Source: Phoronis australis (Eukaryota; Animalia; Phoronida). From it: a DNA stretch of 64,000 nucleotides. The notes under the pieces are model-generated. The model had not been told where the DNA came from, did not search any database, and was given only the letters and a program-made list of their open reading frames with translations. The stretch lies in the NCBI GenBank assembly GCA_002633005.1, contig NMRA01000375.1, positions 136,241-200,240 of the forward strand. The letters run 5' to 3'. Made by a program: the position numbers and the translations under genes. Position 1 is the stretch's first letter, and each line of letters starts with the position of its first letter. Of this stretch, positions 1-64,000 are shown one piece after another.

Positions 1-380
1 TAAAAATGGCCACTAGGTGGCGCAAACTATGTCGAATCCATCTGAAAACGGCAGGATAGCGTCATCTCACTAATAAGTGCCTACATACCAAATTTCATGA
101 AAATCCGTTAAGGACTTTTGAAGATACAAAGGTAAGCGTAAAAAACTAAAATTGCCACTAGGGGGCACACCGGTAGTCGGATCCGTCCGAAAGTTCGCAC
201 ATGCCGTCCCATTTATGAATGGAACATATGTGCTAAATTTCATGAACGTATGTCAAAGGGTTTTGGAGATAGAGCAGCGGACGCCGGACGCCGGACGCCA
301 GACGCCGCCCGGACGGACGGACGGACGGACAGAGATGACGGCATAATGCATCCACATATAAATATGTGGGCGCATAAAAA
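1..380 (+). mobile_element. Non-autonomous Helentron-like (HINE/pearl-type) element, 3' part, in an RTCA intron
   Basis: Two degenerate ~145-bp core repeats (from 1 and ~147, each with GCCACTAGG.GGC and AAATTTCATGAA), then GGACGCC/GGAC microsatellite (~279-331), then a terminal hairpin CCACATAT-AA-ATATGTGG (~352-369). Family assignment is by structure only. Confidence 0.5.
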
Positions 381-697
381 GCGGAAATCCGCGTTTCCGC
401 GGAAAATTCCAAGCCCTGATTCAGACCGCTATTCAATACAACTATTATGGGCCTTTTGTTGTTTGTTTGTTTGTTTGTGCTGAGATCTCGCGGTGACGCA
501 ACGTGGCATGAAAAGAAAGCTTCGCCTATCACTTAACAGGCTTACATTTCCGTGACTGAATTCGCGTTTTCTTATTTAACTAAGGCTTTGCTAGGACTAC
601 CTGATCAGCCTAATACATCTAAAATAACAAAATCCCATAATTGAAGTTAGGCTTTAAGAACATAATTATTCAAATTTTTGGAGTGACAGATACACAC

Positions 698-3087
698 CCT
701 GCTGTTTGAGTGTCGGCAGCATACTCTCCGCCTCTCACATGGACGGGGGTCAGCTGTACTTTAGTGGAGTTAACGTGACCGCCCTGCAATGTTCCACCAC
801 TGATGTCCCGTATCACTTCAAGTCCTTTCAAATGTTGTGGTCTGAAAACAGGCTTGCCAAGTTGTAGTTTTGAATTCAAAACAGAGACTTGCTACCTTTG
901 TCAAGCCTACGGCCATATTACTTCAATTTCACCAATCCTGGTTCAACTTGGTTGCAACATTGTTCCATCAAGGTTAATTCGGACCACCCTTTTTTCATCC
1001 AATGTTGTTCTGCTGTGCCATGTTCATTGTTAATCTCCATCACTCAAAGTATTCAACACAAACCATATTCTAAATGAATCACGTAACTTTTAAATTGAAC
1101 TAGTCCGGATAACGTCCAGGGTGCTTGAAAAAGTGGAACTAAAACAATCAGTGGTTTTCAAGCTGAGCATAAGTACCATAATGGTAAAACAAATAGTGCA
1201 GTGCATGAAAGGCTTAGTTTCCAAACTATGTACACAAAAGTGAATCTCAGCAATTTCATTCAGGTAAATGTAAGAGCTCATCGACTTGTCGGTGTATTTA
1301 GTCTGTAGTATGCGATTTTGACTTTATACCAAGCTGCTCTGAGTTGGATCACGTGACTATGTCCGTTAATGAGTAAAATTTAGCAAAAAGAAAGGTACAG
1401 GTGTACATCGTAACAAAAGGATGGTATGAATAAGATGACAAAATTCCGTTTGACATAAATGTCCAAAATGGAATGTCAAAAACGCTACTACAGTTTCCCA
1501 GTTTATCATATTTTTGTTTTACACTACTTTTGAATTTTTTCACAATAGTCACGAAAGTCCTATTTTTTGATAGACCCTTATAGACAAATGGAAAATTTTA
1601 AAAACAATTCCAAACAGCCTTTTTCAGAATAGTGCATAAAGTATATGATGTCTAAAAAGGTGAATCCGATCAACCATTTGTGATTCTGAGATACGATGTG
1701 CCAAAGTTTGCCAAAATTGACCATTTTTCGAGGGTCTTACACAACCTTAGTAATAAAGCAATATATTCAAATAAAACACACATTTGAATAAAACATGATT
1801 AGCATGCGAGTCATTTTCACAAAATGTTACATTTTACAGGTTCCATATCTTGAAATCAAAGTAAGCACTATCCATTATAATATGCCACTTATTGGTCACA
1901 ACTTAAAGTAACTAATATAAACAGTACCTCAACCCTGGTTTGTCTCTGCCAGCTCTGATGTTGTCAACTTGAATAGGCTTACATAAGAGACAGCTAAAGG
2001 CGGCTGCATTCCTCAGAATCTGACCTCCCTGCATAAAAATAGACGAAAGACTGAAGATGGCAGTTACATTAGATGCAGTTTAAACCAAGACATTCATACA
2101 GAAGATAATGGCTACGCTGCGATAAAGGGTAAGGCAGCTATTGACTGAAGAATGAAAAGGTGTTACTAGAAGTATTGGATATTTCCGGCCTTATGAAAAA
2201 TACATAAAAATTATGCGAAATAGCCCTCGTCAGGCCCATAAATTCCCCTCCAATGACTAAAAACTTCTCATCATGGTTAGAATCATTTAATCTGCAAAGC
2301 CATACTTTAAAATAGTCACCACGGGGGAGGGAGAAATTTTCCCCTCAATCAAAAAATCCATAGACACATTTCCTCTCAGGATAGCAATAAAGGGCCTTGA
2401 ATAGATTGGATATTGGATATAAACACAGACTGTCAATTATAGGTCAGCTGACCAAGAAAGTCGGGACCTTGCAGTCACAAGAAAACATGGCTGTCAACAG
2501 ACAACTTTACCTGCATGTGGCCAAGTAAACTGCATTGGTAATAGGGATGACTATTTAATTGTAAGGGTAAAGGCTCAAATAACAATAAACAGGATAAAAG
2601 TTTATTGATAGGCAAGTCTGAACTTAATGGGCTTTCTGGTTTTTTAGTTTCTTTTCATCAAAAAATTATCGCCACCCATGATGACCAGTTGGCAAGTTAC
2701 CCATGGCCATGAGGGACATCAATGCTGCCCCAGAGAAGACCAATTGGCTAGTATACAACAACCACCAACTGCCTACTTGTTTAGCGTAGGGTTACCGGTT
2801 AGAAATCCTTGTCACTGCAGTTACTTACTGATAGTTGTAGCTGTGAGGTGGCAACGTTTCAGTGAAATATACCGAAAGTCATCAGAAAGTCCAACAAGTT
2901 CTGACTCAGAGTCAGACTTAGTACCTGTCATTGTCAATAAACATTGATGTACTTTGATTCTTTACTCTTGAATTAAGTTAAATCAATTACCAGCATTAAT
3001 CTGTTATCAATGATTAGGGTCACTGATTAAATGAATACATACACCTTCAAGTTGACTGCCATCAATATGCACAGCATTTGTGGCCAT
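698..3087 (-). CDS. RTCA: RNA 3'-terminal phosphate cyclase, first three coding exons (gene continues past the window start)
   Basis: Exons 3087-3043 ([15 protein letters not shown]), 2028-1928 ([34 protein letters not shown]), 841-698 ([16 protein letters not shown]...[10 protein letters not shown]). All GT-AG with compatible phases. Contains the RtcA N-terminal motifs DGSxxEGGGQILR and IRAGRxxPGLRPQH. Confidence 0.95.
1260..1745 (+). repeat. Old interspersed repeat family A, copy 1 (related copies ~10850-11335 on minus, ~18290-18600 on plus)
   Basis: By-eye shared blocks: TCGACT.GTC.GTGTA.TAGTC, CACGTGACTATGTC...TTTAGCAAAAA, AAAAACAATTC..AACAGC.TTTT. Copies are strongly diverged and boundaries approximate. 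Confidence 0.5.
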
Positions 3088-3443
3088 GTTAATTTGGGCT
3101 TTTGTAGAATACTGGTTTGTGACGGTTATTGGGCGTAGCAACGTCCATAAACGAGATACAGAGCTGCGAATTATTACGATCACCTGCACACTGCTGGTCG
3201 TGTTGTGGGAGTTTACATAAACAACACAATTAGAGTTTTAAATTCTTGTCTTTGTTTATTTATATAATCAATTTTCAAAAACTTTTGAGAATTGTTGTTT
3301 TATTTTTAAAAATTACTCAATTAAAATCTTTATTATGCAAACTTTTTGCGTATTTATTAAAAATCAATACAATTGGTAGTTACTGTTTTAGTTATTCATG
3401 TAGCACTTCGGGTCAAGGTCACGGGTACCTGTGATGCGAAGAT
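3088..3443. promoter_or_regulatory. Putative bidirectional promoter and 5' UTRs shared by RTCA and DBT
   Basis: Only 356 bp separate the divergent start codons (RTCA ATG at 3087 minus, DBT ATG at 3444 plus). AT-rich core at ~3240-3400. Confidence 0.7.
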
Positions 3444-6400
3444 ATGGCAATGTTGGCCAAGTTTGTGCTGAGGAGCCGACTGCTGCGGGCTGTCACCAAG
3501 GTAGTAGAATGCAATCTAATGTTACATGGTGCAATGGTACCGAATGTTACTTTTGATAAAAATTTTGTAGTTACTGTCCTATTATGTGTTGTGAAAGCGT
3601 TCCTTTTGTTAATCAGTTCGAGATGATTAACCTCTGGCTCTGACACTGTCTGTTGTTTAGTGTTTACTATTTGACTCACAAGCGTCCTCAGCTTCTGATC
3701 GTCCCCAATACATTATATGTAATACTACAAGGTATGGCACTCGGGACAAGGAATTCCACGGGTGCTTCAATTCAGCCATCCTTAGCAAACACAAAACTCA
3801 ATAAGTTTACATAAAACAGCTAGGCTTTCAATAAACCATTGTTTATTTGACTTGAAATTCATCGCTTTTCAGGTAAGATGTGCGTGTCCTTCGAAGCGGT
3901 CGTTGGGGTATTTGGTCAAGTGTGCACAATTGACAAACGCTTCCAGAATAAGCGCTCATAGATTCCACACAGCGTCAGGTAAGATAACACACTCACTTTG
4001 TGTTTAAAACCCGGGCTGAATGCTTTGTATCCAGCAACTATAATATCTTTCACGGGGTAGTTCTTCATAACATGGGGATTTTCAATGTGATAATGAACTG
4101 CTTAGGTTGAGTTTGATACAATCTCTTGCAGTACACCTACCGTTGCAATATATTGTTGTCTGCCTAATACACACGGTGTTAAATTAACTGTACTTTATTT
4201 AGAGAGCTCTGATCTTATACCCATTGATTTACCCCTCTGTATCATGTTTTCTTTAATAAATTGATCCAATTTTCATTTCAGCATGTTATGGTGAAGTAGT
4301 CCAGTTCAAGTTGTCAGATATTGGTGAAGGTATCCGGGAAGTGGAAGTCAAAGATTGGTAATCAATGAATTTTCCAACACTAAATTTCTTAGTGTACCTT
4401 AAAACAGTTCAGCCAAATATTACTTGGCTCTTCTCCGTACCCAATTCATTTTGAAATTATGCAAGTTCATCATTAATTAAAGAAAAAAGTACACGCCCAC
4501 ATCAATTTCTTTGAAAAAGGTATAAAAGTACAGTTTTTAAATGCTGATACTTGTCCAGTGAGGCATAAGTGTTTGTGCATGATGCACTGGTTCTGTACAA
4601 AAACACAATATTAATATCGTTTAAAATATTCCCAACCTCTTTCATACCCTTGCCTGGTAGTATTGTTTTGTTCGACCAGACATTTGATTTGTGTCTGATG
4701 ATTCTCTTTAATTAATTTTCCTCGCATTAGGCTTTTAACCAACTTTACATGGTTGCCACATTCAGGAGATGGGAACCACTCTTACCACACACTGCAAAAA
4801 CTTGTTCCACATACAGAAAGTTACCACTTTACTCCAACGTCATTCAGACGCTTACAAGGTTTGGTGGAGTCACCAAAAACAACACACAACTATAGACACT
4901 GAGCTGTGCTATTGTCCGTGGTATGTGAGCCAGAGTGTGGTTGGACGTCTGGTTTTGTTGTAAGCTTATTTTGTGCGTGGTAAGAGTTTTTGCAGTGCGT
5001 GGTAAGGTTGCGGGTGTGGTGAAAATTAGTTTCTATACATTCCACTGCTAGAAAAGTCTTGGTTAGTTTGTTGGAAATCTGTGTTCACCTCAACCTTTTT
5101 TCGTTTATTGCAGTAGCAAGATTGGAGTTTGAGGGGACGAGTTTGGCTCACTTGTATCAAGGTTAAAAAACCCAAAAAAGCTTTTGTCTCAATATTTTAT
5201 GGGTTGAAACCATTTTGAATCCGTGTAACCACATTGTATAGGGCAAATGAATACAAAATATGGCATGGGGACTCAAAATATGAGTGTGGTCATCAAATTT
5301 GAGTGTGGGGTTCAAAATTTGAGCACGCTCAAAAAGCCTACTAGTGAGAACCCGTCTTTTGGTAAATTGTTCTGTCCACCAACTGTTCAAGAATGTAAAA
5401 CGACTAATAGGTCAGTGCAATAAGTGAGGTGGACATTCTATGTAATTATACAAATCATTTCACTTTTTTCTTCAGGTTTGTAAAGGAAGGCGATGTTGTC
5501 GCTCAATTTGACAGCATTTGTGAAGTGAAGAGTGACAAGGCATCTGTCACCATTACAAGTCGTTACGACGGCGTCATTAAGAAGCTTTATTACGATATTG
5601 ATGACATCGCCCTTGTAGGTCAACCTCTGGTTGACATTGAACTGAGTGAAGGAGTATCACGTAAGTCTGTGTGCAGTCTCTCTCAATGTGGGCAGAGAGT
5701 TACACTACATGCAGTGTAAAAGTATTCAGACAAAATTACCCAGAATTCTCTATTATGGCAGCCTGGCAGAAGACAAATTCAACGTCAGAGTAGCATGTCC
5801 TTATGACAGACAATGGTGAGGAATTGAATGGAAAATTAGTAAGGTGGCCAAGTCATTCTGTTATTAGATTTTTGCTTCCCCAATAGTTATTAAAAGTCAC
5901 TTTACTGTTATAAAAAGATTCTGAATTAGAAGTCATGATGGGAGGTGGTCTAATTACTTTTGTCTTGAACTGTAAATGTTGTATTGAAAATTATATGGCA
6001 GCCATCTTGTATACAAAGGTGGTTAAACACGAGGTAGTATTTGTCTTTTGACTTGTTGTATGCATACTCGCTCAGGTTCTTAGTTTACACCTTTGTTTGT
6101 CTAATGGTGAACACTTTAAAGATGTATTTGCATGCTCCTAACTATATTTAATGCATTGCAGGAACTAAATGGCAATGCTATTTTAACATAATCAACGCTA
6201 AACAAAGTGCAGTTGTATTCAATGACAACTTGTAAATGTGAAAACAAAAAAATTGTACAAACTGGTGACCTTTGCACTAATGACGTACCTCGTGGGCTCC
6301 CATAGCCCACATCATGCTGTGTTATTTCCTAGTACCACGTCACGGTACTTACTGGACACTTGTCAGTAATTTACAGCGGATCATTTTTGCCGCAAATCTC

Positions 6401-9400
6401 GTTCTGAAGAACATTTGGCAATTTTCAATCTGCTTCATATTCATATTGTTGCTAATGATATGTTTGTAATTAATGTGGCCCAGCAACCACAGAGATATAA
6501 AGGAATTAGCCTGCAAGTCCCACTTCAAGCCATGTTTCTGTCTCGTCAGATTCATATGGTTAGTGCACTTCAATATGTTGGACAAGTGAAACTTTATTTT
6601 GTCAACAAGGCGTGTTTACTTTATTATGTTTTGTACGCTACGAGTCTACAGCAGTGATAAAACAAGACTCCAGTGATTTGTTTAGCATGAATAAAATCAG
6701 CAAAAAATAGAAAATTGTTCATTGATAATAATTTTTGTTCAAAATTGAAGAGAAAATACAGTTAGCATTCAAGTTTACATGTTGAGTGATGATCAAAGTT
6801 AGGTAAAATAATGATCCAATTACTCACACTATCGTATCAACTGTGTATTATGCAACTCAGATTCAATCCCAAAGAATCTACCCTTACCTTTCTCTTAATA
6901 TCAACAGAGTCTGCAGATGTGTTTTGTATAAAATAAACGTTAGATCATAACCATTTTCTCATTTATGTTAGCCATATATTACTTGAGCTGGGTCTAGGAT
7001 GAGAAGCAGGTGCTCACAATGGTATGAGATGCACAATTCATAGCATGCAAGTTTAACCTAAAAATAACCAATCTCTGACACTCAATATTGGGGAGTCTGT
7101 CGAATCTTTGACTGTAACAATTACTCTTTCAGTATCATATGATAGTTTGCTCTTATCAATAAGCAGTAACTAAATAAATTTAAAATAAATCAGATGCAGA
7201 GAGAAGTCTGCTGTGTCATCCAGCAAGTGAGCTGGGAAATGTGCTGCCTTCTTTACAATTCTTTTATTCCTAACTGATGATTAGTTGATTGTCCTTGACT
7301 GTTCTCTTTTGGGATTTGTTGATTTCAATTGATTGTTTTCTGTTCTCATCTGTGATTTGTTGATTGCCTTGGGTTGTTTGTGTTATTGCTTGTGATTTGT
7401 TGATTGCCTTTGACACAATTTGTGTATTGGCCTGGACCACACTTTGTTCTCTTTTACAATCGGTTGGTTGTCCCGGACTGTTCTTTGTTCTCACTTGTGA
7501 TTGGTTAATTGCAGCATCAAGGACAGAAGGTCAAGTAGATGAATTACCTCATGACATGACAACAGACATAGAGGAACAACAAACCACACAGACAGTGAAG
7601 GGACTGAAAGTGTTGGCTACACCTGCAGTTCGAAGAATAGCTAGAGAGTATCAAGTAAGTTGTGTGACAATTAGAAAAATTAATTGGTTTTAAATTTAGG
7701 TATACCTAGGGATAGCTACCTAGCAACAGGAAGGGTCAAAGGCAAAGACACACCTTCAATCGAGAGATGTTTGAGTCTGCTTAATAAGGTCTCTTTTTAT
7801 AAAAAATTCTTCAAATAAACAAGGTTTAGAATAATTGCTAATTTTAGTTACCCTGATACATGGTGGAGAACATTGAATAAAATGACTTTCAACTGTTCGA
7901 AAGACACAAAAGAACATTGGTTCCAATACTGTGTAATTCACTGAATACTGCCAGCCAACTAATTATTTGCATATTAAATTAAAATAGAAACATATGATTT
8001 ATGCTCTTTTTGTGGAGAGCACAGTGAAAATATTCATCATCCAGTGAATGTTGTCCTGTCTCCCATTTCTGGCTCCTGTTTGCTGAATGGTTAAAACAGA
8101 CATATCTTGTAAATTTCCATGTGGACAAAGTAAAGATGTTTTTTGGGAAACACTCAGTGGGAAAACTGAAACAAAAACCTGTTGATAATATTAACAAAAT
8201 ACCATGTCAGTTCATTAAAAACTCAATTTATAAAATGTCTGTTAACTTTGTCAAGTTACGTTCTGAAGATAATGTGGTAGTTGTTGATTATTCATGATTG
8301 TAAATTATGTTAATTACATTGTGTTCTATTGTAATTATTTTATGTTTATGTTAGAGCGATATAAATGCATTGCAACAATAAATGCTTTCATTAACTGCAC
8401 GCTAATGCGCATTTATGGGCAAAATTTACTGAAATTTGCTGGATACTAGCACCACCTCCCCCCCCTCCCAGTATTGGTTATCACATCTACTTCCTGATGA
8501 TACAACCTCAATGCATTATGACACGTCCTTACTTACTCTTATGTTAGTTAAACCCTGTCAACACATCCCCTCCACCAAATCAACTCTCATACTGATGCAA
8601 GTCTCTATTCATATGTTAGGTTAACCTCAGTGAAGTGAGTGGATCAGGTAAAGATGGACGTATACTCAAGGAAGATATTCTGGCATTTGTACAAAAGGCC
8701 ACAGGTGTGACGACCCCAGGTACTCTCTGTTACAATCTGATGAATGCAGATGTGCCATATTCCTATTTATTTTTTTTTTGTGAAATTTAGTTCTTACTTG
8801 GCACCTCTCATCTGATATCTACCTCAAAATGAATGAGGTTAAATTTTCTTCATTGGTCTTGCACAGATATTTCAGTTTTTAATGAGTCGTTTCATATTTC
8901 AAATCATCTTAGGCTTATGCTAGGCTATCTCAGTCTCAGAATTCCACAAAAAATTGTACGTAACTTGCAAAAAATAGCTGTTACTTTCCACTTTTTCTAT
9001 TGAATCCAAAATCTGTCAAATGTGTTTTAGAAAATACCTTAATTGCGTTAATCTTTTTAAGATTGGGGTATTCTGATCACATTCTTATTGAAAGTCGTTT
9101 TAATCAGATTTTTCCCAACTTTTAATGGAGTTTGTGTTTCTTGGGAATGTTTTTACGTCGACTGTAAGCCTTCTCTTACCACACTAAAGTGTTACCCCAA
9201 CTAAGATCTCATCTTGCACTTCTCTTTCAGATGTCTCGCCACCCGTGATGCCTCCTGAGATCAAAGTACCCGAGCCAAGTGCTCCTGCCCAGACCCCATC
9301 TGCAGTTGTGCCCCCTAGAGTGCGAGTCGTGACTCCCATCGGGCAGGACCGCACGGAGCCAATCCGCGGTGTACGCAAAGCGATGGTGAAAACAATGACC

Positions 9401-12400
9401 GCGTCAACACTAATCCCTCACATGGGTATTCTAGATGAGGTGGATATGACAGAACTGGTACACATGAGAAATGAGTGGAAAGAGACGGCTGAAGCCAGGG
9501 GGGTCAGGTTCTCCTTTATGCCTGTTATTCTCAAGGTAGGGTACNCACAATGTTCGTTTACTCAATCATAGATCATTGACAGTGGATTCTCAGGTCTGAT
9601 ATTTTGTTATGAAATTCACAGCAGAGGCACCTCTTACATCCTGTACTTCCAATTAGTCTATTGGTATGGGAAATTCTTGCTTCTATTTTAATGCCTGGCA
9701 ACACTGTGACAAAAGAAAGCATTTCAGCTTTGAAAAGCTGTTCATCTGCATCCCTTTTGTAAAATCGCTGATTCAAGTTGAGTAATTTTTGCAGTAATTC
9801 AGGAAGTGCAGTTGCACAATTCAAATTCTAGTGACACACATCATAGTCAGCAGGCATACATACAGTAAAACAGGCCAATTCTGAATGTGCTGTTTTGAAA
9901 CAACTTCACAGATCTTGTGTACTGAGAATATACAGAGACCATGTCCTTTACTCTACGATTCCATTCAGTATACACAGATCATTCAAGACTTGGGAAGACT
10001 CGTTATGCCGTATGGCTCTTGGGTTTATTCATAAAGTTTCGTTAAATCTCAATAACAGGTACATCAACAGGGTGGGTTGTCCAGTCCTTTCAATCGCTGT
10101 TTTGTGATCATGATTTTTATGAAATACTGGAATATTGTGTTTCTAGGCGGTTTCCATGGCTCTGCATCATTACCCTATACTGAACGCACAACTTGATGAC
10201 AAGTGTGAAAATGTCATATACAAGGTAAACTAATGTTGATCAAGTATTGTTCTAGGTAATGCCATGAAAAGAATGCTTTCAATTGTTTCCTATCTATGGG
10301 GTTTGTTGATACTCAATGAGCCTATTTGAAGGCCACACAAACAAAATTTTGTCAGTGGTGGTTGTGTAACCTGTTTCCAAAAAATAATTCAATTACAATT
10401 CATAATTATTGTTACTAGGTTTAGTTAGGTCTCGCATTGTTCCCATTAATGTATTTAACTTTGAAGTAAAATGTTATGTCCAACGAGTTAATACCAAGAA
10501 TGTAATATGTTTTTCTGTAGTACAAAATACTCAGTTTTCTTCTTGCTGTGTTTCCAGTTCCTTGGGTGCTTTTTTTAGAAATATGGTGACTGTCTTTCCA
10601 TTGCAGGCCTCTCACAACATTGGGTTTGCTCTGGACTCGGCTGCTGGACTATTGGTACCCAACATTAAGAATGTGGAGCAGTTAACAGTCTTTGAAGTGG
10701 CTCAAGAGTTACACAGACTCGTGGAACTGGGGAGGGTGGATAAACTGGGCACTGAAGACCTGACAGGGGGGACGTTCAGTATATCTAATATTGGCTCTGT
10801 GAGTTGGCAATATTCATTTTGTGTTTTTATTTTCCATTTTTTGTTACGCTTTTATGGGAGTCTAGAAAATTGTGCAATTTTTTTAAATCACAGTAATGAC
10901 TGATGGCATTTATATGAAACTTTCAAATATGATTTTTTGAGCACTGTTCTCCAAAACGCTGTTAGGAAATGTTTTTAAGTTGTTCTGCATTTATATGAGG
11001 GGCTGTGTCAGAATAAGAGGGCTTCTGTGATTTTTTTTAATTAAATGAAAAAACTCAAAAGTTGCATATGATGAAAACAAAACAATATTTTAGAAAACTA
11101 AATCTTTTTGGAACTCATCCTGTTCATGTTACTAATACCTTTATTTTTTGCTAAATGCTTCTAAAAAGACATAGTCACGTGACCCATTTAATGGCAGACT
11201 GATTAAAAGTCAAAAATGGAATTCTTCAGGCTTTCTACTTTGTATACAGAAAATGTATACTTGTGCTGGGTTATAATCTGATGGATTTGTAGATATTTGG
11301 CTAAATAAATGGACTTGTCAATGAGGTTTTACATAATTATTAATTTAAAAGGATGGTAACCAGGATCTGTGGTCTACTCTTTGTACTCGCAATCGAACTC
11401 AGAATTATTTTCCAGTATTTTTCCATTCTACTTTTGTGTGAACTCATGATAAGTGTGTATTATTCTGTTCCCAAGTACATCATGGTTTATTCGTATGAGT
11501 TTCTCGTTCAAACTTGCACTTGATGACCCATAGATTCTATCTACATACCGAGCAAAATTCTGAGATCTTGAGTTTCTAATCATAATTTTGAGTTGAAACT
11601 CAAGCAGTTATGCTCGGGTCATCAAGTGTAAACTAGGATTAGACAGTTATACACATAAGCCATTATTTACTAGAGTATAGAATAACTCATCTTAAGTTTT
11701 TATAAAAGAAAAATAGAAATTGCCAAGAATAATATCAAGTTTGATTTTTAATAAGATTGTACCTGAGCCCTGTTCAGTGCGAATGGCCCTTCTGACATTG
11801 CAAGGTTTCATAAAATATATAATCATACATTTGTGAATATCCAGGTATCAAATGAGTATTATTAACAGGGCAGAGGGATGTTTAATGCATCTAGCGCAGG
11901 CTCGGTGATTTTCGGCTCTTTATGACCATTTTGGTATCGAGTTTTTGTTGTCTACATGACGGGGCATGTTCAGTACATTTAGTACATTACGTCTGGGGAG
12001 TGGACGCATGGACTGTTTGTGAGCTTAGTATAGCCTCGCATTCACTGGTATACTGGAAGCTTACTGTGAACACTAAACTAATTGTGTATAGGCCTACTTA
12101 AAAAGATTCTGACATGTAAAGTCACATCATGATTTTTGATATTTCGTATATTGGAGTCTGTGTCATGAAAAGTGTCTTAAGACTTCTAAGTCAGAAATTT
12201 GCTCCACATAACTTTTTCTTAATAATTATTTCATCTCACTTTAATCAAAAATACAAAGTCTCTGAGAACGTACACATGACTGCTAGTTACTGAGATAGTT
12301 TCTATAATTTATTTCTAGACTGTAGTGCACTCATAATTACTTGACTAAACCTTTGGGAAGAGGGAGCATAAGACTGAATTTCTGTCTTAAGTCTTAAATC

Positions 12401-14142
12401 GTGTTTCATGAAATGGATCCCTGGTGTTGTATTAATGGCTGTACTAGTGTTGACCATTTTCTCCCCAACAGATTGGGGGTACTTATGCCCGCCCTTGTAT
12501 TATGCCTCCCAATGTGGGCATTGGTGCTATTGGAAAAATACAGGTAAGTGGGTCATAATTCTCAGGTGCGCTTAGTGCCATAATACAGACTTATGATATC
12601 TGGTGTGTTACACTATAACTGTGGTGTACTCTAATGTATTGTTACTCGAAAGAATTAGTGGGTGTTTGTGGCAAAGAAATACCCTGATTAGAGTTCTTTT
12701 AGCCAAAGGTGTACTCTGTTGAGAGTTTGTGCATGAAAAGTTTCTATACGCACTCCAACTATTTTTTGAAATTGATTATTGCACATTTCCTGTTTAGTTG
12801 CAGTTTTGCTGCAGTTAAACACTTGCAATCTTAATTGAATAGAAACATTATTTGTTTAAATTTAGTTGCTGCATTATGTTGGAAGCATCACACTGACCAC
12901 ACTTAAGTCATGAATTGAGAAATATACGGTTAGGCTTATTTTCTGACTTTTGTCTCCATCACGTCAAGAATCTTCAGAAAATTCAAACATCTACCAGAAT
13001 TTGTTTGAGGAAGACTTTAATCAACGTCTTGTAGAGTTGTTTTATCACTCGTCATCAGACAATGCATTCAATCGATATCAACGGCTCAACAATTATGTAA
13101 CTTAACAACATCAAAGGTCACCATGGTGACCCATCTCCTGATCACCACTTCTTTAATTCCACTTTTAGAGCCCAGGAAGTGTACTTACTGGTTATGACTT
13201 GCATTGACTTATAATTAACTAAAACATTTGTGGTAAATTTTTTTTAATCACGTTGTTACCATATTTCATTTACCGCAATGCATATAGCTGTGAATTCAGT
13301 TTCTCAAAAATAAGATAAAATAAGGTGACGGAGATAGTTTGAGAGCTCTATGTATAACACGAAAAATCTTTCAAGTACTGTGTTGTGATTGGCTGCTTTC
13401 CTAAGTGCATCCGAGACTCGATTCTTGGTATAACGTTAACACGCCAAACGTGACCTAGCAAAACCCGCAGGTCCCCAAAAGAGAACTAAGGTCGCCAAAC
13501 CCCGTTAGCAAGAGTTGAAGATGAAACAAATGACATGCCTGAAGTGAAAAACTGACGATCTTGGCAGATCACCCAGACGTTGTTATATCAGCATTACTAG
13601 TCATAAATGACACGTTCCATTATTTGCCAAACAGCCCCAACTTCTGACTGTTTACTTTCTGTAGTATTTTGAGTGTATGCTCGAATGTGTGTGTGTGTGT
13701 GTGGCGACCTGGGATTTTTATCGGTTGACAAACAATATATGAGGTAAAAAATCGAGCCCTGGCATCCCAAAATCTGTGGAAACAGTCATAACTTGGACAA
13801 CTGCTAATTAGCATATTGTTAAATAGGGATCATGACATTTGTCAGGGTCGGTTTGGATCAAAAATGGTGTTTGGTATCAACTCAAATCATATTCGAAGGC
13901 AGTATTTTTTAATATTGAACTGTATTTTCTGTTTTGCGGCTTATTCTAGAAAAATTTGTTCAATTTCATTTCAGGCACTTCCTCGCTTTGATGAAGATGA
14001 TAATGTAATTAAGGCACACATCATGCAAGTTAGCTGGGCAGCTGACCATCGCGTGATAGATGGCGCTACAATCACACGATTCTCCAACCTGTGGAAGTCG
14101 TACCTGGAAAAGCCAGGTGTCATGTTGATGGATATGAAGTAA
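3444..14142 (+). CDS. DBT: Dihydrolipoamide branched-chain transacylase (BCKDH E2), mitochondrial; complete, 11 exons, ~490 aa
   Basis: Exons 3444-3500, 3873-3978, 4282-4357, 5476-5660, 7515-7654, 8620-8719 (alternative donor 8704), 9231-9535, 10147-10224, 10607-10798, 12472-12543, 13975-14142; total 1479 nt, in frame. Basic transit peptide; lipoyl domain [10 protein letters not shown]...[18 protein letters not shown]; subunit-binding LATPAVRR...[13 protein letters not shown]; catalytic [10 protein letters not shown] and [11 protein letters not shown]. Confidence 0.97.
10850..11335 (-). repeat. Old interspersed repeat family A, copy 2 (DBT intron 9)
   Basis: Reverse complement resembles 1260-1745 and 18290-18600 (e.g. 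GTCACGTGACTATGTC...TTTAGCAAAAA; AAAAACATTTCCTAACAGCGTTTTGG). Confidence 0.5.
11361..11772. mobile_element. Degenerate palindromic MITE
   Basis: Inverted arms: CACTTGATGACCC (~11518-11530) vs GGGTCATCAAGTG (~11616-11628); CCGAGCA...CTTGAGTTTC vs GAAACTCAAG...TGCTCGG; weaker outer arms ending CAGG...CCCTG. Confidence 0.55.
12150..12425. mobile_element. Degenerate MITE with terminal inverted repeats
   Basis: Left TCATGAAA...TTAAGACTT.TAAG.CAGAAATT is the reverse complement of right AATTTCTGTCTTAAGTCTTAA...TTTCATGA. Confidence 0.45.
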
Positions 14143-16010
14143 TAACAAACTGTTGAGCTTCTATTCCGAAGGACAGTGGTGCATCTGTACATACTGTATA
14201 TTGTAACTATGCGCAACTACTGGTACTCGAGCCAACTTAAAAGGTGGTCATATGGTTTAAGGTGGTTTCCACGGATTGTCCACCATACGGTTGTGGCTCT
14301 GTTTGGAAATGAGTGGATGGAAGAAGACTAGAAAATGTCATTCAGTTGTCATGTCAATTGTTACTAACTTTGTACTAGTGTTCAGTTGGTATTCCACTTG
14401 GTAAGCACTCATATCTCAAGCTTTCCATTACTTTTGCTGGACTTGCCAATGTTAACATTCTTCCACAGCTGAGTTTTTTTTAGGAATTGCATTTCCCTGA
14501 CTGTTGCTAAATCAATTTCAATGATTTGTAGAACATAGGGAGCAATCCCTGAAAACGTTCTAAAATTATATGCTGGCGGACAATTATGAAAAACTCAGGG
14601 TAAAATGCACACTTTGTTTTATATTTTAAAATTATGACGTCATATGCTGAGGCTGGTAATTGCCAGATGAAAAAACACTTCGGGTTCAATAGATGATTTT
14701 GGTTGAGATTAATAACTGGTGACTCCGGTACGTAGCTCGTCTTACATCTGGCATTTCAAACTCAGATCCTTAATCAGAAGTGCTTTCAATTTGAGTTGAA
14801 TAAACCTTGACGAAGAACAGTTTAAAGGCTACCCATCAATCACAATTTGAAAAGTAAGCGATCGACTAAAATTTTATTAAAAAACAATTTCTTTAAATTG
14901 CCTTTCATTCCTGATTTTTTTATAAAACAGACACCAGACTTTTCCATGCATTGTATGCATATATCATATTCATAAGGCTTCTAATGGGATCAAAAGTGCA
15001 TCAATGCATGCCACCTGTTGGCTAAAACGGTGTTTTCAGGTAACTCCAAAAGTGAAATAGCTGGATTATAGCAACTTGCTGTAGTCATCACTGACACACA
15101 TCAACTAAATCTAAGTCAGGTGGTGTGAATCTACCAGGTTCTTTATTAATAGAATGCGTTACGGGTTATTTGAGAGGATTTGTCTATCATGTATGTGACC
15201 TCTGAGATCACAATGAATGTTGAACCTATTTAAATATTCAAGCATGAAAGATGACTCGAAAGGTGTCGTTATCCCTGTTCTTTTATCTACCTTGGTTAAA
15301 CCTTACGTTACCAGGTATTTAAGTTTCTGAAGGAGATATATGATCACTAATTAAAGGCTTGACCAGGAAGTCAGAACACTTAGCCACTTGAACCACAAGG
15401 TCATATTTTACATCCAGCCAATGTTAACGATGGTACCCAGGTGTGGGAACATCTGCGATTTGTTTGCAATTTTGTGGAATTTGACAATGCCATGCTTATA
15501 TCCTTTGGAGGGGTTGGTTATGAAGCTCTTGTTTTTATTTTGAATCTCCTTGTCAAAAATGTTACATTCATGGTTGAAACAAATTTTTCTGCGGTAGCTA
15601 ATAAAGAAATGTGGTGTCTTTGGTCCAAAAATGTAATGTTGATTTACAAATACAGTGAAAGCATAATTATGTTAAATATTTTGTCTGGTTTATTTTATTC
15701 CAGCATCTGCAGACATCATTGTCATAGAAACTGTGCACTTGGTGGCAGAAACTAGTCTATCATTAGTATGAAATTCATCCAAACTTGGGGGCTAATAATT
15801 GGCGGATTTAGGGATCCCCATGGCCCACCACAGACACAACCTAAACAAACTAACGCTCAGTATTGGCCAACCACCAGTGCTACACGGAACAAGGAGTGTT
15901 TGGTCATATGTTTTGGAAAAAATGGACTCCCAGTTATGGTATCCTGTATAAACCCCACATGCCATTTTAGGGCTTTTGCTGAGAATTTTCTGCAAAAGTT
16001 GTACAATTGT

Positions 16011-16250
16011 GGGGCTTGGAACTTTCCTCTTCTAAGAGGAATTCCTCTATTTTGGCTTTGATTTCCTCTTATTTGATTTCTTGTTTCCTCTTTATATCTT
16101 TACTTTGAATTTATTGGTGCAAAAATGTTCATTTCATTTACATTTTACAACACAAAAAAATATTTCTTTCACACAAGCCCATTTATTAGTGGAACCATGC
16201 ATTACATGGAAAATTATCATCTCTTTTGTCATTGGTCACTCCAAGCCCTG
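16011..16250. mobile_element. Small MITE with GGGCTTGGA...TCCAAGCCC termini (duplicated at ~17353-17591; related right end at ~405-418)
   Basis: Short terminal inverted repeats plus internal TTTCCTCT repeats; no clear target-site duplication. Confidence 0.4.
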
Positions 16251-16612
16251 AGTAGGTAAACGTTATAATTGTTAATGCATAAGATTTTACATAGTTCTTC
16301 TGCCGACTGACATCACTTCGGTATACATTGTGGCAATAGTTACTTTCAGGGGTCCTGGGTTTTGAGAATCATTTTGATGTCTACTATTCAATTGATACTA
16401 ATAACGTGACCTTAGTCTCCTGCACAGACTCAATGACGAGAATGAGCTTTCCGTGACGTCAGCTTGTGAGGCCCGGGAAACAGGCGTAACGTGACCTTAA
16501 GTAGTTTGACATTCGTATTTGCTAAGTTTGTTTGCCTAAAAGGGGGATGTCATATATGGAGGTCGTAACCCTGTGTTGACCCCTGACCTCGGTTACTGTT
16601 CCTGTAATGCAT

Positions 16613-17056
16613 TACGGTAAAGTCGCGTGATTTTCGGACGGCCCGCCATTTTCGACCAAGAATAAATATTTCCGAAATGAGTTATTCATAGTCCACGAAA
16701 TTCGTACATGGTCAAAAAATGTTTTTCAACGATCCTCAAATTTCGGACAATGTCATAAACGTCGGATTTTTGTCCCGCGACTTTCGGACAAGGAAAATTT
16801 TTAGAAACGGTAATTTGGGATCGACGCAACTCCCGTGTCACTAAAGCGTTCAACGGATGATTACTACTGTATACGGCTTCAGTCCGAGAATCGGTATAAC
16901 GGGTTTGTAATTTTTACCTTGTCTTGACGATGTCAGGACCGTTACTCGATTGTCTTGCGTTTAGCTTGTGTCTGGCGCTTTAGCTATGAAAAGAATCACC
17001 GAGTTCCGCATGACGAAAATTTCTGATGAAAATACAAATAGGAAATACACCGAAGG
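16613..17056. mobile_element. Left arm of a TA-flanked Tc1/mariner-pogo-like non-autonomous DNA transposon
   Basis: TACGGTAAAGTCGCGTGATTTTCGGAC (16613-16639) is the perfect 27-nt reverse complement of 21559-21585; subterminal TTCGGAC repeats; CpG-rich; ends at the N at 17057. Confidence 0.7.
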
Positions 17057-19970
17057 NATTGTCATAGAAACTGTGCACTTGGTGGCAGAAACTAGTCTAT
17101 CATTAGTATGAAATTCATCCAAACTTGGGGGCTAATAATTGGCGGATTTAGGGATCCCCATGGACCACCACAGACACAACCTAAACAAAACTAACGCTCC
17201 AGTATTGGCCAACCGCCAGTGCTGCAGGGAACAAGGAGTGTTTGGTCATATGTTTTGGAAAAAATGGACTCCCAGTTATGGTATCCTGTATAAACCCCAC
17301 ATGCCATTTTAGGGCTTTTGCTGAGATTTTTCTGCAAAAGTTGTACAATAGTGGGGCTTGGAATTTTCCTCTTCTAAGAGGATTTCCTCTTTTTTGGCTT
17401 TGATTTCCTCTTATTTGATTTCTCGTTTCCTCTTAATATCGTTACTTTGAATTTATTGGTGCAAAAATGTTCATTTCATTTACATTTTACAACACAAAAA
17501 ATATTTCTTTCACACAAGCCCATTTATTAGTGGAACCATGCATTACATGGAAAATTATCATCTCTTTTGTCATTGGTCACTCCAAGCCCTGAGTAGGTAA
17601 ACGTTATTGATAATGCGTAAGATTTTACATAGTTCTTCTGCCGACTGACATCACTTCGGTAGACATTGTGGCAATAGTTACTTACAGGGGTCCTGGGTTT
17701 TGAGAATCATTTTGATGTCTACTATTCAATTGATACTAATAACGTGACCTTAGTCTCCTGCACAGACTCAATGACGAGAATGAGCTTTCCGCGACGTCAG
17801 CTTGTGAGGCCCGGGAACCAGGCGTAACGTGACACTTTCTGTATTCGTTTCTTTGCTTCCGCCGATTTACCAGAAACACAGAGTGGGTCTTCACATTCCA
17901 AAAATCTTTGAAATAGGCACATTACGAACCGGTATTTTTTATTTGTGTTTTACTGTTGTTCCTAAATGCTGGAGTGTTATTCATCTCTGGCTGTTATTTC
18001 GCTTGCCCACCACTCTTGAAAATCGAGCATTCTATGACTACGTTTAAAACTGCATTTCGCCATGTTCATTTGGTCAAAAAACCATAAATCGAATTGGACT
18101 CTCATCATATCGGTCTCGTAATATTCATCTGCACCAACTGCCACTGCCAGTCACGGTGACTGGACCATGTAGTGCTGTCGGTTTTTTTAAGCCAATGCCG
18201 CGGTAGGCCTATGGGTAAATCTTCGGTCAGTGACGTCTTGTGATAGACCAATATCATATAGAGGCCTGCTTATTTTTCTAAACCTACCTGTAGTTCAAGG
18301 TTATCTTAGACCTATCGACTAGTCAGTGTATGTAGTCAAATATCTGCCTCCGCAAACAGTAATGACAAAGTATATAATTATCTTCTGTTTTATGCAACAT
18401 TTGATTTTTTCATAAAATTTACAAAAATCCTGTTTTTGATAGTCCTTGATCATGCAAAAGTGGAACATTTTAAAGACAATTCTTAACAGCGTTTTGGGAT
18501 TGAGAACAATGAATCTATGGAACCTAAAAGTTTCATTTAAATGCGTTCTGCCGTCGTTCCGAAGTTAGCCAAATTTAGTCATTTTCCGAGAGTCCTACAG
18601 ATATCACACTTATCCATGTCACGTTATCGCCTTTTCTGCTTAATGGTTTATATAAATACGTAATTCTTAATAGTTTAGGTAATAATTTAAGTTTAGCCAG
18701 GTTAAGTTATTTGGCCATTCTTTGACACTAAAATGACCAGAGTGAAAATTGCATAACTTGTAAACGTTTCCGGCACACCATCTTCAATCATGTCAGTGAT
18801 ACCCTGTGGTCACTTACAGCAGTAATACTTAATTTACTGGTGTTGTTATTTGCTGTTGTATATATCTATGAATGCTAGCGGTTTTTACAGAAGCATACAT
18901 TTCGCTGAGCAGAGCTCTCATCATTCTATTGTATACCCGTCTATTGTTCACATAATATTCATTTTGGGACTGATAAGTGTTGAAATCTCAGAATTTGGCT
19001 CAGTGGTCAGGTTGTTTTGATGACGGTGATACCCGGGTGGTCCAACAGTATATGCAGTTTCAGTTGAGGTACGGTTACTTCGACAGATATGTCACATGAC
19101 AACAAAAACATGTCTCTGCCGGGTTCCCACTATAGCAGGGATGCTTTAAAAATTTTGACAACATTATTTGTGTACTAGAAGTTTATCCAAGGAAACGCTC
19201 CATTTTTTAATTCAACATAAAGACTGCCGAATATCGATAAGAAACAGTGGGTGATTTATACGAAAGTCCTTGGCTATTTTTATAGTCATTTCTGGTTAGA
19301 CTCATTGTCTTTTTTAATCCAAGTCGGTGTCAAATGAATCTGTCAGGTTTGTCTGCACCACCTTAAAATGGTATAAAACACATGCAAATTTAATGGTTTA
19401 TAGTGTGAGCTTGGACTGACCAACCCGGTGTACGTTCGTTCTGGGGTTTTATCCGACATCTGTGCTTCTCCCCTGCCATTTTACTTGTTCTGTTCACGAG
19501 CCTTTCTTGTTTTGATGGTTGACTACTAAATAAAAGCTTCCGCTAAATGTTCACTAAAAATCCATTGTCGTTTTCTATGACGATAAAAAACCACTTGCGG
19601 GAATTTAGAATTTATCCGATTATGAACAAGCGACTGAAAAAGAATAGGCCCCAGTATTACTGGCTTTTCCTAGCTGTTAAAATTTCGTTTCAGAAAGAAT
19701 TTTCGCCGCAGTTTCCAACGGAGGGTGGTCTATGCGTTTCAGGCGCACAGGCATTGCTTTTTTGTCAGGATTTGTCCCTTGCGTGCTATCGACAGCCGGA
19801 ACCAGTTGATGATTTTCAGTTACGGAGAGTGAGTTGTTGTCAGAGTCGGGAGGGTGTTGTCGTCTGCATAGTTGACCAGTGTAGATTTTTTTGACAAAAA
19901 GATGTTGACACTACTGTTCTGTTGTTAAGCAGCTTACTTTTTTAGTCCCACACATTTCATCACTGTATTT

Positions 19971-20432
19971 AAATATAAATCGGTAAATAAAACAACAAGA
20001 ATGGATCAACTGAAATTTGAAATTTTCGGAGGTAACAACTTCCTTTATCAACAAAAACAGAAATAAAGTAAAATCAAACACGAAATGACAATTGACATAT
20101 AAGATATGGTGTAATGAAAATGATACATTTTTGCGTAAAAAATTCAATGACATATTTTAAGTTTTTATGTTCAATCCATGAGGTTCTATTGTATTCAGTT
20201 TGTCTATCCAATATTGTTCTCTTTTAAGTCTGTGAGGGGTACTGGGGTGTTGGAGTTTTTCTATTATTTGTACAGAAAGATCTTGAATATTATGGTTTTT
20301 GGAATTGAAATGATTACCTACAGTATCAGAAATGTTTTTATGTATTATGTTAAATCTATGATTACGAAACCGAGTTTGTAGATTATGTTGAGTTTGTCCT
20401 ACGTATTGGATAGAACATTTTTTACAAGTTAT
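19971..20432 (-). mobile_element. Penelope-like retroelement, 3' end (GIY-YIG endonuclease C-terminal part plus 3' tail), truncated by the gap
   Basis: Open frame 20432-20157: ITCKKCSIQYVGQTQHNLQTRFRNH...VGNHF...RLKREQYWIDKLNTIEPHGLN, matching the PLE-type GIY-YIG pattern (CxxC, YVGQT, RFxxH, RExxWI, PxGLN). Confidence 0.85.
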
Positions 20433-21259
20433 NNNNNNNNNNNNNNNNNNNNNNNNNNNNNNNNNNNNNNNNNNNNNNNNNNNNNNNNNNNNNNNNNNNN
20501 NNNNNNNNNNNNNNNNNNNNNNNNNNNNNNNNNNNNNNNNNNNNNNNNNNNNNNNNNNNNNNNNNNNNNNNNNNNNNNNNNNNNNNNNNNNNNNNNNNNN
20601 NNNNNNNNNNNNNNNNNNNNNNNNNNNNNNNNNNNNNNNNNNNNNNNNNNNNNNNNNNNNNNNNNNNNNNNNNNNNNNNNNNNNNNNNNNNNNNNNNNNN
20701 NNNNNNNNNNNNNNNNNNNNNNNNNNNNNNNNNNNNNNNNNNNNNNNNNNNNNNNNNNNNNNNNNNNNNNNNNNNNNNNNNNNNNNNNNNNNNNNNNNNN
20801 NNNNNNNNNNNNNNNNNNNNNNNNNNNNNNNNNNNNNNNNNNNNNNNNNNNNNNNNNNNNNNNNNNNNNNNNNNNNNNNNNNNNNNNNNNNNNNNNNNNN
20901 NNNNNNNNNNNNNNNNNNNNNNNNNNNNNNNNNNNNNNNNNNNNNNNNNNNNNNNNNNNNNNNNNNNNNNNNNNNNNNNNNNNNNNNNNNNNNNNNNNNN
21001 NNNNNNNNNNNNNNNNNNNNNNNNNNNNNNNNNNNNNNNNNNNNNNNNNNNNNNNNNNNNNNNNNNNNNNNNNNNNNNNNNNNNNNNNNNNNNNNNNNNN
21101 NNNNNNNNNNNNNNNNNNNNNNNNNNNNNNNNNNNNNNNNNNNNNNNNNNNNNNNNNNNNNNNNNNNNNNNNNNNNNNNNNNNNNNNNNNNNNNNNNNNN
21201 NNNNNNNNNNNNNNNNNNNNNNNNNNNNNNNNNNNNNNNNNNNNNNNNNNNNNNNNNNN
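20433..21259. other. Assembly gap (N run)
   Basis: Continuous Ns. Confidence 1.
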
Positions 21260-21585
21260 CACTTGTTGGGAACGGTCTTTGTGCGTCGACGACGCACATT
21301 TCTTATTGGGAAAGCCAGATTTTCAAAAATTAATCGCTCAGACCATTTGAGTCTCATTTACCTGCAATTATACTGCTATCAAATGACCGAGCCAACATTG
21401 TTGATACTACGACAGCTCATCGAAATAATGTACACCCACGAAATTCGGACACTAGCGGAAACCCAAATTTGGAGGTCCGCCAAATTCGGACACCACAAAA
21501 TTATATTTCGCGAGATTCGTCCAAGAATGAATTTTTTCGATTGGAATTAATTTTCAGTGTCCGAAAATCACGCGACTTTACCGTA
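21260..21585. mobile_element. Right arm of the TA-flanked DNA transposon that begins at 16613
   Basis: Ends GTCCGAAAATCACGCGACTTTACCGTA; internal AAATTCGGACAC repeats. Confidence 0.7.
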
Positions 21586-23150
21586 GTTCTGATCTTAATA
21601 TAGCAGTTGAACATGTGACTCCGTCTCGTTTACATGCATACATGACAGTATACCCGTCTATTGTTCACATAATATTCATTTTGGGACTGATAGGTGTTGA
21701 AATCTCAGAATTTGGCTCAGTGGTCAGGTTGTTTTGATGACGGTGATACCCGGGTGGTCCAACAGTATATGCAGTTTCAGTTGAGGCACGGTTACTTCGA
21801 CAGATATGTCGCATGAGAACAAAAACATGTCTCTGCCGGGTTCCCACTATAGCAGGGATGCTTTAAAAATTTTGACAACATTATTTGTATACTAGAAGTT
21901 TATCCAAGGAAACGCTCCATTTTTTAATTCAACATAAAGACTCAGTGCCGAATGTCGATAAGACTAAACAGTGGGTGATTTTATACGAAAGTCCTTGGCT
22001 ATTTTTATAGTCATTTCTGGTTAGACTCATTGTCTTTAGTAATCCAAGTCGGTGTCAAATGAATCTCTCAGGTTTGTCTGCACCACCTTAAAATGGTATA
22101 AAACACATGCAAATTTAGATGGTTTATAGTGTGAGCTTGGGCTGACCAACCCGGCGTACGTTCGTTCTGTGGTTTTATCCGACATCTGTGCTTCTCCCCT
22201 GCCATTTTACTTGTTCTATTCACGAGCCTTTCTTGTTTTGATGGTTGACTACTAATTAAAAGCTTCTAAATGTTCACTAAAAATCCATTGTCGTTTTCTA
22301 TGACGATAGAAAACCACTTGCGGGAATTTAGAATTTATCCAATTATGAACATGCGACTGAAAAAGAATAGGCCCCAGTATTACTGGCTTTTCCTAGCTGT
22401 TAAAATTTCGTTTCAGAAAGAATTTCCGCCGCAGTTTCCAACGGAGGGTGGTCTATGCGTTCAGGCGCCGCACAGGCATTGCTTTTTTGTCAGGATTTGT
22501 CCCTTGCGTGCTATCGACAACCGGAACCAGTTGATGATTTTCAGTTACGGAGAGTGGGTTGTTGTCAGAGTCGAGAGGGTGTTGTCGTCTACATAATTGA
22601 CCAGTGTAGATTTTTTTGACAAAAAAGATGTTGTCACTGTTGCTCAGTTGTTAAGCAGCTTACTTTTTTTAGTCCCACACATTTCATCACTGTATTTCGG
22701 ATATGAACAACTGCATGTTTTACCTAGGACCAATATCAATGTATATTATTCCCAGGTTTTACTGAGAGAGTCTTGCCTGAAGCCACTCAGTCTCGCTCAT
22801 TTTCCAGGTTACGTAAATTCAAATTCAATAAAGGCTTTGTGTTCGGCATTGCGTTGAAGTTACACAAGTGTGTGACATAACCCGCTCTCTTGATAGGTTG
22901 AATATTATGTCACTGAGCTGTATAAGCCGCCCTCTGGCGAAGCATTACCAAACTACGTCTTTAAAAAAATCAAATTTTTCCTCAATATGGCTTAGTCTGA
23001 ACGTAGTATGTTTTTTCATGTGGCAGAAAACATCAATTAAAATGTTTTTTCTGTTGTTATTGATGATATTTTTTAACTTTACCGTGCACTATTTTTCATC
23101 AAATTACTACACCTGCAGTGTTTACGTAAATCATCATTCGTCTTGTGCAG

Positions 23151-23223
23151 GAGTGCAACACAGAAAAAATATTTGGAAATGGAATGAAGTTTGCTCAAAG
23201 AAACACATCGGAAACGTGATCAA
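23151..23223 (+). other. Candidate non-coding 5' UTR exon of the ABCA gene
   Basis: Purine-rich segment between TTGTGCAG and a CAA|GTGAGT donor. The first coding exon has an acceptor (TTTGTAG, 25250) 17 nt before the ATG, so an upstream UTR exon is expected. No transcript evidence. Confidence 0.25.
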
Positions 23224-25267
23224 GTGAGTTAAATATGAATTACAGGTTTGACAGCCTTTTAATATATTTGTTCACAAAGGCTTGATTTTCTTTGTCAAGC
23301 TGATTTTTAGATTAGCTTGAGTTTTGATCGGCTGTGTAGAGCTCTGATTGTACCTGCGGCTGTCACTGTCAGTATCAAGAATATCAGTCTGGTATCTTTG
23401 TCTCAGGTAGCGAAAATGGTCTGGATTATGGAGGTCATGTGTTACCTAATTTCAACATGATTGAAACATAAAGTGTGCTGGGTGAACTATCCAAATAGTT
23501 AGATTGCATGAGTGATTGTGAAATGCCATTACACAGAGTTGGATGACATGCAGAATTTTATTTGTTGGCCTATGCAAGTACAATGCTTGTAGTTGTAGTG
23601 TGTAAATCAAAAAGTCCATTGGATGGATATGGCGATGTGGCCTCAAGACTCGATAATAGACCAGTATTTTGATAGACAATATGCAGTTCTGTACGGAGCT
23701 GTGGATCAAATACAGCTTAAAATCGTCAGCAGAATCTTGTGGCTGTCAGGATTTGAATGCAGTATTTTGTGGTTACTTGTAGATATATTTGAGCATATAA
23801 CTCATGATGTGTTCACAAGTTCCAAACGAAGGATTTTGATTGACAGGATTGCATAGTGTGTGTCCATTTAATGCCAGGACTTTTGTCATTGTCTGCATGA
23901 AGATTGGTGCATTATTGCCAGTGGTGTTGTCATGACCGGAATCACACACAGATTTCCTCAGCTTTTGATCGTCCCCTTATTGGATTGGAGACAATCAGAA
24001 GCTGAAGATGCATGTGGAATTACTTATCACTGTCACGAGGAATATGTTAAGGCAATAAGACTTTCTTGTGGCATAATTTACCAATACTGCAACATATCCA
24101 TCAGGCATGTAGTTCTCTGGTCTCCTTTTCGTGTCGTTCATGTTTCTCATGTTATTTGTAATTGGTACAGGTTGCTTTTTTCAATTTTTTCTCAACCACA
24201 TTATGTGTAGTAGACCTTCCAATGCCAGCAAAGTACGCGTTACTGCTGTGCTGTTGGTTGGAATTCTGGCAGCAGAAAGTTGGATAAACTTAAGAAGTAT
24301 CGGTTGAATGGCGTGGATGCATTTGTTTTCCAACATGATTCCTAGAATTCGACAAACATTGTTTAGCCGAGGCCTATTTACTAAGGCAGTTCCCTTCGTC
24401 CAGGAAAAAGGAGATTGAAAAACATCACACCAGCTTAATTTTGTTACATATAATGTGTGATATATACTGCTAAGTTTGTTGAACCATCCAGATAGTTAAA
24501 ACTATTCGAAACCCATAAAAATTGACCAATTAAAACAGTTAAGTGTTGGTGACGTCGTTGTCTTTGAAGTAATCGTAAGGTAGTGCTGCATGATGTATCC
24601 CGAGCACCCTTGGACTTCTTAATCTGGCAATTTTAGAACATTTACATGTGATAATTTACTTAAAAGTCATCGATGATTCGAGCAAATATTTAAGAAAATA
24701 TTAGCAATGACACTGCCTTTTTTGTTGACGACAGCAGTGGCCCCTGATGATAACTTTGATGAAATGGAAATTGACAGTTCGCACATCGCATCGTCGACGA
24801 CTCAATGTCAAATCCTCCTGTTCACTGCGAAGTTATCTGGCGCTGGATTGAAATTAACAGTACATACTGACCACAACTCCCCAAAACGTTGCATCGACAT
24901 TAGTATGATAGGACCAATGGACACCATATTCTGTAGTCCCAGCTCAACATTTGACAATGGATCCCTAAGCTCAATGGTCCTCTGTTGTAAAAATGGTAAA
25001 ACTAATTGTATGGTCACATGATCCAGTGTAAAGTTTAAAATCAATATTTCTACAGGTTTTGTGGCGAAATACGCACAGTTGTCTAAAAGGTCGTACATTT
25101 TAACTAACCCTTCATGTCGCCTATTGTTATTCAGCTCAAGCAGGTTGCAGTATGGAACTTGACTTATGCAGTGAGATTCTTTGAACTGCATTTTGAGGCT
25201 GAATTTCGGATTGTTTTAGTTTTTAATTGAAAATTTTCTTTAATTTGTAGAGATATACGCAGAAGTC

Positions 25268-28200
25268 ATGGGATTTTTTTACCAACTGAAACTTCTGTTG
25301 TGGAAGAACTATGTGCTACGAAAACGACAACCGGTAAGTTTTTTTTACATTTTGAAAATAAATCCAGTTAAACCAAATTGTTGTGAAGGCCCAAAGAGTG
25401 TGAAGTAATCGCTTCCTCCAGGCAATTCTTTTTATTAGTTTATGATGTTATATCAGGGTATCATAAAGGAGATTATAGACATGACCATTGATGATCTGTT
25501 TAGTGCTTGACCACTGAAGGCACTCTCCCATTAGAGGTGAAACTTCACTTTTACCAAAGTTTCGGTTAGTTAGAAAGGTTAAATCCCTTAATTAAACTGC
25601 AACAGAAACTTCGATTAAAATAGCAGGATTTAAAAGCAAACCTTTGGTACTTGCTGAAGCTTTGGTGTTATGGGAATGGGGTTGCGGTGGCTAATTAAGT
25701 CCAGGAGTTCTTCGGTCCCGTAGTACGGGAATCCTCAAAAAAAGTTGGGTGTTGTGGTGTTGGTGGGAAAGTGTTCCCATTGGTCAACTTCTTCCATCAT
25801 ACATAATATTATGTACCGTGTATATAATCTTGCAAAAAAGTAAGATTGCACAAGATCAGGTGAAATCACACGAGTGTTGGTTTGCGTGGGTCTTCATTAG
25901 CATAAGCAGTTGGCCATATAGCAACCATTGCAGCGATTGGTCGGTGAGGTTGTATGTTGAATTACAGGATCGAATTGATTTTTCTGTTCCGTAAGCGGAT
26001 ATTTCTCGTCATTAAACATGTCTGATGTAGCAGGGTTACAGATTGTAGCTCTGTTCACATGCAGTTTCCACTGTTTGCGTTCACATGCTGTGTAATTTTC
26101 CAGTTCTGGTTGATAGTAGAACTCGTGTGGCCTTTACTTCTCTTCATCATTTTGGCATTAGTGAAAATGAGGCCAATCAACCAAGCTATACATGAATGTG
26201 AGTATTTATTTATTTTTAGCTTGGGTAAATATTTCTTTGGTATATCTTAATAGTGATGATGGGTAGAAGTATACCAATTAGATAGATATATAAAACTTTA
26301 TTGCGGACATACGGAAAATACACATAATGCATTACAGCAAGAACACTTGTCCATACGATTTAAAAACTGATGTACATGTTTAATATGTAGAGTCAATTTG
26401 CAACACTGAACATCAAAAAGATTGTACAGCCTGCTGGTAAAGACACAAGTAAACATTCTTCAACTTGGGACGAAAATAATCACAAAAATTGACTTTCTTT
26501 TTTGAAGAGCTTACTATATTTTATCGAATGCTTGCAATGTTACCAAATGTTGTTTTTCTGTGATAACTGTTATTCATAAAGCAGGCTGGGAATGAAGTAA
26601 AACTTATGTGCCATTTTTGCCAGGAAGGCATAAAATTTTGTCTGTTAATGAATTCTAGACAATTACAAGCACTTTCTTTCTACTGCAGAAATATCTTTAA
26701 AAATGATTGATTGCGAGTATGTGCAGCATGATGTTAGCATCTTCCAATTCTTGAGTTTTTACCCACAATGCTTAGTATCAATAGAGCACTCCTACTATTC
26801 GCTATTCTACATTTAAATTGGTTTGCCATTCATAATTTTAGTGCCTTTAATGAGTTGCAGTGCTGGCATAAAATTGGAAATCCAGGTGAGGCAAGAAATA
26901 TCGTTCTTCACTTGCCGCACTCGAATCAGCAACTTGTTGGTGACCCTAAATCAATCACACAATGCATCTTTTTAACTCTCTAAAACAGGAGAGTTGCATT
27001 TGGGAATTGGGACTCCTCATACTGTTGCTGACATCATAAGTTTGTTGCTAGGTCACTACGATGGTAAGGCGATGCCCTCTGCTGGTGCCATACCATTTCT
27101 TCAAGGAATTATATGCTCTTCAAACAACACATGTTATCGAAGGGACCGTGAAGATGAACTGGCTGGTCAGGTGACCAATTTCAACCAATCACAGTAAGTA
27201 AATTTATAACTGCAACATATTCTTCTTGTTCTAATTGTTTGGACATATTTTCATTAATTTTTTTTCGAATCCGAATGTTTTAAATCCATTCAGCTATGGG
27301 AAGCAAAGCAATAATTAATTCATGTTTGAGGATTGTATCTGGTGGGATTTTTCTCAGCAGTTTAGGACACAATACGGATGACACGTGCTATTCATTTTCT
27401 CATTTTTTTCTCAGGGAAGAGGAGGGAGATGGGGATAGGGCAAAGTAGGGGTGAGGGGAAGGGGCGGAAAGAAGAGAGGTGTAGCAGAATCAGCATGCTG
27501 TCAGTTTTGTGATCATTTTTACAGAATCAACATGCTGCTTGGTGACATTGAGACCTTACTCGCTAACAACTCAGACGTGAATGAGTTGCTGAAGATTGTC
27601 GAGGATTTTGAAACCTTGAACAAAATTCTGGACAAAGCACGCAATGGGTCTCTTCAAGGTAAATCTTCAATAACATGCACTGCCAGTCACATGTCAGTTG
27701 ATATGAAGAGTCTAGACGGTGGTTCAATTGTCTAATGACTTACTAAGGTTTCTTTTAAAGCTGATGCTTTTGGTCCCCTTTGTGGTTACTAGTAATGTTC
27801 ATGTTAGTTTGTTGATTAGGATTTTCGGGGTATTTTGAAAATGCCTGAGTAGAAGGCTATGCATGTATTCTGACGTTTTTTGTGCCCTGTGTATTGGAGC
27901 TGCACTTTCTTGGCGGTTTATTGTGAGCTATTTCCTCAACATACGAAATTTTATGTTTGCTGTTAATTCATAGTACTTTGAGAATTTTGTGACAGAAGCT
28001 GTTCATGATGAGAAAGATCGTATGACTATTGTTAACAAATTTTGAGGCCAGCTCAATGAAAGGAAACAGTTTTATGCCTTAGAATGTTTGAACTGCATGT
28101 TGGCATATTCATAAAATACCCTCTGTGTTTAAAATATTTTGTTTTTGGTACAGCTTTGTTCAGTTATAGCATGGAAATCTCATTTCCTGAAAAAATGCTC

Positions 28201-31200
28201 CAAAACTCTGTTTTGCGTCATTCTAATATCCACCTGTAAACACGGTAAAATCCATAAACAAACACTAGGTATCTTTACATGCACATAATAATGACAATTG
28301 GTTTTGTAAGCCACAAGGTGTTTCATTTTTAACTTCCCTGTCTGTAGCCAGTGCGATGAAAGCACTAAGGTCACCACTCACTAACAGGAAATATAAGTCA
28401 TGTGACCACTCCTGCATGTGTGTGTGTGTGTGTGTTTGTGTGTAGCTTAGCACTGTGTATGTCATGCTCATCAGATTGTGGTTGATAAGTCTGATTTGGA
28501 GGTTTAGCTCATTGGAATTGATATTGATCATGTTCACTTCTTGGAAATGATAGAGGTTATGTTCAGTGAAGTGCCCATAGGAGTATTTACTAGGTCAATT
28601 TATTTTTAGTGCTTATGCATTGTCATTTTATTACTGATAACCACTCCTCAAATTTTCAGTGCAAATTCTCGAGTGCTTGTCTGGGCTACCTGCTGAGATG
28701 TTTTAGTTGGCTCTTTCGACAACAGGGGGGCTGTAAACTTCTGATAACATTTACTCGTTATTATTTACATGAGGTCTTGTGTAATTGTAAAAGTTGTAAC
28801 CCTTGAAAAAAGCCCTGCTTTTGTATCATATATCAGAATGTCTTCTGACACAAGTGAAAATTTTTAGATACTCTACTTTATTCCCTGTTTTGAGCAAATG
28901 ACACGAAATTCTCCGTTATGGCGGCTAGGCAGAAGCCAAACTCATCGTCTTCGTCGTTTTCCCGCATGACCCAGATTGAAGGGGAATTAACGGTGGAAGT
29001 TGGTCAGGTGGCTCAGCCATTCTGTAATTTAAATCCTTCCCCATAATTAGCAGTCTTCTTTGCTCTTTACAGAATTTGCTGTCATTATCGAGAAAATGGT
29101 ATTTTGTCTGATTACTCTTGCCTTGTAGTGTATTTGTCACTTTTTCTGAACACAAATCAATACAATTAATTGCATTTTAAATCCGTGTGCCTCATCTCTG
29201 AATCACAGTTGATACCCGATTATTGAAGTTTGTTACAACCAAGATTCATATATCTAGTAGAATCCTCAAACTTCCAAATACTGGGTAAATAAAGACAATC
29301 AATGTAACTTCATGCTTCTGCAACATGTTTTTGAAGATTTTTTTTTGAGTTTATGAAACCTAAAAATAATGTGCCATAAAATGGGTTACAATTTTACATA
29401 GCCTGTATTTACGCTCAGTGGTATTTCCTCTGACACTATTACAATTTGGCCACCTTTTGTGCTTTCTTTGTTGGGACTGTCCAGTTCTTTAAAGGTTCGT
29501 CTTGCATCCTGCCACACAATCAAAATGTCTCGCTTTCGAACACCCGTGGCAAAATTGATCTATTACTTTCCCGAACGATTAACCTGTATTTTCTCGTTTA
29601 TCTAAAGAAACAAGAAACGCCAGTGGGGCATTTTTGGTTGTTGCACTGGAATATGACATTTTTTGTCAGCACGGATCCAGATGTCTTCTTCTTCAAGCTA
29701 GATGTCCAACTTTTCGTTTTCGATTTGGAATACTAGTAGCTTTGGAGACTTTGGTAGCTCTTTGGAGCTATGCTTTTCACGATCTTGCATCAAAAACAAT
29801 ACATTCTTCATTACAATGTCATTTATATTCTACTTTTGTTCGTTGAGTTGCCAAGCTGACACCAGGACTAATTATCCATAGTAACGTTTTTTCTTGTCCC
29901 TCCCAGCTCTGAAGTGTCTCTGAAGGCCTGACATTCAGTCAACTGTTTTCTACCTCCGCAATGAGGAGAGTTTAGTCCGGAACTGCGCTGTTGTGGTTGT
30001 GATAATGATGATCTGATGTAGTGTAAACGAGGAATTCTAAGTGATTGTTCTTGTTGCATGACTCCATGACAGGTGGCCAGCTGTCAGTGGACAGTTTGTT
30101 TACGAATCCAGCGAAAGTCCGTGCTGAGTTGATGTCTTCGAACGCGTCTTTGACTGAGGAAGAAGTGAATGTGTTGTTTAATTCTACACTTAACATACCT
30201 CAGGTAAGTGGTGATGAATGTTTTTTATGAAACCCCAATTTCCTTATAAGTGACATGCATACTTAGGCCAGAAATTAAGAAGGTTTAAAGTTGCAGTAAT
30301 TGTTTGTTCTTTTTCCACAAATTATAAGTGTTTTACAAGTAAACAATCTTGTGTAGTTCCACATTTTAAATGTAGAGGTCACTTGTTAAGGGAAAAAGAG
30401 AAATTTAATTCTGCTATTTCACACAAAAATAATTGCCAAAATTGTTATTTTTCTATTTTTTCGCTAATTTAAACTCTACTAAAAATTGTTTTATGACATC
30501 TACACACTAAAAACTAAGCTAACAACAGAGACTAAAATTGTCGCAATTTGTTCTGAAATTCAACATTATGTTTCACTAGTCTGCCATATTGTGTGCTAAA
30601 CAAATGAAGAGTTACTGAGTGTGAATATAAGGTTGTTAAATGTTAAGTTATAACCAGTGTATTGTGTGATTCATCAGTCGCAATAATATTGATGATCTAT
30701 AGCAAGTTTATCCATTCACCTTTTATTTTGCCTTTTTGTTTGTCCAGCTGATGCCCTTCACTGCCCACTATACACATGTCATAGGAACGTTTTATTGTGT
30801 TACAGCTGTTAAAGGACAGTAATATTCCACTGAGTCCAGAAGACTTCGTGTCGCGTAACCCACTGAACCCAACCAATGCGCTTACCCAACTCAGTGAACT
30901 TCTCACCCTGGTGGGTGGACTGACCTTCCTCCCTACCAGCGAGACTGTTCTGCGTGGCATACTTTGCAATGAAACACTCTTGCAGCGTTACGTGACTTAC
31001 TCTGACAGCCAAGTGGGACTCAATGCCACTCGTCGACTGTGTTCACTCAACTCACTCACCTGGGTTGATGTAGTACGGCAACAGTTTGACCAGGCCAAGC
31101 TACAAGCACAGGTAACTATCGCTATTTGGCCTTATCGCATTCATCAGTGTCGACGCCCACATTATGCATAATTTTTTACTTTCAGACATCTATATTCTAT

Positions 31201-34200
31201 TACACCGCACTCAAAGCCAACCACCAAACCAAATTTTGGGTAACACATCAATATGTTCAGTTATTCCAGTTTGAATACCTAGTGTGTTCTGGATGTATCT
31301 AACGAAACGGCTAACCTAGAACATCTGTGTGCTCCTTTTAAACCGCCAGGCTCCCAGATGAATACTGTAGGTTATAATGATGCTCCAAAGTAACACAATC
31401 TGATTTTAATTCCAGAAGTTTAAAATTACGACATTACTCTTGTTGGTAATTAAATTATTGGTTAGTATGCAATAATCAGTTTCCTTGATTGACAGTTTTA
31501 TGTCTGCACCAGCAAAAGTGAAACGAGTGTGACTAATAGTGTTGGATGACAGACGGCACTGATTCTGTCGTCAACTGCATTCATGTGGAACTATTTCATT
31601 ACAACAGTCCTTCAAGATAACTACTGTTTGGAATATTCCCAATGTAAAATATTCCTTCCATGTATTGTCTAGGTGCTGCAGTGGGTAGAGTTAAATGCTG
31701 GGAAAGCCATTCAGCTTAGTGAAGAGACAAGCGTGGCTGCCAGAAACTTATTTAGTGACGTAAGTAACATGCAGTTCGCTGTAAGTGCGGGCATTAAATG
31801 CACAGTAGGCTTCTTCCTGTAGTGACTAAAGATAAGCCTGCTTCTAAAACTACGCTATCTACTGTAGAAAGCCTTTCATTATGAATTTGAATGGGAATCC
31901 AGAGGTTAGGCTTAAGGAGGGATATAATTTGTTTGTGGATTATTGTTGGGTAGGTGTAGACTTCTTGAAGTTGTTAGCTTTGACCAGAGCAATTGTCAAC
32001 CAAATCGCCAATTCTCTCCTGACCATTGTCTGGCAGACATTTGCGGAAATCATAGCCTTTGACTTTACCTGGTCAATAAACTCTCTTAAAACACTGTCAT
32101 TTATTGAGTGGGATTTAACTCTGCCAGCAGATTTAGACTGCAACTGCAGGGGTTGCAGGTTCCATTCCGTTCTGAAACTGATCTCGAAAAATTATTTCTC
32201 TCACTAGTAATCACATGTAATTTTAGATAAAGGACCACTTCTGCCAATACTATGGCGCCCTTTCTAATTATGCTGTGTTTATCCACATTGCTGTGCATCT
32301 GGGAGGGGGGCACTTGGCCTGCTGTTGAATGGTGTTGGGCTTGTCACTACTACTTTAAATATTAAAATTAGTTTGTCATTTGCCCTTCTGGAATCAATAA
32401 AGTTTCACTAGAGTGGAGTAATAAAAAACTCGAAAGTTGAATGAGGTGTTGTAAAACGTTTGTCACTTGGTTGTCTTAGCTCAGAAAGTGTATTAGTGCC
32501 CCAACATTTCAAAAATTTGGTCAGTCACACAAGGTCTTTTCTACCTCTGCAAATAAAGAGCATCAGTTTCAGGATATGGGAATTACACGTGGGCAACTCT
32601 AAATTCATATTCATTGGTTAATTCACTTGAAGAGTACATGATCCACATACACAGATCTGTGTTATTAACGTGTGAATCCTAATCAGTGTTAAACGTTACA
32701 TGAGAAGGAAATCTGGAAAGTGGGGTGGACTTAACTTTCTGTATCCGTCATACGTCATACTCTGTTATTTTATGAATTGGTTTTGGTTAGATAAACAACA
32801 CATGCCATTCCTGCCACATTTGGGGAAATATTCACCAACTTGAATTGTGAGCTCACGCTGAAGTCATCACTATAAGAACAATACTACTATTGTGGGTGTT
32901 TTGTTTTTCGTTTAAAGACCACTATCATCTAAGTTTTTAATATCTTACTGCTCTATGTGACTATTGTGTTGTTTAATGGCAACCCTCACAGGCAGGTGAC
33001 ATCTTATCAATATTGCAGTTTGAAAGCCATGGTGCATTTGGCTGGAGTGTTCATGAAAGTCATGCATCAACATTCTTGGATAAACCACTAACCACCTCAC
33101 TATCGACACTGATAGTGTGGTAGGCCATTGGTCAGGGTTCATTGTCACTGAAAAACTTCTTTGTATGATTTCTAGTTGGCCGCATTAAGCAGCATGTCAA
33201 CTGTATCAAACAACATCCTGAAAGACTTGAGAGGACCGGCAGCGGACTTGGACTCTGGCAACACTTTCGGTTCGGTTGCCAAGTTGTTCTGCGGACGCTC
33301 CGATGGCTTCTTCGGAAAAGTGGGCCAACAACAGATGGCGTATAGAAGAGTGACAAATGGGACCAAAGGGAACAATGGGACGGTTGTTGACATAGGTATG
33401 TACTCACGAGTAAACGTTCCTTGTAATAGGTTGAGTGTCAGCATGAGGGACAATTCACATGTTGGACACCTACTGTTCCTGTGAGCTCATCTTAGACTGT
33501 GACAATACCTGGGTTGTAGTTTTCAGACAAATAAAGACAAATTTCTTAGATCACAATTTTACTTACAAAGCGTATTTTTTTTTAATATTTGACTTAGAGT
33601 TGATGTCGTTTATTAAGGTTCTAGAAGATCTTAATTTTTTCTAAATTTTCTTAAATTTCTAATTGAGTTTAACTGTTAAAATGATGATGTAGTTTTTAAC
33701 GTTTCTGTGTATGAACCTGGACCCTGTTGGAAAACCATGCTGGAATCACAGAAGAGGTTTTCAATCCTGATGATATAGTCACTTGCAGTGGTGTTGCGTT
33801 ATGAGAACCAGTTTGATGCCTGTTATTCAGTGGAGAAAAGCTGGTTCACAAAATGTAAGACAATCATCAGTAGATCTTTTGTGGCTGTGCTCCATGCATA
33901 TTACATTGAATACTATGTTCCAGGCTGTAAAAACTCCACGTTGGGGACGGAATACATGGGTCAGCAAAGCATGACTGCCATCGGTACACCCTGTCAACCG
34001 TGGACCTCACAGTCACCACACACACACAGCTTCACGGGCAACAGCTTACCTGATGGCTCACTGAAGGCTGCTGAAAACTACTGCCGTAACCCTGACAATG
34101 AAGACAGTGGCCCTTGGTGTTTCACTATGGACCCCGACATCAGATTCGACTTTTGTCACGTGCCACGGTGTTCTGCTAGTAAGTCCTGTGCTGTTAGGCG

Positions 34201-37200
34201 TTAGTTAACCATTGCGTTATATCCCACAGTGACCAGTGTATTTCATTGTGTATTGTGAGTGAGTGCTATAGGTGTGAGGTGGGTGAGTGTAGCTCGTTTC
34301 TAATGGGCAACTGTTTGCCTATGGCTGTGTGAGATTCCATGGGCTAAGTGCGGGGAAATATACTTTTTAGTTCGTGGACTCCATATTTCACTCAGACAGC
34401 AAACAAAAGGATAACTGCTGTAAGTTACAGTTGACTTGTGTAATAAACTTGGTTTTAAAAATTGTCCTTATCTTGAAGGAGAATATTTAAAAAAATTTGC
34501 CATAATTATTCTGCGATGCCTGTCACAGTACTGTTTTTATTACAAAAAATATTATGTACAATATTAATTGCAAAGCGTTATAAGAGGATGTTGATGAAAT
34601 ACCTTGGTTTTCATCATTGCTTTACATAGTAAATCCACTGTTGCACCATACAGATTGTTGTGTAAGCCTTACCTGTCAAATATCTTTCTGGCAGATCTTG
34701 ATCAAGTTTGGTTGCCACGTTCTGTTCCCCATGTCTGGTCAATAAGTTCTCTACTCTTTCTATTAACTTTTTGACACGGTATCAGTTGAATATGTCTCAG
34801 TTAGGAAATGTCACTTTGTTAATTAATTGTAGACCACTCCAATGAGGAGACCAAGGGAGGTAACTCCGATGGTGCGTACTGTTACTTTCCGTTTTACTTC
34901 AACGGGACCATGCATGACAAGTGCATATACAGTCGTAGAGGAGCTTGGTGTGCCACCACCGCCAATTTTACCAGGGACCGCAAGTGGGGAAGATGCAGTG
35001 AGTAGATCACACTTTACAGCTTGTTTCACTTCTGTGCAACAACTTTTTAATAATGTCCCGACTCAGTGACTGGGTTTCATGCTTCACGTTGCTTAAATTT
35101 TTAAATCCATGAGCAGATTGCTTGTAGTAATGGGTTCACAGAATCATTCATAGGAATACTCCGTTCATATGAAGTGGCCCCAAACCTGTGTTCCCTCAGA
35201 GAAAACGAACTACGCACAACTATAAAACCGGACTCAATTTGTCCATAACTGAGAGGAGAAGTGGTTTTAGGCTTTGCAAAAACTGGCAGTCAGTTATGGC
35301 TTCAAAGCATGCTGGGCACATCAAATGACCATAATGAGCCAACATGTAGAGCATTGTGCCAACAATAGTGTGCGAACTGTCAGTTCTTCTCAAGCCAAAA
35401 GTCACCTTTAATTTGGGGGGGTGGAGTTGTAACGAGCAGCTCTCTACTCACTGTGCAGTTTGTTACGTTTGTAGTCGGGACAAGAAATATTTAAATGTGT
35501 CTCGGTCAATGTCTCAACGTGCCACTCGTTTTTTGCATTGATTTTGTAGATTAGTTTCTGCGCGTTGCTTAGTAAGTGGGATATTATCACCTCGGCCAAC
35601 ATTGCCAACTGCTATGCCTGCTTGTGTTGTTCCAGAAACTACATGCGAGAAGCTATTTGAGCCACTTAGAGAGTCCAAAGAAGGCAAATTGTTCTGGAAA
35701 CAGCTGAAGCCCATGTTACAAGGCCGTATTCCTTATGCACCCCACAATCCTGTCACTGAGCGAATCATGCGGCAGGTAAGAGTTATCTAATAAGAAGTCC
35801 GTCGCGTAATAAAAATCGAAATTCTGCAGGCTTTGTGCTTTCTGAAAATATTACTTTTACTGACTCAGTTAAAATCTAGTTTTCTAGATGCTTTGCTAAA
35901 CATGCTAAGTTGTCAATAAGGTCCTTAATATGCTATATTGACTGATTATGTCTGTTTGTTCATTCATAGCTGTTTTATGTTGCAGGCCAATGTGTCCTTT
36001 GATGGCCTGGGTCGACTAAAGAACCTTGCTCAGGACTGGTTAAACTACTCCTCCACCTTTGTTCAGTACATGAACACCAGTGAAAATATTCAACTTATAC
36101 GAGTATGTAGTTAGCATTTCTGTTGCAAACTGTGATTATTTCGCTGAGTCCCAGGTGTATCAAAGATTGAGACTATTAAGTACAACTAATGGGTAAAACA
36201 TTTTGTTTCCTTTTGGATATTGAACAGTATTACACGAACACTGTCTGATTCCTCTGTCCTCTGATTGGCTGAATTGCGGTACTTCAAACTAGTGTGGCAT
36301 ATCACTTTTCATTTATGCTGCTTGTGCTTTAAATGTTGCTATTTGCGATCTAACCAATCAGATGTTGTTGAAACCATAAACCTGGACAGCGAAGTAAGCA
36401 AACGATATCAGTACTTTAAAGCTTGCAAGAATAAGCTATGAACAGATGAAACAACAAGAGGAAAAGCTCATCAGTGGCCGTGTTATGGAAACCGTTATAC
36501 CGTTTCCTCAGGAGTATTAGATCGTATTACAATCCCTCCGTCCATATGACTGGATATCACATATGGTATTGGTCCATACTTGTATATTGTTCAACTCACA
36601 AATTTATCAACAAAGCAATATTAAGAGAGTTTTACTCCGCCTAATTTGCACTTAACTGGTGTCAAAATGGGATATGGTCCTCTTTTGGTTTTTTGTTTCT
36701 AGGTAGTCATCTTTTGAATGACAATTTTGTCAATAGTTGTTGTGTCACAATTTCATCAGGATTGCATGATGAGATTACTAACTGTGGAAATTTCTTCTAA
36801 AAATCCAGGAAATTAACCATTAAACGGCAGACGTTTTCGAAAGTCGATGTTGACTGCTTCCTTCCTCAGCTTAATATTCTCAATTTTATTCATTTTTTCA
36901 TTCCTCGAGTTAGTGAGCTCCGATAAGAATAAGCTGTAATTGACTTGTGTTTAGATTGCAAAATGATGCTTTTTGCTGTGGGATACATTTTTGATGCCAT
37001 TTCAGGATTTCATTAAGAGAGCTCTCCGTGGTACTAACCAGAATGCAACTGGGTACAGACAGCTGGCTGTCTGGGACAAATGGCTGTATAATGGTCCGAA
37101 GGAAAACTCCAGCTATGATTGGAGGGACAGTGTTAGATACATGAACGAATTTTCGAACCTCATTGTTGATAATTTGAACGTAAGTTAATGACTTGGTTTT

Positions 37201-40200
37201 CATTTCAAAATGTGCACTTTGTAATAAATGAAGAGCCTTAAAATGTTTCTATATCTTGGTCATCTGTGAGGGTGAAAATTGATACAATCTTATTCAAGGA
37301 ATAATATTATTTCTCCGGCAAGATAAGAGAGAGTGCACAGTGTTTGTCAGAAGCTATTACAACTTAATCTAGCTAGCCTGGTTAGATTTTATCATGCAAT
37401 CAGTGTGTCGCTGACCGTTGGCAGTTGGTTAACTTTCATTTTCCGTGAACTCAGTGCACAAGCTGAAATAGTTAATACACAGTATAATTCTGGTTGCTAG
37501 GTGAAATATTTGGTTGCACCTCCATTCTTCACCCCATAGAGCTAGTAATAGTAAAACATCTACACAGATCTCTTAAGTGGGAATCATTTTAGTGGCTTTT
37601 AAGTTGGTTGCATTCCCAATTTTCCTTAATTCTGCTATATACCAAGGGATGTTCATTGATTGCTTTTGCGGCTGGATTTGCTGATGGAAAGATTTTGATG
37701 AGAAAAGATTTGCTGAGTGCACAACCTTCACAGTTTTAACTCCCATACTTCTTTTCAGTGTTTTGAACTCAACAAGTTTGAGCCGATGTCTAGTGTTCGA
37801 CAGCTGGAGAAGCGTAGCATTGAGTATATCGAGTCGGGCATGTTCTGGGCAGGTAATGTTTCTCTATGATCGCCTGTTTGACAATTAGAGGATCTCTGTA
37901 ATAAAGCAAGATTACATAATATATACTGACAATTTTGTGCATTCATCACAATGAAATTTAGCCATGATTTTGATTATGATTGCAAAAAAGTGCTCTAATT
38001 TGAAAGGTTTTTCGTTCTATATGAAATAAATGTGATTCTATTTACAGCTATTCAGTTTGACAACATGGATGAGAATACAACTGAAATGCCAACCCACATT
38101 AAATACAGGCTGAGGATGGACGCATCAAAAGTAGATGGCACCACCAAAATATATGACAGGTGAGCGGTTGTGGCTTGTGGTTCTGGGAGGGTGGACAGTT
38201 GATAATGGTGGGTAACAGGAACTTGTGAGTAGACGATGGATGTAGGTGGGTGGCAGGTCTAATGGTCATTGTGTACCGGTGGCATGTGGGTCTTATAGGT
38301 AGAGGGTGGGTGATGGGCTTAGATTGGTGGTGGGTCCGGGGGGGTCATTGAGTACTGGTGGCATGTGCGTTGTTCTGAAATGAAGGTATGTTTGAGTAAA
38401 AGATGGGCACATTACCAAAGTGTAAGAAAGACTTGGCACGAAAATCAGCCAATCACATCTTGGGAAAACTGAAAGTTTACTCGAGTGGGTCCAGTCTTTC
38501 TTGAGTCAGGTTTTGAGTAAACTTAAGGAGGTTTGTATTGTTGAGGTCTGATTTGGTTGAGGGAAAGGTTGGCCTGGCTTGATGGTGGATTTGGGTGAAT
38601 AGTTGTTGGGCTGGGTGGGTGTATGGCGTGATATATTACAAACCTCAGGTAGATTCTCAGTGGTAGTTGGTGAGCACCAAAAATTTATGGAAGGTTTCTG
38701 TTAGTAGCATGACGTTAATGGTAGTTAGAAAAAATCTATCAGTGTTTCTTATGTTGTGATAGGTTTGTTAATTATTTGACGAGTGCAACCTGGTATGCAT
38801 GCATGCATTGTTTTCGGGACAGAATCTAACGGAAGCGTTTCCTTAAAGCTGTATTATGTTCCATTACATGATGATGTAATTTAAGTTCAACTTACTTTTC
38901 ATAGCTACTGGCGACCTGGTGGCCGTGCCAGGGCTGGGATTGACACGAAGTACATCACGTTTGGGTTCGCTTACTTACAAGACATGATAGAACATGGCAT
39001 CATTCGTGAGCAGACAGGAAATGAGGACCCTGGTGTATTTCTACAGCAGTTTCCCTATCCATGTTATATCAACGACAGGTACGTATTATTGAGACTTGAG
39101 ATCATGTTGGTCCAGTCAGTATTAACGATTCAAGGTCTTAGATGGCCTTTTTAATCATTGCCTGCCATAAACTTGGGACACGTGTCACCTTATGTATTCC
39201 TCATTCTTTGTTTACGACTTGTCATATGTTTGACTCCTCAGCGTGTGCCTATTTGACTCCCCGGGTTGGCAAGCTTGTCACATATTTTAATATTTAACTC
39301 CTTGGGCGTGCCTTTTTAGCTCTTAGTCACATTTTGGACAACTTTTGTGTGCCATGCTCTAGTCAACCAGTTCTCTTCATTGTTGTATTCTGGATAACAC
39401 CCTTAATGACATTTGATCATTGTCCTCCTTCATGTACACTCATGATTCTACTGTGAGCCACCTCTGTCTTAATGGAAATCCACTGCTCTCTGTACAGTCC
39501 TTGACTTGACCACACGTTTGTGTTCATCTGTTCATGGTCCTGTGTATCCTCATCCACTGTCCCAAACCATCCCTCTCTGTAAAACCGTTGACTTGACCAT
39601 ACCTTTGTGACCATCTGGCCACAGTCCTTCTAGGTATGCCCATCTACCATCGCAAACCATCCTTATACCAATTTACTCTCACGAGCCATAACTCTGTGTA
39701 CAGCCTTTGACTTGGTCACAACTTTGTGACCATGTGACTGCCGTCCTTCTAGGTAGGCCAATCTACTCTAATGGCCATACCTCTCTTTACAGCCTTTGAC
39801 TTGACCACACCTTTGTATCCATCTGACCACTGTTTTTCCAGATACGCTAATCTTCTCTCACGCGCCATCCCTCTCTTCATGGTCTTGGCCTGGATCTTCA
39901 CTGTCGCTTTTACTGTGAAGAACATTGTACGCGAGAAGGAGCGCCGCCTTAAGGAAGTGATGAAGATGATGGGTCTGACCAGTCTGGTACATTACGTGGG
40001 CTGGTTTGTCACCATCTTAATCACCATGATTCTCTCCATTATTATGCTGACGATGATCATAAAGGTATGAGGATTAGACCACTAAATTTGTAGACATGAT
40101 AGAACAGTACTATAATCTTTGAGTGCAGCTAGCCGTGATATGTAGTATAGTGATAATCTGTGGCTAGTTTTTCACACCTGTTGACTGTGACAACTGGGCC

Positions 40201-43200
40201 AATGAGTTCAGGTGATTACCGAGGTCAGTCGATAAAAACAGATCTTGCTCCAGAGTTCGCTTATTCGATTAACCAAACCTTATACCATCAGTAAATGGGG
40301 GAATGGTATTGGTTCTTTATTGGAGTGAATGATTGTATTGGTGGAACTCAACAGTTTGTGATGATTTTTTGCTTGAAAAATAATGTGTTGGTTGCTCCAA
40401 CAGTCTGTTTCACAAAACCTGAAACTATGAACAGTATACTGAGCCGAAGACTTAAAAAAACCTTGCATGAAGTCTATTAAAGCTGATTCTGAGGTCCATC
40501 TTTTACGGTTACCGGAAGTGCAGCCCACTGCTTAAAAATGGGAAAAAACACAAATCAGTCAATCAATGAATTTCCGCCAATCGTAACCCCCTGTTGCATC
40601 ATGTGTATGAATGTCTACGTAATCCATGTTGCATCATCGTTTCAGCTTGGTGGCGTATTTGAACACTCCGACGGCTTCATCATCTTTCTCTTCCTGCTCT
40701 GCTTCGCGGTGTGCACCATTCCCCAGTGTTTCTTCTTCAGCACCTTGTTCTCCAGGGCCAACCTTGCCGCAGTCTGCAGTCCTATCTTCTATTTTGTGCT
40801 CTACTTGCCCTACACCATGTTCATACAATGGGAGGAATATATGTCGACTGGCCAGAAGTTTGCTGGGGTAGGTACAACACTCAAATAGAAATGTGTTCCT
40901 TAACCAACTCAAACGTGACAATATATGCTCCATCTCATTGTACTGTTTGCAGTAGACCATAAGAAAAACAGTGATGTCACTGATTGGAATGAAGCCATCA
41001 TGGGGAATTCCAGGCGCTTGGAATGAAGCCATCATGGGGAATTCCAGGCGCTTATTTGTTATCAATTTCAGTTGGAATTGTGAGATGTCACCGTTTTGGA
41101 AGAGCTACACTGAAGAATGTTATTTTTGATACCAGAGCTGTCAGTGATTTACTGCAGTTTTAAAATAAATCTGAAATTGAATCCTAATACCGTGTTGTGT
41201 TGTATTTCAGTGTCTTCTGTCCACTGTTTCATTCGGATTTGGCTGTAGTTACATTGCGCGATATGAAGAACAGGCTATTGGGATACAGTGGGACAACATT
41301 GACTCCAGCCCAATGCCTGGGGATGGCTTCTCTCTATTACGCTGTATGATTCTGATGTTATTTGATGGGCTTATCTTCTGCATACTGACGTGGTACATCG
41401 AGTCTGTTTTCCCAGGTAGGAGTTGGCGCTTTATTAGTGCCTGGGTTCTGTTTCATGGAAAGTGATCTAAAACTTGGACAGAAATTTGGTCTTATGCTCC
41501 ACTTCGCAATTATTGCATAAATTTTACAGTAAAATCTCTCCACTTAGTGAAATATCATTTTTTCATGAAAGGCATATCAATTGGAATACTGTTCTCTGTT
41601 CAAGTACTAAACCATAGCTGTCTTCAGATTTCTTGAAAAAAAATGTGACCATTCATATAATTAATGTTAAAAACACTGAAAAATGAAAAAAATGTAATTT
41701 GTTTTTTCCGAATCGCCCTTGTCTTTGCATGTTTCGACCAATGTGGCTGTTGTTAAGTGACAGCTAAGTGTTTCTCAAGTGATTTCTGCTCATTACAAGT
41801 GTTACGCACACGGACTCTTCTTCTTAAGCTTCAATAGACACACAATGGCTTCTTTAATGTACATGTGTGTCTCTTAAACAGATTGAAGCAGCCATTTTTA
41901 AAATTTATCCTATCGTTCTTAATCGCATTTTTTCAACATTTACTGAATAGTGGTCTCAAAATGTGTCATTGTTTGAGGCTGCACTACCAGTTGCCCTGTT
42001 TATTTGGTGCTGATAGTGGCTCATGGCATGTTGTTGGTTCAACAGGCACCTACGGCCTACCCCAGCCTTGGTATTTCCCTTTCAAGAAGAGTTATTGGTG
42101 TGGCAATGCTCCTGTCGATGATGACGGTGTGACCTTTGACATGAGTGCCTACGACGCACAGCAAGGTATGTGAAGTGGGCTCCATATACTTCTGTGTGAG
42201 AACTCACTCACTGGGACATATGAATTTATTTATTTAAAACTTCAGTTAAGTGGATAAAGTTTGAGTCTAATACTGGAATGAAAATTTACAAAAATTGGTG
42301 ACGTTGCATCCGTATCTCACGGACTTCAGCTTGGCTTGTGACGTTATCGTTATTCTGGCCAATTGATGGCGTTTTGGCCAGACGGCGCGGCATTGACATC
42401 AGATGCAGACACAATGTCGCTAATTTTTGTAAGTTTTTATTCCAGTGTTAGACTCATACTTTATCAGATTTTCTCTACTGGATGTCTCACAATTTCAGTT
42501 AAGTCTTTGTGAAGCCCCATTGGGTAGATGAATCAAGTCTGTGTATCGTTTCATAGACCAATGCTGGCCACTGAAGTGATAAGTCGGTCAGTTTGCAGGT
42601 ACTGAATTCATAAATTTTGTATCTCATAAAATTTCTTGTTTCCATTCCATAAATAATGAAGATTGTTCGCTATGAGTGGAAGCTTATGTCTTGAAAGAGT
42701 CGAATGAATGTAGTCCTGTTATGTATATTACAATGTAGTCCTTGTGGGAGATATGAGATAAGTCTGTATGATATTCGGTAAATTTGTTCTATTACAGAGG
42801 AGCAGGGATTTGAGAAAGACCCTGTCGGGCTTCGCCTTGGAGTCTCCATCCAGAACTTGAAGAAAAGCTACAAGAAGGGCCAACTAGCCGTAGATGGACT
42901 AAGCTGTCGCTTCTTTGAGGGTCAAATTACGTCGTTTTTGGGTCACAATGGTGCTGGGAAGACGACAACCATGTAAGATTTAAAATGTAGTTTTCTTTGA
43001 TGTCTTCCAACGCCACAACACAATACTATTTATTATTGTTTATGCATATTCAAAACATACTGTTCTCCCAAAGACCTGTGTATGTGTAGTGCAGTTAGTC
43101 ATCTGATTGTCTGTTATCTTTTTCATGCAGTGCTGTCAGTTCATGAATGTTGTACTCATGGTGCCAGTCCAACATTCTTCTCATGTGTCAATTATTAATT

Positions 43201-46200
43201 CAACCAATCACTGATGACTTGTTGTTGCAGGTCCATCCTGACTGGCTTATTCCCGCCCTCTAGTGGAACTGCCTTCATTTATGATAAGGACATCAGACAT
43301 GACATGGACAAGATACGAAACAGTCTCGGCATGTGTCCGCAACACAACGTTCTCTTCGACCAGTATGTTTTCATTGGCTGATCCTTAAGTTTGGAAGTTT
43401 CTTGTCTTTAAATTTTCTAGTAAATGGACTGTGTATTTCAGAAGAGAGTGGAGTTCTGTTGAATATTTTACATGCTGCACCCCCTCCTTGTTGTGTATGC
43501 TGTAACAATGAGTTGGGAATCATATCTACATTTTGTGATTGAATTCTTGATCTGAAAATTAACATATTTAGTGGGTGACTTGTCTTAATGGGAGAGGTTT
43601 GTTTCTTCAGCTTTGAAAGTTGTTCAAAAACTACGTGCAGCCTCATGCACATGACTTCATCCAGGGGTTGTCTGAAAGGGGACTAACATTGGGTGTGTTC
43701 TTGACAGTCCACCATTTCGGCATTGTAGAAGTGACTTTGCAGTGTAGTCCAGACCACTGAATCCTGCTCTGAATAATATGATGTCAACTCAGCTATTTCT
43801 GTTAATTGTTCTACTTTTTTATCTTCCCAACTGTCAATGATGATGGCTGCTTCGTAAATTCAATGTTTGTCTTGTTGGTCAAACTTAGGCCTTAAATCCA
43901 GTTATTCCTTGTTGTGCTAGGCTCACAGTTGAAGAACACATGTGGTTCTATGCCCGCTTAAAAGGAATGCGTCCTGAAGATGTCATGACTGAGTTGGACC
44001 AAATGATTGAAGATGTCGGACTGCCTCATAAGAGACATGAGCTGTCCAAGTCTTTGTCTGGTAAGAACCACATCCTGTTTGTACCAGTGTTCACATAGCA
44101 TAGTCTTTTATCTGTTCACGATAGCAATACTACTGATATCCCTTGTGGTGTTCTGAGTCATTAATACTACTGCCAGCCTTTTGTTAAGCTTAGCAAAGAT
44201 GGAGAAATACGAGCTCAGCTCTCTCTCTACCTTCAGTGAAAGTCAGCTGAGCACATTGCTCATTTCAGGGCATTAACAAGTTTGTGATCAGCTTGTTCAT
44301 TCAGTTGTTGTATTTTGATGCCTTGACATGTGCGATGTGTTGGATAACTTTAACTTGAGAAAGGCTGCTGAGTTTGTGTCTCTTCCTCTACGTAGATCCT
44401 GAGAGCTTGCTAGATAGACTAGATCAATGTTTTCTCATCATTCCAGTGGGTTGTCTGCTGGTATCAAGCCTTAATTGTCTAAGTCTGGAGAAAATAAGAA
44501 AAACTTACTTGTCTATCAGCTGTCTCATTATGGCTAATCTTATTCCTAAGGACACATCTCACTGCATAAATGGATGGACAGTCCTAATTGTTAAAATTAT
44601 TATAATGTGTGTCATCATGGTCTTTGTGTTTCACTCAGGTGGAATGAAGCGTAAACTGTCTGTGGCCATTGCATTTGGAGGGGGTTCCAAGACGGTTATT
44701 CTTGACGAACCAACAGCAGGTGTCGATCCTGCAGCCAGGAGGCAAATCTGGGAACTAATACTGAACTACAAGCGAGGTAACAGCTCATCTCTGTTGTATG
44801 CACAATGAACAATAATTTCTTGGATAATATATTGGTAGTGATTTTGGCTCCTTTTCAAACGTTCTGTTTGCCAACATTCTATTTTCAAACCTTATTCAGG
44901 CTTTCGGATATGCAATCTTATGACATTACGCTCACTTAGTTTATTGTCGGAGTAATGTACATATGCTCTTAAATAATTTGATTCTCATTTTCTGAAAGCC
45001 GTTTAAAAACTTTTTTCCAACTGACTACGACCAAGTTTTGTCGGAAGGTTTCTTCAGTTGGTATTCCTTAAAATTTTCGTTAGTGAATATGAATTTGTTG
45101 TTTATTTTCCAATTGTCCCACAGACCGCACCATACTTCTGACCACTCATCACATGGACGAAGCTGATGTCTTGGGCGATCGTATCGCCATCATTGCTAAG
45201 GGTAAACTGCGATGCTGTGGTTCTAGTCTCTTCTTGAAGAGTCACTATGGCAACGGCTACTACCTGACCATCGTCAAAAGTGAAGACTCACGGCCCTCGA
45301 CTGGTCAGAGTCACACACTGACGATTCCCAAGGTTTGTGAAGTGCTTATTAAGCCCACTGTAACATTACGCTTGATGAAATATCCAATCCGTTATGTTAG
45401 AGCTTTGCTTTTAATGATTGACTAGAAATTAATGTTCGTCTTACTGTTTTCAGTCGCTTCTGTCTTGAGACTTCTTCAATAAGTTCTTGGCGTCACTTGG
45501 AAATTAAGGAATGTAACTTTAACTGGGGTGCTGCGTTTATTGTTTCCTATATAGGCTGAAAACTTAATTTTGGCACACCTCAGCTTGTCGTCAGGTTTTT
45601 TTCAACTGTTATAAGCTATTAGTCAACATGTAACATGTTTTCAGATAAACGAAGATGACGAGGGGTATACTACAAAGTCTGAGCGCAGTGACAGTGAGCC
45701 TCCATCAAAATCTTCAACCCCTCCCCCTATTGCGGAAGACCGTATTACGTCAACCATCCAGCGGTTTTTGCCTGATGCTCGTCTTGTTGAGGACGTCGGG
45801 CAGGAGATGTGTTATCAACTTCCAGAAGAGGGCGCTAAATCTGGAGCATTTGTCAAGCTTTTTACGTATTTGGACCTTAACTTGGAGAGTCTGCAGATCT
45901 CGGGATACGGCATTTCAGACACCACTTTGGAAGAGGTACTAGCTGGTATCCCTTGGTATAGGGACTTGTAAAATTCAAGTTTTAGGGGAAATGGGTGCCT
46001 GAGACAATACCGAATGATGAAAACCTGTCCCTCCCTTCCTGCTTCTTTCGTTTATGAACCAGAGATGGTGCTTTTGCCTGACTCTCAAACTTTCAGGGGT
46101 ATTATTGTTGATGAAATCAATCCTTATTAAAATTTTAAGGCCATGTACGAATTTCAAGTCTGTGCATTCAATCAAAAATCTAAAGAACCAGGAAATTTAA

Positions 46201-49200
46201 CTTTGTCTTATTTTGATTGTCACTCGTGCAAAGTAGACCAATATTTTTAACGGTGTTTTTGGGAATGGTGGATAAAGCATTATGAAAGTTCCGCGTGAAT
46301 CTAAGATACAACATCTCGGAGTTAGCCAAACTGGCTTATTTTCTTGGATCCTTCATTACCTGTTAAATGTGTATACCTGTACACAGGTGTTCTTAACTGT
46401 GGCTGATGAAGCAGGAACTATCAGTGATGAGCAGGTGGATGCACTCACTGACAATGGCCGGTTTCCACGACCTGTGACTAGGCTTAGTTTTAGATCTAAG
46501 CTGAAGATGGCGTTCCAGAAGAAGAAAGAAAACTGGAATGTCATGGAAGAAGGTGGGTTGATGTTGTGCTGGGAATGTTGAGAGTCTGGTCAGAGATGAC
46601 ATTCCTTTTGAGCAATTCTCGCAGGATGACTAGTATCAGTAGAATCTCACCAATTACAAAGAAAAACTTGCTAGAACTGACCTTTTTCAAGAAACTGCTT
46701 GTTGGTGGCTACGGTACAGAACTTGAAACCTACAAACCATTAACGTGGGTCTGCTTATCATATAGGAACAAATTGTGAAAATGAAATATTTTCTCTGCTA
46801 TTACATTGTGTCTTTACTTGGTGAGATTTTATCGCAGTTTATTGGCGTGGTTTGTTAGGCAATTTAATTGTGTTTTGTGCAAAACCTGTTGTGTGAGCAT
46901 TCATTCAGTAAATGGTGATCCAACTGACGTGTAAGTTGCTGGGCAGGTGTTTACAGTCTGTAATATTGTATGTTAAGCATTTCGCGTGAGAGGTAAGGTC
47001 ATATATTCCAGTGTGTAGACCCGTTCATTTTCTATGCATCCTGTGTGGTATCTCAAAATGTATTATTTGACTTGTTCTTAGGTTCTTTTGTTATCCAATA
47101 TTTTGTACGTATGTTCTACAGTACAAGCCAAAACAATTCAGACAAAACCGCTCGAAATTCGCTGCAATGATGGCTGGGGAGAAGCTACGTTTATTGTTTG
47201 AGTTGTCTTCCCTCATGACCAAGAATGAAGGCGAATTAAACTGGAAAGTTAGGTGTCTAAACCATTCTGTAATTAGAATTTTGTTCCCCCCAAAAGCTAT
47301 TACAAGACATTCTTGTTGGCCGTCATGATGGGTATTTTGTCTGATTACTTTTGTCTTGTACTGTATATCATGTGGTATTCCAAATGTACTGACCATATTC
47401 TGTTCCATGGCATGTTCTATTCAATAATGTGTTCTTTATAGCATACGGTATTTCTAGTAAAATTCTGTTGATAGTCTTCATTGCCATTACCACAGCCTTC
47501 TTTTACAGCATTGGCCTGTGTTAAGAGGTAGCAATCATTTATTTTGTATAGTTAGTGTCCCTTTAAGTTATGTAGGACTCACTTGAAAAGTCTGTGCATC
47601 CTTCCAAATATCTAGAGAACTTAATAATATGAAGTCTGGGTAAAATGGTATTATTGATTTATGAAAGTAGGAAGCCTGTAGAATTTCATTTGTAACTGCC
47701 ATTGATTGTGTGATAACGTCTTTATAGAAAAATTTAGCAACAAAGCAATCATGGTACATTCATTAGCAAAACATTACCATCACGACGAAATTTTGTTTGA
47801 TATGAATGCTCAATGTTACGGTTCATTAAAAATTGTTTATTTTCAGTTGCAAGAATTTCATTTATTTTACAGTGGATTTGTCGTCTTTAGCACCATCCTG
47901 AAATTACTAAAGGTGTTATAAACATGCATATTTGATTCAGGCTATATGTACTTGTTGTTTCAAAATTGATCTCTTTCTGACCTTGCTCACATGATTACAA
48001 ATGGTGTCTAGGCTTGAGAAAAAAAGGCGAGTCCCTCTTGCTTCAGACAAAGCTTGCTACAATTACTTGTCTCTGTGGCAAAGCAATTAAACCCTCATGG
48101 AAATTCTAAGGACAGTGTTACTTTGGAACAGCAAATGCGCCTGTGAAGCAAGTTGTTTGTTGCAGTTTTCATTTCAATCTTGTCCAATATTGACATGTGT
48201 TCTGTTCGTTTACTCCCACTTAAGATGCCGTGTCAGTGACACCTAGTGAAGCAATTCAACAAGCCAGTGCTGACACCTATGGGCCAGGCAGCCCAGAAGT
48301 CACTGGATGTCAACTGTTATTGAGACAACTACGAGCTTTATTTGTCAAGAGATTCCATCATGTCAGACGAAGCAAGAAAGGCTTTGTATGTGAGGTGAGT
48401 TAAATTTAAAAGTGCTTCACTGTGATGAATTGATTTGTTTGTAATACTATATGTTTTTATTTGTTTGTTATTGTATTAGGCTTGGGCTTCTATTGTCCAA
48501 ACAAGTCTACATCTGAAAAAACTTGCTGCAGCCAATGCCTGAAAAAAGAAGGGTAGCCCATGGGAAACTAGGTTGCAAGCTGTTGGCATAAAGATTGGTA
48601 GACCGGCATATCCATCGTTATTGGGTTTTTCTTAATTTTGTTATTAATAATAAAGATAATGGCAAGCATTTATCAGTAACCGGCTCATATGTGCCCAAGG
48701 AACGATTGCATGCACCTACATCTGTCGCATGGATGTCAAAAGTTACTTTTGCGACTTTTATACGATGCCATTTGGCATGGGAATGCTAATTTCTGATCAG
48801 GGAAACACATTGCCGTTATTGGAAAACATGGGAACCATCCCCATCTCCACCCTTTTCTAGTCAGTTGCTTCAAACTCCTATTCATGACCAGCAGGCCTCA
48901 AGCATGTACTCGTACCCATAAACGCCAAATGCACACTTAAAATACACCATTCTTCTACCTGACCTGTAATGTAGGGTCATTCCCATGTCTAGAACATGGA
49001 AGTCTGAAAATTTCAGGTTTCTCCATCCAGTGTCAGAACACAGAACCAGTCTTTTCCCATCTGTCTGAGTGGTATAATTGCTTTCAGTTCATGAGATGGC
49101 GACCATTTTGTATTTTCTTTGAAGCCCAAAAATAACTTTTAACCAGAGTAGGGTTTAAGTTTTCCACTGCTTCACCAGAAGTTGGCGTCTTTTAGAAGTT

Positions 49201-52200
49201 AATTTTTTTCTCAATGGTAGCCAAAAGCATGTGCATGGTGGCTTTAAGAGTTGTGTCCCTTGTTGGCTGTTTCAGGTACTGCTTCCTGCTGCTTTCATCT
49301 GCCTTGCTATGGTGGTGGCCACCATTCAGCCGTCTGACTACAACCAGCCCCCTCTAGAGCTTCAGCCGTGGATGTACACTCCTAAGGCTGATGTGTCTGA
49401 TCCACATCTTACAGTCTTCTACAGGTTTGTACAAGATATCTTGATGAATGACAATCAGTGAATAGAATTTGATTGTGACAAACTTAAAATTAGTTGACTA
49501 TGCACACTTTTACATCAGGATAGCTAAATATGGCATAATTAATGGTTTTCTGATACTGTCATTTCTAGCAGTTGTATTCAGTTTTTGCCAAATCGTTATT
49601 GTCTACTAATGTTCCCTGACCATACACTATTGCTCAGTGCTCATCTTCTGGGAGGGGAATTCGAACTTGTGTGACTCACTGGCATTTGGTTGTACAGTGT
49701 CACCTACATTTCCTAAATTATCCAAGAATGCTTTGTCTCAGTAGTAAGCCCAACACTTGTGATGTAGCTTGGGCATAAGCTAGAAAGAAATTTATCCCTT
49801 TGTACGGCCCTTCAAGATCGTGCAGTCTACACCAACCTGTGCATCCTGGCATTAGATTTTTTTGCAGTTATGAAAACAAAACAAAATACATCTTCATGAA
49901 AATTGTGTATGCCGTGACAATGAAAACTGGAAAAAACATATCGGAAGAGTGAGGGCCAAGAAAGAGGAATATTTTATTGAATGGAGTTTTTTCATGGAAT
50001 GATTTTTGTTCCCTTTGCAGCAATGATTCACCTGAGAAAGAGTTGTCAATAAAACTGGAAAAGATGCTACTTGACGGTCTCTATGGCACCAGATGTATGA
50101 ATGACAGTGTTTATGCTATACCGTAAGTAGTTTTAGAAATCTATGTTTATTATCAACTCTTGTTTTATTTATGCTCTGATTCGCAGCTGCTTCTGTTTAC
50201 GCTAATAGTAATATGATAATCTGGTTAATGTTTTGAGCTGTTACCTGCTCATGTGATTCAAACATGTGGACCTTACCATCATTTTCTTTGACTTGTAATC
50301 TTTCCTAAAATAAGCAGCTTTGGCAAATTTATCAGACAAGATTTCATAAAAATTAACATGTTTGTTTTTTCGTATTTGTTACATTTACTATTCCCCCATT
50401 TTGCGGCAGTATGCCTGTGCTTACTGTGTTGGGTATAACTATTAGGAATCTCGGCATCAAAACTTCAATGCCATGTCCTGAGCTTTTCTTCTGAATGTAT
50501 ACCTGCATCCTATATTGACAGTGATCTACCCTGCAAACCAGTGGAAAACAGCTATGACCAGACCAGATGGACCAAGGCTATGCCCATGTATATGGCCAGG
50601 AATCAGACCAAGCGATGCAGCTGTGAAAGTGGACAGCAAGTGTGTCCTAAAGGTGAGACACCATGTGATATGTGATAGACGCTTCATGATTTGCTCTGTT
50701 CATAAAGGTCTTCATAGTTTGTTGGTTATTAGGAGAATTCTATCTAAACTGGCAAACTTAGTCATTGAAACTTTCATTGGTAAATACTAAAGCATCCAGT
50801 GATTCTGTGTGTGCTATTTCCATTAATGAAAACTTTCTGATTTCTTGAGAAAATCAAAATTCTGACACTATAAATACTTTGTTCTTGTGGTGATACTCAT
50901 CTTACTTTTCTCTTATTAACATTTTTGTCATCACGAGTGGCTTAATTGGCGTCTCATCCACGTCTTTCTGTGCGGTTTGATAGGCCTTCAGACTGATATG
51001 TGGGCTAGTGAGAATTACCATGCATAAGGAAATGGCATACTATTTGTTGCAGGTGCTGCCGGGCCTGAAGCTCCCACAAAACTGGTCAAGACCACGGATT
51101 ACGTGATGAATATGACTGGCCGAAACATCAGCGATTGGATAGTGAAAACGAGGCTGGACTATATCAAGATGAGGTCAGTCATGTGTACTGTCCTACTACT
51201 ACTACTACTGGTGGAAAGTTCTGCCAGCAGGTGGCACTGTTGTCACTAGTGTTCTGGAAATATTAAGTGACTTTTGTTTTGGTGTTTTTTGGTGTCACCT
51301 AGCAGCTGAAGATGTTTAAAAATTAGTTGCACACAAAAACTGAGAGCTATCTAATAATAGCCTGTTTGATGGTTGCTGAGTGTCACAGTAATGATGTTGT
51401 GATGGTGCTTGTAATGTTGGCAGCCTTATACGCTACGACCATTAACTGTTCAACCTGAGGTGTCTTTTTTCGTACAGATATGGTGGCTTCTCATTTGGTG
51501 AATCCAATCCCATCGCTGAAGTGAACAGAACTCAAATCTCCGCCATATTTGATCGACTGGCCAAAGCCGTGAACAACGGCAACCCCAGCTCGGCTGTGGG
51601 AGTGTCTGATGCTGCGAGATTGCTAGAGAGTTTGATCTCACAGAGGGATGTCAAGGTGAGTAGGAAAGGGTTGCTAAGAAAGCGTTACGGTGTATCCAGG
51701 TAGTCTGTATGAGGAGAGAGTAATCTACGGGTCAGTGGTGCCCATATCGAGGTATAGTAATGGGGTGATGGTGGAGATAACTCCGGGTAAGTAGAGAGCG
51801 TCCAGTGGGTTAGTGGTGTGTTGCTATACAGTCAGGTGTAGTGACTGAATAGTACCAGTCCTGACTCCATGAAGGAGTAGTCTTATACTGTTGAGGGTCT
51901 GTGTACTCAGAGGAATGTCTTGTATGTAAATAGAGTGGGACCAATGGGTGCAGTAGTTTCAAAGCTAGACGACCATTCCTGTGTTTGTATACACCCTGTT
52001 ACTAAAAAGCTATGAGGAGGCCTGTGGTACTTCAGTGTGCATCTCAGTGAGTTCTTTCAATCACAGGTATGGTACAACAATAAAGGGTGGACAGCAGGCG
52101 TCTCCTACATGAATGCGGTCAACAACCTGTTGTTGCGTTCGTTGCTACCTCCTGGTAAAGATCCGAGGATGTACGGTATCACAGCTGTCAATCATCCCAT

Positions 52201-55200
52201 GAACTTAACCAAGGCTCAGCTCACTGATAAAACTCTGTAAGTATACTCTGATACTGTAGGGCAAAATCTCGGCTAATTTGGATGAAAATTGTTAGCCAAG
52301 GTTGCCTTTAATTTATGATTTACTTAGTGAATTTTCACAAACCTTCACATTGCCACAGTTAGTAAATACCATCAAAGCACAAAATGTCATGATTTAGAAA
52401 ACAATCTTGCAACTACTTTAAAGGCACTGATTTTAAGCTGCATGAGTAAATGCAGTGCCTACTTTATGGTACCACTAACTGACCGCTGTACGACAATAGT
52501 TAGTATCCTATATGTCAGTGTTCAGTGTCGGTGGTCATTTGTTTTTACACCAGATGTCACTTCAGTGTCTGTAGTGAAGTCGTAGCTTCCAGTATTGCAG
52601 TGTCCAGCATCCTGTCAACCTTAACTCTCTTGTCTTTCATTATAATTATCCTCTTTAATGTTGTCACTGTAATATTACCTACGACACCATTCTCAAATGT
52701 TTTTCTTAGTTCACCGCTTCCTACACCTGTCCAATTCTCTGATCAGTACCAGTGTGAACAGGGCACCAGTAGCAGTGTGAACAGGCCTTGATATTTAATT
52801 TTATTAGTAACAGATCATGGACCAGACAGTGTAATTTTGATTGTCTCAGCATGATATCATTCTGTCTGTATCCCTATTTCAGTAACAGTGCCTGGATCAA
52901 TGTTATCCTCTCCATCTGCGTGATATTCGCCATGGCTGTCATCCCGGCCAGCTTCACTATGTATCTGATTGAAGACAGAGTATCCACGTCAAAACATCTC
53001 CAATTTGTGAGCGGTGTGAACCCTCTGGTTTACTGGGTGTCTACTTATATGTGGGATGTTGTAAGTATTCTGCCAAGGACACATTGGTGACTAGGACTAG
53101 TATTAGCAAGTCAAACATGAATAGTTAATTGTTAAGCCTTTTACTGGCTCATAGCATCGCTCTCATAATATTCCTTACTTACAATATTCTTCGACTACTC
53201 AAGAAAACACTTCAAAGTTTATTGGGATTGGTCAACCCTAAAATTATGAATTTGAAAATGGTGCCTGTAGACGTTTAAGTTGGTTATGATACTGAAATCT
53301 TGTCACTGTAAGGAATATTTATGAGAATGATTTTCATTTGTGGCCAGCTAAGTAGGGCGCAATGCAGCCTTACGTGCTTTCCCTTAGAGATTGAATATAA
53401 AATATCCATGCAATTTGGAGCATTTATTTTGTAATCTGACTGTAAAAGAAATTGTAATAACAAAACATTTGTGGAACAAAAAATTAATGCGCCCTGACAG
53501 TGGAGAGAAAAATATTTTTCCAGAACACGTACCCATTTCAGAGGAATGGGTCTTGGGGAGAGGAAACTAAGAATACTTTTCTGATCGCGTAATCGAAAGC
53601 GAAAGTCATTCACTTGTTTTTAAGGTGACTGTTCTTGATGATGTGTAAATTAAGTAAGAAACAATGGAATACTTCTTAATGTTAAATAAATGCTTTATTC
53701 TAAGCAATTCAATGTATTCTGAGACTACTGATTGCCAATTCCTTACAATTTGTTGTCAACTTTTATTTAAACTCCCTCAAACCAGATTCATTGATATGTT
53801 TTTACAATAGATCATCCTGATGAGATGGAGTGCCCTTTAAAGTATGCCCAGCCACACATTCACCTGATGGTCATGTTTATCTTGCTTACAGATGAACTAC
53901 ACAGTGACAGCCTTGGTGTGCTACACGCTTTTCTTTATATTTAATGCCGAGGCTTTCATCATCCCAGAGCATGCCCCATGTATGGTGTTATTGCTCTTCT
54001 TGTACGGGTAAGTTAACTTAATATTGTTTTCCAATCATAGTGGTGTCTTATCCGTGAGCCTTCTCGTTGATGTGGCGTTTCACCGGTGTGTCCTTTGGTC
54101 GACATGTCCTGTGGTCAACGTGTCCTCTGGTTGACCTGTGTTCTTGGCAGTATGTTTTCTCATCTACTGGGTACTTGACTTCTTGTTTCTTGTCACTAGG
54201 AACTTGCTAAAAATCAAGAGTTCACGAGATTACGTGAGATATTGCAGTGTGTTTTTAATGAGAACATGTGATTTTGGCTAGATTTTAGCAAGATCCTAGC
54301 ATAGGTCCTAGGGTTATTGAACTCCACCCTGATGTCTCTTTTGTGTTAATTATTGATGGACTCTACGGTTTTTGATGACTGCATGAGGTTTTAATTACTG
54401 CCTTTGGTGTACTCATTCATCATGACAGCAATAGTCATATGTAAGGGTCCTAGGTTTTGAGAACCAGTTTGATGCTTGTTATTAAGTGCTGAAAACTGGT
54501 TCTCCAAGTACGGTGCCCCTGTAAGTGACCATTACCCACCATATCATTCCAGCTGGGCCATAATCCCCATGATGTACCCGTTCAGTTACGTATTCAAAGT
54601 GCCCAGTACTGCCTTTGTTGCTCTTGCTTGCCTCAACATCATGCTGGGTGTCGTGTCAACCATCGCCACCTACATCCTAGATCTCTTCCCAGATGAGGTA
54701 AGTAATCACTTCTGTCACATTCTCTCATAGACTGTGTGGCTTCAGGTGTTATATTTAATGTTAAATTGCAAAAAACAATAAACCACTGCCTTCTTTAGTA
54801 AACCACTGCCTTCTTTCTAAATATGGTTGATTAAAGTCTCTTTACGTACCAAAATTGGTCACATCTCATTCCTTACTTGGATTTAATAAAATTTTAAGAC
54901 TTGGCAAGAACTGGTGGTCCGTTGTGGCTTCACCGGGTTAGTTACAGTTGTTAGTCATGCCGGATTGGTTTCAACATGACTTTCAGGAATTCCAGTATTT
55001 TTTGTACTAGTAACCTCACTCAATGCATTAATTGCAAACAATGGATTGCAGTTCAATTACGTTGCTTTGGCAGATCAAGTACTCCGGTGAAGAAAGTTGT
55101 TTTTGTAGTTACCAGTTCATGGTTTATAGACGACTTAATGTTAGGCGACTATTTTGCTGTGTTTACTGAACCCAGACATGTTTGTGCATTACTGTTGTTG

Positions 55201-58200
55201 ATTAGTGGAAAATGAGAGGCATTAATTTTACTGTCAGAGAATGACTTTCATCAGCAAAAATCTTTTTACTTGCAGTAAATTGAATTTCCACTCCTACGGT
55301 GCAACATTGGCACTTTGTAGGTGTATTAATCACACAGCGTGTGGCCAATGTTGTGTCAATCAAACTAGTGTCAATCGCTTGGCGTGCCAATCACACAGTA
55401 TGTCAATTTTACATTTTGTCAATCAAACGGTGTGTAAATCAGGTAGCTTGTCAATCTCAACTTAGGTTAGTTGCTCAGTGTGTCGCCTCTGTTGCAGGAG
55501 CTGAAGGCTATCAATGTTGTACTAAAAGAGGTGTTCCTTATGTTACCTCACTACTGCCTGGGCCGGGGACTGGTGGATATGGCGTACAACTACCTGAACT
55601 ACCAGGTCTCATCTGTGTATTGTAAGTCCACATCATTTGCAGTGAACCGTTGTGTTGATTTTATGGGGACACGCCTTTTAATTTGATGCTGGTTGAAAGT
55701 TAAGTCTGTATGCCGTGTTGCATGTTTGACATTGCGAAGGTACCAAGTTTGACATTGCGAGGGTACCAAGTTTGACATTGCGAGGGTACCAAGTTTGACA
55801 TTGCGAGTGTACCAAGTTTGACATTGCGAGGGTACCAAGTTTGACATTGCGAGGGTACCAAGTTTGACATTGCGAGGTTACCAAGTTTGACATTGCGAGG
55901 GTACCAAGTTTGACATTGCGAGGGTACCAAGTTTGTCATAAGGTCTACTATATGTCATGCTGGGAATAATCTTTTGAATGCCACAAAATGTGATAGGTCA
56001 GTTTTCTAGTCAAATCCAGGGTTTTCTAGAAATAACTTGGGCCTGCTGAAGAGCCTACACTTGGATACAAACAGGTTTTCGAAACCAGCTGGTATCACAG
56101 CAGTGACCAGAATGTATTTTCTCAGGTCTAGGCCTAAAACTGGAAATTCTTTAAGGTTAATCGTTATAATGTCATTATCCCACACCACTCAAACGGCACT
56201 ATTGTATCTTATTTATCTTTTTTATCCTGTTTTACCTTGTAGTTGAGTCCACTGTCTTGGACCCATTCAAGTGGAAAGAAGTTGGCAAGAATCTGTTCTG
56301 TCTGGCAGTGGAGGGGTGTGCCTTCTTTGTCTTAGTCATTCTCATCCAATACAAGTTTTTTGTCCCACAATCATGTTTTCAGAAAGGGTGAGTATCTTCT
56401 TGAGTCACCTCTTTATAAACTGTTCCAACAGAAAGACAGTCACCCAATATCGCATGTTATTAGATTTGTGGGTGGGTTATGTAAACGTTTTGATTTGTCA
56501 TCGGTCTTGAAAATTACCGAAATCTCTTCTTAGTTTTGTTGTTGAAGTTGCAAAGTCTTAAAAAAATCAAAAGAAATTGGCAGTGAAGGAATAGAAAGTA
56601 TCTGCAAACGAGGTTTCATGTAAACAATGAATGGTGTTTTCATTGTACATATTTCCTGACCTACAGTACAAGCCGAAAGTTTTCATGCAAAATGACCCAC
56701 AATTCCCTGTTATGGCTGGGTAGAAGTCGAATCTATCATCAGAGTTGTCTCCCCTGATGACTGAGAATGAAGAAGAATTAACAGGACAGTTAGTAACTAG
56801 AATTCCCCCATCCTAATAGTTATACTCATTTTTGCTTTTAACAAAATTAGCCATCATGACGGGAAAACAGTATTTTGTCTGATTACTTTTGCCTTGTACT
56901 TTGACCTGGTGAAAGTATTCAGTGAATTTCTGTGTTGTGCTCTTCTTTGAAGCCTGGAAATCATTACAGTTACATGTCACAAGTAAAAGAATTTAAATTT
57001 TTCCTTTTTAAGGTCTTCTCACATTGTCATGAATGCCTACAGTTTTAGAATATTGTCTGGTGGTAGCTTTAATTACCAGAGCTTTAACAAAGAAAATCTT
57101 TACTTTGGTGTTATCTGTTTGGAAAAACTGACTATAATAAGTAATTAAATTTCAGTTCTCCGTCATGTTGCCTTCTAGATTGGTGACATTTACCATATAG
57201 TTATTGCTCAACCTTGGCAACATGCAGAGATAACTGGAGATCTGATTCACAGTTGGTAGTGTGGCTTTGAAACTCACTAGAACAGGACTTTGCATTAGTT
57301 TGAAATAGCTGTGTGTTGTCGTTTATCATGCTGGTGTTTATCATGCTGGTGTTTATCATGCTGGTGTTTATCATGCTGGTGTTTATCCTGTGGTTTCTGA
57401 GCAATCTTCAACTACCTTTCTTGGTCAGGCTGTTCAAGATGCATACACCACCTATTGGTGAAGAGGATGAAGATGTCGCCATGGAGAGAGACCGTGTCAA
57501 TAGTGGCCGGGCCAATAGGGACATGATGGTTCTGAAAAATCTTAAAAAGGTGACTATACTGTTTAGGGTAACTTTCTGATGTTACATATTGTTGGTATTC
57601 ACTAGCGATCTTAGAGGTATTCCATGTAGGTACCTTTAATGCAAACAGGGAACATGCAAACTACATGCAAAGCATTTGCATCTTGGCATAACCACAAACC
57701 ATTTTTCTTCATCTTTACAGAACAATGGACTGTAATGCTGGTCATGAAATGTTTGTCATAGGCTGAGTTTTGCATTGCCCATGTCCTACAACTGAAAAAT
57801 GGTATGACTCTGTCGGTCTCCCCATTTAAGCTGTGTCGAGAGCAATAGCCAAGATTGTTGTTATTGTAGGTTTACCGAACCAACAGAGGCAAACGATTGG
57901 TAGCCGTGGATGGACTGTGTGTTGGAGTGCCTAAAGGTCAGTGCTTTGGACTGCTGGGTATTAACGGGGCAGGCAAGACAACCACATTCAAGATGTTGAC
58001 AGGAGACACATCAGTGACATCTGGTGATGCAACGGTGTCTGGATATAGGTATGTAGGGTAGGAGGTGTGAGTAAGGATATTGGCTTGGTAAAGGTTAGCA
58101 CAATATTTAGTATACAGGAGGTGCTCGCTGAGTAGTCGTAGGATGTTAATGTGCTCTTGCTGGCTTGGTAAAGGTTAGCACAATGTTTAGTATACAGGAG

Positions 58201-61200
58201 GTGCTCGCTGAGTAGTCGTAGGATATTAATGTGCTCTCGCTGGTTTTGAAGTATTTGCCCACAGTGCTTTGCTTCCTTAAAGCGTCAAGCCTCAGTTGTT
58301 TACTGCTGCAGTATTAATTTGCAATAGAAAAGTTACTGCAGTTAGTTTTTGGTATTGCATAGTGAGTTATCATGCAGACACAAAGCTGAGTGAGGCGTAA
58401 CAAATTTTTTTCTATTTATTAGTAACTGAGATCAGAAAATGTGTTAGTGGCCCTGCCTTTAAAAATTTGGTCAGTCGTACACAGCATTGTTGTACTGCTG
58501 CAAAAGATGAGACTAGTTAAATCCAGAATGTGGGAATTGCACTTTCTTGTGACTCATTGTTGCTATAAACTTGCCGTCCATGTAAAGAAATTTCTTTTGA
58601 TGATGATCACTTACTGCTATATAACCGGTCTCATGTTGTTCCTTACTCAGGTGAAAATCAAAGTCTGACACTTTGTATTGCTCGAGATTTAAGGCACTTG
58701 GAATAATTTGCTGTAACAAGATAACATATATTTTCAGTGTCCTCACCCACATGACCAAAGTCCATCAGAAGATGGGTTACTGTCCTCAATTTGATGCCCT
58801 GGACAGTTTATTATCTGGACGTGAGCACCTGGAGTTCTATTCTCGACTCAGGGGTGTACCTGAGAAAGATGTATCGCGGGTAAGCAGTGGAGAAAAATCC
58901 ACATCTGGGCTTCTGTAACAATGTGTGTTTGTCCATGGGTAGTTTCTTGATTTTAGTAGTAATTATGTCATTGCTGTACCTTTACCTTTCTGTGCCAGGG
59001 AAAGCTGGGGGAGGTGATGTGTCTGAAGTTGAATGGTCAGCATGTTAAAGTAGAACATAATATTTCACCTAGTTTTTTCTATGTTGTTGTTAGAGTTTTT
59101 CAGCATTCCCCCTTCTTGTCACTAGCAGATTATGTCCCTGTTGTGAGATTTTCCTGGAAACATCAGTATCACTACTGTACTAGTGATTTGATATAGAAAT
59201 GGGATTCTAGAATTGGGGTTATTGAATGAAAGCAACCTCCACAGAGTGACACAGCCCTATGAATGGAACTACTCCTGGCACCTTGTCTTCTGATCTGTTA
59301 ACCTGATTTGTTAAGTTTGCCTACTGGGTATATATTCATACGTTCTTTACTCTGGTCACCAGGTGGCAGAATGGTGCCTGCGTAAGATGAATCTGACTGA
59401 GCACGCGGACAAACAGTCATGTCAATACTCTGGTGGTAACAAGCGGAAACTGTCTACTGCCATTGCCCTCATAGGCAACCCACCTGTTATATTCCTCGTA
59501 AGTTTTTCTAGAGCTTGCATTCTTGTCTGTTGTCATATTGACATTTTATGCCTGTCTTGAATGGTAACACACTGAAATTTTGTTTATGTTTTGTGTTATG
59601 AGCATCTCTTTCAGCCTACCAATGTCATAAAGTGCTGATAATGTAATGGCCAGTTGGACTTTTTGCCTTACATTCGTCTATGTCACTGCGACAATCTCTT
59701 TAATTCNAAGGCACTTGGGATAACTTGCTGTAACAAGATAACATTCATATATTTTCAGTGTCCTCACCCACATGACCAAAGTCCATCAGAAGATGGGTTA
59801 CTGTCCTCAATTTGATGCCCTGGACAGTTTATTATCTGGACGTGAACACCTGGAGTTCTATTCTCGACTCAGGGGTGTACCTGAGAAAGATGTATCGCGG
59901 GTAAGCAGGGGAGAAGAATCCACATCTGGGCTTCTGTATTAATGTGTGTTTGTCCATGGGTAGTTTCTTGATTTTAATAGTGATTATCTCAATGCTGTAC
60001 CTTTACTTTTCTGTCCCTGGGAAAGCTGGGGGAGGTGATGCATCTGAAGTTGAATTGTCAGCATGTTAAAGTTGAACATATTTCACCTAGTTTTTTCTAT
60101 GTTTTTGTTAGAGTTTTTCAGCATTCCCCCTTCTTGTCACTAGCAGATTATGTCCCTGTTGTGAGATTTTCCTGGAAACATCAGCATCACTACTGTACTA
60201 GTGATTTGATACAGAAATGGGATTCTAGAAATGGGGTTATTGAATGAAAGCAACCTCCACAGAGTGACACAGCCCTATGAATGGAACTACTCCTGGCACC
60301 TTGTCTTCTGATCTGTTAACCTGATTTGTTAAGTTTGCCTACTGGGTATATATTCATACGTTCTTTACTCTGGTCACCAGGTGGCAGAATGGTGCCTGCG
60401 TAAGATGAATCTGACTGAGCACGCGGACAAACAGTCATGTCAATACTCTGGTGGTAACAAGCGGAAACTGTCTACTGCCATTGCCCTCATAGGCAACCCA
60501 CCTGTTATATTCCTCGTAAGTTTTTCTAGAGCTTGCATTCTTGTCTGTTGTCATATTGACATTTTATGCCTGTCTTGAATGGTAACACACTGAAATTTTG
60601 TTTATGTTTTGTGTTATGAGCATCTCTTTCAGCCTACCAATGTCATAAAGTGCTGATAATGTAATGGCCAGTTGGACTTTTTGCCTTACATTCGTCTATG
60701 TCACTGCGACAATCTCTTTAATTCAAGTTTTGCTGAACAACACTGCACACAGGTGTTCTTTTCACATCCCTTTTCAATACAACTACTGTTGGTCTTCTGT
60801 TATGAGTTCTTTATAATTGTGGTGACGCAATATGACTACTTCTTGTTTTGTTTAATGTGGCTGCAGTGAAGTTTTTAATGCTTTCTTGTGTTGCTAAGTG
60901 TCGTTAGGACAACCTAAAATAACAAAAATCCATTGAAGGAAAGCTTTAAAGGAACGTTCATTGTCTTTTCATTCGCTGCCTAAATTTTAAATTATAAACT
61001 TGGTATCCTTTGCCATGGAAAATATTTTGCCAACTTTTTCATAGTGCGATAGAAATGAGATCTTGAGTCTGAATCCAAAACTGTGCTGGCCAAACCTTCA
61101 AATCAATTATTGACTGGATGACAATGGAAAGTTACAGCCAGAAGTTAGATAGTTCTCCTGAACATTCAATGCTGATTGGCCTGAACATTCTGGCATTCAA

Positions 61201-63848
61201 TGCTGATTGGCCAGATTAATTTCGCGTCAGTGGATTATTGCTTGGCACCGAAACAGACTCTTAGTAACTAATGTGTGCACCAACTATCTATCTATTACTG
61301 TATGTCTTCTGTCACCAAGGTAACCATTCTCAGCTCAGGTATTTGTCCCGATTATTAGTACACAACCTCTTCTTTCACCTGATACTGTCATCTAATCTAA
61401 GGTGTGCCAGGTGAACCGCAGTGCTTTTGTTCATACAGTGTTTCATTTACTGGTCTTCTACTGTTGTAGGATGAGCCCACAACAGGCATGGACCCGAAGG
61501 CTCGCCGCTTTTTGTGGAACCGCATCAACAGCATAACACGTGAAGGCAGATCTGTCATACTTACTACCCATAGGTTAGTGCCAATGATCACACAACCAGC
61601 GGTGGATAAGTCTTTAAAGTAAACAGGGTGATGCTGAACGATGTATTGATGCAAGAACGTGTGGCTGTCTATTTCATCACAAGGCCTTTCCACTAATTAA
61701 ATTTTTGTTAGCTTACATGGCTGTTTTCTTGAATTTTGTCTTGTCTCTCTGTAATAGACTTAACAACTAGGTTGCAACAATGGGAAAGTAATGTCTGACA
61801 AACGTCCCAACTAACTGTGGCATAATTCTGCCATAAGGTGTGCCAATACTACACCTGAGCTCGACATAATGGTTGTACATTCAGTTGCTTTCACTAGAAC
61901 ACCAATCACATTTGCATACTATTCTTGAAGACTTTAACCTGAAGCATGTTCTACCTGAGTCTGCTTTGATTATGAACGAATGTTTTGTTGGTTTCAGTAT
62001 GGAAGAGTGCGAAGCTCTCTGTAACAGGCTGGGTATTATGGTGAATGGCAAGTTTAAGTGTTTAGGCAGTATACAACACTTAAAGAACAGGTAACTTCAA
62101 ATTCCATGTTAAGCTCAGTAACGTGCAATCAAGCATTCAGTCTCAATTAAATGCGATGTTAGATTTCTTTTTCCACACCCGCACACGCACACAACTGCAG
62201 CGTGTACTCCTCATGATACTTCTAGATTTTAGATTTAAGCACCTGTCCGTTTAGTTCTAGCCGGATTTTGATAATTTCAATTTCTTCACTGGCTGATATG
62301 GTCCTCACCTCAGGGTGACTTATTCCTTTTGCAGTGTGAGATGACTCTTGGTCCCCATGGTTTCCTTACCAACAATTTTGCTTGCATTGTGGACATGTCA
62401 GCGTTGACTTGATCACTATGATGAGATAATGCCGGAATAACGTTGCTGACGAGATTTGAAGTTTCTTTTTTGTAAGAGTTTACAATGCCCTTAATTTATG
62501 CCCTTCTGTATTGTGCGCAGGTTTGGAGATGGTTACACGCTCATTGTCAAGGTATCGGGCACCCGTCCTGAACTACAGCCTCTGAAGGAGTATATAGCAG
62601 AGACATTCCCTCAATCTGTGATTAAAGAAGAACACCACAACATGATACAGTACCAGCTGGGCTCACATGTTGGACTGGCACATGTGTTTAGTGTACTGGA
62701 GTCTATACGTTTAGAGTTCAGTATAGAGGACTACAGCGTCAGCCAGACTACACTAGACCAGGTAAGTGTGCAGTTGTTAATGACTCATATGGCTAGAGTT
62801 GAGTCACAATCGACATGCAAAAAAGAAACTTCAAATTAATATGGGAATCTTGATGGATAAGGCGTTAAGAACTTTATTTGGTTCATTGTGAAATCATGTC
62901 AAATCTAAAGCTGCTTTTATACGAGACACAGTTGTCACCGTGTCAGTGGTCACGGCGCGACTTGCTCCACTTAAGTCACATTTACACGACATTAGATCGC
63001 AAACTGGATCACCATGAGTCATTTGCACGAGGACTGTCTGCACGTGCTTGCATAAACAACATATTGTGAATGTCCAAACTACATGGAATGCCAGCTGATC
63101 AGTTGAATACACACTATTGCGCAAGCACATTGAAAAATGATCCATTTCCGCCTTGCCCCAGCTGTGTTTAGATGTAGTTGACACTGGAGCTAGTGATGGA
63201 GTGTAACTCACTCTACCTATCAAGCCAGTGTCAAAAACTTGCTACTGCTGTGTCACTCGCTCCGTGTCAGCCGTGTTTACATCACACACTTGCATTAAAG
63301 CAGCTGTTCCGTGTTTGGTGGGCCGGGTCAGCTGTCTCTTGTGTAAATGAGGCTTAAAACACTTTCCAGGCATGCAAAATGTGAAGCTCATGGCGTCGTT
63401 TCCTCCTTGAATGGATTCCGGTCTTTCAAATAATGTCAAAAAGCAACAATCGCTGAAACATACTGTGGTTTGGAATTTTTTGTTTTAAAATCCCATAAGC
63501 CGTTCAGTGAGAACCAAGAATAAAAGTTAGTTTTTGTGCGATTATTAGACGATTCTAAACAGCAGGACACTTACTAGTAAACAGTTATTCTCTGTGTTGT
63601 TATAAGCTGTCATTAGGGTCCACAAAATGAGGGAGTCATTGTTAGATTTTAATGACTCCTGGTGTCTTTGGTGGCTCCCGTGTAACAGGATTTGCAATGT
63701 GGTAGTAGTGTTTAATCTGTCCATAGTGCTCACATATCATCTTTATTCCATTTGGTTTCTCTTTATTTGATACATGTATGTTGCTGTCTTCTACAGGTGT
63801 TTATAAACTTAGCCAATCAACAGGTGGACGCAGAAGAATTTGAATTTG
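25268..63848 (+). CDS. ABCA1: ABC subfamily A full transporter, ABCA1/ABCA4/ABCA7-like, with kringle and FN2 insert; 3' end beyond the window
   Basis: Exons 25268-25333, 26104-26197, 27052-27193, 27525-27658, 30073-30203, 30806-31111, 31673-31759, 33176-33395, 33924-34178, 34833-34997, 35636-35775, 35986-36102, 37006-37179, 37759-37852, 38048-38159, 38905-39078, 39842-40064, 40646-40867, 41211-41415, 42046-42165, 42798-42972, 43231-43362, 43921-44060, 44639-44776, 45124-45332, 45645-45935, 46387-46552, 48225-48394, 49276-49424, 50021-50122, 50522-50652, 51053-51173, 51478-51655, 52067-52236, 52883-53060, 53892-54007, 54553-54697, 55498-55621, 56243-56387, 57429-57549, 57870-58048, 58738-58879, 59363-59497 (these two repeated at 59759-59900, 60381-60515), 61470-61573, 61998-62090, 62521-62761, 63797-63848. 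Motifs: [100 protein letters not shown]. The symbol denotes the clade; one-to-one orthology is untested. Confidence 0.95.
28870..29130 (+). repeat. Interspersed repeat family B, copy 1 (others ~47110-47365 and ~56655-56900), all in ABCA introns
   Basis: Shared GTATTTTGTCTGATTACT.TTG.CTTGTA.T and ATGAC..AGA.TGAAG..GAATTAA blocks in the same order and orientation. Confidence 0.6.
33924..34178 (+). CDS. ABCA exon 9: kringle domain (255 nt, phase 1-1)
   Basis: ccag|GC TGT...GCT A|gtaagt. Translates as [36 protein letters not shown]...[33 protein letters not shown]: six Cys and the YCRNPD...PWC signature. Confidence 0.93.
34833..34997 (+). CDS. ABCA exon 10: fibronectin type II domain (165 nt, phase 1-1)
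   Basis: tgtag|AC CAC...TGC A|gtgagt. Translates as [54 protein letters not shown]: GGNS, CxFPF, WCATTAN, WGxC, four Cys. This frame is absent from the supplied ORF track. Confidence 0.92.
39480..39900 (+). repeat. Degenerate ~90-115-bp tandem repeat running into ABCA exon 17
   Basis: Recurrent CCAT..CTCT.TGTACAG.C.TTGACTTG.CCA.AC.TTTGTG..CAT.TG blocks (about four). Confidence 0.6.
40984..41053 (+). repeat. 34-bp tandem duplication
   Basis: TTGGAATGAAGCCATCATGGGGAATTCCAGGCGC twice. Confidence 0.9.
42253..42465. mobile_element. MITE / foldback element with ~55-bp imperfect terminal inverted repeats
   Basis: GATAAAGTTTGAGTCTAATACTGGAATGAAAATTTACAAAAATTGGTGAC pairs with GTCGCTAATTTTTGTAAGTTTTTATTCCAGTGTTAGACTCATACTTTATC. 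Confidence 0.75.
54197..54298. mobile_element. Small inverted-repeat element
   Basis: CTAGGAACTTGCTAAAA ... TTTTAGCAAGATCCTAG (16 of 17 positions pair). Confidence 0.45.
55724..55935 (+). repeat. 23-bp minisatellite, about 9 copies
   Basis: GTTTGACATTGCGAGGGTACCAA head-to-tail, no spacers, a few substitutions. Confidence 0.97.
57321..57387 (+). repeat. 15-bp tandem repeat, four copies plus a partial
   Basis: GTTTATCATGCTGGT repeated. Confidence 0.95.
58081..58243 (+). repeat. 80-bp tandem duplication
   Basis: TGGCTTGGTAAAGGTTAGCACAAT...GTGCTCTTGC at 58081 and 58161, with a few substitutions. Confidence 0.9.
58691..60724 (+). repeat. ~1.02-kb tandem duplication (58691-59706 vs 59708-60724) containing two NBD2 exons; probable haplotype artefact
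   Basis: Copies join at the single N at 59707. Exons are identical apart from one synonymous GAG/GAA change seen by eye; introns differ by SNPs and indels. Confidence 0.92.
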
Positions 63849-64000
63849 GTAAGTGTGTGGCATTCCCACAGTGCTACGTAGATTTTGCAAATTTGGGTTT
63901 AGTGATTTTTTAGCTGTAGACATGGTAACAGACCAAAAAAACAATGAAACCAATTCGAATTCCTATTTGAGTATTCACCAAATGTGTAGCATCCCTGGCT

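Follow-up and report, generated by a model that had tools for sequence, protein, structure and literature searches.

To our knowledge, ABC transporters rarely carry shuffled extracellular modules. Human ABCA1, ABCA4 and ABCA7 (7tby, 7lkp, 8edw) are full transporters with conserved cysteines in extracellular domain 1 (ECD1) and a module-free loop of about 44 residues containing an NWYE motif, which in vertebrates lies 15 residues after the xxCG cysteine (matching C324 to W339 in ABCA4). In ABCA4 this loop is the S-loop, characterized in PMC8219669 as membrane-adjacent and flexible. The way in which pumps of the ABCA1 type interact with their acceptors is not yet settled (PMC13161189). Here, we analysed a 64-kb stretch of marine invertebrate DNA (the window) whose ABCA gene shares the full-transporter layout and the conserved ECD1 cysteines with the three human proteins; its loop, in contrast, spans 177 residues, holds a kringle and an FN2 module, and lacks the NWYE motif of the S-loop aromatics (W339, Y340, Y345, F348) of the ABCA4-type retinoid flippase. 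A preliminary description of the locus had stated that vertebrate ABCA1, ABCA4 and ABCA7 have no such modules, and the human loops bear this out.

The transporter gene and its kringle-FN2 cassette

The gene lies on the forward strand, beginning with the ATG at 25268 and running past 63848; no stop codon could be placed inside the window. Its layout is TMD1-ECD1-NBD1-R1-TMD2-ECD2-NBD2-R2: a single chain made of two TMD-NBD halves that carry Walker A (present in both NBDs), signature and Walker B, a large ECD1 with conserved cysteines after TM1, ABC_tran and R1_ABCA1 profile matches, and a regulatory domain after the NBD (PF23321, 92.6 bits, 62522-62761). Residues 18-2341 of the 2410 of a Liolophura ABCA1-like protein were matched by tblastn in order along the gene, many of whose introns are crossed by spliced RNA reads. 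The window protein is a member of the ABCA1/4/7 full-transporter group; ATP-dependent lipid export to an acceptor is predicted from this family membership only. The joined model across 25268-46552, starting at ATG 25268, comprises 27 exons and 1477 codons with no stops, and this span contains no undetermined bases (N). Elsewhere in the window, uncollapsed duplications of 0.8-1 kb occur at N joints of the assembly.

The cassette lies between two ECD1 exons, as had been proposed. The upstream exon (33176..33395, +) carries the xxCG cysteine (C359 of the model) together with residues 1-35 of the loop equivalent to the S-loop and has a phase-1 end. As part of the N-terminal half it aligns with ABCA1-like proteins; used alone, it returned no solved-structure and no Pfam matches. 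The downstream exon (35636..35775, +) aligns with residues 355-397 of human ABCA1 and 370-412 of ABCA4, placing model C537 as the equivalent of ABCA1 C355 and ABCA4 C370, and its 46 residues gave no match as a homolog query covering proteins of 82-2000 residues. Between these lie, all on the forward strand, a phase-1 GT..AG intron (33396..33923) whose splicing is inferred from splice signals and frame and whose acceptor (8.5 bits) is typical of the gene; the kringle exon (33924..34178, 255 nt, class 1-1); a second phase-1 intron (34179..34832) with the weakest acceptor among the 26 scored in the gene (1.2 bits); the FN2 exon (34833..34997, 165 nt, class 1-1); and a third phase-1 intron (34998..35635).

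The structural points of the preliminary description were reproduced in the sequence: all four exons are bounded by AG/GT and free of stops, the junction codons G|GC, A|AC and A|AA keep the frame (open across 25268-46552), the NST, NGT and NFT sequons are present, and both modules are complete. The kringle (PF00051, 86.6 bits against a cut-off of 34.3) has six cysteines at model positions 395, 417, 447, 459, 471 and 476, and the FN2 (PF00040, 50.2 bits against 22.2) has four, at 495, 509, 518 and 533. Each module occupies one exon of 3n length with phase-1 introns on both sides, the class 1-1 exon-shuffling pattern. Neither a second kringle or FN2 within the 64-kb window nor transposon-like repeats framing the cassette were found.

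The insertion site and its occupants in related genes

The interrupted intron position, marked by the 3' end of the third intron three codons before the conserved cysteine, is shared by 7 of 11 related loci and by human ABCA4 (intron 8, IVS8, c.1099+1, phase 1). By sequence comparison, the cassette is placed in an ancient phase-1 intron, at the end of a loop equivalent to the membrane-proximal, substrate-binding S-loop of ABCA4; neither the equivalence nor the age of the site appeared in the preliminary description. The two modules were likely added there by exon shuffling. In a survey of 221 homologous proteins (17 not measurable), the loop ranged from 35 to 358 residues, with seven loops of at least 100 residues, three of which were mis-anchored vertebrate sequences; in Argopecten it carries a plain low-complexity insert of 197 residues.

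The closest counterpart is an ABCA1-like protein of Lingula anatina, evidence for which rests on an older gene model of 2681 residues (UniParc UPI0006978077). This protein has FN2 modules in the same loop, the last FN2 cysteine standing four residues before the conserved cysteine as in the window protein, but it carries three of them (462-649) and no kringle, whereas the window protein has one FN2 together with a kringle. No published description of it was found in the literature searched. The current RefSeq model (XP_013414368.2) corresponds to residues 651-2681 of the older one, without the N-terminal part; it is cut exactly where this exon ends, and inserts of this kind may therefore be missing from other annotations.

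The window protein groups among lophotrochozoan ABCA1-like proteins, and in a tree of 1649 columns built with the cassette removed it is sister to the Lingula protein (SH-aLRT 91.4 and aBayes 1.0 on the best tree, FastTree 0.98; 62% identity in the aligned core), although shorter alignments gave this grouping a support of only 0.47-0.55. Because the Lingula copies resemble the window FN2 (35-45% identity, best 34 bits) no more than MMP2 does (47 bits), the argument for a shared FN2 origin, which we consider likely, comes from tree and position only. Under it, FN2 would have been acquired by an ancestor shared with the Lingula gene; the kringle would be a later gain of the window lineage or a loss in Lingula. 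The low similarity of the modules and the difference in copy number would also suit two independent entries of FN2 into the intron, in the manner of the different module acquired in Mytilus, which shows that the site has been hit repeatedly; the sister position of the two FN2-bearing proteins in the cassette-free tree and their exactly shared junction spacing argue against this, and we regard it as somewhat unlikely.

In Mytilus ABCA1-like proteins (e.g., XP_071145778.1, CAC5414478.1, XP_052099237.1), five to seven cysteine-rich Ephrin_rec_like repeats (PF07699) occupy the same loop. Like the window cassette, these are disulfide-rich extracellular modules between the same two cysteines; unlike it, they replace nearly the whole loop. 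Their nesting among bivalve sequences without inserts indicates that this insert is of separate origin.

The uniqueness implied by the preliminary description is therefore retained for the kringle, which occurs in none of 235 long ABCA proteins, and not for FN2, found in the same Lingula loop, nor for modules as such, given Mytilus. Neither PF00051 nor PF00040 occurred in two lists of the 120 best homologs, within both of which the window model would rank; this absence carries little weight because only cluster representatives were shown, the FN2-bearing Lingula model being hidden behind one. Similarly, neither module appeared in 74 metagenome loci, only 13 of which extend as far as the exon following the loop and fewer as far as the preceding intron, and the literature searched yielded no description of a kringle- or FN2-bearing ABCA protein. 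What is new is the kringle in an ABCA loop; ABCA combined with FN2 (Lingula) and with another module type (Mytilus) was already in databases.

Putative binding sites of the modules and possible roles

Lysine-binding kringles carry D54, D/E56, W61, Y/F/H63, R70 and Y/W71 (PMC11231438, Table 1), and K2-type kringles are the weakest lysine binders among the four binding kringles. At the corresponding positions (model D451, E453, W458, F460, R467, F468) the window kringle agrees with five of the six (D, E, W, F, R). It shares this five-residue pattern and the fold-defining residues with plasminogen K2 and differs in having Phe at position 71 and in being a single module tethered to a transporter. 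We conclude that it keeps a putative lysine-binding site of the weak type. A structure predicted by AlphaFold from the kringle sequence alone scored too low (pLDDT 37) to be informative.

The window FN2 has the fold-defining residues of the PDC-109/BSP and MMP2/9 modules. Both choline-cage (cation-pi) tryptophans of PDC-109 are kept (W517 and W530, located by their distance from the terminal cysteines of the 69-109 match), whereas the phosphate-bonding tyrosines (Y75, Y100 and rim Y108) are replaced by F501, F524 and R532, and sequons at N502 and N523 adjoin two pocket residues. As read from these residues, the pocket departs from the PDC-109 pattern; it also differs from MMP2/9, which have Phe at the last pocket aromatic position in place of Arg, and, as with the kringle, the module is a single, tethered copy.

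Our favoured explanation, whose chances we judge to be evenly balanced, is that of a lipid-exporting ABCA1-type pump with a kringle and FN2 shuffled into its S-loop intron, where they would serve as a tethered site at which a partner outside the cell can dock; for the docking role taken by itself we would stop slightly short of even chances. By analogy with the ABCA4 structure, the cassette would extend from where the flexible S-loop ends, close to the outer leaflet and lateral gate. The kringle is predicted to bind weakly a lysine-bearing protein, most likely the lipid acceptor, and FN2 to make a second weak contact, with choline lipid or collagen, such that acceptor and pump would be held together during ATP-driven export. 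On this account the earlier label of a hybrid receptor-transporter is plausible.

Alternatively, the modules may be a glycosylated spacer or tolerated passengers without specific ligand, in a loop that takes almost any insert; their folds would then be preserved only because this prevents free cysteines and misfolding or shields the lateral gate. The range of loop lengths, low-complexity inserts included, the three unrelated module types, and the sequons flanking an FN2 pocket that lacks the PDC-109 tyrosines all fit such tolerance, which, as the plain Argopecten insert illustrates, could alone explain the recurrence. We nevertheless think it unlikely, since the kringle keeps lysine-site residues that its fold does not need, FN2 seems to have been kept by two genes that diverged deeply, and neutral symmetric exons could be lost without frameshift.

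We consider quite unlikely a further reading in which the cassette anchors or positions the pump on extracellular matrix or a cell-surface partner unrelated to the lipid acceptor, with FN2 on collagen and the kringle on a lysine-bearing matrix protein. Gelatin-binding modules from MMP2, MMP9 and fibronectin are indeed the best solved-structure matches of FN2, which, with Phe where PDC-109 has tyrosine, resembles the modules of MMPs, but the last pocket aromatic is Arg, and one FN2 module alone has low avidity. Furthermore, the site is adjacent to the transport gate, not at the ectodomain's top (PMC8219669).

Transcript evidence and comparison with known systems

Spliced and stranded reads were drawn from three raw-read runs found by species label (X1, X2, X3), with the best 15 of 32 joints listed. 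The preliminary description had proposed the cassette junctions for RNA confirmation, and two of the three were recovered: 34997-35636, joining FN2 to the next ABCA exon, in 13 reads (7, 3 and 3 in X1, X2 and X3), and the joint from 34178 to the FN2 exon, linking kringle to FN2, in three reads of X1. The third, 33395-33924, was neither among the best 15 of 32 joints nor in 12 of the 13 rows of a second table. Neighbouring joints were crossed by four reads of X2 (31758-33176, into the upstream ECD1 exon) and by 22 reads (from exon 35636..35775 to the next exon); contigs of X4 showed no exon joints. Depth was 8, 7 and 3 reads at 34114 in the kringle exon and 8, 2 and 5 at 34921 in the FN2 exon over the three runs, the sums of 18 and 15 lying inside the 13-25 range of six flanking exons. 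Of the exonic read differences checked, 19 of 21 were synonymous, one in each module included. The kringle-FN2-ABCA architecture is very probably expressed as one protein.

Many or most transcripts might instead skip one or both exons, both skipped leaving an ordinary ABCA protein with a normal 37-residue loop and the frame kept (multiples of three, phase 1-1). The weak FN2 acceptor and the unlisted 33395-33924 joint would suit such alternative splicing, but depth on both exons matches that of constitutive exons and no joint skipping the cassette was among the best-supported 15 of 32, which makes it very unlikely. An artefact, whether misassembly (as the duplications elsewhere in the window might suggest) or a separate nested gene, is largely refuted by the N-free span, the reads of three runs joining FN2 to an ABCA exon, the lack of any ATG downstream of the last in-frame stop and ahead of the kringle acceptor, and the like placement of FN2 in Lingula.

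Three module types in one flexible loop beside the lipid gate would single out that loop as a position where docking is functional. The S-loop equivalent may likewise lend itself naturally to engineered tags or targeting domains, and the modules may be usable as baits for invertebrate lipid acceptors. A bolder proposal, advanced here as an improbable one, is that the S-loop intron serves ABCA1-type transporters as a socket into which modules were plugged repeatedly: FN2, kringle and ephrin-receptor-like repeats would have been installed independently in brachiopod-related and mussel lineages beside the lipid gate, yielding receptor-transporter hybrids able to catch their own lipid acceptor in animals that lack apoA-I. 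The corresponding loop of human ABCA1, which is unresolved, would then be marked as a place where acceptor or substrate docks. Mosaic proteins built by class 1-1 exon shuffling (PMC8001218) carry their modules on 3n exons between phase-1 introns, and the window cassette has both features in common with them; compared with these mosaics, it differs in that its host is a 12-helix transporter and its modules are nested inside an existing ectodomain.

Gene model and expression of the cassette

The gene under study is a full ABCA transporter: both Walker A motifs are encoded, as is an R domain, and residues 18–2341 of a 2410-residue chiton ABCA1-like protein align collinearly with the window. Joining 27 plus-strand exons by coordinates yielded 1477 stop-free codons from the ATG at 25268 to 46552. 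The four ECD1 exons of the preliminary description (33176–33395, 33924–34178, 34833–34997 and 35636–35775) were borne out; they are flanked by AG/GT, contain no stops and join through the codons G|GC, A|AC and A|AA. So was the completeness of both modules: the 255-nt plus-strand exon at 33924–34178 encodes a kringle with six of six cysteines (Pfam Kringle, 86.6 bits; cut-off 34.3), and the 165-nt plus-strand exon at 34833–34997 encodes an FN2 domain with four of four (Pfam fn2, 50.2 bits; cut-off 22.2).

RNA evidence came from three raw-read runs, assigned by species label, over 25000–44900, with about one-fifth of each run read. Exonic reads were stranded. With the three runs added together, 18 reads covered the marked position of the kringle exon and 15 that of the FN2 exon, versus 13–25 in six flanking exons. 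Two of the three cassette joints proposed earlier were recovered, that from 34178 to the FN2 exon by three reads of run X1 (with one allelic letter) and 34997–35636, joining FN2 to the downstream ABCA exon, by 7, 3 and 3 reads in the three runs; the upstream joint 33395–33924 was absent among the best 15 of 32 joints, as was any cassette-skipping joint. Joint 31758–33176 was covered by four reads of run X2. Nineteen of 21 exonic read differences examined (from 40 of 261 rows, plus one other) were synonymous. The intron before the kringle contains a short high-copy repeat core with inverted ends (33802–33855), matched on both strands by thousands of RNA reads originating elsewhere.

Upstream of the ABCA gene lies a plus-strand dihydrolipoamide acyltransferase gene (5411–14139; lipoyl, E3-binding and catalytic domains), by its motif probably the branched-chain E2 subunit DBT. 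Three pairs of 96–97% near-identical copies (15718–16498/17058–17837, 18931–19970/21648–22697 and 58691–59710/59708–60727, the last doubling two NBD2 exons) meet at N positions or an N gap and are probably uncollapsed haplotypes. A minus-strand GIY-YIG endonuclease fragment (20160–20432; 30.6 bits) adjoining an 827-N gap is likely a Penelope-type retroelement remnant, and an intronic tandem repeat at 55715–55939 has units of ~23 nt.

An ancient intron in a functionally placed loop

For the class 1-1 concept we follow excerpts of PMC8001218. Each of the two exons here has phase 1 at both of its ends. Kringle and FN2 domains are classic modules of that class. The downstream exon aligns to human ABCA1 355–397 and ABCA4 370–412, and its acceptor, also phase 1, splits the codon three before the conserved cysteine. 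Human ABCA4 intron 8 starts at c.1099+1 (PMC6121640, in excerpt) and so interrupts codon 367 in phase 1, at the same position as the window's intron. An acceptor occupies the equivalent position in 7 of 11 related loci examined, at least two of the other four reading straight through. Since this position is common to ABCA4 and those seven loci, the modules lie inside an ancient intron.

The loop from the xxCG cysteine to the next conserved cysteine has a median of 47 residues (204 of 221 proteins measurable); the window's has 177, or 37 without the cassette. The first of these two cysteines is labelled C309. In vertebrate sequences an NWYE motif, absent from the window's loop, stands 15 residues past that cysteine, a spacing that marks the loop as the counterpart of the S-loop in ABCA4 (W339, Y340, Y345, F348). 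According to parts of PMC8219669, the S-loop is flexible, lies near the transmembrane region and binds substrate, and its ABCA1 equivalent is unresolved in structure; the available portions of PMC10792246 and PMC13161189 contain nothing on this loop.

Module pockets and possible role

Aligned to plasminogen kringle 1, the lysine-site positions read D451, E453, W458, F460, R467 and F468, a weak plasminogen K2 pattern that differs by Phe as last aromatic (residue table from excerpts of PMC11231438). The nearest solved-structure matches of the FN2 are gelatinase modules. Over the matched range it keeps both tryptophans of the PDC-109 pocket, whose three tyrosines are replaced by Phe, Phe and Arg (pocket residues from excerpts of PMC2823774), and sequons at N502 and N523 lie beside the pocket. 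According to parts of PMC4476173, choline lipids are ligands of the FN2 modules in BSP proteins.

From sequence, with slightly less than even confidence, we predict that the cassette would act as a tethered, low-affinity docking site close to the gate, its partner most likely being an extracellular lipid acceptor. These invertebrates are not known to have apoA-I. The main rivals to this docking role are that the cassette is a spacer or passenger, or that it is a matrix anchor.

Modules in the same loop of related transporters

Neither Kringle nor fn2 appeared among the 120 best matches in either of two homologue searches of a 5.8-billion collection, nor in a local domain scan of the first 354 proteins fetched. 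P0373, an older Lingula anatina model of 2681 residues, came to light among cluster members behind listed representatives. It is the only FN2-bearing protein among 373 fetched (235 of at least 1200 residues), none of which has a kringle. From residue 651 on it is identical to the current, truncated record; the current RefSeq model begins at the exon boundary directly after the three FN2 of P0373. A tree of 19 sequences, built on 1649 columns after the cassette had been taken out, placed the window protein and Lingula as sisters (SH-aLRT 91.4, aBayes 1.0, FastTree 0.98), with support of only 0.47–0.55 in shorter alignments. The window FN2 is 35–45% identical to the Lingula copies, so orthology of the modules is not proven.

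ABCA plus FN2 already exists in a retired database model, and the cassette's mechanism of origin is textbook, so the window's architecture is not wholly new. The literature matches listed, largely outside subscription journals and supplements (the architecture might appear there in the domain tables of genome papers), contain no description of an ABCA protein with kringle, FN2 or ephrin-like modules, nor of the Mytilus insert below.

Loops were plain, with no module, in the nemertean, annelid, chiton, gastropod, cephalopod, other bivalve, arthropod and deuterostome sequences examined. In Argopecten P0008 a 197-residue low-complexity repeat lies in the loop (residues about 343–540); part of it may be a gene-model artefact, because the unnamed, near-identical P0262 has 80 residues there. 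What stands out is that three module types recur in one functionally placed loop. Where the window has one FN2 and a kringle, Lingula P0373 has three FN2 (149 bits; within residues 410–653) and no kringle between the same two cysteines; its final FN2 cysteine precedes the conserved one by four residues, matching the window. In five Mytilus species, ABCA1-like proteins (P0185, P0175, P0191, P0355, P0358, P0369) carry 5–7 Cys-rich Ephrin_rec_like repeats in this loop instead, in inserts of 260–358 residues with 30–42 cysteines.
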